Source: a virus (lineage: Duplodnaviria > Caudoviricetes). Taken from it: DNA of 64,000 nucleotides. Location: positions 1-64,000 of the IMG/VR virus record IMGVR_UViG_3300031994_000046; one strand, 5' to 3'. Numbering within the stretch: the stretch's first letter is position 1; every line of letters begins with the position of its first letter. The position numbers were made by a program, and so were the translations under genes. Shown piece after piece: positions 1 through 64,000 of this stretch. A model generated the notes under the pieces. It did no database searches. It was not told where the DNA came from and saw only the letters and a list, made by a program, of their open reading frames with translations.

Positions 1-156
1 TTGAATCTGCTTAATCTTTTCAGTATCCTGAGCAATCCAATTATTAATTTCATCTTCACGGTTTGGAATTTCCTTCAGTATTCTGTTATACTTAGAAATA
101 TTTGATGAATACTGATGTAATTCATTAATCTTTGAAATGATTTCTTCTCTGTTCAT
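1..156 (-). CDS. Hypothetical protein, partial (runs off window edge)
   Basis: ATG at 156, open to position 1: MNREEIISKINELHQYSSNISKYNRILKEIPNREDEINNWIAQD... Confidence 0.6.
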   Translation of the reverse strand, partial: MNREEIISKINELHQYSSNISKYNRILKEIPNREDEINNWIAQDTEKIKQIQ

Positions 157-175
157 ATTTATTTGATTTTAAATG

Positions 176-667
176 TTACTTCTTTACATAAAACTTCTTA
201 TAGAACACATATTTCTTATTCTCAACGAAATCATGCCATGTGCTACTGAAATAAGACCAAGAAATTTCTTTTTCTTTATTCTTATCATTAACTTCATATA
301 GAATTCCTTTACGATACTTATAAGAATATTCTAAATCATGGTCTACATTACAATATCCATCTTTAAGATTACTAGATAATGATACAAATATCTGTACTCC
401 GTCTTTTAATAATTGAACAGCTTCATCTCGTGTTCTAATAATAGATCCTTCTAGTGAATACTTATTTTCAACATCATTATGAATCTTATTTGCCATTTTT
501 GATACTGTACTCATAAAAATAGGCATACTATCATCAGATACAATACAACAAATTTTTGATGCTGAAACATTTTCATCAATATCACTAAATGGTAATGCAG
601 CAAAGAAATATTGCTTAGCTTTAATTACATTCCAAATAATCTTAATCTTTTCTTTAAATACACTCAT
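176..667 (-). CDS. Hypothetical protein
   Basis: 163 aa ORF in a tightly packed minus-strand operon. Confidence 0.7.
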   Translation of the reverse strand: MSVFKEKIKIIWNVIKAKQYFFAALPFSDIDENVSASKICCIVSDDSMPIFMSTVSKMANKIHNDVENKYSLEGSIIRTRDEAVQLLKDGVQIFVSLSSNLKDGYCNVDHDLEYSYKYRKGILYEVNDKNKEKEISWSYFSSTWHDFVENKKYVFYKKFYVKK

Positions 668-675
668 ATTCTTAA

Positions 676-1230
676 TTAATATTTTATTCCATCATAACAT
701 ACAAAATTATATATATCGTCTTCAACATAATATTGTCCAAATCTTCTCATTAACCCATATTTTGTTTCTTTTGTAAACTCGTTTTCTTCATTTACAAATT
801 GTATGTCTTCTTTAGGAACAAATCTGAATTTTCCTTTTCCTTTTTTGTCAAAATAGAATATCTCAGCAACCTTCATTTTCTTCCAAGGATGCTTATTATT
901 TATTCTTTCAAATAATCTTAAAACTTTTACTTTAATATTTGAATTATCAATATTTTCCCATATTGCAGTATCTGAAGTCAAATCAAGTTCTTTATTATAG
1001 CATAATGTATGATCTAACCAAAATTGTGCATCTTTCTTATTATCCCACAATTTTGATTCATCATACCATTGCTCATTAACTTTATATTGAATATTAGGAG
1101 AACAATATCCTTCATGATCAATATAATCTACTTTTATAGATACTTCCTGAACATATCCTTTCTTCACATAGTTCTTGTAAATAAAATATACTTCTTGGTC
1201 TGGCTTATATTCAAAACTTATACTATACAT
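676..1230 (-). CDS. Hypothetical phage protein
   Basis: 184 aa ORF directly downstream of a promoter motif. Confidence 0.7.
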   Translation of the reverse strand: MYSISFEYKPDQEVYFIYKNYVKKGYVQEVSIKVDYIDHEGYCSPNIQYKVNEQWYDESKLWDNKKDAQFWLDHTLCYNKELDLTSDTAIWENIDNSNIKVKVLRLFERINNKHPWKKMKVAEIFYFDKKGKGKFRFVPKEDIQFVNEENEFTKETKYGLMRRFGQYYVEDDIYNFVCYDGIKY

Positions 1231-1254
1231 ATTTATGTTTTTAAATTATATATA

Positions 1255-1282
1255 AATATAGATTTTTTCAAATAAAATTCAA
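1255..1282 (-). promoter_or_regulatory. Sigma70-like phage promoter (TTGAAT-N16-TATATT)
   Basis: Member of a recurring TTGWA..N16-18..cTATWTT motif upstream of minus-strand non-structural operons. Confidence 0.55.
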
Positions 1283-1313
1283 AAATAGATAGTAACAAAG
1301 TTACTATCTATTT
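1283..1313 (-). terminator. Intrinsic terminator overlapping the IMPDH/GMPR stop codon
   Basis: aaatagatagtaac-aaa-gttactatctattt, 14-bp perfect stem. Confidence 0.65.
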
Positions 1314-2626
1314 ACTGCTTGTATTTCAGATATACTATTTACAATCAATTCCGGTTTACCTATGAATTCCTTTAACTTCTTGCAATCTGTATATGACATT
1401 GCAGATCTTAAATAAGATATCATATTCTCAACCCATCCTGATAATGTATATTTTACTGGTAACCATTTTGTAATTCCTTCAGCTGTTTTAGTCTTTTCAC
1501 CATTCATAGATTTCTGTCCATCTGCAGAAGCCATACCAAAGAATTTTACATCAATATGTCCTATGAATTTTAATTCATGAAGTTCTTTAAGTTTTTCTTC
1601 ATATTTAAGAACTGCTAATTTATATTCTGTATCATTTGGTGATAATGTTCCAAGATTAACATTTGCTTTCATATTATCCATTGAAGTCTTCCAAGGTTTT
1701 ATGTTTTCTTCAATAAACTCTTCAGTATATGTTCCCCACCAATTATCATTTACTAATTTAAAGTTTTTATATCTTTCTAATGGGTATGTTAATCTAATCT
1801 TTTCTTTATTAGTTGTCTTTTTACCAGCAGATTCAATACATTGTGCAAATAGACTACCAATCATTACATAGTCTGCACCTAATGCTAATGCTTTGATTAC
1901 ATGATCATAATTCCTTATTCCACCATCAGCAACAATTGCAGGATATTTTATTACGGATTTATTTTCAAATTTATCTTTAATCTGTTTACATTCATGAATT
2001 AATGATGCCTGAGGGTAATGGATGCTGCAGTTACTCGTAGTGATGCATCCTGAACCGCCACCTATACCAACACGAATAAAATCTACAGCAGTTGTATAAT
2101 ATCCTTCATTATCAATATATTTAGCGTTCTTACATATCCATTTATATGTTTCTGCATTAGCAATATTACCTGTCATAATAGTCAATTTATAATCATTAGC
2201 CCTTGCTTTCAATTTTGCAGTAATGCATTTTTCATATAATGATTTCATATGACCATTAGCAATATCTATAACAACGAAATAATGTGTTCTAAAATCGCCA
2301 ATTCTATCTTTATGATTTTTTATAAAAAGATCTTCAAATTCTTTTAATGATAATGCTACCCAAGTCTGTTCATTCATTAATTTCTTACGAATCTCAAAAT
2401 CAATGTTTCTTGGTAATATTGGTGTTATTCCATTTTCTAAAAACGTGTCTAAATTATCTTCATTAACTACACTTGCCATTGGAGAAGCAAATATAGGAAG
2501 GAATTTATTTTCTGAAAATAGATTACATATAAATGGATCACATTCAGATCTAGAATTAATGTTTGAAATAGTTGAAGGAACGATTGTTATATCGTTATAT
2601 GAATAACCAATTTTTGATAATAACAT
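1304..2626 (-). CDS. IMP dehydrogenase / GMP reductase family protein (no CBS domains, large flap insertion)
   Basis: YSYNDITIVP, ASPMASV, IDIANGH, MTGNIA, RVGIGGGSGCITT (catalytic Cys loop), IVADGGIR, KALALGADYVMIG, FFGMAS, AEG, LRSAMSY. Confidence 0.9.
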   Translation of the reverse strand: MLLSKIGYSYNDITIVPSTISNINSRSECDPFICNLFSENKFLPIFASPMASVVNEDNLDTFLENGITPILPRNIDFEIRKKLMNEQTWVALSLKEFEDLFIKNHKDRIGDFRTHYFVVIDIANGHMKSLYEKCITAKLKARANDYKLTIMTGNIANAETYKWICKNAKYIDNEGYYTTAVDFIRVGIGGGSGCITTSNCSIHYPQASLIHECKQIKDKFENKSVIKYPAIVADGGIRNYDHVIKALALGADYVMIGSLFAQCIESAGKKTTNKEKIRLTYPLERYKNFKLVNDNWWGTYTEEFIEENIKPWKTSMDNMKANVNLGTLSPNDTEYKLAVLKYEEKLKELHELKFIGHIDVKFFGMASADGQKSMNGEKTKTAEGITKWLPVKYTLSGWVENMISYLRSAMSYTDCKKLKEFIGKPELIVNSISEIQAVNR

Positions 2627-2651
2627 ATTATTAATTTAATTTAATATTAAT

Positions 2652-2759
2652 TTAAAAATCTTTTTCTGGTGGTACCTCTGGTGCATTATAAGTTTCATAT
2701 ACCCATAAACATATTCCAAAAATAAATATTGCACCAATTATATAAAATATAATGTTCAT
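2652..2759 (-). CDS. Small membrane protein (35 aa, not in ORF track)
   Basis: MNIIFYIIGAIFIFGICLWVYETYNAPEVPPEKDF; fills the gap between MTase and GMPR; single hydrophobic helix. Confidence 0.6.
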   Translation of the reverse strand: MNIIFYIIGAIFIFGICLWVYETYNAPEVPPEKDF

Positions 2760-2760
2760 A

Positions 2761-4065
2761 TTAATGTTCGTATTTAATTTCTGATTGTTTAATATTATCA
2801 AAGAATCTTACTGATTTCTTTTCATCCAAGTCGTTATCTCGTTCATATGCTCGTAATGCTTCAGATATAATCCAATATGTTGTACGAACTGGAACATTTT
2901 GACCAATCTGTGCATAACCTCTATATTTGTCGCCTTGAAGTTCAAAATCATGTGGCATACCCATCAAATGCAAAAGTTCTCTTATGTTCAATAATCTGTC
3001 TTCGTCATAATGTATACAACTTTGAACCATCTTAAACATTACAGCAGGACAAATACCATCTTCTTTCAATAATCTTGGCAATGAATGATAGACACCCTTT
3101 CCTTGAGACATCTTAAAATTGAAATGATCAACAAAGTGAATCATGTATTCTTTTCTCTTAGGCCATATACTCTCATATTTTGCAGTATAATCTAATATAT
3201 CATTCCAAAGTTTATTCTTAATTATATATTTGAATATATCATCACCAACTTCATTTCTCCAATTTTCTCCAAACTTATCTTTAAGATATCCTACAATATA
3301 ATGATTTACACAGTTAACAAATTCCATGTTCAAATCACCATCTTTATTAATTGCATCTTTTGGAATTCTATCAAAATATTCTTTAAGTGTTGTCTCAATT
3401 CTTTCAAACTCCATCTTAGGAGCAAAATCCTTCTTATAGAATATTATGAATGTACGTTTACGTGTCTGACAGTTATCGTGATATTTTGTATCTGTCTTAT
3501 AATAGTTTATTGAATAACCGTTTTCTTTTGCAAGCTCTTCTAATTTAACTCTTATATATTCTCCACGAATACCCATAAATGTTGGTGCATTCTCAAATAT
3601 ATAAATCTTAGGTTGAATGACTCTTAATGCATATTTAGCAATCCATATCATATTACAGTTTCTTGCTTCTAATGCTTCCTTTGATCCTTTCGTAGCTGTT
3701 GATAATCCTGAACATACTGGTACAGCTACACATAAATCCATGTTCGAATAATCTAATTCTTTATCAGGATTCAATGTCCAAAGACTATGATTCAATATTT
3801 CAGGATTCATATCATCATCATTCTGGAATGGCTTACGATTAAACACTTTATATTCTGGTCGGCGATTCACTTTATTCAAATAAGTCATTAAGTGATATTC
3901 ATTTCCACAACCAACAACCTCATTAGTTTCTTTATCAGTTACAGTATCACCAAATCCAGGGTAAGACAATATAAACTCTGCTGGGTGTCCAATTACTTTT
4001 TCTGTACCTAAGTACATACCACCAGTCAATGGTTGTATTGAACACCATTTAATATTTTTCTCCAT
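2761..4065 (-). CDS. dcm: C5 DNA cytosine methyltransferase, divergent motif I/IV
   Basis: Motif order: IQPLTGGM (I), VPVCSGLS (IV), FENAP (VI), QTRKRTFII (VIII), RLLNIRELLHLMGMPHDF (IX), QIGQNVP (X). Confidence 0.85.
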   Translation of the reverse strand: MEKNIKWCSIQPLTGGMYLGTEKVIGHPAEFILSYPGFGDTVTDKETNEVVGCGNEYHLMTYLNKVNRRPEYKVFNRKPFQNDDDMNPEILNHSLWTLNPDKELDYSNMDLCVAVPVCSGLSTATKGSKEALEARNCNMIWIAKYALRVIQPKIYIFENAPTFMGIRGEYIRVKLEELAKENGYSINYYKTDTKYHDNCQTRKRTFIIFYKKDFAPKMEFERIETTLKEYFDRIPKDAINKDGDLNMEFVNCVNHYIVGYLKDKFGENWRNEVGDDIFKYIIKNKLWNDILDYTAKYESIWPKRKEYMIHFVDHFNFKMSQGKGVYHSLPRLLKEDGICPAVMFKMVQSCIHYDEDRLLNIRELLHLMGMPHDFELQGDKYRGYAQIGQNVPVRTTYWIISEALRAYERDNDLDEKKSVRFFDNIKQSEIKYEH

Positions 4066-4098
4066 ATATTACTAATTATTTTTTTATGTTTATAAAAT

Positions 4099-4127
4099 AA
4101 AATAGAATATATAAAATAAATTTACAA
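4099..4127 (-). promoter_or_regulatory. Sigma70-like phage promoter (TTGTAA-N17-TATTTT)
   Basis: Recurring motif, upstream of the MTase operon. Confidence 0.5.
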
Positions 4128-4160
4128 AATTTTGAATATATATTAAAAAATTAATTAAAA

Positions 4161-4238
4161 ATTCTGCTTCTAAGATGTTAAAAATTTAAATATATAAAAC
4201 TATATATCAAGTAAATTTTAACATCTTAGAAGCAGAAT
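4161..4238. repeat. Long intergenic inverted repeat (23-bp perfect arms)
   Basis: attctgcttctaagatgttaaaa (4161-4183) / ttttaacatcttagaagcagaat (4216-4238). Confidence 0.9.
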
Positions 4239-4279
4239 CTAAGTCGTTATCGAAGATTTTAGTAATAATTGTTTACATT

Positions 4280-4903
4280 TTATTTTTCATCTATTTGTAA
4301 GAATTCAAAATCAAAATCTGAATATTTGAATTCTACTTTAAATGTTTGTGACTGTGCAACTGGTTGAGTATAATCAAATGATAACATATCCATAGCATTA
4401 ATCAATGGATGCATAAGTTTAATTCTTGAATATACAGAACCAATTTCATTTAAAATATCAACATATAAATAATCATTGATTTCTTTTGTCTGTGTATCTC
4501 TTGAATACATATACCAAAAATTTTCAAAGATGATGAAATAGTTTAAATAACCTAATGTATGTTTGAATTCTACATTTAAAGTCATATCTGTCAACGCAAT
4601 AGGAGAAACCTCAGAACGATATGAGAATGGCGCCTGAGGATATAAAAAATCATTTTCTTTAACACGTCTTGGATTAATCAATGGCTGGTCTCCACGTGAA
4701 GACTGGTCTTGTTGTATTGTGGCATTCTGAAATCCTAACACTTCAACTCTTTGAATAGTCTCATTAATGAAATCAATAGGATCTAAAAAATAACTATGTT
4801 TATCTTTAAGAATCTTAGTATACTTTTCTTCTATTGTTTCATGTAAGAAATGCTTAGGAAACAATAACCTAAATCCATCTTGTCTACCTTTTAATGCTAA
4901 CAT
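4280..4903 (-). CDS. Tail-tube-fold protein, T4 gp3-like tail completion/terminator candidate
   Basis: TLNVEF...NY...FW, VDILNE, and C-terminal LSFDY...TFKVEFKYSDF pattern typical of the gp3/gp19 fold; downstream of tape measure. Confidence 0.5.
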   Translation of the reverse strand: MLALKGRQDGFRLLFPKHFLHETIEEKYTKILKDKHSYFLDPIDFINETIQRVEVLGFQNATIQQDQSSRGDQPLINPRRVKENDFLYPQAPFSYRSEVSPIALTDMTLNVEFKHTLGYLNYFIIFENFWYMYSRDTQTKEINDYLYVDILNEIGSVYSRIKLMHPLINAMDMLSFDYTQPVAQSQTFKVEFKYSDFDFEFLQIDEK

Positions 4904-4904
4904 A

Positions 4905-5126
4905 TTATATAAGTATTGTCTTAACTATTTTTATTTCATCTAATGGTATTTCAATAACTTCTTTTGTTATTGAATTGTTTTTCATTATTTTCTTACCACT
5001 ATTAAATATGTTGTCTAATTCTTCCTTAGTCAAAGGATGTGAATTGATTTTATTTTCTTTATAGTATAAATTAAAATATCTCACCTCTATATATAATATT
5101 AATTTATGATGTCCAAATACTATCAC
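4905..5126 (-). CDS. Hypothetical protein (start uncertain)
   Basis: Fills the gap between tape measure and gp3-like gene; GTG start, alternative GTG near 5084. Confidence 0.5.
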   Translation of the reverse strand: MIVFGHHKLILYIEVRYFNLYYKENKINSHPLTKEELDNIFNSGKKIMKNNSITKEVIEIPLDEIKIVKTILI

Positions 5127-8100
5127 TCATGTGTTTCTTCATTAAGTTTACAAATTCATCAGCAGTCAATGGTTTAGCACTACCTACACCATTTTTAATC
5201 TTTTCCTTTTCAGCATCACCAGCTCCTTGATTTGGTGTTTCTGGAGATTCTAATTCTGCTGTTGTATTTCCACTTCCACCTCCTGTATTAGTTTCACCAG
5301 GATATTTTATTGTACCAGGAGCACCAGATGATAATTGTTCAGGTTCTTCTTTCTTACCAATTTCAACAATCATATGTTGACTCATTATTTCTTTAACCTT
5401 CTTAATATTGCTTTCAATTAATTTCTTTCTACGTTCCTGAAGTTCATGAGCATTTCTAATGACTGCTTCTGCAGTTCTTAACTGATTGACTAATTCTAAT
5501 AATACAACAGTAACTTTATTTGCTAATGCATCAGTAAGTTCATCTAAATTTCCAAATTTACTTGCAATTTCATTTAATGCCTGTGTTAACTGACTTAATG
5601 AAGATATCTTGCTAAGATCTAATGTGTTAATAGCTTGAATGAATCTTTCAGTATCATTAACAAATTCTTTAAAGAATAAGTTTTTATTAATGAATTGTGT
5701 TGTCATATAAAGATTAATCATTCCTTCAGTCAACATAATTAAGTTAGTCTGAGCGGTAGAATCATACTTGACAATAGAATTAATGAAATCATCTATAATT
5801 TTTGCAAATTGACCAAATACTTCAAATTTTTGTTTACTTTCATTTATTTTTGTAAGTTTCTTATTATCTAACTGCATAACACCATCAATAAGACCCATAA
5901 GATTCTGTAATCCTAATCTTAATTGCCAAATATAAACAGTGTCAGATATTAAATCTAATCCAGATTTTTTAGATTGAATTATATCAGTTATCTTTGTTAT
6001 AGAATTCAATATTGCTATAACATCTTTTGAGAATACATCAATAGATTTAACTGATTTGTTGATGTCACCAATACTATCATTCAAATGTTCTGCAAATGTT
6101 TTTTCTCCTTTAAAGAATTTTCCAAGAATACTACGAGATCCTGGTTGTGGTTTTAAGAACAATCCAACAATATCACATATACTTTCCATTATACCTTTGA
6201 TAGATTCTAATACACCAGGATTCTTAGGATCCTTATTATTCATCTTCTTAAGTATTTCTGAAAATTTCTTATCTGATAATTTCTTAATGACATCAGCAAT
6301 ATTTATTAATGCTTGTGATGTGATATTAATTGATTTAGCAGCAATTAATGCTGGAGAATCCTCACCCATCGCAAAATAAATAGCATTTTTACCATTAACA
6401 GTGTTAAATATAGCTTGTCCTATAGCAGTTAAAACATTTTCAATATTTTGTTTTGCTTCTCCTAATGATGCATCATTCAATGATATATAACCTTTTGGTT
6501 TTCCTTTATCATCAAATCCATTTGGTATAGCCATACTAGACCATTGTTTTATTCCTTCAGCTATACTAGATAATACATCACCACTATATTTAAAACTTTC
6601 CATGACGACTCTAAATGGACTTTTACCACTTAAGAATCCTTCAGCAAACATATCTTTATTCTTAGGATCATCAATAACATTTCTTATAGCTGTCCCAATT
6701 GCTTCTATAACGTTACCTATATTAGTTATAGCTTCAGAAATTTCAGGATTAGTTAATTTACGATATCCTTTTTTCTCTCCAGTTTTTGGATCAATATCTG
6801 GAACCCACATGTTTGCCCAGTCTTTAACAACATTACCAATCATTGATAAAGCACCAATACCCATCATAACACCAGGCATAATAGTAGGTAACTTTGCAGC
6901 CATTTTTAAAGATACCTTATCACATAATAATTTTAATACATTACCGAATGCATTAATCATTTCCATCATGGGTTGAACATTATTACCATCTTTAAATATT
7001 TTTGCAGCTTTATCTAAATTCATCATAGAATTAGCTATAGCGTTGATAACTTTTGCAGCACCCCACACTAAGCCTTCCAATGTAGCTAATACTGCAGCAC
7101 CACCAGCAGCTATTAATAATGCAGCACCACCTGTTCCATATACTATGCCACCAATTATACCCATAACAGTACCAACAGCACCAAACACTAATCCCATCTG
7201 ACCTAATCCATTAAGAAGATCTTCCCAATGAACATCAAATAACATATCGCTTATTTCTTTAACTACCCATGCTGCTCCGTATGCTATAGCACCTATTATA
7301 ACAACACCGACTGCACCTAAAGCAAGATCTCCAATTTTCTTACCAACAAATTTTAATAGATATGTCATACCAAATATGAATCCAGCTAATAAAACAGCAA
7401 ATCCAAAAACATGCAACCACCAATCATTACCAATTGATTCATATAATAAAATAGGCCCAGCAATTAAAGCAGCTGCAGCAACACCAATTGCAACTGATAA
7501 TGCCAATGCACCTAATATAGATGATTTACCATTCTTATTAGCTAATGATAATGCCCATCCAACTATAAGAACAAATCCACCTAAGGCTATTCCCCATACA
7601 GCAATTGCTCCTAATCGTTCCCAATAGTTACTTCCTAATTCACCTCCATAAAGATTAATAAGTGCAGGACCTAATAACATTGCTGCAGCAGATACAGTAA
7701 CTAATATAGCGAATTCTTTAGCACCTTTTAATGCCTTATTAAATATCCAGCTTAATCCACACCAAACAGCCCCAAATATTGAAACAAATGCAAATAACAT
7801 TATTCCAAATTTAACGATAGGTTTCCAGTTTTCCAAAAGCCAATTTCCTATTAATGCACCTAATATTAATAATCCTGCAGATACACCTAATAATGTGGAA
7901 AATTCTTTTGCACCTTTCATTGCATTTCCGAACCATTTATTAAGGAATGCATATATACCTAATATTCCAAATATAAATGCTCCTAATGTTAAACTAAATC
8001 CAACTAAATCATCCCAATTAATGAAATGATAAAATAGACTTCCAAGTATTAATGTTCCACCAGATATTGCTATCAATAATCCTAAATCATATGCACTAGT

Positions 8101-10458
8101 AAATGTTTCTTTTACTTTTTCAGCAAAATGTGAATAAATAGCAATTATTCCACTTATGAATAATCCTAATACTGCAGCAAATCCAAATAATTCAGTTATA
8201 TTAACAAATCTCATAAATAATGATCCGAATACTAATACTGCTCCAGATAAAGCAATTAATAATCCGAGATCTTTAGCAGATGAAAATGAGCTTTCTAATT
8301 GATCTTTGCTTATCTTTGAATATACCCATAATATTCCAAATATAAATGCACCTAATGATACAGTAAATGATATTAATGATAAAGGATTAATGAAACTCAT
8401 CATTAATGTTCCAAATAATAAGACTGTTGTAGTTCCTATGACTAATTTCATTAAACTATTAAGCATTTTATTTGCTCCCTTTACATCATCTTCTTTTATC
8501 TGCTTAAATTTATTAGTTATTTCTAAAAGTTTATCAGTTACTCCAAGTATTCCATCTAAACTTTTTTCAGTTACATTTTCTAATAATTTTAAATTTGATA
8601 ACAAAGCAATTTTTGTTATAACCTTATCTAAAATATCGATTTTCTTTATAATATCTTCATTTATATCTACATCATTTTTTATATAATCTACAGTCGTCAT
8701 AAGTACTCTTAATTTAGATTCAATGGCGCCTGAAAATTTAGACATATCAATGCTTTCTAATAATTCAATATCAAGATTATTTAAAATTACTATTAATGAA
8801 TTAACTGCATCAACAAATGAAGTTATTGAATCAATCTTTGCTACAATATTATCACTAAGCTTATCTTCTATATCAGACATCACATAATCATTAAAAGCAT
8901 TAAGTGTTTGTTGTAACCCTTCGAATGTTAATGGTGTCTTGTATTTCTTATCTAATTTAGTTAACTTATTAAATAGTTTATTTACTATAACTAATTCAGT
9001 GTTTACATTAGTAAGTATCTTTAATATATCATTAATCTTTATTGTCCTTATATCTTCATTTACTTTATTTAATGTCTTAAGAATTTCTCCAAAATTTTCA
9101 AGATTTCTTGATATTTCTTTAAAATGATTTCTTTTTGCTTTAAATATATGTATTTTATATTTTTCTTGTAATTCATTTGGAAATAATATTACACTAATTG
9201 CATCAATTTCTTCTTGTATAAATGATAGTTTTATTATGCTTTTAAATATTGACATTATAGATGGCAACATTTTCTGCATATCATCAATACTATTAATTAA
9301 TGTAGTTATATTATTAATTCTTATAATTATATCATCTAAATTATCAAAACTTGTATTTATAGTTTCAATAAGTTTACTTATATCATTTTTTATTAAAGAA
9401 TTTATTAGTTCTATTGTTTCTTCATTATCTTCTAAATCTTTTGGATTTAATTTGAATATTGATAAAATTGAATTAATGCATTTATCTAATTTTTCTGTCT
9501 TATCTCCAAGATCGCTATTATTTTTCAACACATCATTAAGTGTTGTTATTATTGAAGGAATCTTATCTTTAATAAAATCATTTAAATAATTGATAGATAT
9601 CCTACTCCATAATATATCTTTTAAACTTAAAGAAGCTATACTTGGTATTGTATCAATGATATCTCTTAATGCAGATAAATGATCACTTATATCAATATCA
9701 TTTGTTGTTTTATATAATGTATCTATCTTTTCAAGTGTTTCATGTATTTTATTGATATATCCTTTATTAACGAAATCTAATGTTCTTTCAGATTTTTTTA
9801 ATTCATTTAAATTAATTTTTGATATTTCAGATAATGTTTGTATAATCTTACTAATTATATTTACATTATTAACTACATTTTTATCTAATTGACCTGAAAG
9901 ATTATCATTTATTGACTTTAAAAGATTTTTAAATGCAGGCTTACTAATAATTTCTTCCAATTCTTTAAATTTATCATCTTTTACTATTGATAATAAATCC
10001 TTTAAAGATTGTACTGCATTATTAGCATAATCAGATGAGCTAACAACTTTATTTATGTTAGATGATTTATTATCACCTAACATATCTTTAATTTCATTTA
10101 ATGTATCATTAATATTATCTAATTTATCTAAAGATGGATTTGTTATTCTTAAAGCAGCTCCATCAGCTGTTTTTGTAACAGCTTTTGCAATATTATTTAT
10201 ATTAACATATGTTCTCCCAAAAATAGAATTTTTTGGATTTTTAAATATACTTTCTATTTGATTAGGATCTTTTACATATCTACCAAATAATGCAGATGAT
10301 ATTCCTCTAAGGACAACTTCCATTAAATTAACTTCCTCTTCCCTTTCATTACCAGACTTACTTGGTATTTTAATTTTTTTACCAAATACTGATGTATTAT
10401 TCGCTATCTCTCCTAAAAGATCCTTTTGAGATTTGTTCTTAATATTATTATCTGCCAT
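5104..10458 (-). CDS. Tape measure protein (likely)
   Basis: 1784 aa, helical throughout, central Gly/Ala-rich hydrophobic repeats (~63-aa period, SAxDLGLLIAxSG), late-type motif upstream, next to a tail gene. Confidence 0.7.
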   Translation of the reverse strand: MADNNIKNKSQKDLLGEIANNTSVFGKKIKIPSKSGNEREEEVNLMEVVLRGISSALFGRYVKDPNQIESIFKNPKNSIFGRTYVNINNIAKAVTKTADGAALRITNPSLDKLDNINDTLNEIKDMLGDNKSSNINKVVSSSDYANNAVQSLKDLLSIVKDDKFKELEEIISKPAFKNLLKSINDNLSGQLDKNVVNNVNIISKIIQTLSEISKINLNELKKSERTLDFVNKGYINKIHETLEKIDTLYKTTNDIDISDHLSALRDIIDTIPSIASLSLKDILWSRISINYLNDFIKDKIPSIITTLNDVLKNNSDLGDKTEKLDKCINSILSIFKLNPKDLEDNEETIELINSLIKNDISKLIETINTSFDNLDDIIIRINNITTLINSIDDMQKMLPSIMSIFKSIIKLSFIQEEIDAISVILFPNELQEKYKIHIFKAKRNHFKEISRNLENFGEILKTLNKVNEDIRTIKINDILKILTNVNTELVIVNKLFNKLTKLDKKYKTPLTFEGLQQTLNAFNDYVMSDIEDKLSDNIVAKIDSITSFVDAVNSLIVILNNLDIELLESIDMSKFSGAIESKLRVLMTTVDYIKNDVDINEDIIKKIDILDKVITKIALLSNLKLLENVTEKSLDGILGVTDKLLEITNKFKQIKEDDVKGANKMLNSLMKLVIGTTTVLLFGTLMMSFINPLSLISFTVSLGAFIFGILWVYSKISKDQLESSFSSAKDLGLLIALSGAVLVFGSLFMRFVNITELFGFAAVLGLFISGIIAIYSHFAEKVKETFTSAYDLGLLIAISGGTLILGSLFYHFINWDDLVGFSLTLGAFIFGILGIYAFLNKWFGNAMKGAKEFSTLLGVSAGLLILGALIGNWLLENWKPIVKFGIMLFAFVSIFGAVWCGLSWIFNKALKGAKEFAILVTVSAAAMLLGPALINLYGGELGSNYWERLGAIAVWGIALGGFVLIVGWALSLANKNGKSSILGALALSVAIGVAAAALIAGPILLYESIGNDWWLHVFGFAVLLAGFIFGMTYLLKFVGKKIGDLALGAVGVVIIGAIAYGAAWVVKEISDMLFDVHWEDLLNGLGQMGLVFGAVGTVMGIIGGIVYGTGGAALLIAAGGAAVLATLEGLVWGAAKVINAIANSMMNLDKAAKIFKDGNNVQPMMEMINAFGNVLKLLCDKVSLKMAAKLPTIMPGVMMGIGALSMIGNVVKDWANMWVPDIDPKTGEKKGYRKLTNPEISEAITNIGNVIEAIGTAIRNVIDDPKNKDMFAEGFLSGKSPFRVVMESFKYSGDVLSSIAEGIKQWSSMAIPNGFDDKGKPKGYISLNDASLGEAKQNIENVLTAIGQAIFNTVNGKNAIYFAMGEDSPALIAAKSINITSQALINIADVIKKLSDKKFSEILKKMNNKDPKNPGVLESIKGIMESICDIVGLFLKPQPGSRSILGKFFKGEKTFAEHLNDSIGDINKSVKSIDVFSKDVIAILNSITKITDIIQSKKSGLDLISDTVYIWQLRLGLQNLMGLIDGVMQLDNKKLTKINESKQKFEVFGQFAKIIDDFINSIVKYDSTAQTNLIMLTEGMINLYMTTQFINKNLFFKEFVNDTERFIQAINTLDLSKISSLSQLTQALNEIASKFGNLDELTDALANKVTVVLLELVNQLRTAEAVIRNAHELQERRKKLIESNIKKVKEIMSQHMIVEIGKKEEPEQLSSGAPGTIKYPGETNTGGGSGNTTAELESPETPNQGAGDAEKEKIKNGVGSAKPLTADEFVNLMKKHMSDSIWTS

Positions 10459-10523
10459 TTAATATCTTTAAATATCTTATATTATAAATAAAAATAAATA
10501 AAGATATTGAATTTAACATAACA

Positions 10524-10551
10524 AAAGAGGATCATTTAAATGATCCTCTTT
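10524..10551 (-). terminator. Intrinsic terminator (perfect 28-bp palindrome) after ompA
   Basis: aaagaggatcatttaaatgatcctcttt. Confidence 0.8.
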
Positions 10552-10578
10552 ATATTAAAATTATTAAAAATCAAATTC

Positions 10579-11616
10579 TTAACGCATAGGTGTTACTACA
10601 GCTACACGGCCAGTTGTCAAACCAAACGCTACACCCTTACCTACAGCAGAATTAATCTTACAACCACGATTCTCAAGATATGCCTTTACTGCATCAGCAC
10701 GACGTTGTGAAAGAGCAATGTTGTATTCTGTACCACCTTCATTAGAAGCAAATGCTACAATATCATAAATTCCATTTTCACCAAGTTTATTAAGTTCTTC
10801 CTTAGCACGATTATCAAGTTCTGCACTATCAAATGCAAAGAATACATAAGTATCTGTTACGTTATCAACAGCATCTGTTTGTTGCATATCAGGAGTTTCA
10901 GCTGTAACAATTTTTTCAATTACTTGTGGTTCACGACTCTCACATTCTGTAAGTGCACCATTTAAACGACCAATCTCATCACTCATTGCACCAACATCAT
11001 ATGTCTTAAAATGATGTGTTCCATTACTTGTCTTGAAATGATAAATATATGAAATATTAACTGCAAGTTGTGATCCACGTTTATCAAACTTAATATCACC
11101 AAACTTATTAAGATTCCAATAAACTGCAGGTGTAATTACAATTGAATGAGCCTTCTTCTTTCCAATATTAAAGGTAAGATCTAAACCAGTCTTTGCAGTA
11201 AGAAAATTATTTGATGTATTCCATGAATGCATCCATCCCATACCAGTTACTGTACTAATTTCAAATACACGTGGTGTTCCATTATATCCACCAAAAATAT
11301 TTGATAAATTAAATACTAAATTACCACCAACATTAGTTGCCTTAACAGTAGTATTGATATCACTAAAATGATTATCATTTAAAAATGCAATACCTTCTGC
11401 CTGAATACCAAACACTGGAGTAAAATTCTTACCAATCTTAACACCTACATTAGTATTAAGTGGAAATATAGAATTAAAATCAAGAGGCGTTGAAACACCA
11501 GCAGTAACACCGATATTAATATTATCTAATGCATTACTTTTCTCAGTTGCGATCTGAGCATTCGCTGTAAAGATCATCATAAAAGCGATGACCAATGTTA
11601 AAATAAATTTCTTCAT
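10579..11616 (-). CDS. ompA: Bacteroidales-type OmpA family outer membrane protein
   Basis: Sec signal peptide (ANA|Q); N-terminal beta-barrel strands (NLSNIFGGY..RVFEI, YIYHFKTSNG); C-terminal OmpA PG-binding domain FFAFDSAEL...YNIALSQRRADAVKAYL. Confidence 0.9.
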   Translation of the reverse strand: MKKFILTLVIAFMMIFTANAQIATEKSNALDNINIGVTAGVSTPLDFNSIFPLNTNVGVKIGKNFTPVFGIQAEGIAFLNDNHFSDINTTVKATNVGGNLVFNLSNIFGGYNGTPRVFEISTVTGMGWMHSWNTSNNFLTAKTGLDLTFNIGKKKAHSIVITPAVYWNLNKFGDIKFDKRGSQLAVNISYIYHFKTSNGTHHFKTYDVGAMSDEIGRLNGALTECESREPQVIEKIVTAETPDMQQTDAVDNVTDTYVFFAFDSAELDNRAKEELNKLGENGIYDIVAFASNEGGTEYNIALSQRRADAVKAYLENRGCKINSAVGKGVAFGLTTGRVAVVTPMR

Positions 11617-11672
11617 CTTATATAAATTTAAATTAATATATTTTGATGTTGATATTATATCAACATTAATTA

Positions 11673-11701
11673 TAAATAGTTAAAAAAAATTAATAATTCA
11701 A
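11673..11701 (-). promoter_or_regulatory. Sigma70-like phage promoter (TTGAAT-N17-TATTTA) for ompA
   Basis: Recurring motif. Confidence 0.5.
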
Positions 11702-11708
11702 ATTTAAT

Positions 11709-12350
11709 TTAAGCTTCACCATCATTAAAATGACTTCTATAAATATAAAATTGCTTTAACTGTTTTTTCAATTTATTGTTTTCTGATGTAACAGTCTGCC
11801 ACATATTATGATATTTAGTTAAATTAACTACCTTTTCTCTAAGTTTTTTATTTACTTGTTTTGAAATGTTTGCTTCATGAACAACATTATCATAATTCTT
11901 TTTAATCTTATTTAATTCATCAATTTTCTTTTTATATTCAAGTGCTTTATTTTCTTTAAGAGTAATTTCTTTTTTAAGTTTATCTATCTTTTCTTCATAA
12001 TCTCTCTTATTAACCATTGAATTTGTTGCCATGTTCATAAGAACAATCTTAATAGTAAATTCAAGATTCTCAATCCATTGTTTTACTTTTCCAATATTGT
12101 CATATATTACCATATTCCGATAATATATACAAACATATTTGAATGTATTTTTTTCTGATTGAATAATGATATCAATACGATCAATATCACCTTTTAATGC
12201 AATATGATCTGAAATTCGAACTTGACGTATTGCATTAAGACTACAATATATTGAACCACCTGGGCATTCCTTTTGAAGTTTACCACCAAGTGATTCAATA
12301 TGCTTTATGATTATTCTTGCTTGTTCTCTTGCTTTACCAGTTAGTTTCAT
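11709..12350 (-). CDS. Hypothetical protein with SIY..VRISDH motif and C-terminal coiled coil
   Basis: 213 aa; GSIYCSL..VRISDH; K/E-rich heptads in C-terminal half. Confidence 0.7.
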   Translation of the reverse strand: MKLTGKAREQARIIIKHIESLGGKLQKECPGGSIYCSLNAIRQVRISDHIALKGDIDRIDIIIQSEKNTFKYVCIYYRNMVIYDNIGKVKQWIENLEFTIKIVLMNMATNSMVNKRDYEEKIDKLKKEITLKENKALEYKKKIDELNKIKKNYDNVVHEANISKQVNKKLREKVVNLTKYHNMWQTVTSENNKLKKQLKQFYIYRSHFNDGEA

Positions 12351-12352
12351 AA

Positions 12353-12751
12353 TTAACTTAATGCAGCTTCAAGAGTATGACACGTCTGTGATGGCATCCA
12401 ACTAAACATAATAAGATTAAATCCAAAATCTTTTGCTCTATCAATCAGAACACTAGTAATATTGTCTCTTATTTCTCTTTCAGCTTTATGTGTTTTTACT
12501 AAATCAATCCACTTATCTCGTTCTTTATTGAACTCATCTTTAACATCTTTTACAAAATACTTCATTTTATTTTCAGCAACAATTTCTCTTATTGTGCCTT
12601 CAATAATAGAATTAAAATGTAAAGATTTCATTTTCATATTACGAGCAAATATACTTCTTTCAACAACACAAGTATATTTAATTGAATATGAAAGCATCTG
12701 CTCATCATAACAAGTTACCAAACCTGAAAATGTCTTATTTATCTTTATCAT
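12353..12751 (-). CDS. Hypothetical protein
   Basis: 132 aa, operon-packed. Confidence 0.65.
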   Translation of the reverse strand: MIKINKTFSGLVTCYDEQMLSYSIKYTCVVERSIFARNMKMKSLHFNSIIEGTIREIVAENKMKYFVKDVKDEFNKERDKWIDLVKTHKAEREIRDNITSVLIDRAKDFGFNLIMFSWMPSQTCHTLEAALS

Positions 12752-12754
12752 ATA

Positions 12755-13186
12755 TTATCTTTTTCTAAATTCATCAAAACAACCGTGATTCCAAAATGTC
12801 AGTTCACAATCAACCCATTTATTTGTCATATAATCTTTATAACCTCTATCAATAGAAGTACAGATATCATCATGAGGATATTCAATCAAAATCATCTGGC
12901 CTTCTTTATTATATAAAGGACAAAAATCAATTATATAATTAGGCATATTAAATTCACCATCTTCCTGCTTATGATATGTCATACACAAGAAACAATACCC
13001 AGGATATTCTTTACAACGAATCAACCCACAAATACCACCAAATGTTTCAAGTTTATCTGAAGAATTATAAAGATTTGATGTTTTATAATAAGCCATGTCT
13101 AGATCTTTGATATAGCATCTTGTATACTCATCATCCTTTGAAATTAATTCAAGTTTATATTTTGCTACATTATTCATAAGCTTCAA
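12755..13186 (-). CDS. Hypothetical protein
   Basis: 143 aa, operon-packed, Cys-rich. Confidence 0.65.
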   Translation of the reverse strand: MKLMNNVAKYKLELISKDDEYTRCYIKDLDMAYYKTSNLYNSSDKLETFGGICGLIRCKEYPGYCFLCMTYHKQEDGEFNMPNYIIDFCPLYNKEGQMILIEYPHDDICTSIDRGYKDYMTNKWVDCELTFWNHGCFDEFRKR

Positions 13187-13493
13187 TCATATCGTTTTTA
13201 AACATATATGCAAGTACATTGCTGAAATTAGTACGAGACATTTCAAAAGTTTCATAATTGCCATTTTCAAGAATACGATAAACCATTTTACCTTTCTTTA
13301 CATATTCATTGAAATAACATGGTAGATTATCAGGTGTATATTCTCGTGTATTAATATAATCTTCTACAACTTTATATTCTTGCTCTTCAACATCCTTTGG
13401 ACGCCAACGATTAGTCTTTTTATTCAACATTAAAAGAACAACACCACCAGATCTAAACGGAAATTCTTTAATCCATTTCATATTATTAATCAT
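13170..13493 (-). CDS. Hypothetical protein
   Basis: 107 aa, operon-packed. Confidence 0.65.
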   Translation of the reverse strand: MINNMKWIKEFPFRSGGVVLLMLNKKTNRWRPKDVEEQEYKVVEDYINTREYTPDNLPCYFNEYVKKGKMVYRILENGNYETFEMSRTNFSNVLAYMFKNDMIEAYE

Positions 13494-13524
13494 TTACATC
13501 ATTAATGTTTCATTGTGTATATTA

Positions 13525-13806
13525 TTAGTCCTCAGTATGATAATATGTATAACTAACAATCATCTCAGGATCTTTACGCTCGTTATTAACGATACATTCT
13601 CTAATCTGAACTTTATCAAAGCCATTGTAAATAACCTCATCAGAATCAACAAAATTATCTGCTTCTTGGTCAAATACTGTATAATGCTTATTCAAATTTT
13701 CTTCCATCCACTTCTTCATCCACTTCTTAGCACCTTTGAAAGTAAAAGTGCGATTAAGAACTTGACCTTTGAATGAAATCTCCCAGAATGTAAATTTAAT
13801 CTTCAT
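13525..13806 (-). CDS. Hypothetical protein
   Basis: 93 aa, follows a promoter-like motif at 13834-13861. Confidence 0.65.
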   Translation of the reverse strand: MKIKFTFWEISFKGQVLNRTFTFKGAKKWMKKWMEENLNKHYTVFDQEADNFVDSDEVIYNGFDKVQIRECIVNNERKDPEMIVSYTYYHTED

Positions 13807-13877
13807 TGTTTATTTTATTTTGATTATAATATTAATATAGTAAAGAAAATAAAAAATTTAAATATAATTTAGATTTT

Positions 13878-14285
13878 TTACAACCAATTATATTTGTTTA
13901 CTGTATTTTTATCTTCACAGTCATTATATTTATTTTCCCAGTCCTTTTCGTATTTTGAATCCTTATAGTCTTCTTCATTCATGAATACATATTGTCTCAT
14001 CTGATTTGTTCTGCACATATATCCACTTAACTGAAAACCTTCCTCAAAAGTACGAAGCATTTGTTTTAATGTAAATACTGGCTTATCATTTTTAACAATA
14101 TCATTATAATAATCAGGAAACATTTTCTGTATATCATCCAATGAAGCATTAAGAAACTTATTATACTCATCTGCTTCTAACGGGTTTCCAATTTTTCTAT
14201 TATTCTGAGCAATCTTCAAAATTGCCCATTTAATATAATGGTCAAAATGATTATTAACATAACTAGCTGATGAATAATGTTTCAT
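13878..14285 (-). CDS. Hypothetical protein (likely start MKHYSS at 14285)
   Basis: ATG at 14285 lies just after the upstream stop codon. Confidence 0.65.
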   Translation of the reverse strand: MKHYSSASYVNNHFDHYIKWAILKIAQNNRKIGNPLEADEYNKFLNASLDDIQKMFPDYYNDIVKNDKPVFTLKQMLRTFEEGFQLSGYMCRTNQMRQYVFMNEEDYKDSKYEKDWENKYNDCEDKNTVNKYNWL

Positions 14286-14293
14286 ATTATTAT

Positions 14294-14728
14294 TTAGTTT
14301 TTGAAATACCAATCTGCTAACTCAAATGCATCATTCTCATCTTTTGAAGACCATTCAATAAATTCACTGTTATAGTCTTTTCCATGATGTTCTGAAATAT
14401 CTTCAAATATTTCTCCAGTTTCAAGATTCTTAATTGTAAGAACGATAATTTTCTGGCCACCATCATCAGAAGTAACAGCAAGAAATAAAGCAGTATCTTT
14501 GAAATCATCTTTAGAAACTTCAACAGGATCATAAGTATACACATTACCGTTTTCATCAATATCATCAGGATCTACTGAACGGAATATATATTTCTTATCA
14601 ACAACTTCATATTTTGGTGTTGCAATATCTTTTACAAAATTATAAAAAACATCTCCAACATTCAAATCATAATATGAATCTTCAATGTTTCTTAAACGAA
14701 TTGTCTTGCCTGTACGAAATTCTTTCAT
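14294..14728 (-). CDS. Hypothetical protein
   Basis: 144 aa, first gene after a promoter motif. Confidence 0.7.
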   Translation of the reverse strand: MKEFRTGKTIRLRNIEDSYYDLNVGDVFYNFVKDIATPKYEVVDKKYIFRSVDPDDIDENGNVYTYDPVEVSKDDFKDTALFLAVTSDDGGQKIIVLTIKNLETGEIFEDISEHHGKDYNSEFIEWSSKDENDAFELADWYFKN

Positions 14729-14751
14729 ATTTTTATTATTTGATTAATTTA

Positions 14752-14779
14752 AAAATAGAATATTATTTAAAAAATTCAA
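14752..14779 (-). promoter_or_regulatory. Sigma70-like phage promoter (TTGAAT-N16-TATTTT)
   Basis: Recurring motif. Confidence 0.55.
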
Positions 14780-14844
14780 ATTTAATAGTATATTTGTTTG
14801 ATTAATTAATTTATTTTTAAATATAAATTTATTATTTATTTTAT

Positions 14845-15864
14845 ATGAAATCTTTTAATAGATATATAAGAGAACAACAGACATTAAATATTAATGATTT
14901 AATTTTAGAAGGTAGAATTAAGAACATGAGTGACACTGAATGGCTTAATTATCAATATGGTAGTGGAGATAGATATGGAGTTTATATTCAATCATTATTT
15001 GATAAAGTCCAAACACATGCTCTTTATGGAATATCAAGAGATGATGTTGAAGATTGGAAAGAAAGACTTAGTAAGAATAAAGGTATAAGTAGATTTAGAA
15101 AAGTAAATGCAACTAGTAAATATTATGCTATTCTTTGTTTTAAATATGATAGATCTAAAGATAAATCATATCAAGAAGCAGTAGATGGTGAAGCTGAACA
15201 AGAACGTAAAGAAGCGGAACAGTTTGATGCTGATGTAAAATCTGCAGATACATCTAAATATACTACTGATGATAAGCATATTGCTAAAATGAAAGCTTAT
15301 TTTAATAAACATTCAGATCCAGAAAGATTAGTTAAATCAATTAAAGATGATAAGAAACTTGTTGCACGATGGATAGCAGCTATTAAGATAAACTGGCCTG
15401 AAGCAGTGTCAGTATTTGGTTATGAAATTGAACATAAGAAACTTTTAACTAAAGCTGAAATTGTTGCATATAGTGAAAAATATAAAGCTGATGATGAAAA
15501 GGTTGATGATTCTGATATGAAAAGATTAGATAAAGATACAAAGAAAATAGCTGAAAGCTGGATTACTAAATCATTATATAAATATTTTGAATCATTAAAA
15601 GATTATACTATTGAATGGAAAGAAGCATTTAAAAATGCTAAAACTCAAGAAGGTAAAGAAGTTATGAGAAGAAACGGTAGAGCATGGACTGAAGGATTTA
15701 TTGTAACAGTTACTAAAGGTGAAAAATCTATAGATGTTACATTTGATGTAGTAACAAATGAAGGTGGAGGTCTTTATGGATATGTATTACAATATGGAAT
15801 AGTTAATTTAAAAGAGTTTAAAACTCAATTTAGCTCATTGCTTAAAAAGAAATTATATGATTAA
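14845..15864 (+). CDS. Putative internal head protein (capsid-targeting-type N-terminus)
   Basis: MKSFNRYIRE|QQ..DLILE|G; TTATTTTTA motif at 14811. Confidence 0.7.
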   Translation: MKSFNRYIREQQTLNINDLILEGRIKNMSDTEWLNYQYGSGDRYGVYIQSLFDKVQTHALYGISRDDVEDWKERLSKNKGISRFRKVNATSKYYAILCFKYDRSKDKSYQEAVDGEAEQERKEAEQFDADVKSADTSKYTTDDKHIAKMKAYFNKHSDPERLVKSIKDDKKLVARWIAAIKINWPEAVSVFGYEIEHKKLLTKAEIVAYSEKYKADDEKVDDSDMKRLDKDTKKIAESWITKSLYKYFESLKDYTIEWKEAFKNAKTQEGKEVMRRNGRAWTEGFIVTVTKGEKSIDVTFDVVTNEGGGLYGYVLQYGIVNLKEFKTQFSSLLKKKLYD

Positions 15865-15902
15865 TTTATAGTAAAACATAAAAAAATTTAAATATTAAAA
15901 AT

Positions 15903-16376
15903 ATGAAAAATATTAAAGATTTTATAATTACCGAAGGTAAATATGGACCTACTGGTAAAGAAGCAATTAAAATAATGAATTCAGAAGAATACAAAAAATA
16001 TCAAAGCATTTGTGATAAATATTTTAAACTTGCTAAAGAAAACGGTATAAAAGGTATTAGTGATTATTATGATACTATAGAAGTATGTTTACCACAAGTT
16101 AACGATGGTTTTACAAGAAGATTGTGCAGACATTTAGAATATGATGATAAATTTATTTGTATTCCAGGAAGCATTATTTATTATGTAATTAATAGAGATG
16201 AAGCATTTTCATTTTCAGTAACTTACGGTGGGCATGGACCTTCTACATATGTTTCTGGTGAACATATGGGTGGTATAAATGCTTTTAGTAGTAAAAAGGC
16301 AAATTGGGTAGCAAATTTAATAAAAGAATTGAATCCAGATACAAAATATACTGCTGAAGATTTTGAATCAGATTAA
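15903..16376 (+). CDS. Putative internal head protein (capsid-targeting-type N-terminus)
   Basis: MKNIKDFIITE|GK. Confidence 0.7.
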   Translation: MKNIKDFIITEGKYGPTGKEAIKIMNSEEYKKYQSICDKYFKLAKENGIKGISDYYDTIEVCLPQVNDGFTRRLCRHLEYDDKFICIPGSIIYYVINRDEAFSFSVTYGGHGPSTYVSGEHMGGINAFSSKKANWVANLIKELNPDTKYTAEDFESD

Positions 16377-16379
16377 AAC

Positions 16380-16409
16380 AAAAAGGAACTCAATATTGAG
16401 TTCCTTTTT
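16380..16409. terminator. Bidirectional intrinsic terminator
   Basis: Perfect palindrome aaaaaggaactcaat|attgagttccttttt between convergent genes. Confidence 0.85.
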
Positions 16410-16744
16410 TATTTCATATATAATACTTCTTTACTGTATGTTTCTGCAGTGAATTTCTCTACCTTACATCCTTTAGAATTTTCCCATCCAGGACACATAA
16501 GTATTGCATCACACAATATAACTTGTTCAATATCTCTACCCATATAATATGCAGTACGTTCAATTTTTGTATGAGTTTCTAAATCTTCTTCAGATATATG
16601 ATTACCATCAATTGGTGAAACAGCTTCATATCCAAGATCTATTGCATATTTACATGCTTCGTTATTTCTTTCATACACTGTATCTTCTTGACTTGCAATA
16701 GGTAGACTAATATAAATTTTCTTTAAAGTCTTTTTTCTTCCCAT
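16409..16744 (-). CDS. DUF4406 family (nucleoside 2-deoxyribosyltransferase-like fold)
   Basis: KIYISLPI...SP...YMGRDIEQVILCDAILMCPGWENSKGCKVE. Confidence 0.8.
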   Translation of the reverse strand: MGRKKTLKKIYISLPIASQEDTVYERNNEACKYAIDLGYEAVSPIDGNHISEEDLETHTKIERTAYYMGRDIEQVILCDAILMCPGWENSKGCKVEKFTAETYSKEVLYMK

Positions 16745-16749
16745 AATAT

Positions 16750-17511
16750 TTAATGTTTAATATCTGTACTTCCGAAACCAGAATCTCCTCTTTGAGAATT
16801 TTCCATTATCTTATTATATTCATCTTCTTGAGAATTTTCATAAACAGTATGAATAATTGGAATAAGCATCATTTGAACTAACTTATCTCCACAATAAACA
16901 ATATTCTGTCCTTCAACAAATAAATCTTTTGTATAAGATTGAGAAAGATGAACATATCCTGCATAATCCTCATCAACTAAACATGCACGAACATCCCATC
17001 CTCTATTTCCACATCCTGACTTATTTACATATAATCCTGCAATACCAAAACCTAATAGTTCTAGCATCTTACGTAAATTTTCAGTATTAGGTCCTTTGTC
17101 ATTCCATGCAGTTGGTAATGCTACTTTAATACCTGAATTAATAAATAATGTATCATTAAGTTTTAAAGAAACTCCAACTACATTTTTAGTTTTATCATAA
17201 ACTACAAAATTATTTATGAAATAAATTATAGCATGTTGAATTGATCCTGTTTTTGCTGATTCCAAATATTTATCATAAGTTGCTAAAAATAAATGAGTTA
17301 AATTAGCAGCTTGTTCTTTAACTTCATATTGCTTAATAAATTCTTGATAAATTGTATTAATCTGTTCAGTTGATTTATCGTAAGATTTTTCAAATGCCTT
17401 AAGTGCTAAATTGATCTGTTCTTTAGTTTTTAAATTAGGAATATAATAATCAGATCCTGCTGATGTAAATGAATTTGTTGGTGTTATTCCAAATGCATTA
17501 TAAATTTTCAT
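16750..17511 (-). CDS. dut: Trimeric dUTPase with large insertion
   Basis: SAGSDY (motif 1), KSG (2), LVDEDYAG (3), GDKLVQ (4), RGDSGFGST (5). Confidence 0.9.
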   Translation of the reverse strand: MKIYNAFGITPTNSFTSAGSDYYIPNLKTKEQINLALKAFEKSYDKSTEQINTIYQEFIKQYEVKEQAANLTHLFLATYDKYLESAKTGSIQHAIIYFINNFVVYDKTKNVVGVSLKLNDTLFINSGIKVALPTAWNDKGPNTENLRKMLELLGFGIAGLYVNKSGCGNRGWDVRACLVDEDYAGYVHLSQSYTKDLFVEGQNIVYCGDKLVQMMLIPIIHTVYENSQEDEYNKIMENSQRGDSGFGSTDIKH

Positions 17512-17542
17512 TAACTATTTAATATCATATATTTATAAAAAC

Positions 17543-17589
17543 AAAATAGTTTACATATTGATTCTTTTCAATAATATGTAAACTATTTT
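17543..17589 (-). promoter_or_regulatory. Promoter (TTGAAA-N17-TATTTT) embedded in a 17-bp inverted repeat/terminator
   Basis: aaaatagtttacatatt (17543-17559) / aatatgtaaactatttt (17573-17589). Confidence 0.6.
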
Positions 17590-17608
17590 TACAAGAACTA
17601 ACTATAAT

Positions 17609-18097
17609 TTAACGATTGTAGTTCTTAGGATTTTTTCCTTCTGCCAAGATTTCTTGACGTGTCTTAATAAATTCAAGATTCATATTTACAAGATAATTCT
17701 CAACAATATTTTTAAATCTACGGTATGTAAACTTACCTTGAATTTCAATAACCATAATAGGACTTTCCATTGCATTAATCATTGCAATTTCATATCCTAA
17801 TTGCTTATTTATTTTTGTATCACAAGGATGCTGCTTAGACATTCCAACAAATAATACATATTTATTATTTTTGTTTGTCTTAATTGGACCCTTTTCTCTT
17901 GGCCAATAACCTTCTCCTTCAATACCTACTTTATATAAGTTACCAACAAATGCTACAGCCTGCAATGTTCCGTACTTATCATATTTTCTACCATTAATAC
18001 TTACCTCCGTACATACATCCCTATTCTGGGTTGCTGTTGTATATTCGAAAGTGTTAATTAACTCTTTAAAACCAAAATTATTTGTATTAAATTCCAT
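17609..18097 (-). CDS. Hypothetical protein
   Basis: 162 aa; SKQHPCD...LGYEIA motif loosely resembles that of 46594-47073. Confidence 0.7.
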   Translation of the reverse strand: MEFNTNNFGFKELINTFEYTTATQNRDVCTEVSINGRKYDKYGTLQAVAFVGNLYKVGIEGEGYWPREKGPIKTNKNNKYVLFVGMSKQHPCDTKINKQLGYEIAMINAMESPIMVIEIQGKFTYRRFKNIVENYLVNMNLEFIKTRQEILAEGKNPKNYNR

Positions 18098-18142
18098 TTT
18101 TAAATTTTTTAGAGGTTATTATACTACAATTAATATAATGTT

Positions 18143-18171
18143 AAAATAGTTTAAAATATTTATATGTTCAA
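18143..18171 (-). promoter_or_regulatory. Sigma70-like phage promoter (TTGAAC-N17-TATTTT)
   Basis: Recurring motif. Confidence 0.5.
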
Positions 18172-18175
18172 TAAA

Positions 18176-18655
18176 TTAATAAAAAGTTTTTACATTTTTA
18201 TAATATCTTTCTTTACATAAACTAATATCGTCATTCGCTACAGGATCTTGTGCAACATACTTATATTCAAAACTATTTTTAACAGTTTTCATATCATATT
18301 GTTGTTCTTCAGTTGATGTTTCTATTTCATCATCAAAATATGTACACAAGAATTTTGATAAACCATCACTCCAAACAGTAAGATCAAATGATTCTACATA
18401 AAATTTATCTTCTAAATCTAAAAGTGTATCTTCATCTTTCATTGGAAGTGTATCAAATAAAAATGTGCATAAAGCATCAATAGAAACAAATGCAAAATAA
18501 CTATTCTTATAATATGGAACACAATGATTCCATGGCTTCATATTCTTAAAAAGCTCATTAATATAAATTTCACCAGGTGATTCATTATATGGATTTGGTA
18601 ATCCAAACACTAATTCACCATTATACTCTTTATGTTTTAATTTATAAACTTTCAT
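18176..18655 (-). CDS. Hypothetical protein
   Basis: 159 aa ORF. Confidence 0.7.
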   Translation of the reverse strand: MKVYKLKHKEYNGELVFGLPNPYNESPGEIYINELFKNMKPWNHCVPYYKNSYFAFVSIDALCTFLFDTLPMKDEDTLLDLEDKFYVESFDLTVWSDGLSKFLCTYFDDEIETSTEEQQYDMKTVKNSFEYKYVAQDPVANDDISLCKERYYKNVKTFY

Positions 18656-19046
18656 TATCTTCGTTTTTATTATTTTCTATAACTGGTATACACTTTGTCC
18701 AAAAACCAAATAAATCTAATTGATCTTCAAATGTTAATTTAGATACATCATAAACATCGTTTATTGAATGAATCTTAACTATTTCGCCATCACAATCAAA
18801 AATATAGTAAAAAGCAACACCATTTTTAAATTCAGAATCATATTCAACTTTAACAAATTTACCACATTTCATTGGCATTGTATGCATAACTGAATATTGA
18901 ACATACTTAACATTAGGATCTGGGAATCTGTATAAATCTCCTTCCTTTGGGCCAGGTCGGTTATTTATATCTTCCCAAAGATCTATTAAATATGGACTTC
19001 TTATGCTGACAAAATGATAAAATTCTTTATAGTCTTTAACTTTCAT
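18642..19046 (-). CDS. Hypothetical protein
   Basis: 134 aa ORF after a promoter motif. Confidence 0.7.
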   Translation of the reverse strand: MKVKDYKEFYHFVSIRSPYLIDLWEDINNRPGPKEGDLYRFPDPNVKYVQYSVMHTMPMKCGKFVKVEYDSEFKNGVAFYYIFDCDGEIVKIHSINDVYDVSKLTFEDQLDLFGFWTKCIPVIENNKNEDNESL

Positions 19047-19076
19047 AATTAATTAAATTTAATGATTAGATAAATA

Positions 19077-19105
19077 AATATAGATCACTAAAAAAAATAT
19101 TACAA
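19077..19105 (-). promoter_or_regulatory. Sigma70-like phage promoter (TTGTAA-N17-TATATT)
   Basis: Recurring motif. Confidence 0.5.
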
Positions 19106-19107
19106 AC

Positions 19108-19136
19108 AAAGGGTAGTTTTATTAAAACTACCCTTT
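19108..19136 (-). terminator. Intrinsic terminator ending the tagged-gene array
   Basis: aaagggtagtttt-att-aaaactacccttt. Confidence 0.8.
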
Positions 19137-19158
19137 ATTCTATAAATTATATTAAATT

Positions 19159-19356
19159 TTATTTTTCAATATTTGATTTTGGTTCTTTCTTATATGTTGC
19201 TTTATTATCTGCGCATTCTTTATTCAATTTTTCAACCTCTGCTTTAGCATCATCTTCAGAATCAAAATAATTTGTCATAGTACCGTCACCCATATAAACA
19301 ACAAATACTTGATTTTCATTTTCTTTTTCTAAAACAAATTCTTCTAATGATTTCAT
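19159..19356 (-). CDS. Putative internal head protein (65 aa)
   Basis: MKSLEEFVLE|K, closest match to T4 MKTYQEFIAE. Confidence 0.7.
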   Translation of the reverse strand: MKSLEEFVLEKENENQVFVVYMGDGTMTNYFDSEDDAKAEVEKLNKECADNKATYKKEPKSNIEK

Positions 19357-19394
19357 ATATGTCGTTCTATATATTTATCTTTAAGATTTTTCAT
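19353..19394 (-). other. Tag-only mini-ORF MKNLKDKYIERHI (13 aa)
   Basis: ATG at 19394; TGA overlaps the next ATG (ATGA coupling). Confidence 0.55.
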
Positions 19395-19396
19395 AT

Positions 19397-19874
19397 TTAT
19401 TTTTTTACTAATCTGTTTCCATTAATTTTAAGATCCTTACCTTCAACAAATTCAATATTTATAACTTTAAGATCACTTGAATTTACAACATATTCACAAA
19501 GAACAAATATTAATTCGTCTTTATGTTCAGCCTGTGCTTTAGTTAATTTAGTATTAGAATATTTCTTTCCCTTTTCAAATGATTTAATTTCAAATTTATC
19601 ACCCTTCATAGCGAAATCATACCAAGTTTCACCATCTTCAAATGTATTAACCAATTCTTTATGATCAGGTGTATCTTCAAACCCATATTTTTGAATGTAA
19701 TATTTAACAGCAGATTCAATAATATATCCTGCACATTTTCTTAATGCTGTACCAGTAAGTATTTCAGTTAATATCATTATCTTTTAAAGATGATAATAAT
19801 CCTTCTGAGTATCTATTGTAATCTTCATTTGAATGATTTTTACTTTCATTAATTATATCTGTTATGTTTTTCAT
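19397..19874 (-). pseudogene. Frameshift-split tagged PD-(D/E)xK-like protein (paralogue of 22059-22511)
   Basis: 5' ORF 19764-19874 MKNITDIINE|SK...KDNDIN*, 3' ORF 19397-19777 ..TEILTGTALRKCAGYIIE..WYDF..KFEIKSF; one extra A in ATTAACTG separates the frames. Confidence 0.75.
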
Positions 19875-19892
19875 AATTTTATTTAATATTTT

Positions 19893-20924
19893 TTATACTA
19901 AGTCTGAATCATCACCTCTTGAAGAATCATCTTCATCTTCTTCAGGTTTGTCCTTATTTTTATCATTATCTTTATCTTTATCATCTGAATCTTTATCATC
20001 CTCCTTGTCTTTATCATCTTCATCTTCTTTACGTTCTTTACGTTCACCATCTAATTTGAAGATAGAAGGATCATCTGTTTCTTTTGCTTCTAACATATCA
20101 AGAACAGATTCAATAAGTTTCTTCACTTCATCAGGTAATTGTACAATAGAATCTTTTGCAAAATCTTGTACCCAGATTCCTTCATCACCCTTTCCAAAGA
20201 TATGCATGATTGATCTTACATTTTCAGTAGTCTCACCACCAGGAAGAGTTTTTGTAAATTTCCAACGTAATGCTATAGCTTCTTTACCACTCTTAAACTT
20301 AATAGCAGCAAAATAATATTCACGAGGAAGACTTACTTGTTTAGCTACTAATAATTCTAATTCTTTAGCAGCTTTAACTTTATCATTAGACTCAATAAGT
20401 TCTAAAACTTTCTTTAATGTTATATCCTGCACTTCCTCTTCTTCATCTTCCTTAATGATTGAAGTCATTTCAAATTCATCAAGTAAAGATTCTTGAGCTT
20501 CTTGTGGAAATGCTGCAGCGTACATCTTAGCAGGATCTTGAGCTTGTTTCATATCATCTGGTGAAAAATAAACAATAAGATATCCACCAATATTGATTTT
20601 AGTTACTTTTGGAAGACCTTGTGCAATTATATATGAATATAAATTAGACTGTTGATAATTAACGTCATTATATAAACATGTATATAATAATTCATTAGTC
20701 TTCATATCGTTGATGAATCTTGAACTAGTCAACTTAATTGAACAACCATCTTCACCTTCATCAGCAACAATACCAAGATGAACACAATATAGATTTCTAA
20801 TATTTGTCAATATATTCTGAATTGGAGTATAATGATTAGTTACACCAGTCTTAACTAATGCATTGCCTGGTTGTTGATTAGATGTAGCACAAGCCTCATT
20901 TATTACATTACTAAATCTTTTCAT
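19893..20924 (-). CDS. Putative head/core protein with tag-like N-terminus and acidic tail
   Basis: MKRFSNVINE|A; internal SIIKE|D; C-terminal D/E/K low-complexity tail; TTATTTTTA upstream. Confidence 0.65.
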   Translation of the reverse strand: MKRFSNVINEACATSNQQPGNALVKTGVTNHYTPIQNILTNIRNLYCVHLGIVADEGEDGCSIKLTSSRFINDMKTNELLYTCLYNDVNYQQSNLYSYIIAQGLPKVTKINIGGYLIVYFSPDDMKQAQDPAKMYAAAFPQEAQESLLDEFEMTSIIKEDEEEEVQDITLKKVLELIESNDKVKAAKELELLVAKQVSLPREYYFAAIKFKSGKEAIALRWKFTKTLPGGETTENVRSIMHIFGKGDEGIWVQDFAKDSIVQLPDEVKKLIESVLDMLEAKETDDPSIFKLDGERKERKEDEDDKDKEDDKDSDDKDKDNDKNKDKPEEDEDDSSRGDDSDLV

Positions 20925-21003
20925 TATATTGTTATGTAAATTAATTTATCTTTATATTTTAAAAATAAAACTTTATTTAATCTTAATCTTATTTTCATAA
21001 TAT

Positions 21004-21669
21004 TTAAAATTGTCTCCAGAAATGCCATATCTGTTGTAATGTTGCTTTACTAAACTTACCTTCTGTATAGAATGCAGTTGGTAATAATCTTGCTGGTATA
21101 TTATAAGTAATACCACGTAAAACAGGAATGTACATTTTAGTTCCAAACGCTATCTTTTGATTTGTCTTTAATAAATGTTTTAATAATGAGTATGACATAA
21201 TAGTATTTGGTTTTGAACTTGCTTCGTTAAAATACTTTTCAAAATATGGTCTAAAATGTGTAAATACCAATTCTAGTATTCTTGCACGTGTATATGGGGG
21301 ATAATAATGTAGATTAAGCATACACTCACGAATATTACCATCATCTGTTCTTATAATTCCAAAACTTATACAGAATGGATAGTTATCATAATATTCTAGT
21401 TCTTCTTTAAATTTTGGTTGAGCATAATTAAATAAGACAACTTGACCTGGTAAGATATATTTCTTATCAGGTTTAAGATTTCTTAATATTTCTTTATATG
21501 CCAATTTAGAACGTATAGCAGTTGGCTTACGTGCTAATGGGTGATTATTGATAGACTCATTAAGTCTAAAAGATTTAATTTCTTCTTCAGTATAAATCTT
21601 TTTACTTAATTCTTTTAAATTAAATATGTGACCTAATGTAGTCTGTTCAGGTTTTTGTATAATTGGCAT
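21004..21669 (-). CDS. gp2: DNA end protector protein, T4 gp2-like
   Basis: PGQVVLFNY.PKFKEELEYYDNYP, LNLHYYPPYTR, KMYI pattern of the gp2 family. Confidence 0.85.
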   Translation of the reverse strand: MPIIQKPEQTTLGHIFNLKELSKKIYTEEEIKSFRLNESINNHPLARKPTAIRSKLAYKEILRNLKPDKKYILPGQVVLFNYAQPKFKEELEYYDNYPFCISFGIIRTDDGNIRECMLNLHYYPPYTRARILELVFTHFRPYFEKYFNEASSKPNTIMSYSLLKHLLKTNQKIAFGTKMYIPVLRGITYNIPARLLPTAFYTEGKFSKATLQQIWHFWRQF

Positions 21670-21688
21670 ATATTCTTACTTATATAAG

Positions 21689-22027
21689 TTATTGTATTTT
21701 TTCGTATATATTGTTTAAATCATAATCAAGATCATTTTCTCCTATTAAATAAATTATCTTTTTAATAAGTTCTAAATCATCTGCAATTATGTTTCTATTA
21801 ATCTTAGGATATGTTTGCTTATCTTCAAGGCAATCATATAAATCACTTAATTGCTTAAGTTCGTCTTCAGATAATTCTTTTTTGACTGTTTCAAAATTTT
21901 TAATGTCATCAATATCTCCCAAGTCACCTATTATATATCCTATGCATTCTACTAATGAATTTCTTTCATCATCAGTTAATGTAAAATACTTTGATTTTTC
22001 AAAAATAAAACTACTTATATTTTTCAT
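21689..22027 (-). CDS. Putative internal head protein
   Basis: MKNISSFIFE|K. Confidence 0.7.
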   Translation of the reverse strand: MKNISSFIFEKSKYFTLTDDERNSLVECIGYIIGDLGDIDDIKNFETVKKELSEDELKQLSDLYDCLEDKQTYPKINRNIIADDLELIKKIIYLIGENDLDYDLNNIYEKIQ

Positions 22028-22058
22028 ACTTCTATTTCATTAAATGTTTCATATTAAA

Positions 22059-22511
22059 TTATTTTTTTACTAATCTGTCATTATTTATTTTTAATTCAGA
22101 TCCTTTTACAAATTCAATATTGACAATATCAATTGAATTTTCTGCAGTATATTCAACTAATATAAATAAGATATCATTAATATTCTTTACTTGACTAGCA
22201 GTTAGTTTTGTATTAGAATATTTTTTACCTTTTTGAAATGATTTAACTTCAATTTTAGTATTATCATATAAGAAATCATAATATGTTTCTTCAGCAGCTT
22301 TAAACTTATTTGCAGAATCAGAATCTAAGTTTTGTATTTTTTCTTTAATCCATTCTTCTATTATATATCCTGCACATTTTGTTAAAAGTTTACCTTTTAT
22401 TTCAGTTGTTGTAATTGATTGTGTTTCAGATAAATCTTTTAATGCCGATTGTATCATATTAATATCATTATTATTTAATGATTCTTTATATAATTGAGTA
22501 ATAGTTTTCAT
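22059..22511 (-). CDS. Tagged PD-(D/E)xK-like protein (putative packaged nuclease)
   Basis: MKTITQLYKE|S; AGYIIE..YYDF..KIEVKSF. Confidence 0.65.
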   Translation of the reverse strand: MKTITQLYKESLNNNDINMIQSALKDLSETQSITTTEIKGKLLTKCAGYIIEEWIKEKIQNLDSDSANKFKAAEETYYDFLYDNTKIEVKSFQKGKKYSNTKLTASQVKNINDILFILVEYTAENSIDIVNIEFVKGSELKINNDRLVKK

Positions 22512-22551
22512 ACTTAATTTTAATTATTTTTATTTTAAATTCTTTACTATT

Positions 22552-22851
22552 TTATACTTCTATTTCATTGAAATTTTTAATCTTAAATTTTCCTGATACA
22601 TGATCATCTGCATAAAGAGTCACTTCATATTTAGTATCTATATATTCACCAATAAATACTAATTTATCATCTTCTGACTGCTCTTCATCAAAATCAAATC
22701 CTGCTTTATACATTGTATCTTTAATATCATCAATAGCTACCATTTTAAAACCATTTTTGATATTACCAAATTCTTTAAGAGCTAACCCAATTTCTTCATG
22801 AAGATCTTCAGATTGAGTTGATTCTAATATAAAATCTTTTATATCTTTCAT
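22552..22851 (-). CDS. Putative internal head protein
   Basis: MKDIKDFILE|S; acidic. Confidence 0.7.
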   Translation of the reverse strand: MKDIKDFILESTQSEDLHEEIGLALKEFGNIKNGFKMVAIDDIKDTMYKAGFDFDEEQSEDDKLVFIGEYIDTKYEVTLYADDHVSGKFKIKNFNEIEV

Positions 22852-22852
22852 A

Positions 22853-23095
22853 TTAATAAATTTCTTTATTTAAATCTTTTAATGTTTTTTCTATAAAATC
22901 CATACATCTTTTTTGAAATTTTGGATCTTTATTAGGATATTTTTCCATGCCTTCTTTAACTCCTTCAATAAAATGAGTAAGAACATTTCCACAAAATTCA
23001 GAACCCCATTCACTTATCCAAGTTCTCCCATAATTTTTAATACTATCAGAAGATGTACGAGATTCCTTTATTAAAGTATCTTTTAAGTCTTTCAT
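22853..23095 (-). CDS. Putative internal head protein
   Basis: MKDLKDTLIKE|S. Confidence 0.7.
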   Translation of the reverse strand: MKDLKDTLIKESRTSSDSIKNYGRTWISEWGSEFCGNVLTHFIEGVKEGMEKYPNKDPKFQKRCMDFIEKTLKDLNKEIY

Positions 23096-23103
23096 AATTA
23101 TAA

Positions 23104-23379
23104 TTATACATTATCTTTATATTCACTAAAATCAAGAAGTTTTTTCTTCTCGCAATAATCTCCAATAAGTTCAACGATATCTTGTAAATATCCTGCATCC
23201 TTATCTTTGTCACCTCTACAAATATCGGCTCCAGTCACTTCATTTATTATGTCCATAATAAATCTTAAAAATTCAGAAACATCTTTTGCTTCTTTATCTG
23301 CATAATCAAATACAGCATCCCAAGCTTTATTTTCTAAATTTCCACTTTCATTTATTAATCTTTCTTTAAGATCTTTCAT
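23104..23379 (-). CDS. Putative internal head protein (start corrected to 23379)
   Basis: MKDLKERLINE|S. Confidence 0.7.
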   Translation of the reverse strand: MKDLKERLINESGNLENKAWDAVFDYADKEAKDVSEFLRFIMDIINEVTGADICRGDKDKDAGYLQDIVELIGDYCEKKKLLDFSEYKDNV

Positions 23380-23381
23380 AT

Positions 23382-23690
23382 TTACCAAATTCTTATAATT
23401 GTTGAATTATCAATTTCAGTTGTATCACCAACCTTTAAATTATCAAGTTCTGAATAGAAACCTTCTTCAACACCAACAAAATCTTCGTATTCTTTTGAAG
23501 AATTTAATGCTTGAATACCAAAGAAATCATCTGATGAATTTATATAAATAAATCCTTTTTTAAATTTCTTTTGACCATCTTGAATATTGAATGTATGATA
23601 TTCTCCTCCCTTTCCAACTTCATTTTGAATTTCAGAAAAAAGGCGACAATATTTACCTTCGTTTATTAATGTATCTTTTAAGTTTTTCAT
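23382..23690 (-). CDS. Putative internal head protein
   Basis: MKNLKDTLINE|G. Confidence 0.7.
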   Translation of the reverse strand: MKNLKDTLINEGKYCRLFSEIQNEVGKGGEYHTFNIQDGQKKFKKGFIYINSSDDFFGIQALNSSKEYEDFVGVEEGFYSELDNLKVGDTTEIDNSTIIRIW

Positions 23691-23695
23691 AATAT

Positions 23696-23962
23696 TTATT
23701 CTTTATTTTCTTCTTTTTTGAAAAGAACTATCTTGGCTTCATCATCATCGTGGCCACCCATAGTTTCAATTATATTCAATAAGCTAACAACCAAATCAAA
23801 TTCATTTTCTTTTGCTTCTAAATCAAATTTCATTGCTTTGGCACCAGCACGAATAATATCTGATAATCTATCTAATTCTTCTTCAGTACAAATCATTGTT
23901 GATTTCTGACCATAAGAAGCTTTATTACGAACTTCATTAATTGTATCTACTATATCTTTCAT
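23696..23962 (-). CDS. Putative internal head protein
   Basis: MKDIVDTINE|V. Confidence 0.7.
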   Translation of the reverse strand: MKDIVDTINEVRNKASYGQKSTMICTEEELDRLSDIIRAGAKAMKFDLEAKENEFDLVVSLLNIIETMGGHDDDEAKIVLFKKEENKE

Positions 23963-23975
23963 AATTATTTTTTAT

Positions 23976-24188
23976 TTATATATTTTGTTTTTTAATTCCT
24001 ATATGCCAATATCCACAGACTTTACAAACATATGATGTGTATTTATACATTTTATATGTTTTAATCCATTCATCTGCTTCTTCTTGTGAATTGAATTTTT
24101 TCTTAGGTTTCCATTCACCATTTTTTCTGGTGTAATGTTCTCTTTTAATTGTATGCTTGTTGCAATCAGATCTTGGTTTTGTAATCAA
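23976..24188 (-). CDS. Small basic Zn-ribbon-like protein
   Basis: KKKFNSQEEA...YVCKVCGYWHIG. Confidence 0.65.
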   Translation of the reverse strand: MITKPRSDCNKHTIKREHYTRKNGEWKPKKKFNSQEEADEWIKTYKMYKYTSYVCKVCGYWHIGIKKQNI

Positions 24189-24248
24189 AATTTATTAAAA
24201 ATATATTTGGTATTCATTTATTTAACCTCTATATATTCTTATTTTAAT

Positions 24249-24674
24249 TTAATATCCTATACAACAAGACATATCGTACATATCAAATGGATCTTGTACT
24301 GTTCCTGCAGCATGACAATTAAGTGTTCCAACCATAAATGGATCTTCTGCTCCCTTTACATAGATTTCAACTTTGTATTGTTTCCATTGTGACATACCAT
24401 CTTTTGATTTATGATATCCGCCATTATCAGGAGAAATAGATACTTCATATTCATGTGGCGCATTTTTTATTGTCTTAAATGCATCTTCAATATCTTTTTT
24501 AACTAAACCAACGCCTTCCCAAGCATCATCATGATAAAATTTACCTGTTGTACCTGTCTTTTCGAGTTGTTTGTATATTGCATTTTGAACTTTTTTCTTT
24601 TCAGGAGCTTTAATTGTTTTATCTAATACACCATCTGAATATGATTCATTGAGTATATCCTTTAAATCTTTCAT
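24249..24674 (-). CDS. Putative internal head protein
   Basis: MKDLKDILNE|S. Confidence 0.7.
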   Translation of the reverse strand: MKDLKDILNESYSDGVLDKTIKAPEKKKVQNAIYKQLEKTGTTGKFYHDDAWEGVGLVKKDIEDAFKTIKNAPHEYEVSISPDNGGYHKSKDGMSQWKQYKVEIYVKGAEDPFMVGTLNCHAAGTVQDPFDMYDMSCCIGY

Positions 24675-24692
24675 ATATTTTATTAAATGATT

Positions 24693-25148
24693 TTATAATT
24701 TACTGATTATTTTATTTGCTACTATTAATGGATTCAAATCTTGTATTAATTCAATTTTATATTTATCACAAGTTAATTTTACATTATGCCATCTATAAAA
24801 ATTAGGAGTACAGAATACTACTATCTTTTTAGATTTAGCATATAATCCTAATTCAAGTAAACTTATAGGAGATTTTGATTCATCCAATAAAACCATAGCA
24901 ATCATATCGGCTTTATCTAAATGATCCTGTTCCCATTTGATTTGATTAACTAAATCATCTATTGGAGAATTAGGATTCCAATGTTCTCTACGAGGATTAT
25001 AGATATCACAATCAAATCCAAGATTAATCAATTCAATAATTGTTTTATCTTGCCAGTTTAATGAATCTCCATTATCAATTGTGCCAGCCAAAAACACTGA
25101 CTTATTTTTTGATTCTTGATTTTTTGTTTCAGGAGTTATGATTACCAT
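24693..25148 (-). CDS. Nucleoside 2-deoxyribosyltransferase-like protein
   Basis: VFLAGTID..NWQ, YNPRR, QIKWEQDHLDKAD, SPISLLELGL. Confidence 0.85.
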   Translation of the reverse strand: MVIITPETKNQESKNKSVFLAGTIDNGDSLNWQDKTIIELINLGFDCDIYNPRREHWNPNSPIDDLVNQIKWEQDHLDKADMIAMVLLDESKSPISLLELGLYAKSKKIVVFCTPNFYRWHNVKLTCDKYKIELIQDLNPLIVANKIISKL

Positions 25149-25477
25149 TTAATTCCTTTAATCATCATTATATTTATAAGTTCCATTTCAATAGCATCAA
25201 CGATCATTATAAGTTCATCATTTTCTTTTTCATTTTCATAAAGATCTTCAAGAAGTTTTTTAGCAGCCTTACGCATATCAATTATATTATTTAAAACATC
25301 TTGCATTGAACCTTCATTATTCTTCCATTTGAAATATGAATCGAATGGTTTAAGTTTATCGTTCTTTTTCCATTCGTCAATCATCTTCTTTTTGAATTCA
25401 TCTTGTTTCTTAAAGATATCATCAACTTCATTTTCATTAATGCATGATTCTTTAATATGATCAATTAATTGTTTCAT
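25142..25477 (-). CDS. Putative internal head protein
   Basis: MKQLIDHIKE|SCINE|N. Confidence 0.7.
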   Translation of the reverse strand: MKQLIDHIKESCINENEVDDIFKKQDEFKKKMIDEWKKNDKLKPFDSYFKWKNNEGSMQDVLNNIIDMRKAAKKLLEDLYENEKENDELIMIVDAIEMELINIMMIKGIKW

Positions 25478-25516
25478 ATATTATAATATAGTTTAATTTT
25501 AATCATTTAACTTTGT

Positions 25517-26455
25517 TTATAGTTTATATTTTCTTGGCCACCAACTTCTTTTTGAAGTCATTTTAGTACCCATGAACATATTATTTTTTGATCTAACTTT
25601 AGGTATAAACCATGAAGAAAGATTCTGATATATTTGTTTATTGTTTTTAAATATATTATCTATTGCTCCAACATTTTCTACATTCCACTTTGATATATCT
25701 TGGTTAAAAATAGAATCTTCAAACATCCCTTCCATATTAACTACATCTTTTGTAATCCAATTCGATATATCTTCATTAAACTTTTTTGTATGAGCAAACA
25801 TGTTTCCCATGCCATGAGCAGATGCAGTATTCCATTTTTTCAAACCATCACCTGTAAAGTTTTCACAATAACTAAACATACTTCCAAAATGCTTTACTTT
25901 ACTTACATCCCAATTTGATAGATCACAGTTAAAATCTTTACAATATGAAAACATACCTTGCATATCTGTTACTTTACTTACATCCCATTTAGAAAGATCA
26001 TCATTAAAATGAATGCATTTTTGGAACATATAACGCATATTAACAATATTACTTACATCCCAGTTTGCGATTCCATTTCCACCTCTATATTCAGATTCAC
26101 TAAACATTAATCCTGCATTTTCTAGGCTATCTAATTTCCAACTTGAAAAATCAGTATTTTCACCAGTAAATTTAGACTTATAAAACATATGTGATACGTT
26201 TTTTACACTACTAACATCCCAATTAGATATGTTTCCATTAAAATCAGATTCTCTAAATATAAATGACATATCAGTAATATTTGAAGTATCTATATTATTA
26301 AGATTAGCATTATTACCATTCTTTTTTATTTCCTGTTCAATGATTTCTTTTAATTCTTCTTTATCTTGTGGATGATATTTTGATTTACTATTATCAACTT
26401 TTATATTCTTGTTGATAATTAGTTTTTCAAACACAATATCTTTAAGATTTTTCAT
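25517..26455 (-). CDS. BspA/DUF285-type leucine-rich repeat protein with capsid-targeting-type N-terminus
   Basis: About nine ~23-26 aa repeats of (S/N)WDVSxVxxMxxMF; starts MKNLKDIVFE|K; no signal peptide. Confidence 0.85.
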   Translation of the reverse strand: MKNLKDIVFEKLIINKNIKVDNSKSKYHPQDKEELKEIIEQEIKKNGNNANLNNIDTSNITDMSFIFRESDFNGNISNWDVSSVKNVSHMFYKSKFTGENTDFSSWKLDSLENAGLMFSESEYRGGNGIANWDVSNIVNMRYMFQKCIHFNDDLSKWDVSKVTDMQGMFSYCKDFNCDLSNWDVSKVKHFGSMFSYCENFTGDGLKKWNTASAHGMGNMFAHTKKFNEDISNWITKDVVNMEGMFEDSIFNQDISKWNVENVGAIDNIFKNNKQIYQNLSSWFIPKVRSKNNMFMGTKMTSKRSWWPRKYKL

Positions 26456-26463
26456 ATTATATA

Positions 26464-26928
26464 TTATTCAAAAAATTTTTCTGTAACAATTATGAATTTT
26501 GCATTATTCTTATGAGCAAAATCATTAGCTGCTTTCCATTTGTCACAATTCTTAATCCAAGATTCTTTAAGCCATCTTGAATCTGTTGCTCCTGGTTTAA
26601 CAGTCTGACAATATGGTTTGATCTCAACTATTATCTTATTATTATCATTTGTTTCAAGAACATAATCAGGATAATAGTCATGTTCCTTTTCATCTAATCT
26701 ACAAGTATACCTTATAGCAATAGGTTCAGAAGCCCATTTTTTAATCTTAGGATTGTTTTCGCAAAACTGTATGAATTGCAATTCTAATCCAGAACGATAG
26801 ATAATAGGTTCTCCCTTTACTGATTGGAATAATTTTTTCGTATATTGAACTGGTACGTACCCTTGGTGGTATCTACTGTTCTTTTTAGGTTTATTGTTCT
26901 TAATCTTATTTTCGTATATCTTGCTCAT
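26464..26928 (-). CDS. gp4: Head completion nuclease, T4 gp4-like (TnsA-type)
   Basis: YHQG, IIYRSGLE, NPKIKKWASE, YYPDY, VEIKP..QT, KWKAA..FA..FIIVTE; ATG at 26928. Confidence 0.9.
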   Translation of the reverse strand: MSKIYENKIKNNKPKKNSRYHQGYVPVQYTKKLFQSVKGEPIIYRSGLELQFIQFCENNPKIKKWASEPIAIRYTCRLDEKEHDYYPDYVLETNDNNKIIVEIKPYCQTVKPGATDSRWLKESWIKNCDKWKAANDFAHKNNAKFIIVTEKFFE

Positions 26929-27009
26929 AAATAAATACACTACTATAATTTAATAAAAATATAATTTTTTCTATATTAATTTACAGATATTTTTATTTTT
27001 ATAAAAAAT

Positions 27010-27145
27010 TACTACCAAGTGCGGTGGTATAGCAACTAGATTTTCAAGAGTCAAATGAAGTGACATTTGCACAGAAAGTTGTGTAAAGTTTTGGCTAAGT
27101 CGAGTTATATAAAGGTGACAGATTTATATGATAAGGCGATAAACT
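27010..27145 (+). ncRNA. Candidate structured RNA / 5' leader of the lysin operon
   Basis: GC-enriched run of hairpins: tacca/tggta; gtca/tgac or caaatg/catttg; ttgcaca/tgtgtaa; gttatataaa/tttatatgat closed by gtcg/cgat. Confidence 0.4.
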
Positions 27146-27165
27146 TAAAATGTAAAACAATAATT

Positions 27166-27813
27166 ATGGAACAAACTAACAACAAGAGATTCAAGAGAAT
27201 CAAAAACTTATTTAATTTAAAGAACTTAATTGTTCTTATGGCAGTACTAATGTTATTTTGGAGTACATCAACTATTAATTCAAATGAACGCATTCATAAA
27301 ATACCTGAAGTTGAAAACATAATAAATATAAATACAGATATTAAATCGAATGATGTTCTTAAGGATAGTTTGAAAAATGAAATGATTAATGAAGTTTCAA
27401 AGTATATAAAAACTAAAACTTCTAAATCACATGAATTCATTCCAGCTTACTTAGTACATGCAGGTCTATCTAATGATATAGATATATGCTTCATAATGGC
27501 ACAAACACAAATTGAAACATGTTACGGTACTTTAGGTGCAGGACGTGAAAATTCAAGAAGATCAATGTTTGGTGTAGTTCAAAAAAAATATCAAACATAT
27601 GAAGCTGCCATTGATCATTACTGCGAAATGTTGAAAAAATATTATTTAGTTAAAGGTAAAACCGAACAACATCTTTTGACTAAATATGTTACTGCAAAAG
27701 GTGGAAGATATGCAAAAAATCCTAGATACGAAGCAGAATTAAGAGGTGCATATAATTCTATAAAAAGATCTACAAAAATTTATTCTTTACAACAAGAATA
27801 CAACAGATTATAA
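27166..27813 (+). CDS. GH73 glucosaminidase-like endolysin with N-terminal membrane anchor
   Basis: FIMAQTQIETCYG (catalytic Glu), SMFGV, RYAKNPRY (YATDPxY-like); LIVLMAVLMLFW helix; ATG at 27166. Confidence 0.8.
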   Translation: MEQTNNKRFKRIKNLFNLKNLIVLMAVLMLFWSTSTINSNERIHKIPEVENIININTDIKSNDVLKDSLKNEMINEVSKYIKTKTSKSHEFIPAYLVHAGLSNDIDICFIMAQTQIETCYGTLGAGRENSRRSMFGVVQKKYQTYEAAIDHYCEMLKKYYLVKGKTEQHLLTKYVTAKGGRYAKNPRYEAELRGAYNSIKRSTKIYSLQQEYNRL

Positions 27814-27835
27814 AAATATATGTAAGCGATAATTG

Positions 27836-28528
27836 ATGAAAGAGTTTTGGAATAAGTTTAAAGCGCACATCATTTATATATTGATTATCTTAATATTATG
27901 TGCGGTATTGACTACATCCATCAATAAATGTTCAAGTGTTCAACATGAATATAAGAATAACATAGAGGCCTTGAATGATACTATTAAGTATTATCAAGAC
28001 AAAAATGGAAATTTAGTTGCTAAAAAGTTGGCATTTGAATCTGATGTTAAGACACTTAAACTTCTTAATGAACAATTGTATAAAGAAATAGACGATCTTA
28101 AAATAAAAGGTAATGTTGCTTCAATTGTTTATGTAGAAGGTAAAGTTGAAAATCCACCTAAAGATACTGTTTATGTAATCAATCATGAAATCATATCTAA
28201 AGGATTCATGAAAGATTTTAATTTTAATGATGATTATCGTATTTTAGAAGGAAATGTCAAATATGAAAATGATAGCTTAGGCATATTCATTAATAAAGAC
28301 ATTATCAATTTTGATTATACAGTTGGCATGGACGAAAAAAATAATATCTATGTTAAGTCAACCAATCCGTATGTCAAATATAATGAAATTTCTGGATTCA
28401 GAGTTTCACAACCAAAAAAGACACATTGGAGTTTAGGTCCTTCGGTTAACTTTGGTTATGATCCGATTCAAAACAAACCTTCATTTAATTTAGGTGTTTC
28501 ATTAAATTATAGCTTATTCAAATTCTAA
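27836..28528 (+). CDS. Membrane-anchored spanin-like lysis accessory protein
   Basis: N-terminal TM helix plus Cys, coiled coil, C-terminal amphipathic beta-hairpin ending YSLFKF; follows the lysin. Confidence 0.55.
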   Translation: MKEFWNKFKAHIIYILIILILCAVLTTSINKCSSVQHEYKNNIEALNDTIKYYQDKNGNLVAKKLAFESDVKTLKLLNEQLYKEIDDLKIKGNVASIVYVEGKVENPPKDTVYVINHEIISKGFMKDFNFNDDYRILEGNVKYENDSLGIFINKDIINFDYTVGMDEKNNIYVKSTNPYVKYNEISGFRVSQPKKTHWSLGPSVNFGYDPIQNKPSFNLGVSLNYSLFKF

Positions 28529-28533
28529 ATAAT

Positions 28534-28568
28534 GGGAAGATAATTTTTTAGTTATCTTCCTATTTTTA
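28534..28568 (+). terminator. Intrinsic terminator after the lysis genes
   Basis: ggaagataa/ttatcttcc stem followed by tattttt. Confidence 0.7.
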
Positions 28569-28688
28569 TATTTTTTCATTAATATTTGTTTTATTTTTAT
28601 TTATAAAATAGAAGTATCATTGAAAGACTTTTTGTCTTTCATAAGAAAGTATACTTTTTATATTCTTATAAAAATATTAATAAAACAA

Positions 28689-30572
28689 ATGAGTAAATTG
28701 AAAAATATTGATATATATGTAGGTACTGTAGGTAGCGCATATGTCGATAAAGAAACTGCTCTTAAGAATAAGCAAAATGCTGAAATTAATATTGTTGATG
28801 TTGAAAACATTATTGCTAAAGCACAAGCTATTAAACTTGCTTTAGAAACTTCAGTTACTAATTCAAGAGCAGCCGAAAATGGTGCTCAAGGTATTTTAAA
28901 TAGATTAAATTCTGTTATTGAAGAATACAGATCTAAAGATTTATCTAAGTATCTTCAACTTGTTGAATTAAGAGAAAACTTAAGTGCAAATGATGCTGAC
29001 GGTATTTATGCAAATGGTGGTAATATTATTACTGCATCTACAAATTCACGTAATGCCGTTAGTCAGATTGAAGCAATTAATGATATCATTGCTGCTGCTG
29101 AAGTTTTACTTGAAGATAATAGAAAACTTGCCTTGATAAGAGCTAATGAATATGATGATGCAGTTAATACATTTGCACAATATATACCTGATTATGAAAC
29201 AGATCCAAATGAAATGTCAAATAATCTTGAAAATATGTTGAATGAAAGAATTGATGAAGTTCAAGATAACTTAGGTATTATTGAAGGCACTATTACTGCT
29301 GTTAATAATACAACTGAAGAAGTTGGTAATGCTATTGATGCTATATTGGCTGGTGAAAATACTGATACACCTGTTGATGTAGATGGAAATATTTACTATT
29401 GGTATGCTGGTCAGAAACTACCAATCGCTGAAGGAATATCTTCTACAAGTTCAGAGTTTAAGATCACTGAGGATTCTGTTAATTCATGGCATGAACTTGA
29501 AGTTATTAAGACAACTGTTAATGATGAAATTGTTTCATTATTAATGGCTTCTATTAGTAGTATGTCAACATTGACTACATGGTATGTGATTATTCCTGCA
29601 GACTTACAGTTCTCACCAGTTATGTCTGATTTGACAACAGCTGATTCTAGATTTACTAAGGTTAGCACAGGATTCTATACAGTTGATGAAAAAGACTATG
29701 TATGTTATAAAGTTAATAATGATATACCTTCAATTGCTGAAGATGAATCAACACTTAACATCATATTCACTTCTGCTATTGTTGAAACTCCTGAAGAAGA
29801 AACAATAACTGGTAATTATTGGTACTTTGGTACTCAAGCTCCATCTCAACCTTATATTAAAGCTGCTGATATTGTAACAAATAATGAAAGCATGGGTTGG
29901 AGAAAGATTGAAGGTGCATTAAGTAATTATACATCAAATAATCCTTATGCATCAAATATTGCAATTCCTGTTGATGATAACACATGTTACTTAATTGTTC
30001 CAACAGGTACAAAGATGGCTGATGGTCTTGGTGAAACTACATGGGGAACATCATATGATACTATCATAATTAATAGTATTCCTTATTCAGTATTCAAACA
30101 AGATAATGTATTTGAATTCAACTTATCATTATACATTGATTCATCAGTTATTCCTGAACCAACGGGCGAACCTGAACCAACAGGAGAAACTGGTACACCT
30201 GAACCAACAGGTGAACCTGTTCAACCAAAGAATTACTATTTCTATATAGGTACAACAGAACCATCTGCTAATACAATCATAACTGATGAAATTGCAGAAG
30301 GTAATGATGATAAAGGATGGCACTTTATTGGTACATCTGTAGGTAATTATTCTGCTGCATCTCCATTATGGGCTCCTGCTGGTGATGGTATTTTATTAAA
30401 TGAAGATTATGAAGATATTGACTTCTATCTTGCATTACCTGGAAATCAAAAGGTATATGATGGTCTCGGTGGAGAAGTATCATATCAGTCACTTGGTGTA
30501 GTTATTATAGATGGTGTTTCTTATAACATTTATAAGGGTGTAAGTTCAGAATTTGCATTTAAGATATATTAA
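28689..30572 (+). CDS. Virion fibre/decoration protein: N-terminal coiled coil plus three repeated beta domains
   Basis: Likely start MSKLKN at 28689; three repeats Y(W/F)YxG...GW/SW...Y(V/L)xxP; PEPTG linker. Confidence 0.65.
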   Translation: MSKLKNIDIYVGTVGSAYVDKETALKNKQNAEINIVDVENIIAKAQAIKLALETSVTNSRAAENGAQGILNRLNSVIEEYRSKDLSKYLQLVELRENLSANDADGIYANGGNIITASTNSRNAVSQIEAINDIIAAAEVLLEDNRKLALIRANEYDDAVNTFAQYIPDYETDPNEMSNNLENMLNERIDEVQDNLGIIEGTITAVNNTTEEVGNAIDAILAGENTDTPVDVDGNIYYWYAGQKLPIAEGISSTSSEFKITEDSVNSWHELEVIKTTVNDEIVSLLMASISSMSTLTTWYVIIPADLQFSPVMSDLTTADSRFTKVSTGFYTVDEKDYVCYKVNNDIPSIAEDESTLNIIFTSAIVETPEEETITGNYWYFGTQAPSQPYIKAADIVTNNESMGWRKIEGALSNYTSNNPYASNIAIPVDDNTCYLIVPTGTKMADGLGETTWGTSYDTIIINSIPYSVFKQDNVFEFNLSLYIDSSVIPEPTGEPEPTGETGTPEPTGEPVQPKNYYFYIGTTEPSANTIITDEIAEGNDDKGWHFIGTSVGNYSAASPLWAPAGDGILLNEDYEDIDFYLALPGNQKVYDGLGGEVSYQSLGVVIIDGVSYNIYKGVSSEFAFKIY

Positions 30573-30573
30573 T

Positions 30574-30600
30574 AGTATGAGGGGTTGAACCCCTCATACT
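30574..30600 (+). terminator. Hairpin/terminator between fibre genes
   Basis: agtatgagggg-ttgaa-cccctcatact. Confidence 0.7.
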
Positions 30601-30633
30601 TTAGAATATGAAATAAATAAATTAATTAAATAT

Positions 30634-33540
<2,907 letters not shown>

Positions 33541-33567
33541 ATAAAAACATTAATAATCACATAAATA

Positions 33568-33595
33568 AAAGGGTAATACTTAAGTATTACCCTTT
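33568..33595. terminator. Bidirectional intrinsic terminator
   Basis: Perfect palindrome aaagggtaatactt|aagtattacccttt between convergent genes. Confidence 0.85.
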
Positions 33596-33631
33596 ATTTT
33601 TTAATATTAAAATTAAAAATTACTTCTTAAA

Positions 33632-34129
33632 TTATTTTGGTCCATCTGTTGGTGCTTCTCCTGTTGGTTCAGCACCTCCAGTTTCAACTTCTGCTGTTGA
33701 AGGTTCTACTGATTCACCAGATTTTCCTGATGATTCTTCACTCGTTTGTTCAGCATTAGCTGTAGGTTCGCCTGTTGGTGTATTTTGACCTGTTTGTTCG
33801 CCTGTTGGTCCATCAACTACAGGTTCGCCTGTTGAACCAGTAGGACCTGTTGGTGTATTTTGACCTGTTTGTTCGCCTGTTTGACCAGTAGGACCTGTTG
33901 GTGTATTTTGACCTGTAGGTTCTCCAGTTGGTTCAGTTTGTGAAGTCTGACCTTGTTCTTCAGAAGCTTCATCTGATGTATTTGCTGCACCTGCTGGTAC
34001 ATACCAATCATTAGCAGCCATATCTGCATCATATCTTGTTAAACCCGTAGCAGCTGTAAATTTTTCTTCTTTTGTCATTTCTGAAGCATCTACTCCCATA
34101 ATTTCGAGTCTTTCATCAATTCTACTCAT
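33632..34129 (-). CDS. Low-complexity P/T/G/E/Q-rich protein
   Basis: GQNTPTG repeats with DNA-level tandem repeats at ~33770-33916; short folded N-terminus. Confidence 0.75.
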   Translation of the reverse strand: MSRIDERLEIMGVDASEMTKEEKFTAATGLTRYDADMAANDWYVPAGAANTSDEASEEQGQTSQTEPTGEPTGQNTPTGPTGQTGEQTGQNTPTGPTGSTGEPVVDGPTGEQTGQNTPTGEPTANAEQTSEESSGKSGESVEPSTAEVETGGAEPTGEAPTDGPK

Positions 34130-34203
34130 TTTATATAACGTTATATTTTTATATACTTTACTTTCCTCTATAATATATTTAATAATAACAATTTATATCA
34201 TAA

Positions 34204-36960
34204 TTAAAACATTATTGATAATTGATGAGCATTTGATGCATTAACTTTTGGAATATCCATTACTTCCAAGAATCTATTTATAGGATCAATAATTGTTTTC
34301 TCCCATTGTGTTATCTTATCAATCTTAGGAGCCCAATTTGGAAGTTCACCAGATGGATATCCAAAGTATCCTTCTTGTTTTTCATTAATTCTTATATTGT
34401 AATATTTGATCTTACCAGAGTATTGAATCTTATTATCTTCATTATTCTTATGAGCCAAATAATTATATCTTGCTATAGCTTGTACAGATACAGGACATTG
34501 TTTACCTAACAATAATGATTCTTTATCATCTATTACATATTTCTTATAATCACCAATACCTACAGATTGTGATATATCTTCAATTGGTGCTTTATAGAAT
34601 TCCCTTCTAAATCCTGCAAGTTTTTCATTAAATGCTAAAATATATTCGTTACGATTTTCTTCATGATATTCAAACATCAAACTATTCATCAATTTCTTTA
34701 AAAGAGTTCTACATAGTTTTGGTGTTGTTGATTTAATAATTTCAATACCTGTACCAGAAACCTTTGGTTCATCGTAATACTTTCCTTTTACATATGCATA
34801 TCCCTTAAGATATTTCTTTTTCTTAATACAAATCTGTGCATAAGAGATTGTTTCCAATTCAAATTCATGTACATTTTTACCATGACGTGGATTGTACATT
34901 TCTTCACACCACTTATTATTAAGTTTGTCTTGGAACTTCTTACAATAATTCAAAATCCAATCAACTTTCTTTCTATCTGTATCATATTTCTTTTGATATT
35001 CAGGTGTCATACACTTAAAGAAATTACCAAATGTAACATAAACTGAATCAGTGTCCGAGTAGCAAGATATGGTCTGTTTTCTAAACCAATCATGTTTACT
35101 TTCATCAAGTTCAAATTCAAACTGTTGCCAAATATCTTTTCTATTCCAAATACCTTCATGGAACCATTCTTCAAGATTATGCCACATTGTCTTTGTAAGA
35201 TGACGACATTCTCCAGTGATATCTGCTGCAAGTGATGCATTAAAGAAATAGAAGAACTGATTAGCACATGCTCCATACAACCCATTCATCAAAACTTTAT
35301 GTGCAAGCTCAAGTAAAGAATATTCATGTCGCAAATCTTCAACTTCAACTCTGAACTTCTTAAGTTCATCTTCAGACATACCAAATAGATCTTCATGAGT
35401 CTTATTGAACTTTTCTTTAAGCAAATCTACAATATCTTGATGAAATTCAATATGATTATTTGAATGATTCAGTATATTATCAATTTCAACAAGAGCTTCA
35501 GATTCGATTCTCTGACCTGTGTATTTATATTTGTCACGTAATACTTTAAGGTTAGCTTGTATACGACGGAATGCATAATCTTTATCATTCTTATATACAT
35601 TACCCATTACGGTAACAAAATAATTTGGATCTTTCCTGAATCTTTCAAGATCTGCTTCAGTCCATTTAAGAATTGTATATCTTCCGAAACTATCAGGACC
35701 AACTCTATTTTCATAGAAATTCTCAAATGATAGATTACAACTTCTTACCTGTGATGGATAAAGCGATGCAAAATCAAAACATACTGTAAACTCATATCGA
35801 CCTGGTACACAACCACAGAATGCTCCTTCATACGGTATCTTTACTCTTTCAATAGAATCATAATCCCAAACAATCTTTTGACCTTGATTATAGAATTCTT
35901 CAAATACATTTGCTGTACCTAAGGCTACCTGTCCAAATGCAGCCTGTAACGGAACTAATGTCACTGATGATACTGCACAAGGTGATTCTAAAGATTTTAG
36001 TTTATAGTGAATCAACATTGTGATAAGACTATCGACAGCATTATAGAAATAATACCATTCTGGGTCCTTTTCATAAAGATCCTGCAATGATCCTTCATAT
36101 TTAATCTTATGAGCTTTAACTGCAGCATTACCTACCCAATCCAAAGAATATGATTCATAAGGTCTTAATATATAATCATAATCTTTAACAATCTGCATAT
36201 AATCTAATATGATTGAATGACATGGTCCTGGACATCTTTTCTTTTGTCCACCAACTTCTTCCCATCCATATTGTTTGATTTCTCCAGTTGGTGAAGATTT
36301 ACGAATCATATTAAATGCTATATTCTTTCCAAACAAACGAGTTATACGATTAACCAAATACAACCAGTCAAACCCATAACTATTCCATCCAGCTAAACAC
36401 GCAATCTTTGGAATAATAACTGTAAAGAAATGAGTAAGCATATCTTCCTCAGCAGAAAAATACTGATATAATACTTTTGGTTGTTTTCCAGTTGAATTTA
36501 TAAAATCTTTTGCAAATTCATTTTCATTAACCCAATCCAAATAACGTTTTCTAAATAATGCTATTTGATCTTCATTGAGTTTATGTAGTCCATATACAAT
36601 ACAGCTAAGATCTGGACCTACTAAAGATATAGCTGTAACTTTATGTTCCGCTTTATCAGGATCAGGGAACTCTCCTTTAACGAATTCAGTTTCAATATCG
36701 AATGTATATAATTTTGGAAAGTATTGAGCATGCATTTCAGTATTCAAATCTTTTGGAAGCTCATACATAAATTCCAAAATATCAAATTCATTTGGTGTAT
36801 AATTTAAAGTATCTTTAAACACCTTATTACATCTACGGCCATTCCAAGTTTCAAATTCTCCTTGTGCATCATATTCATATGACTTAATGTGATGTAAATG
36901 CTTTGTGAAAAATTTTCTATTTCCTAATTTATCAATATATGAAATATTTATGTAAATCTC
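34204..36960 (-). CDS. polB: Family B DNA polymerase (T4 gp43-like); frame open 46 codons upstream of the tracked GTG, true start unresolved
   Basis: ExoI FDIETE, ExoII GWNSYGFD, ExoIII YNAVD, motif A FDFASLYPS, B KVLMNGLYG, C YSDTDS; upstream frame reads EIYINISYIDKLGNRKFFTKHLHHIKSYEYDAQGEFETWNGRRCNKV. Confidence 0.95.
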   Translation of the reverse strand, partial: EIYINISYIDKLGNRKFFTKHLHHIKSYEYDAQGEFETWNGRRCNKVFKDTLNYTPNEFDILEFMYELPKDLNTEMHAQYFPKLYTFDIETEFVKGEFPDPDKAEHKVTAISLVGPDLSCIVYGLHKLNEDQIALFRKRYLDWVNENEFAKDFINSTGKQPKVLYQYFSAEEDMLTHFFTVIIPKIACLAGWNSYGFDWLYLVNRITRLFGKNIAFNMIRKSSPTGEIKQYGWEEVGGQKKRCPGPCHSIILDYMQIVKDYDYILRPYESYSLDWVGNAAVKAHKIKYEGSLQDLYEKDPEWYYFYNAVDSLITMLIHYKLKSLESPCAVSSVTLVPLQAAFGQVALGTANVFEEFYNQGQKIVWDYDSIERVKIPYEGAFCGCVPGRYEFTVCFDFASLYPSQVRSCNLSFENFYENRVGPDSFGRYTILKWTEADLERFRKDPNYFVTVMGNVYKNDKDYAFRRIQANLKVLRDKYKYTGQRIESEALVEIDNILNHSNNHIEFHQDIVDLLKEKFNKTHEDLFGMSEDELKKFRVEVEDLRHEYSLLELAHKVLMNGLYGACANQFFYFFNASLAADITGECRHLTKTMWHNLEEWFHEGIWNRKDIWQQFEFELDESKHDWFRKQTISCYSDTDSVYVTFGNFFKCMTPEYQKKYDTDRKKVDWILNYCKKFQDKLNNKWCEEMYNPRHGKNVHEFELETISYAQICIKKKKYLKGYAYVKGKYYDEPKVSGTGIEIIKSTTPKLCRTLLKKLMNSLMFEYHEENRNEYILAFNEKLAGFRREFYKAPIEDISQSVGIGDYKKYVIDDKESLLLGKQCPVSVQAIARYNYLAHKNNEDNKIQYSGKIKYYNIRINEKQEGYFGYPSGELPNWAPKIDKITQWEKTIIDPINRFLEVMDIPKVNASNAHQLSIMF

Positions 36961-36987
36961 TTAATGAGATATGGGATCAACTCCCAT
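36956..36987 (-). promoter_or_regulatory. Two abutting hairpins at the polymerase 5' end containing an in-frame ATG and TAA
   Basis: mRNA AUGGGA-GUUGA-UCCCAU followed directly by AUCUC-AUUAA-GAGAU. Confidence 0.55.
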
Positions 36988-37087
36988 TTTCTGTATTGTG
37001 TTTTTCTACAAATAATTAATTCAAATTCTTATATATAAATATAGAATATCTTTAAAAAATATTTACATTTTATATAAAAACAAAATA

Positions 37088-37116
37088 GATAGGTCAAATA
37101 AATAATTTAACCTATC
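37088..37116 (-). terminator. Imperfect terminator hairpin upstream of the polymerase promoter
   Basis: gataggtcaaat-aaata-atttaacctatc. Confidence 0.55.
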
Positions 37117-37139
37117 AAAAATAAAAGTATTAGATTTTA

Positions 37140-37298
37140 TTATCTTTTATTTGTTCTCTTATGTGAATTCTTTGAATTAAATATTGGAGAACATTTATTC
37201 ATAAATTGGTTAACTTTAATCGTAGGAAGTGATTCATTCATTCCTAGCTCATACATAATAACTTCATTTCCCGTTTCTGGATCTATTGTACTATACAT
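37140..37298 (-). CDS. Small hypothetical protein (likely start MYSTIDPETG)
   Basis: ATG at 37298 overlaps the upstream stop. Confidence 0.5.
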   Translation of the reverse strand: MYSTIDPETGNEVIMYELGMNESLPTIKVNQFMNKCSPIFNSKNSHKRTNKR

Positions 37299-37554
37299 AT
37301 TTATATTTTTGTTTATCTTTTTCAATTAAATATCTCATTACTGCTTCACTATCATACTGCTTGATATCTCTATCAACAAGTTTATTGATGAATTCATAAC
37401 ATCCTTCAATATAATTTGATGTAGTACTATAAATTCCAATTGAAGCATCTACAAGAAATAATCCATTATCATCCCTGATTTCATATCCTCTATATATTTC
37501 TACTATAGGATGATTTTCAAAATATTTCTTAGCTCTATCTGAAGTTAAATTCAT
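37291..37554 (-). CDS. Hypothetical protein
   Basis: 87 aa, operon-packed. Confidence 0.7.
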   Translation of the reverse strand: MNLTSDRAKKYFENHPIVEIYRGYEIRDDNGLFLVDASIGIYSTTSNYIEGCYEFINKLVDRDIKQYDSEAVMRYLIEKDKQKYKYV

Positions 37555-37555
37555 A

Positions 37556-38299
37556 TCACTTAAGTTTTATTTTATAATCATTACAAGTAGTTGCCTTATA
37601 TTTCTTAAGTGTATTATTAAATTCAATATAAGAAACTTTATAACCAATCAGTGACTTACCAGAACTTCTACGATTTGCTAAAGCGTCATTATCAAAAGTA
37701 AAGAACTTAACAGATTTAGGAGTGCCAATTACTTGATTCCAATTTACTCTATTAATTGCTTTCTGAAGAACATTTATTTTATAAATATCTGTCTTAAACC
37801 ACCAAATATTTTCAGCACCATAGATTGCACAGATAAGAGCAGTGTTCTTCTTTAATGCAATTGACCTACGAGCCTTTTCTGAAAGTGTAGAAACATTCTC
37901 CTCTTCCTTAGTGACATGATTATCTACCTTATGAATTCCGTATGCATTAATTCTACGACATTCCTTCATAAACCAAAATCCATGAGCATTATATTTATGA
38001 CCTGAAACTGGTCTGTGATTCTGTACAAAATGCTCAGGATTAAATGTATAATCAGCAATATGAATCATCTCATGAAGAAGAGTTGAAATCTTAACCTCTT
38101 CTGGAGAATCAAAATAGTTAGAAATAGTAATGGACTTAGGATTAACCTTGTTGTTTGGATAGTCATATATGAAAGATGCATATCCCCATATTCTCTTATT
38201 ATGATTAACTTTGAAACCAATCATTGGAAGTTCACCATTCCAATATTTGTTATTGAACTCAATGTAATGTTCCTTAATCCAATTAACTGTAACTATCAT
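37556..38299 (-). CDS. SprT-like zinc metalloprotease
   Basis: EFNNKYWNGELP, ITIS, TLLHEMIH, HG..F...RIN. Confidence 0.85.
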   Translation of the reverse strand: MIVTVNWIKEHYIEFNNKYWNGELPMIGFKVNHNKRIWGYASFIYDYPNNKVNPKSITISNYFDSPEEVKISTLLHEMIHIADYTFNPEHFVQNHRPVSGHKYNAHGFWFMKECRRINAYGIHKVDNHVTKEEENVSTLSEKARRSIALKKNTALICAIYGAENIWWFKTDIYKINVLQKAINRVNWNQVIGTPKSVKFFTFDNDALANRRSSGKSLIGYKVSYIEFNNTLKKYKATTCNDYKIKLK

Positions 38300-38321
38300 A
38301 TATATTTTATTTTATATATAC

Positions 38322-38349
38322 AATATAGTTAAAAACTAAAAAAATTCAA
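38322..38349 (-). promoter_or_regulatory. Sigma70-like phage promoter (TTGAAT-N16-TATATT)
   Basis: Recurring motif. Confidence 0.55.
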
Positions 38350-38394
38350 ATATTATTTATTTTTTATGAAATATATTAGAAGCTTCATGTTTAT

Positions 38395-38868
38395 TTAAGA
38401 TTTTACTAACCAGTCCGCTGCAGATGTAACAAGTGGTCCAAGACTTTTGAATCTTACATCATATCCACATGATTCTACCCACCCTTTAGCTGATTGAAAT
38501 ACTTCATTTGACTGAAATTTTGGATTAGGATTCAAATCAAGATCAATATATTTTGGTTTTGGACAACCATGTTCAACCAATTCATTGGCCGTATTGATAG
38601 ATTCTTCTACTTCCTTAAGAAGTCTAACTTGACGTACTGTTTCTTTAGGAGTATTCCAACGCTTAAATACACAATGTCCACCATGACCTGGTGTGTACAA
38701 TACTACAACAGTTGAATATGTAGTAACAGATCTTTTATTTTGAGAATCTGTACCTACAATAATTTCGATAGGAATATCCTTATGTTCAGCACAGTAAGTC
38801 TTAACGTATTCAGAAATACTTGGCAATTTTTCTCCAGTAAATTTTTTAAAACTTATTGTTCCTATCAT
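38395..38868 (-). CDS. YkuK/DUF458 RNase H-like protein
   Basis: IIVGTDSQ, GHGG, RLLKEVEESI, IDLDLNP, SAAD. Confidence 0.85.
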   Translation of the reverse strand: MIGTISFKKFTGEKLPSISEYVKTYCAEHKDIPIEIIVGTDSQNKRSVTTYSTVVVLYTPGHGGHCVFKRWNTPKETVRQVRLLKEVEESINTANELVEHGCPKPKYIDLDLNPNPKFQSNEVFQSAKGWVESCGYDVRFKSLGPLVTSAADWLVKS

Positions 38869-38910
38869 ATTTGTTATGTTATATATTTGTTATGTTATAT
38901 TTAAATATAA

Positions 38911-38945
38911 AAAAGAGACACTTTATTTAATTAAGGTGCCTCTTT
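38911..38945 (-). terminator. Intrinsic terminator after the S1-domain gene
   Basis: aaagagacacttt...taaggtgcctcttt, imperfect stem. Confidence 0.65.
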
Positions 38946-38969
38946 AAATAATATTGATATATATATTGA

Positions 38970-40055
38970 TTAAGATAATTCAAACACTGGTCTAACGAAA
39001 CATTTAAGAAGTTGTCCTTTCTTATTATATGCGAAAGGTTCTTTACCTTCCTGAATTTCAAATTCTGAAATCTTAACCTTAACATGATCACCAGGTTTGA
39101 AATCTAACAAATCAGAAGCATCAATAGGCATAAGACCAGTTATATACTTATCATCCAATTCAATGAATATACCTGTCTTATTATTAGAATTGATAATACC
39201 TGTTACAGTTCCATCATAAGTTTCAGATTCATATGTAACATTATCATTAGATTTAGCAAGAAGCCAACGATTATAGATGTCATGAATATTATTCATACCG
39301 AGAATCTGGAGTACTTTCTTTCGAGATCCAACTAATGAATTCTCAATCAAACCTGTCTTAAAATCACGACGGAATTCTACAAACTTCTGCGGAATAATTA
39401 CAACATCCTTGCCAATCCATTTATCGAAATCACGTTCAATATTCAATACAATATGTGAACCGGGAATAAATACGGAATGAGTGTAATTCTTACCAGTCAA
39501 CTGACAGATTGGAGTAATATCAGTATGGCACAAATATCCACCCTTAACAAGAGAATCAATATGAACATTAATTCCTTGTTCATGTTGAATAGCTTTGTTA
39601 ATTGTATTAGTCCAATACTTATAATATGCAGTGATTACTGACACAATATATTTATTGTCCTTATGTTCACGAACCTCAAACAATAGTTTATTTCCGTGAG
39701 AAAGCAAGAATGAATTGATTTCTGCTGCACAATCATTAAAATTCTCTTTTGATATAATTTCATCCTTGACACCAGGAAGTTCAAATGTCATTCCGTTCTT
39801 ATCAAAAGACTTAACATAACCTGAATAAATCTGTCCAAGTTCAATTGTTACAACAGTGTTAATGTTTTTGTTTTGCTTAGTTTCTTGTGAAACCTCTTCT
39901 CCGTAGAATATTGCAAATGACTTAGCTAATGGCATATTACCATAAGCTTTCTTCATATACTTAATTCGCTCTTTATCATTTTTAAAACCAGCGAATACGT
40001 CACCATCAATGTCCTTTGCAGTAATTAAACGTTCTTTATTTTTATTATTTGCCAT
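38970..40055 (-). CDS. Ribosomal protein S1-like (three S1/OB domains)
   Basis: GQIYSGYVKS, KGGYL...VFIPGSHI, YDGTVTGI...GIFIEL..ITGLMP...GDHVKVKI; likely start MANNKNK at 40055. Confidence 0.75.
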   Translation of the reverse strand: MANNKNKERLITAKDIDGDVFAGFKNDKERIKYMKKAYGNMPLAKSFAIFYGEEVSQETKQNKNINTVVTIELGQIYSGYVKSFDKNGMTFELPGVKDEIISKENFNDCAAEINSFLLSHGNKLLFEVREHKDNKYIVSVITAYYKYWTNTINKAIQHEQGINVHIDSLVKGGYLCHTDITPICQLTGKNYTHSVFIPGSHIVLNIERDFDKWIGKDVVIIPQKFVEFRRDFKTGLIENSLVGSRKKVLQILGMNNIHDIYNRWLLAKSNDNVTYESETYDGTVTGIINSNNKTGIFIELDDKYITGLMPIDASDLLDFKPGDHVKVKISEFEIQEGKEPFAYNKKGQLLKCFVRPVFELS

Positions 40056-40162
40056 TATATTTATGTTTTTTATGAATCCGTGGCTAGAATTCAATTGTTA
40101 ATACTATGATATCTTATGATATCGTTAATTATCTCTATAAATTTGTAAAAAATTATATTAAT

Positions 40163-40210
40163 AAAATAGTTTACAAATATCAAGTAATTCAAATATTTAT
40201 AAACTATTTT
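40163..40210 (-). promoter_or_regulatory. Promoter (TTGAAT-N18-TATTTT) embedded in an 18-bp inverted repeat/terminator
   Basis: aaaatagtttacaaatat / atatttataaactatttt (17 of 18 match). Confidence 0.6.
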
Positions 40211-40211
40211 T

Positions 40212-40553
40212 TTAAATTGCTTTTACTAATGAATCTGCATCTTCAGGTTTCTTAGGATTTCCTAATTGATCTAATGCTTTCTTACAAGTACCATCATCTA
40301 ACCATTCATAATCAAAAAGCTTATTCTTAATTTTAACTTGTCCTTTGATTATGTTTGGTACTTCTTTCATATCAATATCAACAACAATAACCTGACGACC
40401 ATCTTTAGTCATAACAGGTTTTTCATCATTAAGCCATTGATCATCAATAGGATCACCCTTTGTTTCTAATATTGTTTGTTTAACATAAAGTTCTTCTTTA
40501 ATAGCTTCTTCTCTTAAAATAAAATCAACTATTGATTGCATATCAGTATTCAT
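40212..40553 (-). CDS. Hypothetical protein with tag-like N-terminus
   Basis: (MNTD)MQSIVDFILRE|E; PVMTKDGRQV motif; TTATTTTTA at 40564-40572. Confidence 0.65.
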   Translation of the reverse strand: MNTDMQSIVDFILREEAIKEELYVKQTILETKGDPIDDQWLNDEKPVMTKDGRQVIVVDIDMKEVPNIIKGQVKIKNKLFDYEWLDDGTCKKALDQLGNPKKPEDADSLVKAI

Positions 40554-40575
40554 GTTTATTTATTAAAAATAAATA

Positions 40576-41436
40576 CTATTCTTCATCTTCATCATATTCT
40601 TCTACTTCTTCTTCCTTAGGATCATAAATTCTACAAGAAAAATACTGTTCTACAAGATTCATTATCATTGACTTTAAATCTGTGTATATGTCTTCTATTG
40701 TCTTTTCTTCTGCGTTATTTAATGATTCATATACATCTTCATCAGTTTCCCATTCACAATAACAATAAGGAATTTCACTAAACTTTAAATTTTCTACTTC
40801 AGTCATTATAAATCCGTCACCGTCACAATTTCCATTAACAGTTTCATAAGTAATCAATACACCATCAAAAGTAAATTCTCCTTTTTTGTTTTTATTGATT
40901 TTATCAATTTTTATTGCAGCAGAACCTGATTCATAATTTTCCCAATAAAGAATCTTCCCAACAAATTTTTCAAAATTTTTTGTTTCTTTTTCAGAATTCA
41001 ACACTTCTTTTAATTCTTCACAATCATCAATAATCTGTTGGCATCTTCCCATTGGATCATCTTCAAAATCAAGATATCCAGTTTTATTAACGTGATGGTC
41101 AAATTCTCTTGTATAAGGAGCTTTATCTTTTTCTAATGGATCAAAACGATTTCCACCAACATTAGTATATTTTACTTTATGCCATAAATCACGTCCATCT
41201 GAAACTAATGAAATAATTTTTGAAATTGCTTCTTGCACATCTTTAGGATGCTCATCATATTTCTTACCAAGTTTCTTTTGTTTAGCTTTAATGATATTAC
41301 AATAAGCAATAATCAAATCACATGTTTCATATGTGTTTTTAACAAATTCACTTTCAGTTACTGGGTCTTCCCAATAGTTATTAAAATTGAATACCCAACA
41401 TTGTATATTATCAATAAGTTCTTCCTTTGTTGTCAT
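40576..41436 (-). CDS. Hypothetical acidic protein
   Basis: 286 aa ORF, starts MTTKEE. Confidence 0.75.
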   Translation of the reverse strand: MTTKEELIDNIQCWVFNFNNYWEDPVTESEFVKNTYETCDLIIAYCNIIKAKQKKLGKKYDEHPKDVQEAISKIISLVSDGRDLWHKVKYTNVGGNRFDPLEKDKAPYTREFDHHVNKTGYLDFEDDPMGRCQQIIDDCEELKEVLNSEKETKNFEKFVGKILYWENYESGSAAIKIDKINKNKKGEFTFDGVLITYETVNGNCDGDGFIMTEVENLKFSEIPYCYCEWETDEDVYESLNNAEEKTIEDIYTDLKSMIMNLVEQYFSCRIYDPKEEEVEEYDEDEE

Positions 41437-41441
41437 AACCT

Positions 41442-41549
41442 TTAATTCTTTTTAATATTTCTAAAATGTACATCATGATATTCACACCCAGTACAGTTAA
41501 TATCCATACAAAGTGAACAATATTTATCTATTTCTTTAATTGTTGCCAT
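41442..41549 (-). CDS. Small CxxC-CxxC protein (35 aa, not in ORF track)
   Basis: MATIKEIDKYCSLCMDINCTGCEYHDVHFRNIKKN. Confidence 0.55.
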   Translation of the reverse strand: MATIKEIDKYCSLCMDINCTGCEYHDVHFRNIKKN

Positions 41550-41551
41550 AG

Positions 41552-41944
41552 TTATTTAATTAAATTTTTCAAACAATATAAAATAGCTGCTTCACAAGCT
41601 TCCTCATAATTATTGTATGATGTGTCTTTGCTTGTTGATAGATACTTTTTTGTATCTAAGTTTTCTATTGTATATGCAAAATAATTAGTATCTTCAATAA
41701 AGAGAATAGTAATAAATATTTTATACACTTCTCTCAACCACTTCATTGCCATTTGAAGAGTTGGCATAGAGTAATAGGTTGGGTGTTCGTCATCATTGTA
41801 TGCACTACCTCCATTTGAACAGATAACGTATTCATCCTCATCCTCGTATTCGTCATAGAAATATTCACATTCCTCGTTAAACCCTTTCTTTTTTAAGAGT
41901 TTTGCCGTTTTAAAACTTACGTAGTCTTCTGTAATCGTTGCCAT
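41552..41944 (-). CDS. Hypothetical phage protein
   Basis: EDYVSFKTAKLLKKKGF...PTLQMAMKWLRE...YEEACEAAI. Confidence 0.8.
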   Translation of the reverse strand: MATITEDYVSFKTAKLLKKKGFNEECEYFYDEYEDEDEYVICSNGGSAYNDDEHPTYYSMPTLQMAMKWLREVYKIFITILFIEDTNYFAYTIENLDTKKYLSTSKDTSYNNYEEACEAAILYCLKNLIK

Positions 41945-41962
41945 AGTTATTTCTTTTATTAG

Positions 41963-42052
41963 TTAATACTTTGGTGGGTGGTTCCCATCAGGGTCAAAAT
42001 CCTCCTCATACACTTTTCTAATAATTCTTTCAGTTTCTTTAATTGTTGTCAT
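41963..42052 (-). CDS. Small hypothetical protein (29 aa, not in ORF track)
   Basis: MTTIKETERIIRKVYEEDFDPDGNHPPKY. Confidence 0.45.
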   Translation of the reverse strand: MTTIKETERIIRKVYEEDFDPDGNHPPKY

Positions 42053-42054
42053 AA

Positions 42055-42549
42055 TTATTTTACTTTATTTTTTATATCTTCATACATAACATAATTTACT
42101 TGAGCACAACTTATTGGCATAGAAACATACCACCCATCTCCATAAAAGTATTTATGTATTTTATCTAATAAATTATTTTCATCTTCAGTATAATCTTTAA
42201 TCCAAGGACCACACATATCATTTCCTTTTGTCGCATCCCACCATTCATTATATCCGACTTGTGCCTTTTGAATTATATTATTCCATAGTATTCTTTCATC
42301 ATTAGTTAACTTATATTTTAACTTTGTCTTAAACCAAAATTTAATTCTATTCCAACTAAAGAAGAGATAAAACATTGCAATAACTTCTATAGTAATTAAT
42401 ACTACATTTCCTATTATGAATATATTTTCATTTTTAGTTATTCCTGTAGCTATCAATATTCCAATGAATCCAAAGAATGATATTGGAAACATTAGATCAT
42501 AAATTATATTATATATTTTAGCTCCACATGCATTCATAATCACTAACAA
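42055..42549 (-). CDS. Membrane protein, two TM helices
   Basis: Two N-terminal hydrophobic segments. Confidence 0.7.
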   Translation of the reverse strand: MLVIMNACGAKIYNIIYDLMFPISFFGFIGILIATGITKNENIFIIGNVVLITIEVIAMFYLFFSWNRIKFWFKTKLKYKLTNDERILWNNIIQKAQVGYNEWWDATKGNDMCGPWIKDYTEDENNLLDKIHKYFYGDGWYVSMPISCAQVNYVMYEDIKNKVK

Positions 42550-42553
42550 ATTT

Positions 42554-42775
42554 TTATTTTAATTTTTTCCACAATTTATAATATTTTTGATTTTCTTGGA
42601 ATTCTTTCATTGATTTCATTTTAATTTCTTCCCAAATCTCATCATATTTTTGACGTTCTTTAATTTTCTTTAAAGCTTCTGTGAAATCAACTTCCCATCC
42701 ATTTCCACCACCTCGTAAAAACTCAATTCTTTTTATTTTATTCCAAGTTTCAATATCAAATCCATAATTTGGCAT
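42554..42775 (-). CDS. Hypothetical protein
   Basis: 73 aa, operon-packed. Confidence 0.6.
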   Translation of the reverse strand: MPNYGFDIETWNKIKRIEFLRGGGNGWEVDFTEALKKIKERQKYDEIWEEIKMKSMKEFQENQKYYKLWKKLK

Positions 42776-42777
42776 AA

Positions 42778-43287
42778 TTATTGCATATTTATTACTAAAT
42801 CATCAAACCCAAATAATTCTAATATATATTTTTTCATAAAATACATATTTTGTTGAACACAACCAGTACTATCAATAGTTAGATAATCTTTATTATATCC
42901 TTCTTTTATATGAATCTTTTCTTCTATTGATTCATTTCCAAAAATAATTTCATATATAATTAATGGACGTATATATTTATCAAAATCATTAACAAATCGT
43001 TGTAACGCCTGTTGAGTTTCAATTTTAATATATTCTAAGTTTGTATAAGAAGCTAATTCAAATACATGAGAATTATAAATATTATTAATAATTTCATAAC
43101 AATCTTTTATAAATAATTGATGAACATATTCTATATGATCTCTAATCTTATCATATTCTTCATCAATATCTATACGTCTTAATTCATGATTTACACGTTT
43201 CTGAATTAATTCATTTGTCATACAATGTAAATCATCAATCATTGATTGTAGTTCATTATGCATTATTAAATAATCTCTACTTTCCAT
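42778..43287 (-). CDS. Hypothetical protein
   Basis: 169 aa, operon-packed. Confidence 0.65.
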   Translation of the reverse strand: MESRDYLIMHNELQSMIDDLHCMTNELIQKRVNHELRRIDIDEEYDKIRDHIEYVHQLFIKDCYEIINNIYNSHVFELASYTNLEYIKIETQQALQRFVNDFDKYIRPLIIYEIIFGNESIEEKIHIKEGYNKDYLTIDSTGCVQQNMYFMKKYILELFGFDDLVINMQ

Positions 43288-43426
43288 ATAATTCTTCTCT
43301 TATTATTTTTCTCCAATTACAATATGCAGGACATGATAGACAACATGGAATTAACCTACATGCTTTAGGAAGACGTGGATCATATATATGATTATCTTTC
43401 AACCACTTCTTTATTTTCTGTATCAT
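43277..43426 (-). CDS. Small Cys-rich protein (49 aa, not in ORF track)
   Basis: MIQKIKKWLKDNHIYDPRLPKACRLIPCCLSCPAYCNWRKNNKRELYGK fills the gap. Confidence 0.5.
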   Translation of the reverse strand: MIQKIKKWLKDNHIYDPRLPKACRLIPCCLSCPAYCNWRKIIREELYGK

Positions 43427-44207
43427 ATTCTTCCATCAATTTTTTCATTCTTGCTTCACATTCAGCTTTCTTAGCAGCTACTTGATCTTTCCATTTTTTG
43501 TCCCATTTCTCTTTCCAATCAGGACCGTCTTCCTCTTCCATTACTTCTTCAAAATCATCCCCATAGTAATCTTGCTCCCAGAAAAGCAATGGATTCCTTT
43601 CTTCTATTTCAATGTCTACATCATAATGATCTTTCCACCATTTCTTAACAGTTTCTATGCTTCCTGATGGTGAACATCTCATACATACTGTATTTCTGAA
43701 CTTCTGTTCATCTGAATTAAAGCAATAGAAATTCTTACATGTTGATACAAGTTCCATAACTTTATCTGTTACTTTTTGTGCAACAGCTTCAGCAATTTCT
43801 CCATTGCCATCATATTCATCCTCAATTATATTTAAAATATGTTCTTTCAATGGTGGAACCTTTTCATAACTCCTATATCCTGAATGATGTCCATGTTCAT
43901 CATCATATGCTTTAATATATTTATCTTTAGAACCACCATTATTAAAATAATCTTCAAGAACTTCAATATTATCTTTCCATTCAGATTCTATTCTATAAGC
44001 TTTCATATATTTATCCATGATATATAAAAACTCTTCGTATGACAAATAATGACGATCATATATAGGACCATCTTTTTTCTCATCAATTTTACCTGCTTTG
44101 ACTTCGGCAATTATATTATCCCAATCTGCAGCAGGTTGAGCTTTTGCAAACATTTCACGAATGCAGTCCTCATATGCTTTACATAATACTTGTTCTCTAT
44201 CTAACAT
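43392..44207 (-). CDS. Hypothetical protein
   Basis: 271 aa ORF. Confidence 0.75.
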   Translation of the reverse strand: MLDREQVLCKAYEDCIREMFAKAQPAADWDNIIAEVKAGKIDEKKDGPIYDRHYLSYEEFLYIMDKYMKAYRIESEWKDNIEVLEDYFNNGGSKDKYIKAYDDEHGHHSGYRSYEKVPPLKEHILNIIEDEYDGNGEIAEAVAQKVTDKVMELVSTCKNFYCFNSDEQKFRNTVCMRCSPSGSIETVKKWWKDHYDVDIEIEERNPLLFWEQDYYGDDFEEVMEEEDGPDWKEKWDKKWKDQVAAKKAECEARMKKLMEEYDTENKEVVER

Positions 44208-44499
44208 AATGTATATTTAATGTATTATCTTTAAAGAATTTAATCTTACAATATTTTGTGGCATAATTATAATCAATATAAGTATATTTAACACCATTAA
44301 CCATTAAATATTCTGGAGTACCTTTAGGATTTGCATATTCATAATTTCCATTAAAGATATCTTTCCATGATGTATTCTTTGTTACATTTGTAGTAACCAT
44401 AACAGGATACCCATTAGAATAATCAATTACAAACGTATTCTTTGGATTAAGACATGTAAATAATTTTTCTTCGTGATTAAATAAATAATCTGTTTTCAT
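44197..44499 (-). CDS. Hypothetical protein
   Basis: 100 aa, operon-packed. Confidence 0.65.
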   Translation of the reverse strand: MKTDYLFNHEEKLFTCLNPKNTFVIDYSNGYPVMVTTNVTKNTSWKDIFNGNYEYANPKGTPEYLMVNGVKYTYIDYNYATKYCKIKFFKDNTLNIHYVR

Positions 44500-44502
44500 A
44501 AT

Positions 44503-45093
44503 TTATACAAGTTTAGTCTTTACACAATTTGCAACCATACCACCATTAACTCTTTCAAATGCAGCTTTTACTTCGTTAATGACTTTACCCATAAATTTCT
44601 TTTCAATACCAGTTGGATAATATTCATTCAAATATTCCATAACATCTGCTTCAGTTGCTTCCTTAGGTAAGAACTCAGAAAGTACATCATATTCAAACTG
44701 TTCCTTTTCAACTAATTCAGGACGACCTGCATTTGCATATGCTTTAATATTCTTTTCACGTACTCTTACCATTTCTGTAATGATAATCTTTTGGATATCA
44801 TCAGGAAGCAATTCAATACGTTCATTCATATCCTGGTCAAAAACAGTCACTTCAACATCATTACCATTCTTATCCTTTACTTTATCTATATGTGATGGGT
44901 ATAAAGGATTATTGTCATCCTTTTTAAATTTTAAAATATTTTCAAAGTTTTCTGTATCAGTTAAATACTCCATGAATGCAGTCTTAATGAACTTCATTAC
45001 TGATAATCTCTTCTTAAGAATATTTTTTGTATTCTCATCACTAGCATCCTTGATAGATACCATTACATTTTTAATTTCCTTGTTAATATTCAT
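44503..45093 (-). CDS. GatB/YqeY domain protein
   Basis: LSVMKFIKTA..., AYANAGRPELVEKEQFEYDVLSEFLPK, KFMGKVI...NGG.V. Confidence 0.85.
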   Translation of the reverse strand: MNINKEIKNVMVSIKDASDENTKNILKKRLSVMKFIKTAFMEYLTDTENFENILKFKKDDNNPLYPSHIDKVKDKNGNDVEVTVFDQDMNERIELLPDDIQKIIITEMVRVREKNIKAYANAGRPELVEKEQFEYDVLSEFLPKEATEADVMEYLNEYYPTGIEKKFMGKVINEVKAAFERVNGGMVANCVKTKLV

Positions 45094-45094
45094 A

Positions 45095-45295
45095 TTATTT
45101 TTCTAATAAAGATATATAATTTACAATAAATTGAATGCCGTTTAAAATAAGTAATGGCAACACTGGCACAATATACCATTTACTAATTGGTACATTTTCA
45201 TTATCACAATTAATAAACATAATAAGTATTGTAAATAAGTATAATAAAGTCAATATACTACCAAATGTTAACCAAAATTTACCGTGATTACTCAT
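45095..45295 (-). CDS. Small membrane protein (two TM helices)
   Basis: 66 aa, hydrophobic. Confidence 0.6.
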   Translation of the reverse strand: MSNHGKFWLTFGSILTLLYLFTILIMFINCDNENVPISKWYIVPVLPLLILNGIQFIVNYISLLEK

Positions 45296-45307
45296 AAATA
45301 TATAAAC

Positions 45308-46048
45308 TTAATTTATATACTGTTTAATAAATTCCTTTGTTGAATTAATAAAATTACATTTATCAGATACTGCCCAATTAAGATATCCTTGATCATATTT
45401 TGCAATATATTCAAGTGATACTCCACGATACTTTCCAATAGTCATACATGGTTTGATATCTCCGTTAAAATCCATTTCCTTGATTACTCCGTCTTCACCA
45501 AGCATTTTCTCTGGTCCATATTCTTGTTCAGATTGTTGAGCATAATATACTGCATATGTAGCTTTAATATCGGAGAATGCATCATGAGCATTTAATCCAG
45601 CTTCCTCCATAGTCTTACCCTTATATTTCTTATATGTATTTTCAAGAGTAATTCCATGACGACGTTTCTCTTCAAGGAATGCATCAAAACATTTACGATT
45701 CATAAAATCAATATCATACCCATATTTATTTAGTTCTGACTTTAAGAATGGAATATCAAAACCATTACCATTATAAGTAAGAATATCATTATCACCAATG
45801 AATTCAATAATCTTTGGTGCAACATCTGCGAGTGTTGGTTTATCTTTTAAGAATTCTGGAGTGATATGATGCTTAAAATAAGCAGCAATATCAATATGCC
45901 ATGAATCTCCAGTTGGACAGATGTAAAGATTTAATTCGTCTTCAATTTTATTTGTTTCAGTATCAATCTTTAATCCTGCAAACTGAATAATCTGGTCTTT
46001 TGTTCTATCAAGACCAGTTGTCTCTAAATCAAATACTACTAACTTCAT
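45308..46048 (-). CDS. DEDDh 3'-5' exonuclease (DnaQ/ExoX-like)
   Basis: VFDLETTG, YNGNGFDIPFL, AHDAFSD; C-terminal GKYRG...GYLNW module. Confidence 0.9.
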   Translation of the reverse strand: MKLVVFDLETTGLDRTKDQIIQFAGLKIDTETNKIEDELNLYICPTGDSWHIDIAAYFKHHITPEFLKDKPTLADVAPKIIEFIGDNDILTYNGNGFDIPFLKSELNKYGYDIDFMNRKCFDAFLEEKRRHGITLENTYKKYKGKTMEEAGLNAHDAFSDIKATYAVYYAQQSEQEYGPEKMLGEDGVIKEMDFNGDIKPCMTIGKYRGVSLEYIAKYDQGYLNWAVSDKCNFINSTKEFIKQYIN

Positions 46049-46051
46049 AAC

Positions 46052-46504
46052 TTATTTATTATCTGTATCTAAGCAATACCAATCAATGGCATCACAAATT
46101 TGTTTCTTTAATTCTTCTTTTGTATATGTTTTACCAAATCTTCTATTAAACACTTCCTTTAATGTTTCTACAACTTGATAATTATCCCATCCTTTTGGTT
46201 CTTTACCCCAACATGGTACATATTCAATTGATTCTTCTTGAGGAAAATCATATCCACGATCTTCAAGATAATGATATAAATCATCTTCATAAAATTCATC
46301 TAATATATCATTATCCCAAATACGATGATCATCCAAATCAATCTCTACCTTTTGATCTAATTCTGTTTTATCATCTATTTCATACTTTGCACATATTCGT
46401 TTACTTTTTTCTTTATTGAATATGTAAGTATCAAAAAGATAACAGAATATATTTTTTGCACCTATAGCATCAAGAAGTTCTCTTGTATAAAGATTCAAAT
46501 ACAT
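46052..46504 (-). CDS. Hypothetical protein
   Basis: 150 aa ORF. Confidence 0.7.
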   Translation of the reverse strand: MYLNLYTRELLDAIGAKNIFCYLFDTYIFNKEKSKRICAKYEIDDKTELDQKVEIDLDDHRIWDNDILDEFYEDDLYHYLEDRGYDFPQEESIEYVPCWGKEPKGWDNYQVVETLKEVFNRRFGKTYTKEELKKQICDAIDWYCLDTDNK

Positions 46505-46593
46505 ATAACTTATTAAAGATTAAAAGTATAATACTTATTAATATCTTTCAATACTAATAAATACTATACTTTATGTTTTCTTAGTATTAATTA

Positions 46594-47073
46594 TTACTCA
46601 TCAGTTTCATCAGGTGTATATCCTGTCAAAAAATCAACATGTTCATTACACTTTTGAATTGCAGATACACAATTCTCTGCCTTAATATCAAAATCATTAG
46701 AAATCTTCAATAACTCACTTTGAATTACATCATAAATATATGCAGCTGTATCAAATGCTCCAGACTGAGCACGTGTCAAAGCAATCTTCTTACCAAGGTC
46801 AGCATCAAATGTATCCTCAGGAGCACAATCAGCAAAAGCTACAATTTGTGTTGTAACATAAGGATTAATTTCTCCAGATTCATCCTCAATCCATTCAACA
46901 CTAAATTCCTTATTGAAAAGCTTATAAATACGTTCATTATGTACAAGCATTTCAGCAAATGGCATCTTAGTAAGATTCAAACCAAAAATCAAATGACAAG
47001 CAACTACATTCTTCTTAGGATTAACGTTATAATTTACTTTCAAATAACGTACACCAGTCTTTTTTCTATTCAT
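46594..47073 (-). CDS. Hypothetical phage protein with CxPxDxF...GxxIAxxRA motif
   Basis: ADCAPEDTFDADLGKKIALTRA. Confidence 0.75.
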   Translation of the reverse strand: MNRKKTGVRYLKVNYNVNPKKNVVACHLIFGLNLTKMPFAEMLVHNERIYKLFNKEFSVEWIEDESGEINPYVTTQIVAFADCAPEDTFDADLGKKIALTRAQSGAFDTAAYIYDVIQSELLKISNDFDIKAENCVSAIQKCNEHVDFLTGYTPDETDE

Positions 47074-47121
47074 ATAAATTTTATTTTTAATTGTTAATTA
47101 ATATTTAAATTGTTATATTTA

Positions 47122-47230
47122 TATATAGTTAAATGATTAATATTCATTCAATATTTTAACCATATTAACAATATTTAAAAAATTATAAATTAGATTAATA
47201 AAAATATAGAAACATATTGATATAATTCAA
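47122..47230 (-). promoter_or_regulatory. Two tandem sigma70-like promoters at the strand switch
   Basis: TTGAAT-N18-TATATA (47122-47151) and TTGAAT-N16-TATATT (47203-47230). Confidence 0.5.
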
Positions 47231-47288
47231 TATATTTTAATATTATAATTTATTTTTAATAAAATAGTTAAATCATTTAAATTATATA

Positions 47289-48548
47289 ATGAAACGTAAG
47301 ACAAATTTATTCTATACAGAAGGGCCTGATAGTAAGTTTTTGACATTTAGTAACTATACAGAATCTATGACAGGAAACTTCTTAAGTGTTGATACTAAGA
47401 TATTTCCTTCAAGATTTTTATGTTTAGCTATTGATAATTTGACTAATAAGACTAAGCCAAAGTTAATACAATATTTAGCAGCATATTATGAAAATAAGAT
47501 GGCATTCCTTCGTGATAATATTGAAAAACATGAAAAAGGATTATGTCCAATAGCTTATCTTTTAGAAGCACTTAATAAAATATTATACTTTAATGAAGAA
47601 ACAGGTCATAATGAATTACGCACATATGAAGAATCTGATGAATTGATGCCTAACACAGAAGGTGAATTCAATTTAAATATGTATTCTGCTGATATAACAG
47701 AACAAGACTATAATGGAATATATACAGATATTATATGTACAATTGATTTAAATGAAATTAAGAAGGTTAAAGTAAATTTTGATGAAGACATAAGTATAAC
47801 AACTATTGATTATGATTATGAAGGAATATATGGGTGGGATGACATATCTAATATTCCTGGTTATGAAAATGTGACTCCTATTTTTGATTTCAATGGTGGA
47901 TATGAAATTAATACAAATATTAAATCATTAGAATTCTTAAAGAACAATGAACAGATTAACAAATTAGAATTCAATTGTATCATACCATTATATGAAGTTA
48001 CAAATATAAACTATAAGACAAATTATACAATACTTGGTTATGATGATTATGATGAAGATACTGGATCATATTTTGTTAATTTGAATAATATTAATAAATA
48101 TCGTCATAATGTGCCATTAGGAATATGGTTTAATGGGGATGATGATACAGATTCATTCATTACAATCATAAGAGATTCATTAACTGGAATGTCTCCAGTC
48201 TGGTCATTATTGATTAGCACACAATTTAAACCATTCCCATATTCAACAAAATATGAGATAGATGCAATCAATTCTGAAAAGGGAGCTTCATTTGGAACAT
48301 TCTCTCAAGTTCTTATAAGACTTAATCAAGTAATGGATAAGTTTGAAAAGACAAATAATAGGATATCTGGTTTAGAAGCTCGTATAAATGAAATAGAGAC
48401 AACATTAAATAACATAAGTAGTGTTAAATCTTTAGATAGATTACAAGCGAAAATGAATACTTTAGATAATGATTTACATAATGATATGAATACATTCAAG
48501 GAAGAAATTAAATCAATTATCGATAATATTAAATGGAAATATCAATAA
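47289..48548 (+). CDS. Putative virion structural protein (C-terminal coiled coil)
   Basis: 419 aa, first gene of the late plus-strand operon; TTATTTTTA at 47250. Confidence 0.6.
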   Translation: MKRKTNLFYTEGPDSKFLTFSNYTESMTGNFLSVDTKIFPSRFLCLAIDNLTNKTKPKLIQYLAAYYENKMAFLRDNIEKHEKGLCPIAYLLEALNKILYFNEETGHNELRTYEESDELMPNTEGEFNLNMYSADITEQDYNGIYTDIICTIDLNEIKKVKVNFDEDISITTIDYDYEGIYGWDDISNIPGYENVTPIFDFNGGYEINTNIKSLEFLKNNEQINKLEFNCIIPLYEVTNINYKTNYTILGYDDYDEDTGSYFVNLNNINKYRHNVPLGIWFNGDDDTDSFITIIRDSLTGMSPVWSLLISTQFKPFPYSTKYEIDAINSEKGASFGTFSQVLIRLNQVMDKFEKTNNRISGLEARINEIETTLNNISSVKSLDRLQAKMNTLDNDLHNDMNTFKEEIKSIIDNIKWKYQ

Positions 48549-48561
48549 ATAATTATTAAGT

Positions 48562-51500
48562 ATGAATAATCTTGAAAACTTAAATACATCTAGTTCACTT
48601 AAAGAATATTACATTAATTTAGAAAAGATGATGGATAATGCTGTTAGTATGCTTAATGCTATCAATCAAGCATTGTCTACTTCATCATCTGAAATAAGTA
48701 TCAATATTATAAATGGTGACAATACTACATCTACAATACGAATACCTTCATTTTTGTATTTAGAGAATAAAATAGAACAATTAGGTAATATTATTGATAA
48801 CTTATTTGACATCCCTAAATCAGGAGAAGCTTGGTTTAATAGAAGTTCCGATATGTTTAAATTGGAATTAGTAAAATCAAATAATGCTCCTATTATTCCT
48901 GTTGTGTCTAATAAAGATTCATTAGGATTTAATGTTAAAGACAATAATATATTCAAAGATTTAGTCAATCCTAAGACATACATAAGATTCAATTTAAAAA
49001 ACATAACAGATAATATCAATGATATATTTGTTAAGAAGATTGTTTTATTTGATGAAAGTGATGCAGATTATTTATTGAACTATAAGACATATAATGATAT
49101 TAAGAATGCATTATATAATAAGACATTGGGTGTTGATTATGAAGAATATGATTCTACTATAAAGATGCCTATAAAGGAAGATAAGTATATTGGGGAATTT
49201 AAGATTAAAGAACTTCCTGATGATACCGAAAATCCTTATTATTCAAATGGTGACAGTGCAACAGGATCATTAAGATATATTGTTCGTGTTGATCATATAC
49301 AGTATTTTGATAAAGAAGATTCATCAATATCTCATACGTTACAAAAAGGACAATATCTTTGTCTTCCAAATAGTTATGCAGTATATAAGATAATAGATGT
49401 ACAGACAATAAACAATTCTTCAAATACAAATGATTTAAATGATCATATATTGATACTTGAAGAATCAATTGGACATATAGCATTACAGACATATGAAGAG
49501 AATTCTGAAATGATTTTAGAATTATATTCAACTTCATATGACCAATATCATTATATTGATATTCCTTTGGAAGAAAATCCTCGTATCATTCTTTTCATAG
49601 GATCAATGTATAATAATATAAAGAGTACATTATCTGAAGCCATTCATCTTAATTTGAATGATATCTATATGAAAGATGATAATGGAAATCTTATGTTAGA
49701 TAATACTGGTAATAAGATATCATATATTTCATACTATAAGAAGTATTGTAAGAACATTGGTGATATGATGGTTGGATTTACTGAATTGTCATATCCTCAG
49801 ACATCTAATTATACTAATGCTCAATTGAAACGTCTTACTGATTCTGAAGAAATGAAAAATATGGTTACTAAATCATTATATTTAGATGAAGAACCAATAT
49901 ATAAAGTAACACGTATCAATAAGCATCTAATTGATGATGATACTTCAGAAAATATCATTAAGCTACATGAACAGAAGAATGAAATCAATTCACAGTTAAG
50001 ATCTGTTCAGGACAATGTTGACCAAGTGTATTCTCAATTGACAACAACAGATTTTTCACAAGAATCTACAGTTACTCAGTCATCATTAAAAGAAAAACTT
50101 AATGAATACTATAATGAACGTATAACATTAGAAAAACAATTACTTAGTGTAATTGAAAATATAAATCAAATTCAAAATGAAGTTCAAGGCATTAGTTCAC
50201 CTAAATATAGAATAAGAGGTATTACTGATGCAAGTGATAAATATGATTCATCTATTGAATCTCCTATTGTAGCATATATACATGAAAACTTTGGTAAAGA
50301 ATGTAATCTTATAGGATTAGATGTTGAATATAAATATAAGTCAATATCTAAAGATTCAACATCTGTTACAAATTTATCTGATGTCATATTTACAGATTGG
50401 AATAAATATTCTAATATTGAAAGAGAAAGATTCTTAAAATTCAATACTGATTCTAATACATATGAAATTGCTTTCTCTAACTATAATACAACAACCAATG
50501 TCATAAAATGGAACCAAATAGATATTCCAATCAATCAAGGAGAAGATGTAATTGTTCGTATAAGATATAAACTTAATGTAGGTCAGCCATTCATTAACTT
50601 ATATACACCATGGTCGAATGAAATAACTGTAGAATTTCCAGTTGAATATACTGAGACAAATGAAATAACTTCAATATTAGATACTAATGCTGAAGATAAT
50701 CGTAATGCACAGTTTATGAAGACTTTGGTTAATGATGGATATGAAGAACATATAACAAATAAGATTGTTGATAATTCTCAAGTATTCTATCATATGCCAG
50801 AAAACATTTATTCAGGATTTAATACTCCTGAAAATAAAATGGTGTCATTAAAAGATAAACTTACAGAAATGAATAATGACATCACTGAATATAAAGCAAC
50901 AGTAAATAATGAAATATTTAGTAAGTATGCTGTATACTTAGAATGGGATAACAGTACATTAGAATTATCAAATTCTACATCTAATAATATTGTTATTAAT
51001 GAACTTATCAATGGTACTACAGATACATTCATTAAGAAAGAATTGAATATTGTAATTAAAAACACCGGAAGTACACCTATTAAGTTCTATAGTATATTCC
51101 CAGGAAACATTGATACACCATTGTTAATGTCAGATAATACTTATTATAACCAATATGTAAAGGACTATGAAAGAGTTCCAATGCTTAAACGTGGTTCATC
51201 AGTATTGTCAGAATGTGTGATGCCTCAATACTTAGGTCAATGGATTTATTTTAGACAGACAAATCCATATACACAAGAATCATTATATTTAGATGAGCTT
51301 ACACAACGCCAAGAAGATATCAATTCAATAGATAATGGAATTAAATCAAACTTCATAGGTACATTATCTAGTTATATCAATTCAAACGATAAACAACCTT
51401 TATTATGTTATCGTAGACGTAGCGAGACAACAACATTATTATCAAATCCATTAGGATTTTTAGATATATCAGAATCTGCAATTACATATAGTAAACCTAA

Positions 51501-52029
51501 TAAGACAGATTTATCATTATCTGAGAAATACAATAAAATTAATGATTTCTTCATATATGCTAATATTGATGATAGTGATAATGAATATATAATGAAGTTT
51601 GAAAATCTTTCATATACTCCACAAGGTGGTGTATTATCATATCTTAATGAAAGAACTTCATTGACTGAATTCTGTGATTCACAGACAAAGAATAAAAAGG
51701 AATTGAAATATTATAATGGTGCATTTTTTGTACCAGAATTAATTGATCGTACTCAAGTGTTATGTAACACTAAAGAACAGAATCAATATATAATGATTGA
51801 TAGTGGAATGAGTCTTTCTGTTCCATTGATATTTGAATATTTCTTATCATCATCAGAAACAACTGTCAAATCTTCAATTAAGAAGACAATTGCATTTGAT
51901 TTGAAATCTTCATTAATAAGAGACATTGATCATTATATGATAAGCATAACTGCAAAATATGATTATACACAATCTAATGCATCTATGCAGAATTATTCAT
52001 CATTAGTGGATAACTTATCAGAGACATAA
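48562..52029 (+). CDS. Large putative baseplate/virion structural protein
   Basis: 1155 aa, beta-rich with central coiled coil, in an operon upstream of gp53. Confidence 0.6.
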   Translation: MNNLENLNTSSSLKEYYINLEKMMDNAVSMLNAINQALSTSSSEISINIINGDNTTSTIRIPSFLYLENKIEQLGNIIDNLFDIPKSGEAWFNRSSDMFKLELVKSNNAPIIPVVSNKDSLGFNVKDNNIFKDLVNPKTYIRFNLKNITDNINDIFVKKIVLFDESDADYLLNYKTYNDIKNALYNKTLGVDYEEYDSTIKMPIKEDKYIGEFKIKELPDDTENPYYSNGDSATGSLRYIVRVDHIQYFDKEDSSISHTLQKGQYLCLPNSYAVYKIIDVQTINNSSNTNDLNDHILILEESIGHIALQTYEENSEMILELYSTSYDQYHYIDIPLEENPRIILFIGSMYNNIKSTLSEAIHLNLNDIYMKDDNGNLMLDNTGNKISYISYYKKYCKNIGDMMVGFTELSYPQTSNYTNAQLKRLTDSEEMKNMVTKSLYLDEEPIYKVTRINKHLIDDDTSENIIKLHEQKNEINSQLRSVQDNVDQVYSQLTTTDFSQESTVTQSSLKEKLNEYYNERITLEKQLLSVIENINQIQNEVQGISSPKYRIRGITDASDKYDSSIESPIVAYIHENFGKECNLIGLDVEYKYKSISKDSTSVTNLSDVIFTDWNKYSNIERERFLKFNTDSNTYEIAFSNYNTTTNVIKWNQIDIPINQGEDVIVRIRYKLNVGQPFINLYTPWSNEITVEFPVEYTETNEITSILDTNAEDNRNAQFMKTLVNDGYEEHITNKIVDNSQVFYHMPENIYSGFNTPENKMVSLKDKLTEMNNDITEYKATVNNEIFSKYAVYLEWDNSTLELSNSTSNNIVINELINGTTDTFIKKELNIVIKNTGSTPIKFYSIFPGNIDTPLLMSDNTYYNQYVKDYERVPMLKRGSSVLSECVMPQYLGQWIYFRQTNPYTQESLYLDELTQRQEDINSIDNGIKSNFIGTLSSYINSNDKQPLLCYRRRSETTTLLSNPLGFLDISESAITYSKPNKTDLSLSEKYNKINDFFIYANIDDSDNEYIMKFENLSYTPQGGVLSYLNERTSLTEFCDSQTKNKKELKYYNGAFFVPELIDRTQVLCNTKEQNQYIMIDSGMSLSVPLIFEYFLSSSETTVKSSIKKTIAFDLKSSLIRDIDHYMISITAKYDYTQSNASMQNYSSLVDNLSET

Positions 52030-52048
52030 AATATAAAATTTAATTAAA

Positions 52049-53545
52049 ATGAGAGTTAATCAAAGTACAACAGATTTAAACAGATTTAATAATAAGTATC
52101 TAAAGTGTATTGTAACAAAAAGAAAAAGCACAATGGATATCTTAAAAGATCATGGTGCTGTCATTATATATAATCGTTCAGGATATAATTATTTATATCT
52201 TGGTAATGAATTTATTGCTGGTGGTTGGGGATATAAGACACAAGATGACTTAGAATCTGCTGTTAATATATTAAATAATTATGATACTGATATTACAACA
52301 TTAACACAGAATATTGAAGATTTGAATAATGGTATGAATTCTATGAAGAAAAAATTAGGAGACATATCAGAAAAACTTAATCCAACTGTATATATTGTAG
52401 ATGAAAATGGTGAAGTTATTCCACTTAATGAAATTATATTCAAAGGACGTCCTGCAGAATATAAGAATTTTGAAATAGTAGATATTGAAAAAGTAATCAT
52501 ATATAATCAGAATCAAAAATTAGAGTTGAAAAAAGATGAAAATCTTGTTGAATTTCCTATAGGAACAATTATCAATAAAATAACATATAACATAAATTGT
52601 AATATTAACGATTGTGGTGGTATCAGGGAAGTGAATATGTCTTATTATGCTAGTTCTGATGATGCTATTAATCAGATATCAACACCATTATCAATCAATA
52701 ATTTACAATGGGCTAATTTGGATAATAAGAAAATCATATCTATTGTTCATGAATTCATAGATCCTTTTAGAATTGATAAAGGAGAAGATTTAGCAGTTGT
52801 TAATAAGATAATGATATCTTTGAATGAAACTGCTAAAGAACAATATAAAGAATATCCAGATTTAGTATTATCTAATCCTAAATTTAAATTATATTCTTTA
52901 GAAAATATATTAAGATCACAAGATTTCTATATTGAACCTTTAGTAATACACCCTATTAATTCTTTAAAATATTATATCAATCGTGAGTTAGAACAAAACA
53001 TGAATGATATAAAATATTCATTAGAAAATAGTACAGATAGATATGCATATAAAGGTGAAATACAAATTAGAGATATTGAACCAGGAGAATATAAAGATAT
53101 ATTTATTCCAGTACGAACACAATATGCAAAAGTCATAAATGTATTCTTACCGAAGTCTTTTGAAATACATGAAGTAAGGTTTGTTACAACAACAAGTGAA
53201 TACAACTGGACAGGAGCAACTGGAATATGTAAAGAGAATACAAATGGTTCACCAATATTGTTAAGATATAATCCAAGAATGTACTTAAGATATAATTTCT
53301 ATCAAGTAAGAATTTCTGAAAGCCCATTAAGTGAAGTTGGTAAGCTAATGATTAGGATATTTTCTAAGACTAATGATTATTCTGAAGATGTTTTTGCAGG
53401 AAATGGTGAAGGAATATACTTTTCAGAACCACAAACATGGACATTATTAAACAATGAAGAGTTTAATAGAATTTACTGGGTTACTTATAATTCTTCAATA
53501 GATACGTTAAAAGATAGATTAGATGTCGTGAGCAGTAAATTTTAA
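52049..53545 (+). CDS. Putative tail fibre/baseplate protein
   Basis: 498 aa; short N-terminal domain, coiled coil, beta-rich C-terminus. Confidence 0.55.
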   Translation: MRVNQSTTDLNRFNNKYLKCIVTKRKSTMDILKDHGAVIIYNRSGYNYLYLGNEFIAGGWGYKTQDDLESAVNILNNYDTDITTLTQNIEDLNNGMNSMKKKLGDISEKLNPTVYIVDENGEVIPLNEIIFKGRPAEYKNFEIVDIEKVIIYNQNQKLELKKDENLVEFPIGTIINKITYNINCNINDCGGIREVNMSYYASSDDAINQISTPLSINNLQWANLDNKKIISIVHEFIDPFRIDKGEDLAVVNKIMISLNETAKEQYKEYPDLVLSNPKFKLYSLENILRSQDFYIEPLVIHPINSLKYYINRELEQNMNDIKYSLENSTDRYAYKGEIQIRDIEPGEYKDIFIPVRTQYAKVINVFLPKSFEIHEVRFVTTTSEYNWTGATGICKENTNGSPILLRYNPRMYLRYNFYQVRISESPLSEVGKLMIRIFSKTNDYSEDVFAGNGEGIYFSEPQTWTLLNNEEFNRIYWVTYNSSIDTLKDRLDVVSSKF

Positions 53546-53580
53546 ATTATTATTAAATATAAATAAATGTAAGTTATATA

Positions 53581-56412
53581 ATGGATAATAACGATATATC
53601 ATTATTTGAAAAAGTAGTATTTGTCAATAATATACCTTCTGAAATGGATGCTATGGAGTTATCACGTAGATATCCTTTTGCAATATTTGTTTCAGATTAC
53701 GGAAATTTTGGTTCTATTGTTAATGGAGAACTTAATTCTGATGTTCCTGAAAATACTCGTGATTGGAATCAATATGCATTCAATAACCTTTGGAAGAATG
53801 GAAAACGATTAACAAAATTCAACAATGTTGACCCTAAAAATCATAGTGTCAACATGGATACTTATACTATTAATCTTGATTTTGATTTAGCAAAAGGATT
53901 GCTTTCATTAAATGCTGTTGCTAAAGTTGATTCATATAATGTTGTTGGTTTCATATATAAGACTGGTAATGAAACATATAATACATTTATTAACCAAACT
54001 GAAATGAGAGGAATGATTCCTTATTTGAATTCTGGTGCAATGTCAAAATCTATTACAAACATTAGTGGTGTTGAATGGGAAAATGAAATTGAAACAACAA
54101 ATCAAGATGAAAACCTTAATTTTGGAACATTTGATAAATATGTTTTTGAAAGTACATTATATAACATCAATAAAATTGATGCAGCAGACAATAAATTCTA
54201 TATGATAGTTAGTTATGAAGCAGAAAAGGCAGATGCTTTATATTCAGTTCCTGCTAATGCTTATTCTATATATTGTAATAATACAGAATTTTCAGTAACT
54301 GCATCACCAATGTTTGCTTCTGAAAAATTGAATCAAATTATAAACATTAATAACAATACAAAGAAGACTAATTTAATTAATAAGATATTAAAGTATACAG
54401 ATAATATAGTATATGTTAAAGGAGAAGATCCAGTTAATCAAAGATGTGTAATATATGAAATAACAGTTAATGAAAACATTGAACCTGATGATCCACATGA
54501 TAAGACAAAGGTATCGTTCAGTTTTGAATCATTAAAGAACTTACCACCTATTGATCTTCAAGTAACATATGCTTATATTAACCCAATAAGTTTCAATTTA
54601 TCTGCTATGATAGATAATGAATGGGTTACTATTGATCCTGATAGTAATAAAGATATATACTTTATGCCTGATGAAGCATCTCAATTCAATATGGAGATAT
54701 TCCCATCTAATGTACGTAAACTTAAGTTAGATGTTACATTGACTGCAAGAGATGGTGCTGCAATGAAGTATTTAATAGGAGAAACAAACGGCGTTTCAGC
54801 TAGTAGATTTAATTTTGATACATCTGTAGCAAATGCTGAAACTACTAATATGATATCATTTACATTGGATGTACCATCTGAGTTCTCTCTTAATAAATCA
54901 GAAAGAGCATATATGGGAATCAAGTTATCAAACTGGGATCCTATAAACGGAAATGGTGCAGTGAGATACCAAAAACAGTTGATGAAGTTAAGTCAGTATA
55001 TATTTAGAAGATTAGATTTACCAGCTAATGTATGGAGTTATGCAGGTATATCAACATCTGGTGCACATATTGACTATATGCTTCCTAATGTTGATGCATT
55101 ATTCTTTGATGATAATAATTCAGTGATGAAAAGAAAAACTATACTTGAAGATGATGCAGAATTTAAGATTAACTTAGTTGTTAGACCACACAATAACACA
55201 ATATTAGAAACATCAACAGTTAGTGGTAAACTTTTAATAGGTAATGTAAATAATAATATAGTTACTGTATCACAAGCAGATTTGAATAATTCTGCAAAAA
55301 GATTATCGATTAATCATCAAGAAACAATAACAATTCCTTGGATTAAAGACACTGCAATAAACGGTAATCAGACTAACGACTGGATATTTGCTCGTTATGA
55401 ATATAAAGGATATTTAGATTCAGATGAAAATGGTAATTCATCAGGTGGTTCTACACATAAGAAATACTTTAAGAACGATATATTAACAAATATCATAATA
55501 AACTATACAAATGGAAATCAGTCTACACAAGGTATAAGATTCACAAAAGCTACTTATGGTGGTAGTGAAGACTCATATATTGAAAAGATTTCTGGAGCAC
55601 CAATTATATTCCAATATGCAAACGGACAAGAAATTGATGGATATTTTTGGTATTTCAATTCAAGTATGACTACTTTAAAAGATTATCTTACAGTGTATAG
55701 CACAATTAAAGATTTACAGAATTCTCCAATAAAATACATAACTACTTCTATTGTTGGTGGACAGATTAAATGTGCTTCATTAAATGATACTGATAACTAT
55801 AGAAGTGAATATGCATACATACAAGTCGGTTCTGTTAAATCTGATTTGATTGAATGTAATGTACAACGTCTTATGATTGACTGGTGGATATATGTTGGAC
55901 AACTTATCAATAATGCTCCAGCTGTTGCATTTGATGGTGTAGGACATAACGCATTTACACTTAATAATAGTGATGCTAGAACAAAAACATCTGGAGATAT
56001 AACTTTACGTCACGCTTTACACTATGGAGGTTGGATACATTTAGGTACTAAAGATCTTTCACAACTATCAGCAGGAACATTTAAGAAATATAATCCTGTA
56101 ACAAATGCATATGAAAATATGTCAAGAACGAATATTATATGGGATTCTATTTCTGGTATAACTATTGATGCTGGTGCTAATGTTGATGTTGGTGACCAAT
56201 ATGTAGTCATCATTCCAAATGAATTAGAAATACAAGATGGTATTGGTGTTACTGGTGATCCTGTAGGTGAAATGACTAATGTATCTTTAGGAGATATTAA
56301 TCGTTGGGGTGATAATGATCCAAAAAGATCTCAATATAGAGGAACATATACAGCATATCAATTTATGGCTGGTGATAATTTAGGATTTGGTTACGCAATC
56401 GTACATAAATAA
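53581..56412 (+). CDS. Putative tail fibre/receptor-binding protein
   Basis: 943 aa, beta-rich; C-terminal domain resembles the repeats of 28689-30572. Confidence 0.6.
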   Translation: MDNNDISLFEKVVFVNNIPSEMDAMELSRRYPFAIFVSDYGNFGSIVNGELNSDVPENTRDWNQYAFNNLWKNGKRLTKFNNVDPKNHSVNMDTYTINLDFDLAKGLLSLNAVAKVDSYNVVGFIYKTGNETYNTFINQTEMRGMIPYLNSGAMSKSITNISGVEWENEIETTNQDENLNFGTFDKYVFESTLYNINKIDAADNKFYMIVSYEAEKADALYSVPANAYSIYCNNTEFSVTASPMFASEKLNQIININNNTKKTNLINKILKYTDNIVYVKGEDPVNQRCVIYEITVNENIEPDDPHDKTKVSFSFESLKNLPPIDLQVTYAYINPISFNLSAMIDNEWVTIDPDSNKDIYFMPDEASQFNMEIFPSNVRKLKLDVTLTARDGAAMKYLIGETNGVSASRFNFDTSVANAETTNMISFTLDVPSEFSLNKSERAYMGIKLSNWDPINGNGAVRYQKQLMKLSQYIFRRLDLPANVWSYAGISTSGAHIDYMLPNVDALFFDDNNSVMKRKTILEDDAEFKINLVVRPHNNTILETSTVSGKLLIGNVNNNIVTVSQADLNNSAKRLSINHQETITIPWIKDTAINGNQTNDWIFARYEYKGYLDSDENGNSSGGSTHKKYFKNDILTNIIINYTNGNQSTQGIRFTKATYGGSEDSYIEKISGAPIIFQYANGQEIDGYFWYFNSSMTTLKDYLTVYSTIKDLQNSPIKYITTSIVGGQIKCASLNDTDNYRSEYAYIQVGSVKSDLIECNVQRLMIDWWIYVGQLINNAPAVAFDGVGHNAFTLNNSDARTKTSGDITLRHALHYGGWIHLGTKDLSQLSAGTFKKYNPVTNAYENMSRTNIIWDSISGITIDAGANVDVGDQYVVIIPNELEIQDGIGVTGDPVGEMTNVSLGDINRWGDNDPKRSQYRGTYTAYQFMAGDNLGFGYAIVHK

Positions 56413-56440
56413 ATTTAAATATATATTTCATAAATAATAT

Positions 56441-57112
56441 ATGAATACAATTACTTCTCACGTATTTAAACAAGGATGGAATAACAATAGTGGATATTTT
56501 GGTGGTAATGGTGTAACAATTAAAGGTGTTAAATTCACTGATTTCTCTTACACTAGCCAGAGAGCAAGATCTGTAAACTATTCTATTATGAATCTTGTTA
56601 ATAACAACACATTAATTACAGCTTTATCTGGTGGACAGTTGGATGTCTGTAATAAAATGCTTAGTATGATGTGGATTAACTGGAATGGTGCAATTATCAA
56701 AAAAGGTAATTTTGCAACAGGTGAAGATGTAGTTATTAGTGATACTCCAGAATTCTTAGCAATATTCAATAATATATCTGAAGCAGTATATGAAAACATT
56801 ATAGTTGAACAAAATATCACTGATAAGATTGGGTTATTCTTATGTAAGAAAATTACATCAGGAACTAGTTTGACAATTAATTCTACACCAGCTGTAATTA
56901 AAGATAATGAAAACTTAATGGAAATTATTGAAAATACAAGTAATGCTCCAATTACAGTGACAGTCAATAATAATGCAACAGTATCAAATATATCAGGATG
57001 CATATTTAAAGTTCCTAATCCTGCAGGATTATCTATAAGTATACCTGCAGGTGGTTATGGAGAACTTAACTTCTTGAGAAAAGGAAGCTATGTATATACA
57101 CGTGGAGCTTAA
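56441..57112 (+). CDS. Virion protein, tandem paralogue A
   Basis: SHVF..NNNSG.F..NGV.IKGV.F, SMMWINWNGA, ISDTPEFL, FKVPN...GYGE...YTRG. Confidence 0.75.
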   Translation: MNTITSHVFKQGWNNNSGYFGGNGVTIKGVKFTDFSYTSQRARSVNYSIMNLVNNNTLITALSGGQLDVCNKMLSMMWINWNGAIIKKGNFATGEDVVISDTPEFLAIFNNISEAVYENIIVEQNITDKIGLFLCKKITSGTSLTINSTPAVIKDNENLMEIIENTSNAPITVTVNNNATVSNISGCIFKVPNPAGLSISIPAGGYGELNFLRKGSYVYTRGA

Positions 57113-57145
57113 ATCATAAACTTAAATTAATATTTAGAATTGTAT

Positions 57146-57847
57146 ATGAAATCACACGTTTTCTATAATAATAATTATAATAATAATAGTGGGTTCTTTC
57201 CTGATAATGGTGTTGTAATAAAAGGAGTAAGATTCCATGATTTCTCTTATATGTATAAAGATGTCAAGGCTGTTAATGGGCCTATCATATCTACATTAAG
57301 TGAAGCTGCTGTTACTCCAACTAGTGCTCAGATACAACAAGCATTAAAAGACTATGAAAATGGTATATCAAATATAGATCATATGAATAAGATCTATAGT
57401 ATGATGTGGACAAACTGGAATGGTGCAGAAATAACTAAAGGTGATTTTGCAACTGGTGAAAACTATTTAATAAGTGATACTCCAGAATTCTTATCAATAT
57501 TCAATGCAATATCAACTGCTGTATATGATGAAATCATTTATAAGAATACATTTTTAGATAGAATTAAACGTCAGAAAGCAATAACGCAAACAGTTACTTC
57601 TACACGTGCATTATCTAATGTTGGTAAGGTTATTGATAATAAAGAAATCATTAATGTTATATATGTCAATTCAACTGCTAATGAAGTATTCTTAACAATT
57701 GAAAACAATATTACAGTTACTGACAATAACACTTGTAAATTCAAAGTACCAAATGGAACACAACTTGCAATAACAATACAACCGTATGGGTTTGGTGAGA
57801 TAAGTTATCTAAGATATGATAATACAATATATGCAAGAGGAATATAA
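57146..57847 (+). CDS. Virion protein, tandem paralogue B
   Basis: Same motifs as 56441-57112; ATG at 57146. Confidence 0.75.
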   Translation: MKSHVFYNNNYNNNSGFFPDNGVVIKGVRFHDFSYMYKDVKAVNGPIISTLSEAAVTPTSAQIQQALKDYENGISNIDHMNKIYSMMWTNWNGAEITKGDFATGENYLISDTPEFLSIFNAISTAVYDEIIYKNTFLDRIKRQKAITQTVTSTRALSNVGKVIDNKEIINVIYVNSTANEVFLTIENNITVTDNNTCKFKVPNGTQLAITIQPYGFGEISYLRYDNTIYARGI

Positions 57848-57850
57848 AAT

Positions 57851-57881
57851 ATAGGAGCAAATCAAATTGCTCCTATTTTTT
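57851..57881 (+). terminator. Intrinsic terminator
   Basis: ataggagcaa-atcaaa-ttgctcctat followed by ttttt. Confidence 0.8.
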
Positions 57882-57935
57882 GATAGATAGTTTTATACCT
57901 ATTTTTATTTTTAATTAAATTAATGAATAAGTGAT

Positions 57936-58397
57936 ATGCTTGATTATAAAATACTTGATAGTAAACAGATTGTTAAACGAAATGGTGAAGAATTTATAGA
58001 CTTACTTGGTGAAGTCTTAGATAAGTCAGCAGCTGTTCAAGGATATCCTTTGATTATTAATAAGTATTATGTTGGTAGACCGGATTTAGTTTCATTAGCT
58101 TTATATGGGGATGACAAATATGGAGACATAATATGTAAGTTGAATGGAATAAGCAATCCATTTGAAATGAATGAAGATGATATTATATTCGTACCATCTA
58201 TAAGTTATATAACTAATGCAGTACATAAAGCATCAAATGATAGTGATTTCATTGATGATGATGCATCAACTTATTTAGAAATAACAAGTTCTAAAAACTA
58301 TCAAAAACGTAAGAATGAACGTAGATCACCTAATCAACAGATTGTTGGTGAATCAAATTATATTATAGACAAATCTAACGGTATTGTCTTCTATTAA
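57936..58397 (+). CDS. gp53: Baseplate wedge protein, T4 gp53-like (LysM-like)
   Basis: GRPDLVSLALYGDDKYGDIICKLNGISNPFEMNEDDIIFVP. Confidence 0.8.
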   Translation: MLDYKILDSKQIVKRNGEEFIDLLGEVLDKSAAVQGYPLIINKYYVGRPDLVSLALYGDDKYGDIICKLNGISNPFEMNEDDIIFVPSISYITNAVHKASNDSDFIDDDASTYLEITSSKNYQKRKNERRSPNQQIVGESNYIIDKSNGIVFY

Positions 58398-58415
58398 AAT
58401 GTATTAATTATAATT

Positions 58416-60284
58416 ATGGCATATACAGCTAAAGCACGCGGATTTACTTGGGTAGTTACTGATGAAAATGGTAATTATATAATTGAAATAGCAAGAAGTA
58501 AGGGATCTAAAGAAGAATTAAAAAAAAATCTAGGAGTTGAAATTAATTTTGAAGGTTATGAATTTGGTGAAGAACCAACTGGTGAATCAGAACCAACAAG
58601 CGAAGTAGAACCAACAGGCGAAACAGAACCAACAAGTGAAGCAGAACCAAAACAAGAAGAACAAAAACAAGAAGAACAAAAACAAGAAGACAATACAAAT
58701 AAAAAAGAACCTAAGAAGCCTTCAAATAATAAAGCATCTGGTGGTAAAGGTTCAAATTATACAGATCCTCAAGTAATATTTGATCCAAATATTCCATCTA
58801 GTATTATAACTCGTAAATATTGGGGTGTAAGCTATAGATATGATAAGACTGAAGATGATATGGAATCATCTCCAAATAATGAATATAATACATTAAAGAT
58901 AGATGGTATAGAATATCCATTGGTTGTTATCAATACACATACTGTTGAACAACGTGACATATTATATATGGCAGTAAAGTTTACTAATTTTTTACCAGAA
59001 ATAGAAATAACAATAATGGATGCTTTACAGTCTGAACAGAAACTAGAAACAACACAGATGAGTGGTAATATAGAGATTGCAATTGTTCCTCGTGCAAAAG
59101 ATACATATAAATCAATTAAAATTCATTTTAGTATTGATTCTGTGACTGTAGATACTATTGATCCTTGTAAAATCACATATTTTGGAACATATGATGCAGA
59201 ACAGTTTAGACAAGTGAATACTGGATTCTTGAAGAAGGATAATACGAAAGCAAACTTATATGAATTATTATATGTAATTGCTCAAAAGACAGGATTAGGA
59301 TTTGCTGCAACAGAAGAAACTGAAAATATTGAAGATAGAGTATTACGAAATATATTTACACAAAGATATCCAGATTATATAAAAAGCCAGTTGAAATTTG
59401 CTGGATGTGATGAAGATAGTATATTAGATGCATGGGTAGATCCTTATAGTTATATTGTATTAGTCAATATGTCTTGGGTATTAAGTCAAGAATTAAAACC
59501 AGAAGACTTAACAATAGTCGCTGTCAAAGGATTCCCAAGTACTGACCGTGATGTACCTGATCCTGAACCAGAAGAGACATCTAGAATATTGACTAATTTC
59601 AATAGGATGCCTACATGGTCAAATCTTCAAATTAAATCATATAGTATGATTGTTAATAATGATGCAGTATATAATGGAACAACAGAACGAATATATACAG
59701 TCAACTGGGATAGTTCCAATGCTACATTATTGAATACATTAGATATTCAGACAAAACAGAATTCTGTTGATGGTGAATATACAAAAGATTATGATACTGG
59801 ATTCAATAGACCAATACCAGTATATAATTTCAATGATGATGACTATGATTTGAATATTCAAAAGATAATAAGAAAACATTATTTTAACAAAAGAAGACAA
59901 CAGATTTTGAAAGTAAAACTGGCTCAACCAAATTTAGGGTTACAACGTGGAACATTAGTAACAATATCAATATTTGAACAGAATTCTCAATTGAAAGAAA
60001 TAATGATGTCAAATGAACCTAATGTTTTTGGTGATCAAGGAGATAAAAAACCACCAATGACAACAGAAGATGATCATGATTTAACAGATATTGATATATT
60101 AACATCAGAAGGAATAATGTTTCCTAATGTAAAACTTAGTGATATATATTATATAGATGGAATTGTTTTTGAATATTCATTATCTGTTGGTGAAATAGAA
60201 CAGACATTGTATTTAATCAAACAAGGTAAGACATCAGGATATCATAATGCCCATACAAAAGTAAGAATGGATGATCAAATATGA
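58416..60284 (+). CDS. Baseplate hub-like protein (gp27/GPD-type) with EPT-repeat linker
   Basis: Follows gp53; LYELLYVIAQKTGLGF, LKVKL..PNLGLQRG.LV.I, YYIDGIVFEY...QTLYL. Confidence 0.55.
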   Translation: MAYTAKARGFTWVVTDENGNYIIEIARSKGSKEELKKNLGVEINFEGYEFGEEPTGESEPTSEVEPTGETEPTSEAEPKQEEQKQEEQKQEDNTNKKEPKKPSNNKASGGKGSNYTDPQVIFDPNIPSSIITRKYWGVSYRYDKTEDDMESSPNNEYNTLKIDGIEYPLVVINTHTVEQRDILYMAVKFTNFLPEIEITIMDALQSEQKLETTQMSGNIEIAIVPRAKDTYKSIKIHFSIDSVTVDTIDPCKITYFGTYDAEQFRQVNTGFLKKDNTKANLYELLYVIAQKTGLGFAATEETENIEDRVLRNIFTQRYPDYIKSQLKFAGCDEDSILDAWVDPYSYIVLVNMSWVLSQELKPEDLTIVAVKGFPSTDRDVPDPEPEETSRILTNFNRMPTWSNLQIKSYSMIVNNDAVYNGTTERIYTVNWDSSNATLLNTLDIQTKQNSVDGEYTKDYDTGFNRPIPVYNFNDDDYDLNIQKIIRKHYFNKRRQQILKVKLAQPNLGLQRGTLVTISIFEQNSQLKEIMMSNEPNVFGDQGDKKPPMTTEDDHDLTDIDILTSEGIMFPNVKLSDIYYIDGIVFEYSLSVGEIEQTLYLIKQGKTSGYHNAHTKVRMDDQI

Positions 60285-61354
60285 AACACTACGAATCAAT
60301 ATCAGAATATAATGACGTATTATATGAATCTAAACCTGTCGCTTTAAATGATTATTTGAGCGATAAATATAATATTGTGCATAATGAATTGTATAATGAT
60401 GCTTTAGATAAATATCTTAAAGAATTATTGTCATCTTATGTAAATGGAAAACTATTATATAATTTATTCAAATATTTAAGTGGGTATACATCTGAAAAAC
60501 AAATGCTTAATGATATAATTAATCTTAATGATGGAAACTACATAATGAATATGATATCTAATTATGAATTATCAACAGATGTGTTATCACCAATATTTAA
60601 TCTTATAACAAAATATCTTAATAATATTAAGAATCTAATTATTAATAATGTTAAGTTTGAACATATAGATTTAATAAACAATATATCTGAAATCATTAAG
60701 CTTACATTAGGAGACATATCTGATTTTAGAATCTCTATTGAAGATTCTGTATTGTTAATATCTGAAGATGGTGAAGACTATATAGAATCAGAAATTAATG
60801 GTGATGATAGTTTCTTCATATTATTAGAAAATGAATATGGAATACTTAATATTGGTTTTAATAGTAATGGGGAAATGAAAATTGAAATCAAAGCAGAAGA
60901 ATATTTTTATAAGAATTTAGATGCCGCAGAGATATCAAATACAATAATGAAAACAAATAATGAATCTTTATTAGATGAAATTATGAATATCATTATAAAG
61001 TATTATAAGAAATCACATCGTATAATTGAAATAAAGAATACTGAATATTGGATGGCATCTGATATAATTATATTCAATAACAAACTACCATATCATAAGA
61101 CAAGAGTAAGTCTTGAAAATTATTGGAATTATTATCAGAAACATGATGAATATGACATATCTTACATAAAGATGTCAAAAGAGAACAATATTAGTGATTC
61201 AGAAGTTTCCGAAATTGATTATGTAAAAGGTAAAGCCGGAATGCATGCAAAAATTGCAAATATGGATTACAATGTTCCTTTTAAATATTTAAATGAACGT
61301 TCTAAATTAAGTGACGAAATATCACTTCAAAATACATTCACTATAAATTTATAA
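60281..61354 (+). CDS. Hypothetical protein in baseplate operon
   Basis: 357 aa, ATGA-coupled to the hub gene. Confidence 0.65.
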   Translation: MKHYESISEYNDVLYESKPVALNDYLSDKYNIVHNELYNDALDKYLKELLSSYVNGKLLYNLFKYLSGYTSEKQMLNDIINLNDGNYIMNMISNYELSTDVLSPIFNLITKYLNNIKNLIINNVKFEHIDLINNISEIIKLTLGDISDFRISIEDSVLLISEDGEDYIESEINGDDSFFILLENEYGILNIGFNSNGEMKIEIKAEEYFYKNLDAAEISNTIMKTNNESLLDEIMNIIIKYYKKSHRIIEIKNTEYWMASDIIIFNNKLPYHKTRVSLENYWNYYQKHDEYDISYIKMSKENNISDSEVSEIDYVKGKAGMHAKIANMDYNVPFKYLNERSKLSDEISLQNTFTINL

Positions 61355-61363
61355 ATTTGATTT

Positions 61364-63520
61364 ATGGGATTTTTAACTCAACTTGGAAAAACAGTAGCTA
61401 ACGCAGCTAAAGAAGAAATAAGAGGTGGTATTGTGTCAGGATTTCTAAAAGGTACTGGTAGAAATTCTGCAAATGGTATGGTTAACTATAATGATTATGA
61501 GTATGATGCCAATGGTAGAATAAAAGGAATCAATAAAAGTGCAGTTCAAGAAATAAGTGCAAAATATGGAGGGGATGATGGAAATGGTTATTATTCATCA
61601 GGTTCCGGTTTAGTAAATGTAGAATCTAGAAAAAACTTATCTCCAAATACAGTTAATACATTTGGTACTACATTAATTCCTAATGAAAAAAGTTCAAAAA
61701 ATAAATATTCACAATTAACTGGTGATAATACTTTTGGTAAAAGCACGGAAAAAAAATTCGTACCTCCAGAATGGGATAAACCAATAACTCAAGGTGGTAA
61801 GTTGAAAGAAGGTACAGGAAAAGATGTAGAATTAGGTTCAAAATTACAAAAAATAAATTTGAATGAAAATTTACCTGCATTAGAAGATAACTTTGGTAAT
61901 GATACATATAAATTAAAGTTACCTTCATGGGGTTATGAAGACTTCATTAATGAACGTGCTATTTGGCAGAAACAGATAGGTAGTGCATTCAATGATCCTG
62001 CTTGGTTTTATTTTAAATTATTCTTTGATTTTGATACTGGACATGGTCTTTTAGGTGGACTACTTAATAGAGATAATTTTAAAAACAGTACAAACACTGC
62101 AGCAAAATATCTTTATTATTGTAAAGATATGTATAGAGATGAAAACACAGAAAAAAGAATTACTGCATTATATAAATTCGCTTCTATATTAAGTTATATA
62201 TGTTCTAATGCTCCATGGTTCTTCAAAGGTGTAAAAGGAATGGATAAACTATCAATTCCTTCAATTAAAGAATATTCTCAAGAACGTTCAATAGAGATTG
62301 AATTAGCACCTGATGCTATAGATATGCGTCTTACAACATTGATGTCTTTATATAAATATGCATGTTACGATGACTATAATCATAAAGAAGTGATTCCTGA
62401 AAACTTGCGTAAGTTCAATATGTCTATAGTTGTCTTTCAAGCACCATTAAGATACTTACATACATCATTTACAACTAATAAGAAAGTGAATGCATTTGGT
62501 ATAGATGTAAATGGATTAGCTGGTGGATTAGGTGGTAAATTACTTAATAATGTTGATAAAGGTAAAATGAATTATAAGTCTATCAATAGTCAGAATTATG
62601 GAGATAGAATGTCATTTAAGATTTATACATTATATGGGTGTGAATTCGATATGGAGTCTTTTGCACAGATAATTCCAGGTGAAATGACAAATGAACAGCC
62701 ATTCCAGATGGGAAATACATCTATAAAGATCACATATACACATTGTGTTGAACATTCAATGAACGAATTCTATCAGATTATGTATGGATCTAACGGATTC
62801 TTCTTCAATAATTATTCAAACTACCAGAATAGTAATGATAATAAGATTCCTGAAGCAATACAAAAACAACAAGAAAGATACCAGACATTAAGAGATGTAT
62901 TAGAGAATGCGCATAGTGGTGGTACAGTACTTGGTATGTTCAATAAACCAACTTCTTACAAACAAGCTGTTGATGCTACTGAAGCTGTTATGAATGGTAT
63001 GTTTGAAAGTAATGATTTATTAGGAGACTTAGGAACAAACTATATATTAGGTCTTTTAGGATCTTCACAGAATACAGATGCTCCACAAGGAAATATATAT
63101 GGAGATGTTGGTATAGGATCTGCTTATTTCAAAGATAAGTTAGAAATGCTAAAGAATGGTGTTCATGAAAATACAATGCCACCTTATAAGTATGATCCTG
63201 AAAACAATCCTATATATGAAAGAGGTAGACCAGCAAATGAATATTCTGCATACGATTGGTATAATAAGAAAAACCAATTAAATAACTTCACATATGATAT
63301 TGGTTCTTATCTTAAACGTGGGGCTTCTAAAGCAGGTAGTGATACTAATGACAATATAAGAAAACTTGTACAATCTGGTTATAGTTCTTTATTTACTGAT
63401 AATGTAAAATCTGGAAATACTCGTGAACCATATAATTATCAGATTGAAAATTCAAAAGCTGACGAAAGCTGGCGACAACCAAATCCATGGTCAAATGAAA
63501 AAAAATACAACGACAAATAA
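61364..63520 (+). CDS. Virion protein, possibly tail-tube-fold baseplate subunit
   Basis: 718 aa; IEIE..DAIDMRLTTLMSLYKYACYD..IPENLRKFNMSI..YTLYGCEFD; late operon. Confidence 0.5.
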   Translation: MGFLTQLGKTVANAAKEEIRGGIVSGFLKGTGRNSANGMVNYNDYEYDANGRIKGINKSAVQEISAKYGGDDGNGYYSSGSGLVNVESRKNLSPNTVNTFGTTLIPNEKSSKNKYSQLTGDNTFGKSTEKKFVPPEWDKPITQGGKLKEGTGKDVELGSKLQKINLNENLPALEDNFGNDTYKLKLPSWGYEDFINERAIWQKQIGSAFNDPAWFYFKLFFDFDTGHGLLGGLLNRDNFKNSTNTAAKYLYYCKDMYRDENTEKRITALYKFASILSYICSNAPWFFKGVKGMDKLSIPSIKEYSQERSIEIELAPDAIDMRLTTLMSLYKYACYDDYNHKEVIPENLRKFNMSIVVFQAPLRYLHTSFTTNKKVNAFGIDVNGLAGGLGGKLLNNVDKGKMNYKSINSQNYGDRMSFKIYTLYGCEFDMESFAQIIPGEMTNEQPFQMGNTSIKITYTHCVEHSMNEFYQIMYGSNGFFFNNYSNYQNSNDNKIPEAIQKQQERYQTLRDVLENAHSGGTVLGMFNKPTSYKQAVDATEAVMNGMFESNDLLGDLGTNYILGLLGSSQNTDAPQGNIYGDVGIGSAYFKDKLEMLKNGVHENTMPPYKYDPENNPIYERGRPANEYSAYDWYNKKNQLNNFTYDIGSYLKRGASKAGSDTNDNIRKLVQSGYSSLFTDNVKSGNTREPYNYQIENSKADESWRQPNPWSNEKKYNDK

Positions 63521-63521
63521 A

Positions 63522-63548
63522 AAAAGGAATTCTTAATGAATTCCTTTT
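63522..63548. terminator. Bidirectional intrinsic terminator
   Basis: aaaaggaattc-ttaat-gaattcctttt between convergent genes. Confidence 0.8.
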
Positions 63549-63553
63549 ATTTT

Positions 63554-63844
63554 TTAATGATTTTCTAATGCAGTAATTCGTTGTTCCAATTCTTTAATTC
63601 TAGACATTGGACATGCAATTTCCATTATGTTTCCATTACTATCTGAAAGCCATAATGATGCAGAATCTGGTATATCAATACCTTCATTTGTCTGAGGCAC
63701 AGATATTATTAATGAATTTGTAATAGTCAATGATTTGTTCTTATTCACTATAAAATTCATTATATCTGTTTCTGATGCATTAGCTATGACTACATTTAAT
63801 TGTTTTCCAAATGAATCTAATTTGTTTCCTATAGTAGTTTCCAT
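63554..63844 (-). CDS. Hypothetical (virion-associated?) protein
   Basis: 96 aa; ends ELEQRITALEN like fibre C-termini. Confidence 0.65.
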   Translation of the reverse strand: METTIGNKLDSFGKQLNVVIANASETDIMNFIVNKNKSLTITNSLIISVPQTNEGIDIPDSASLWLSDSNGNIMEIACPMSRIKELEQRITALENH

Positions 63845-63847
63845 ATA

Positions 63848-64000
63848 TTATTCTATTTTATATTTTGATAAATCAACTTCTTCTACAGTACCATCATCTC
63901 TATGATCTATGAATATCTTATTTACATATTTATCATATTCAATATGAACATCTTTACGAGCATTGACTAATGTTATCACTTTAATTAAATCATAATAATC
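63848..64000 (-). CDS. Hypothetical protein, 3' partial
   Basis: Open frame from window edge: DYYDLIKVITLVNARKDVHIEYDKYVNKIFIDHRDDGTVEEVDLSKYKIE*. Confidence 0.6.
   Translation of the reverse strand, partial: DYYDLIKVITLVNARKDVHIEYDKYVNKIFIDHRDDGTVEEVDLSKYKIE

Follow-up and report, generated by a model that had tools for sequence, protein, structure and literature searches.

Why do so many neighbouring genes in an uncultured rumen/gut giant phage begin with the same ten or so residues, when the protein bodies behind them are unrelated, and what would such a leader do? A preliminary description of this 64-kb window (the whole stretch of DNA analysed) had listed 15 ORF starts with a common pattern of about 10 amino acids, had placed them around the head genes gp4 and gp2, and had read the pattern as a modular address label that loads proteins into the phage head. 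All 15 N-termini are there, with the position and sequence described. Fourteen of them head intact ORFs of 65-343 aa and the one at 19874 belongs to a frameshifted gene; with a leader-only piece at 19394, the window holds 14 intact genes and 2 remnants. The gp2 and gp4 homologues are both confirmed. The features are as follows.

14845-15864, + strand: leader-tagged gene, 339 aa, MKSFNRYIRE then Q; body without assigned function; orthologue in the relative G001 81% identical.
15903-16376, + strand: leader-tagged gene, 157 aa, 11-residue leader MKNIKDFIITE then G; orphan body.
19159-19356, - strand: leader-tagged gene, 65 aa, MKSLEEFVLE then K; kept in five relatives.
19353-19394, - strand: leader-only mini-ORF, MKNLKDKYIERHI and a stop; out of frame with the next gene.
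19397-19874, - strand: frameshifted tagged gene; leader piece MKNITDIINE then S, 36 codons from 19874; body 19397-19777 in a different frame.
19893-20924, - strand: leader-tagged gene, 343 aa, MKRFSNVINE then A; directly downstream of gp2.
21004-21669, - strand: gp2-type DNA end protector, no leader; phrog_429 E 4e-14, T4 gp2 E 6e-8.
21689-22027, - strand: leader-tagged gene, 112 aa, MKNISSFIFE then K; acidic.
22059-22511, - strand: leader-tagged gene, 150 aa, MKTITQLYKE then S; predicted PD-(D/E)xK restriction-endonuclease fold.
22552-22851, - strand: leader-tagged gene, 99 aa, MKDIKDFILE then S.
22853-23095, - strand: leader-tagged gene, 80 aa, MKDLKDTLIKE then S.
23104-23379, - strand: leader-tagged gene, 91 aa, MKDLKERLINE then S.
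23382-23690, - strand: leader-tagged gene, 102 aa, MKNLKDTLINE then G.
23696-23962, - strand: leader-tagged gene, 88 aa, MKDIVDTINE then V.
24249-24674, - strand: leader-tagged gene, 141 aa, MKDLKDILNE then S.
24693-25148, - strand: nucleoside 2-deoxyribosyltransferase-like protein, untagged, within the array; PF15891 E 2e-23.
25142-25477, - strand: leader-tagged gene, 111 aa, MKQLIDHIKE then S.
25517-26455, - strand: leader-tagged DUF285 repeat protein, 312 aa, MKNLKDIVFE then KLIINK; PF03382 E 4e-65; earlier labelled BspA-type.
26464-26928, - strand: gp4-type head completion protein, no leader; phrog_218 E 7e-34, T4 gp4 E 4e-19.

We call the 19874 gene a frameshifted copy because its body, in the other frame, is 47% identical to the tagged gene at 22059-22511, its paralogue. 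The mini-ORF at 19353-19394 is probably the residue of a lost cassette.

The leader is specific to the array. The search pattern ^MK.[ILFVM].{3,4}[ILVFY].E, applied to N-termini, matches 14 of the 23 genes within 14845-26455 and 0 of the 50 in the rest of the window (Fisher p = 2e-9), the enrichment that the preliminary description had proposed to look for. Shuffled N-termini give a mean of 0.13 matches per window, and the background in two related, equally AT-rich genomes is 0.7% of genes (5/667 in LR756500, 24% GC, and 2/297 in PTm1); these two controls rule out an artefact of AT bias. The early metabolic genes had been said to be without the pattern, and indeed the DNA polymerase, exonuclease, dUTPase-like and methyltransferase genes of the window all lack it, as do its structural genes. 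Twelve of the 15 leaders have S, G, A or K behind the Glu, again as described. A secretion signal is rejected, there being no hydrophobic stretch in the leader. A single paralogue family is rejected as well: the bodies in the window are mutually unrelated, as claimed, except for the one pair 19397-19777 and 22059-22511 (BLASTP, E < 0.01), and the clade's 73 distinct tagged proteins sort into 41 body families with no relation to one another.

The consensus is M-K-[DNS]-[LI]-x-[DEN]-[FY]-I-x-E, then S, G, A or K, and the leader closes with (L/I)-x-E, the cleavage motif of gp21. Among the clade leaders, for which the Glu at position 10 was demanded by the search pattern, position 8 is Ile in 51/65 and Val or Leu in 12/65, and position 11 is S, G, K or A in 49/65. 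Orthologous leaders keep the residue pattern while residues and codons vary (Ile as ATA or ATT, Leu as TTA, CTT or CTC). Length varies too: in the related array L002 the orthologue of 22552-22851 has 5 inserted residues, for a leader of 15 in all, and wherever homologous leaders span 10-15 residues, [ILV]-x-E still abuts the body. What these data show is a genuine, portable tag on which selection acts at the peptide level.

The tagged gene set varies between close relatives, with cassettes gained, lost and replaced at 87-90% DNA identity. This swapping, together with the leader-only remnant and the frameshifted copy, would also suit conserved 30 bases that act mainly as a DNA-level recombination joint in front of exchangeable cassettes, the peptide itself being functionless. 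We find that very improbable, as synonymous and non-synonymous differences between the leaders are numerous while the residue pattern is kept, and exact DNA identity is therefore too short for efficient homologous exchange. A recombination role could coexist with a tag function; it cannot replace it.

The leader might instead be a signal that has nothing to do with the capsid. It might enhance translation starts in genes without a Shine-Dalgarno sequence, govern stability or degradation from the N-terminus, or offer a handle to a phage chaperone or to another compartment of the cell. Genes in the window do lack Shine-Dalgarno sequences. All leaders have AAA as codon 2, and their mutual codon identity, 0.80, lies somewhat above the 0.65 expected, so an RNA-level or translational constraint may contribute to the signal. 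As a full account of the leader this is unlikely, since the motif is missing from early genes and from highly expressed structural genes in these same genomes, Ile 8 and Glu 10 are retained with varying codons, a relative of the same base composition has a different 13-residue leader that likewise ends in h-x-E (h, hydrophobic), and a matrix made from the leaders singles out gp21 substrates in T4 (next paragraph). In a promoter search, we found no late promoter common to the genes; TATAAAG is mildly enriched upstream of the tagged genes and is not tied to structural genes.

The weight matrix was trained only on leaders of the clade. T4 ipII and ipIII, both MKTYQEFIAE in NC_000866, score 12.1 bits on it, and its top three among 71 T4 ORFs are ipII, ipIII and gp24, which are all gp21 substrates (PMC5694885). 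In the two control genomes, 1/667 and 2/297 genes exceed 10 bits; for the few leader-like genes of PTm1, its annotation says nothing of a place in the virion. The T4 capsid targeting sequence (CTS) is carried by IPI, IPII, IPIII, Alt and gp24 and is cleaved off by the prohead protease gp21 (Mullaney and Black 1996, as summarised in PMC3012670 and PMC5694885). The gene neighbourhood is also alike: T4 ipI adjoins genes 57B-1-3-2-4, and the array flanks the gp2 and gp4 homologues.

A gp21-like protease, which the preliminary description had hoped to locate, is absent from the window, where we find no protease, scaffold or capsid gene; it is present in a close relative. The 435-kb contig IMGVR_UViG_3300021256_000054 carries the near-identical array L002 (87% nucleotide identity, gp2 95% identical in amino acids) and encodes a 575-aa fusion of Peptidase_S77 and scaffold (PF03420, 41.1 bits with a cut-off of 27), adjoining a Gp23-family capsid gene (PF07068, 102 bits). 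S77 protease and scaffold also occur in G002-G004, and the 400-kb relative G003 has the same fusion. In the 236-kb relative G001, searches with PF03420, PF07068, the T4, PTm1 and LR756500 proteins and custom HMMs return no head protease or capsid gene; that contig is without the head module. A search of IMG/VR for distant relatives of the protease, by profile and by degenerate DNA pattern, gives unrelated marine phages alone among the matches listed. The scaffold half of the fusion has about nine tandem W-[VI]-x-E-E-F units. When we use the pattern h-x-x-aromatic-[ILV]-x-E, the scaffold is the top protein with 9 matches (p = 8e-10), Trp having been admitted after the scaffold was seen and the matches, as tandem copies of one unit, not being independent; the strict leader-derived pattern (F/Y only) has 0 matches in the scaffold. 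The capsid protein has a conserved N-terminus of 41-42 residues that ends in I-H-E, followed by S and a variable stretch, as would be expected of a propeptide.

The number of tagged genes per genome reaches 58/469 in G003 and 25/303 in another relative, far above T4, which together with the turnover between relatives bears out the large, fast-changing set proposed earlier. The cargoes are mostly acidic (median pI 4.8) and reach 38 kDa, and for most of them Pfam and PHROGs searches return no match. The best characterised is the 150-aa cargo at 22059-22511. Its AF2 model (pLDDT 84, pTM 0.80) has the leader, residues 1-9, as the sole low-confidence segment, and its top Foldseek matches are NlaIV (E 1.7e-4), SwaI, HincII and EcoRV. 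The core alpha/beta fold and the D...(D/E)-x-K motif of PD-(D/E)xK are both present, with E52, D79 and E88-x-K90 conserved, and D79, E88 and K90 invariant in 14 homologues. The model thus predicts a restriction-endonuclease fold; a packaged nuclease of this type would put the phage genome itself at risk in the absence of some protection. The 343-aa cargo at 19893-20924 is modelled with two folded domains and an acidic tail, the leader detached from the domains, in a mediocre model (pLDDT 65) for which a structure search gives no fold match. Public data contain 479 members of its family; of the 120 homologues we examined, nearly all keep the leader, as M-[KR]-x-[FL]-...-h-x-E of 9-11 residues, then a linker of variable length. 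Neither tblastn with this protein nor megablast with the array finds a match among GenBank phages.

Taking these results together, we give a probability of roughly 0.7 to the reading that the shared N-terminus is a T4-type capsid targeting sequence, used for scaffold docking, S77 cleavage after the Glu and retention in the head. If T4 is the guide, a new protein would be docked by its leader onto the prohead's scaffold core during assembly; once the shell is assembled, the gp21-type Peptidase_S77 protease would cut directly behind the conserved Glu; and the trimmed protein would remain in the head beside the DNA. A loading and cleavage tag is likely, and the tagged genes probably form a large protein cargo of the virus particle. 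Against this reading count the mostly acidic cargoes, the danger of a packaged nuclease, the lack of a common late promoter, the possible RNA-level constraint, the dependence of the scaffold match on admitting Trp, and the link to protease, scaffold and capsid gene by way of a close relative's contig. Delivery into the host, plausibly one of the Bacteroidales, and roles in nuclease attack or counter-defence are a guess. The address label of the preliminary description is supported to that extent, by a portable tag that resembles the T4 CTS, its h-x-E end, the S77 protease-scaffold of the lineage and the turnover of the cargo.

The same tag, protease and scaffold fit equally well with a head-assembly or processing tag on proteins that are not delivered. 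These could work in the prohead or head, for instance by condensing DNA, assisting the scaffold or serving as precursors of decoration, or could be degraded and expelled like scaffold. T4 offers a precedent in gp67, gp68 and gp22, which are cut by gp21 and yet are core proteins, not effectors (PMC5694885). The bodies of the array, however, are folded, diverse and quick to turn over, with a nuclease fold and a repeat-protein binder among them, which suits conflict proteins better, and T4 IPI is an injected inhibitor (PMC3012670). We therefore consider undelivered proteins a rather improbable explanation. Returning to the capsid targeting sequence, we can also propose, tentatively and with the odds somewhat against it, a bolder version: the tag copies one repeat of the phage's own scaffold, about one gene in ten is tagged, the cargo co-assembles with the scaffold and is freed by the protease cut, and the tag, by sequence alone, marks the complete set of proteins that uncultured giant phages package and probably inject. 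Nucleases would then belong to that set, as would numerous small acidic proteins with a possible action against host defences.

For the giant phages of gut and rumen bacteria, which are uncultured, the majority of genes have no known role. If the tag works as in T4, a simple sequence rule would name dozens of particle-borne proteins per phage. Such proteins would be present in the host as soon as infection begins, and could be ranked as candidates for host takeover and counter-defence that experiments can test. Part of the surplus coding capacity of megaphages would become easier to account for, and the leader could be used, as a natural tag, to load foreign proteins into large capsids.

Several known systems bear comparison. 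In encapsulins, a short portable peptide likewise sends unrelated cargo inside an HK97-fold shell; that peptide usually sits at the C-terminus, stays uncleaved, and has the shell protein, not a scaffold, as its binding partner. In phiKZ and SPN3US, inner-body and ejection proteins are processed by gp175 and gp245 (PMC5694885, PMC13282480). These phages too pack many proteins in the head, and the N-terminal propeptides, which probably direct those proteins to the prohead, are taken off by a gp21-related protease. They are an unrelated lineage, with no T4-type scaffold confirmed, and their propeptides are mostly >100 residues, with no short common tag. T4 itself is closer, with a 10-residue N-terminal tag that starts with MK and ends in [IL]-x-E before A, S or G, and our lineage shares with it a T4-type portal, gp2, gp4, S77 protease and Gp23 capsid protein, and tagged genes beside gp2/gp4 as ipI is in T4. 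Our lineage differs in having dozens of tagged genes per genome against a handful, a protease fused to a repeat scaffold, and cargoes that are mostly acidic and reach 38 kDa. Our phages, at 0.24-0.44 Mb, are distant from Straboviridae. T-even phages as a group have diverse internal proteins with the CTS alone in common, encoded in polymorphic loci (Repoila 1994, as summarised in PMC3012670), and in view of that account a claim to a new principle would be overstated. Both there and here, variable unrelated genes share a CTS and the set differs between related phages; compared with the loci as summarised there, the arrays of this uncultured rumen/gut megaphage lineage are several-fold larger and form several clusters per genome.

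We find all 15 gene starts named in the preliminary description, between 14845 and 26455 of the window, present as written, each with the shared N-terminal leader of about ten residues (MK...h-x-E, where h is hydrophobic). Fourteen of them head intact ORFs, while the one at 19874 heads 36 codons only. The features in and beside the array that we refer to below are:

21004-21669, gp2-type DNA end protector
26464-26928, gp4-type head completion protein
19397-19874, minus strand, frameshift-split tagged restriction-endonuclease-fold gene (36-codon leader piece and 126-aa body)
19353-19394, minus strand, leader-only mini-ORF of 13 codons (start 19394), overlapping the following tagged gene at its start

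The body of the split gene (19397-19777) is out of frame with its leader piece and shares 47% identity with its tagged paralogue at 22059-22511, which is intact; either a pseudogene or an error of assembly could explain the split. At the position of the mini-ORF relatives have a 102-aa tagged gene, and the mini-ORF resembles what a cassette would leave behind on being lost. The bodies had been described as unrelated, and BLASTP indeed finds no similarity between them except for one paralogue pair. The leader pattern, as first described, matches 14/23 genes inside 14845-26455 and 0/50 outside (Fisher p = 2e-9), and when residues 1-30 of each window protein are shuffled the average falls to 0.13 matches. 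The enrichment is not an artefact of AT-rich codons at the beginnings of genes, as only 5/667 genes match in LR756500 (24% GC) and 2/297 in PTm1, both related AT-rich phages.

The window itself has 26-29% GC, and we see no Shine-Dalgarno sequences upstream of its genes. It also codes for a family-B DNA polymerase, a tail fibre and large structural proteins. A 1784-aa protein (5104-10458, minus strand) matches no family apart from a weak SseC-like stretch, and its conservation in G001, a 236-kb IMG/VR relative, is limited to the C-terminal third (32% identity). The relatives of the window are IMG/VR contigs of 30-435 kb. The 108.6-178.4 kb segment of G001 is collinear with the window in inverted orientation. 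G001 also has a portal (PF07230, E 5e-80) and a large terminase, both of T4 type. The GenBank genomes whose portals are most similar are LR756500 (a 462-kb uncultured phage), Sphingomonas phage PAU, Tenacibaculum phage PTm1 and the Prevotella Lak megaphages.

Arrays lie around gp2 at every related locus, with a gene set that differs from locus to locus. G001 has 25/303 genes tagged in six clusters, one of them directly after baseplate genes. By their bodies, the 73 distinct tagged proteins group into 41 families, a few of which occur in all relatives and most in only one or two. Against species-representative genomes, the family of the 343-aa cargo identifies three rumen or goat-gut "MAGs" with megaphage contigs. 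One of these contigs, CADBGE010000001.1 (L265, contig 1 of G003; 400 kb), has 27/73 window proteins in common, with gene order conserved around gp2 and gp4, and 58/469 of its genes are tagged (41 body families). With its portal, S77 (Peptidase_S77, PF03420) protease and Gp23 capsid gene it is a megaphage genome, and its bacterial MAG label should not be read as a guide to host. Public rumen MAGs with contigs of 400-410 kb carry the labels Firmicutes (RUG343; L264, ONIZ01000001.1, 410 kb) and Erysipelotrichaceae (RUG13941, which holds CADBGE010000001.1). The leader can be followed by another portable module, E-[KR]-L-[VIL]-[IV]-N-K-[ND]-[YF]-K or E-K-L-V-I-F-P-S-Q-V-[DN]-E-K-L. Of the 58 tagged proteins of G003, 24 carry it, and these span at least 14 BLAST-level families; several G001 genes and a single window gene (26396-26455, minus strand) have it too.

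The logo of the leaders reads M-K-[DNSQ]-[LI]-x-[DEN]-[FY]-I-x-E-[SGKA]; position 8 is Ile in 51/65. Among orthologues the residues change and the pattern is kept, as in MKTIDKYIIE vs MKQLIDHIKE. Where leaders share a residue the codons vary (ATA/ATT, TTA/CTT/CTC), but codon 2 is always AAA, and codon identity between leaders overall is 0.80 vs 0.65 expected; an RNA-level constraint may act at codon 2 to some degree. Public data contain 479 proteins of the family of the 343-aa cargo, which adjoins gp2. Nearly all of the 120 that we examined have a leader of the same type with 9-11 residues, and a linker of variable length separates it from the first conserved body motif. In homologues of the 150-aa cargo, the leader is 10-15 residues long and its end is invariably [ILV]-x-E, with S or A after it. 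At L002, a near-identical array locus, the orthologue (9327-9641) of window gene 22552-22851 has a five-residue insert, ENNIV, that lengthens the leader from 10 to 15 residues, gives it two h-x-E sites and keeps the E/STQ junction. Such inserts may show the origin of longer leaders in other megaphages. We therefore see a constraint on the peptide, especially on its last residues. In LR756500.1 (L105-L128, 462 kb) a different 13-residue leader, MKYIKEYEEFILE followed by A, is found on 21/667 genes; it also ends in h-x-E, and the same genome has an S77-scaffold fusion.

Several kinds of search found neither a head protease nor a capsid gene in the window or G001. Directly after the G001 portal, the head-protease position in T4-like phages, is a 143-aa protein (G001:93963-94394; L011:13963-14394) that matches a PHROG annotated "protease" (phrog_15610, E 3e-28) and is not S77-like. 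In LR756500 and PTm1, an S77 domain is fused to a scaffold, between portal and capsid gene. The three MAGs all have an S77 protease, in an ORF of 563-576 aa. The G003 protease as query finds a homologue on IMGVR_UViG_3300021256_000054 (435 kb), the contig of L002, where the array shares 87% DNA identity with that of the window and gp2 is 95% identical. This 575-aa protein scores 41.1 bits for Peptidase_S77 (Pfam threshold 27), and the adjacent gene codes for a Gp23-family capsid protein (102 bits). The C-terminal half of the 575-aa protein contains about nine tandem units W-[VI]-x-E-E-F-[AS]-P-E-V-Q-N (6-9 in relatives), each of which reads hydrophobic-x-x-aromatic-[VI]-x-E, a class pattern shared with leader positions 4-10. 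If Trp is allowed, the scaffold stands far above the rest of the 386 proteins examined (9 matches, p = 8e-10), a pattern widened after the scaffold had been seen and matched by copies of one unit that are not independent; with F/Y only, as in the leaders, the scaffold has 0 matches. We regard this as a likeness and do not count it as a test. The capsid protein (L300:9832-11610 and homologues; eleven relatives) has a nearly invariant N-terminus of 41-42 residues that ends in AAIHEIHE before S and is variable thereafter; a propeptide cut by the S77 enzyme would have this appearance, and we predict a propeptide and cleavage site here.

The predicted mature, leader-less proteins are 6-38 kDa and mostly acidic (median pI 4.8). 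The model of the 150-aa 22059-22511 protein is confident (pLDDT 84, pTM 0.80) and disordered at residues 1-9 only; structurally it is closest to the type II restriction enzymes NlaIV, SwaI, HincII and EcoRV, and D79, E88 and K90 are invariant in its homologues. The 25517-26455 gene codes for a DUF285 repeat protein. The model of the 343-aa protein shows two folded domains and an acidic tail, the leader and linker (residues 1-32) being disordered, and has no fold match. Family database searches give no match for the other cargoes.

We read the leader array, with a probability of roughly 0.7, as a T4-type capsid targeting sequence (CTS): the leader would dock cargo on the scaffold core, and the S77 protease would remove it after Glu. 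Several points count against the CTS reading. The link to the protease goes via the contig of a relative (L002, 435 kb) and not the window; the cargo is acidic; we found no shared promoter of the tagged genes; the leader may be under RNA-level constraint at codon 2; and a packaged nuclease would endanger the DNA of the phage itself. The window codes for a DNA methyltransferase (2761-4065), a dUTPase-like protein (16750-17511) and a nucleoside 2-deoxyribosyltransferase-like protein (24693-25148). These genes may point to modified phage DNA, and modification, if present, could protect it from a packaged nuclease. Injection and counter-defence roles of the tagged proteins are plausible by analogy with T4 IPI (PMC3012670).

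In T4 (NC_000866), ipII and ipIII start with MKTYQEFIAE followed by A, and ipI starts with MKTFKEF. The ipI gene is on the same strand as 57B-57A-1-3-2-4, a neighbourhood that is that of the window array. A weight matrix built from leaders of this clade only gives ipII and ipIII 12.1 bits, and exceeds 10 bits for 1/667 genes in LR756500 and 2/297 in PTm1. Amongst 71 ORFs from two T4 stretches, the top three are ipII, ipIII and gp24, known substrates of the T4 prohead protease gp21 with short N-terminal propeptides (PMC5694885). The tagging principle is already known: PMC3012670, where it cites Repoila 1994, describes a diverse set of internal proteins in T-even phages with the CTS as the sole common part. 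In the literature we found no paper tying megaphages or this jumbo-phage group to a CTS. What is new here is the scale (8-12% of genes tagged), the distant lineage with its protease-scaffold fusion, and the nuclease-fold cargo.
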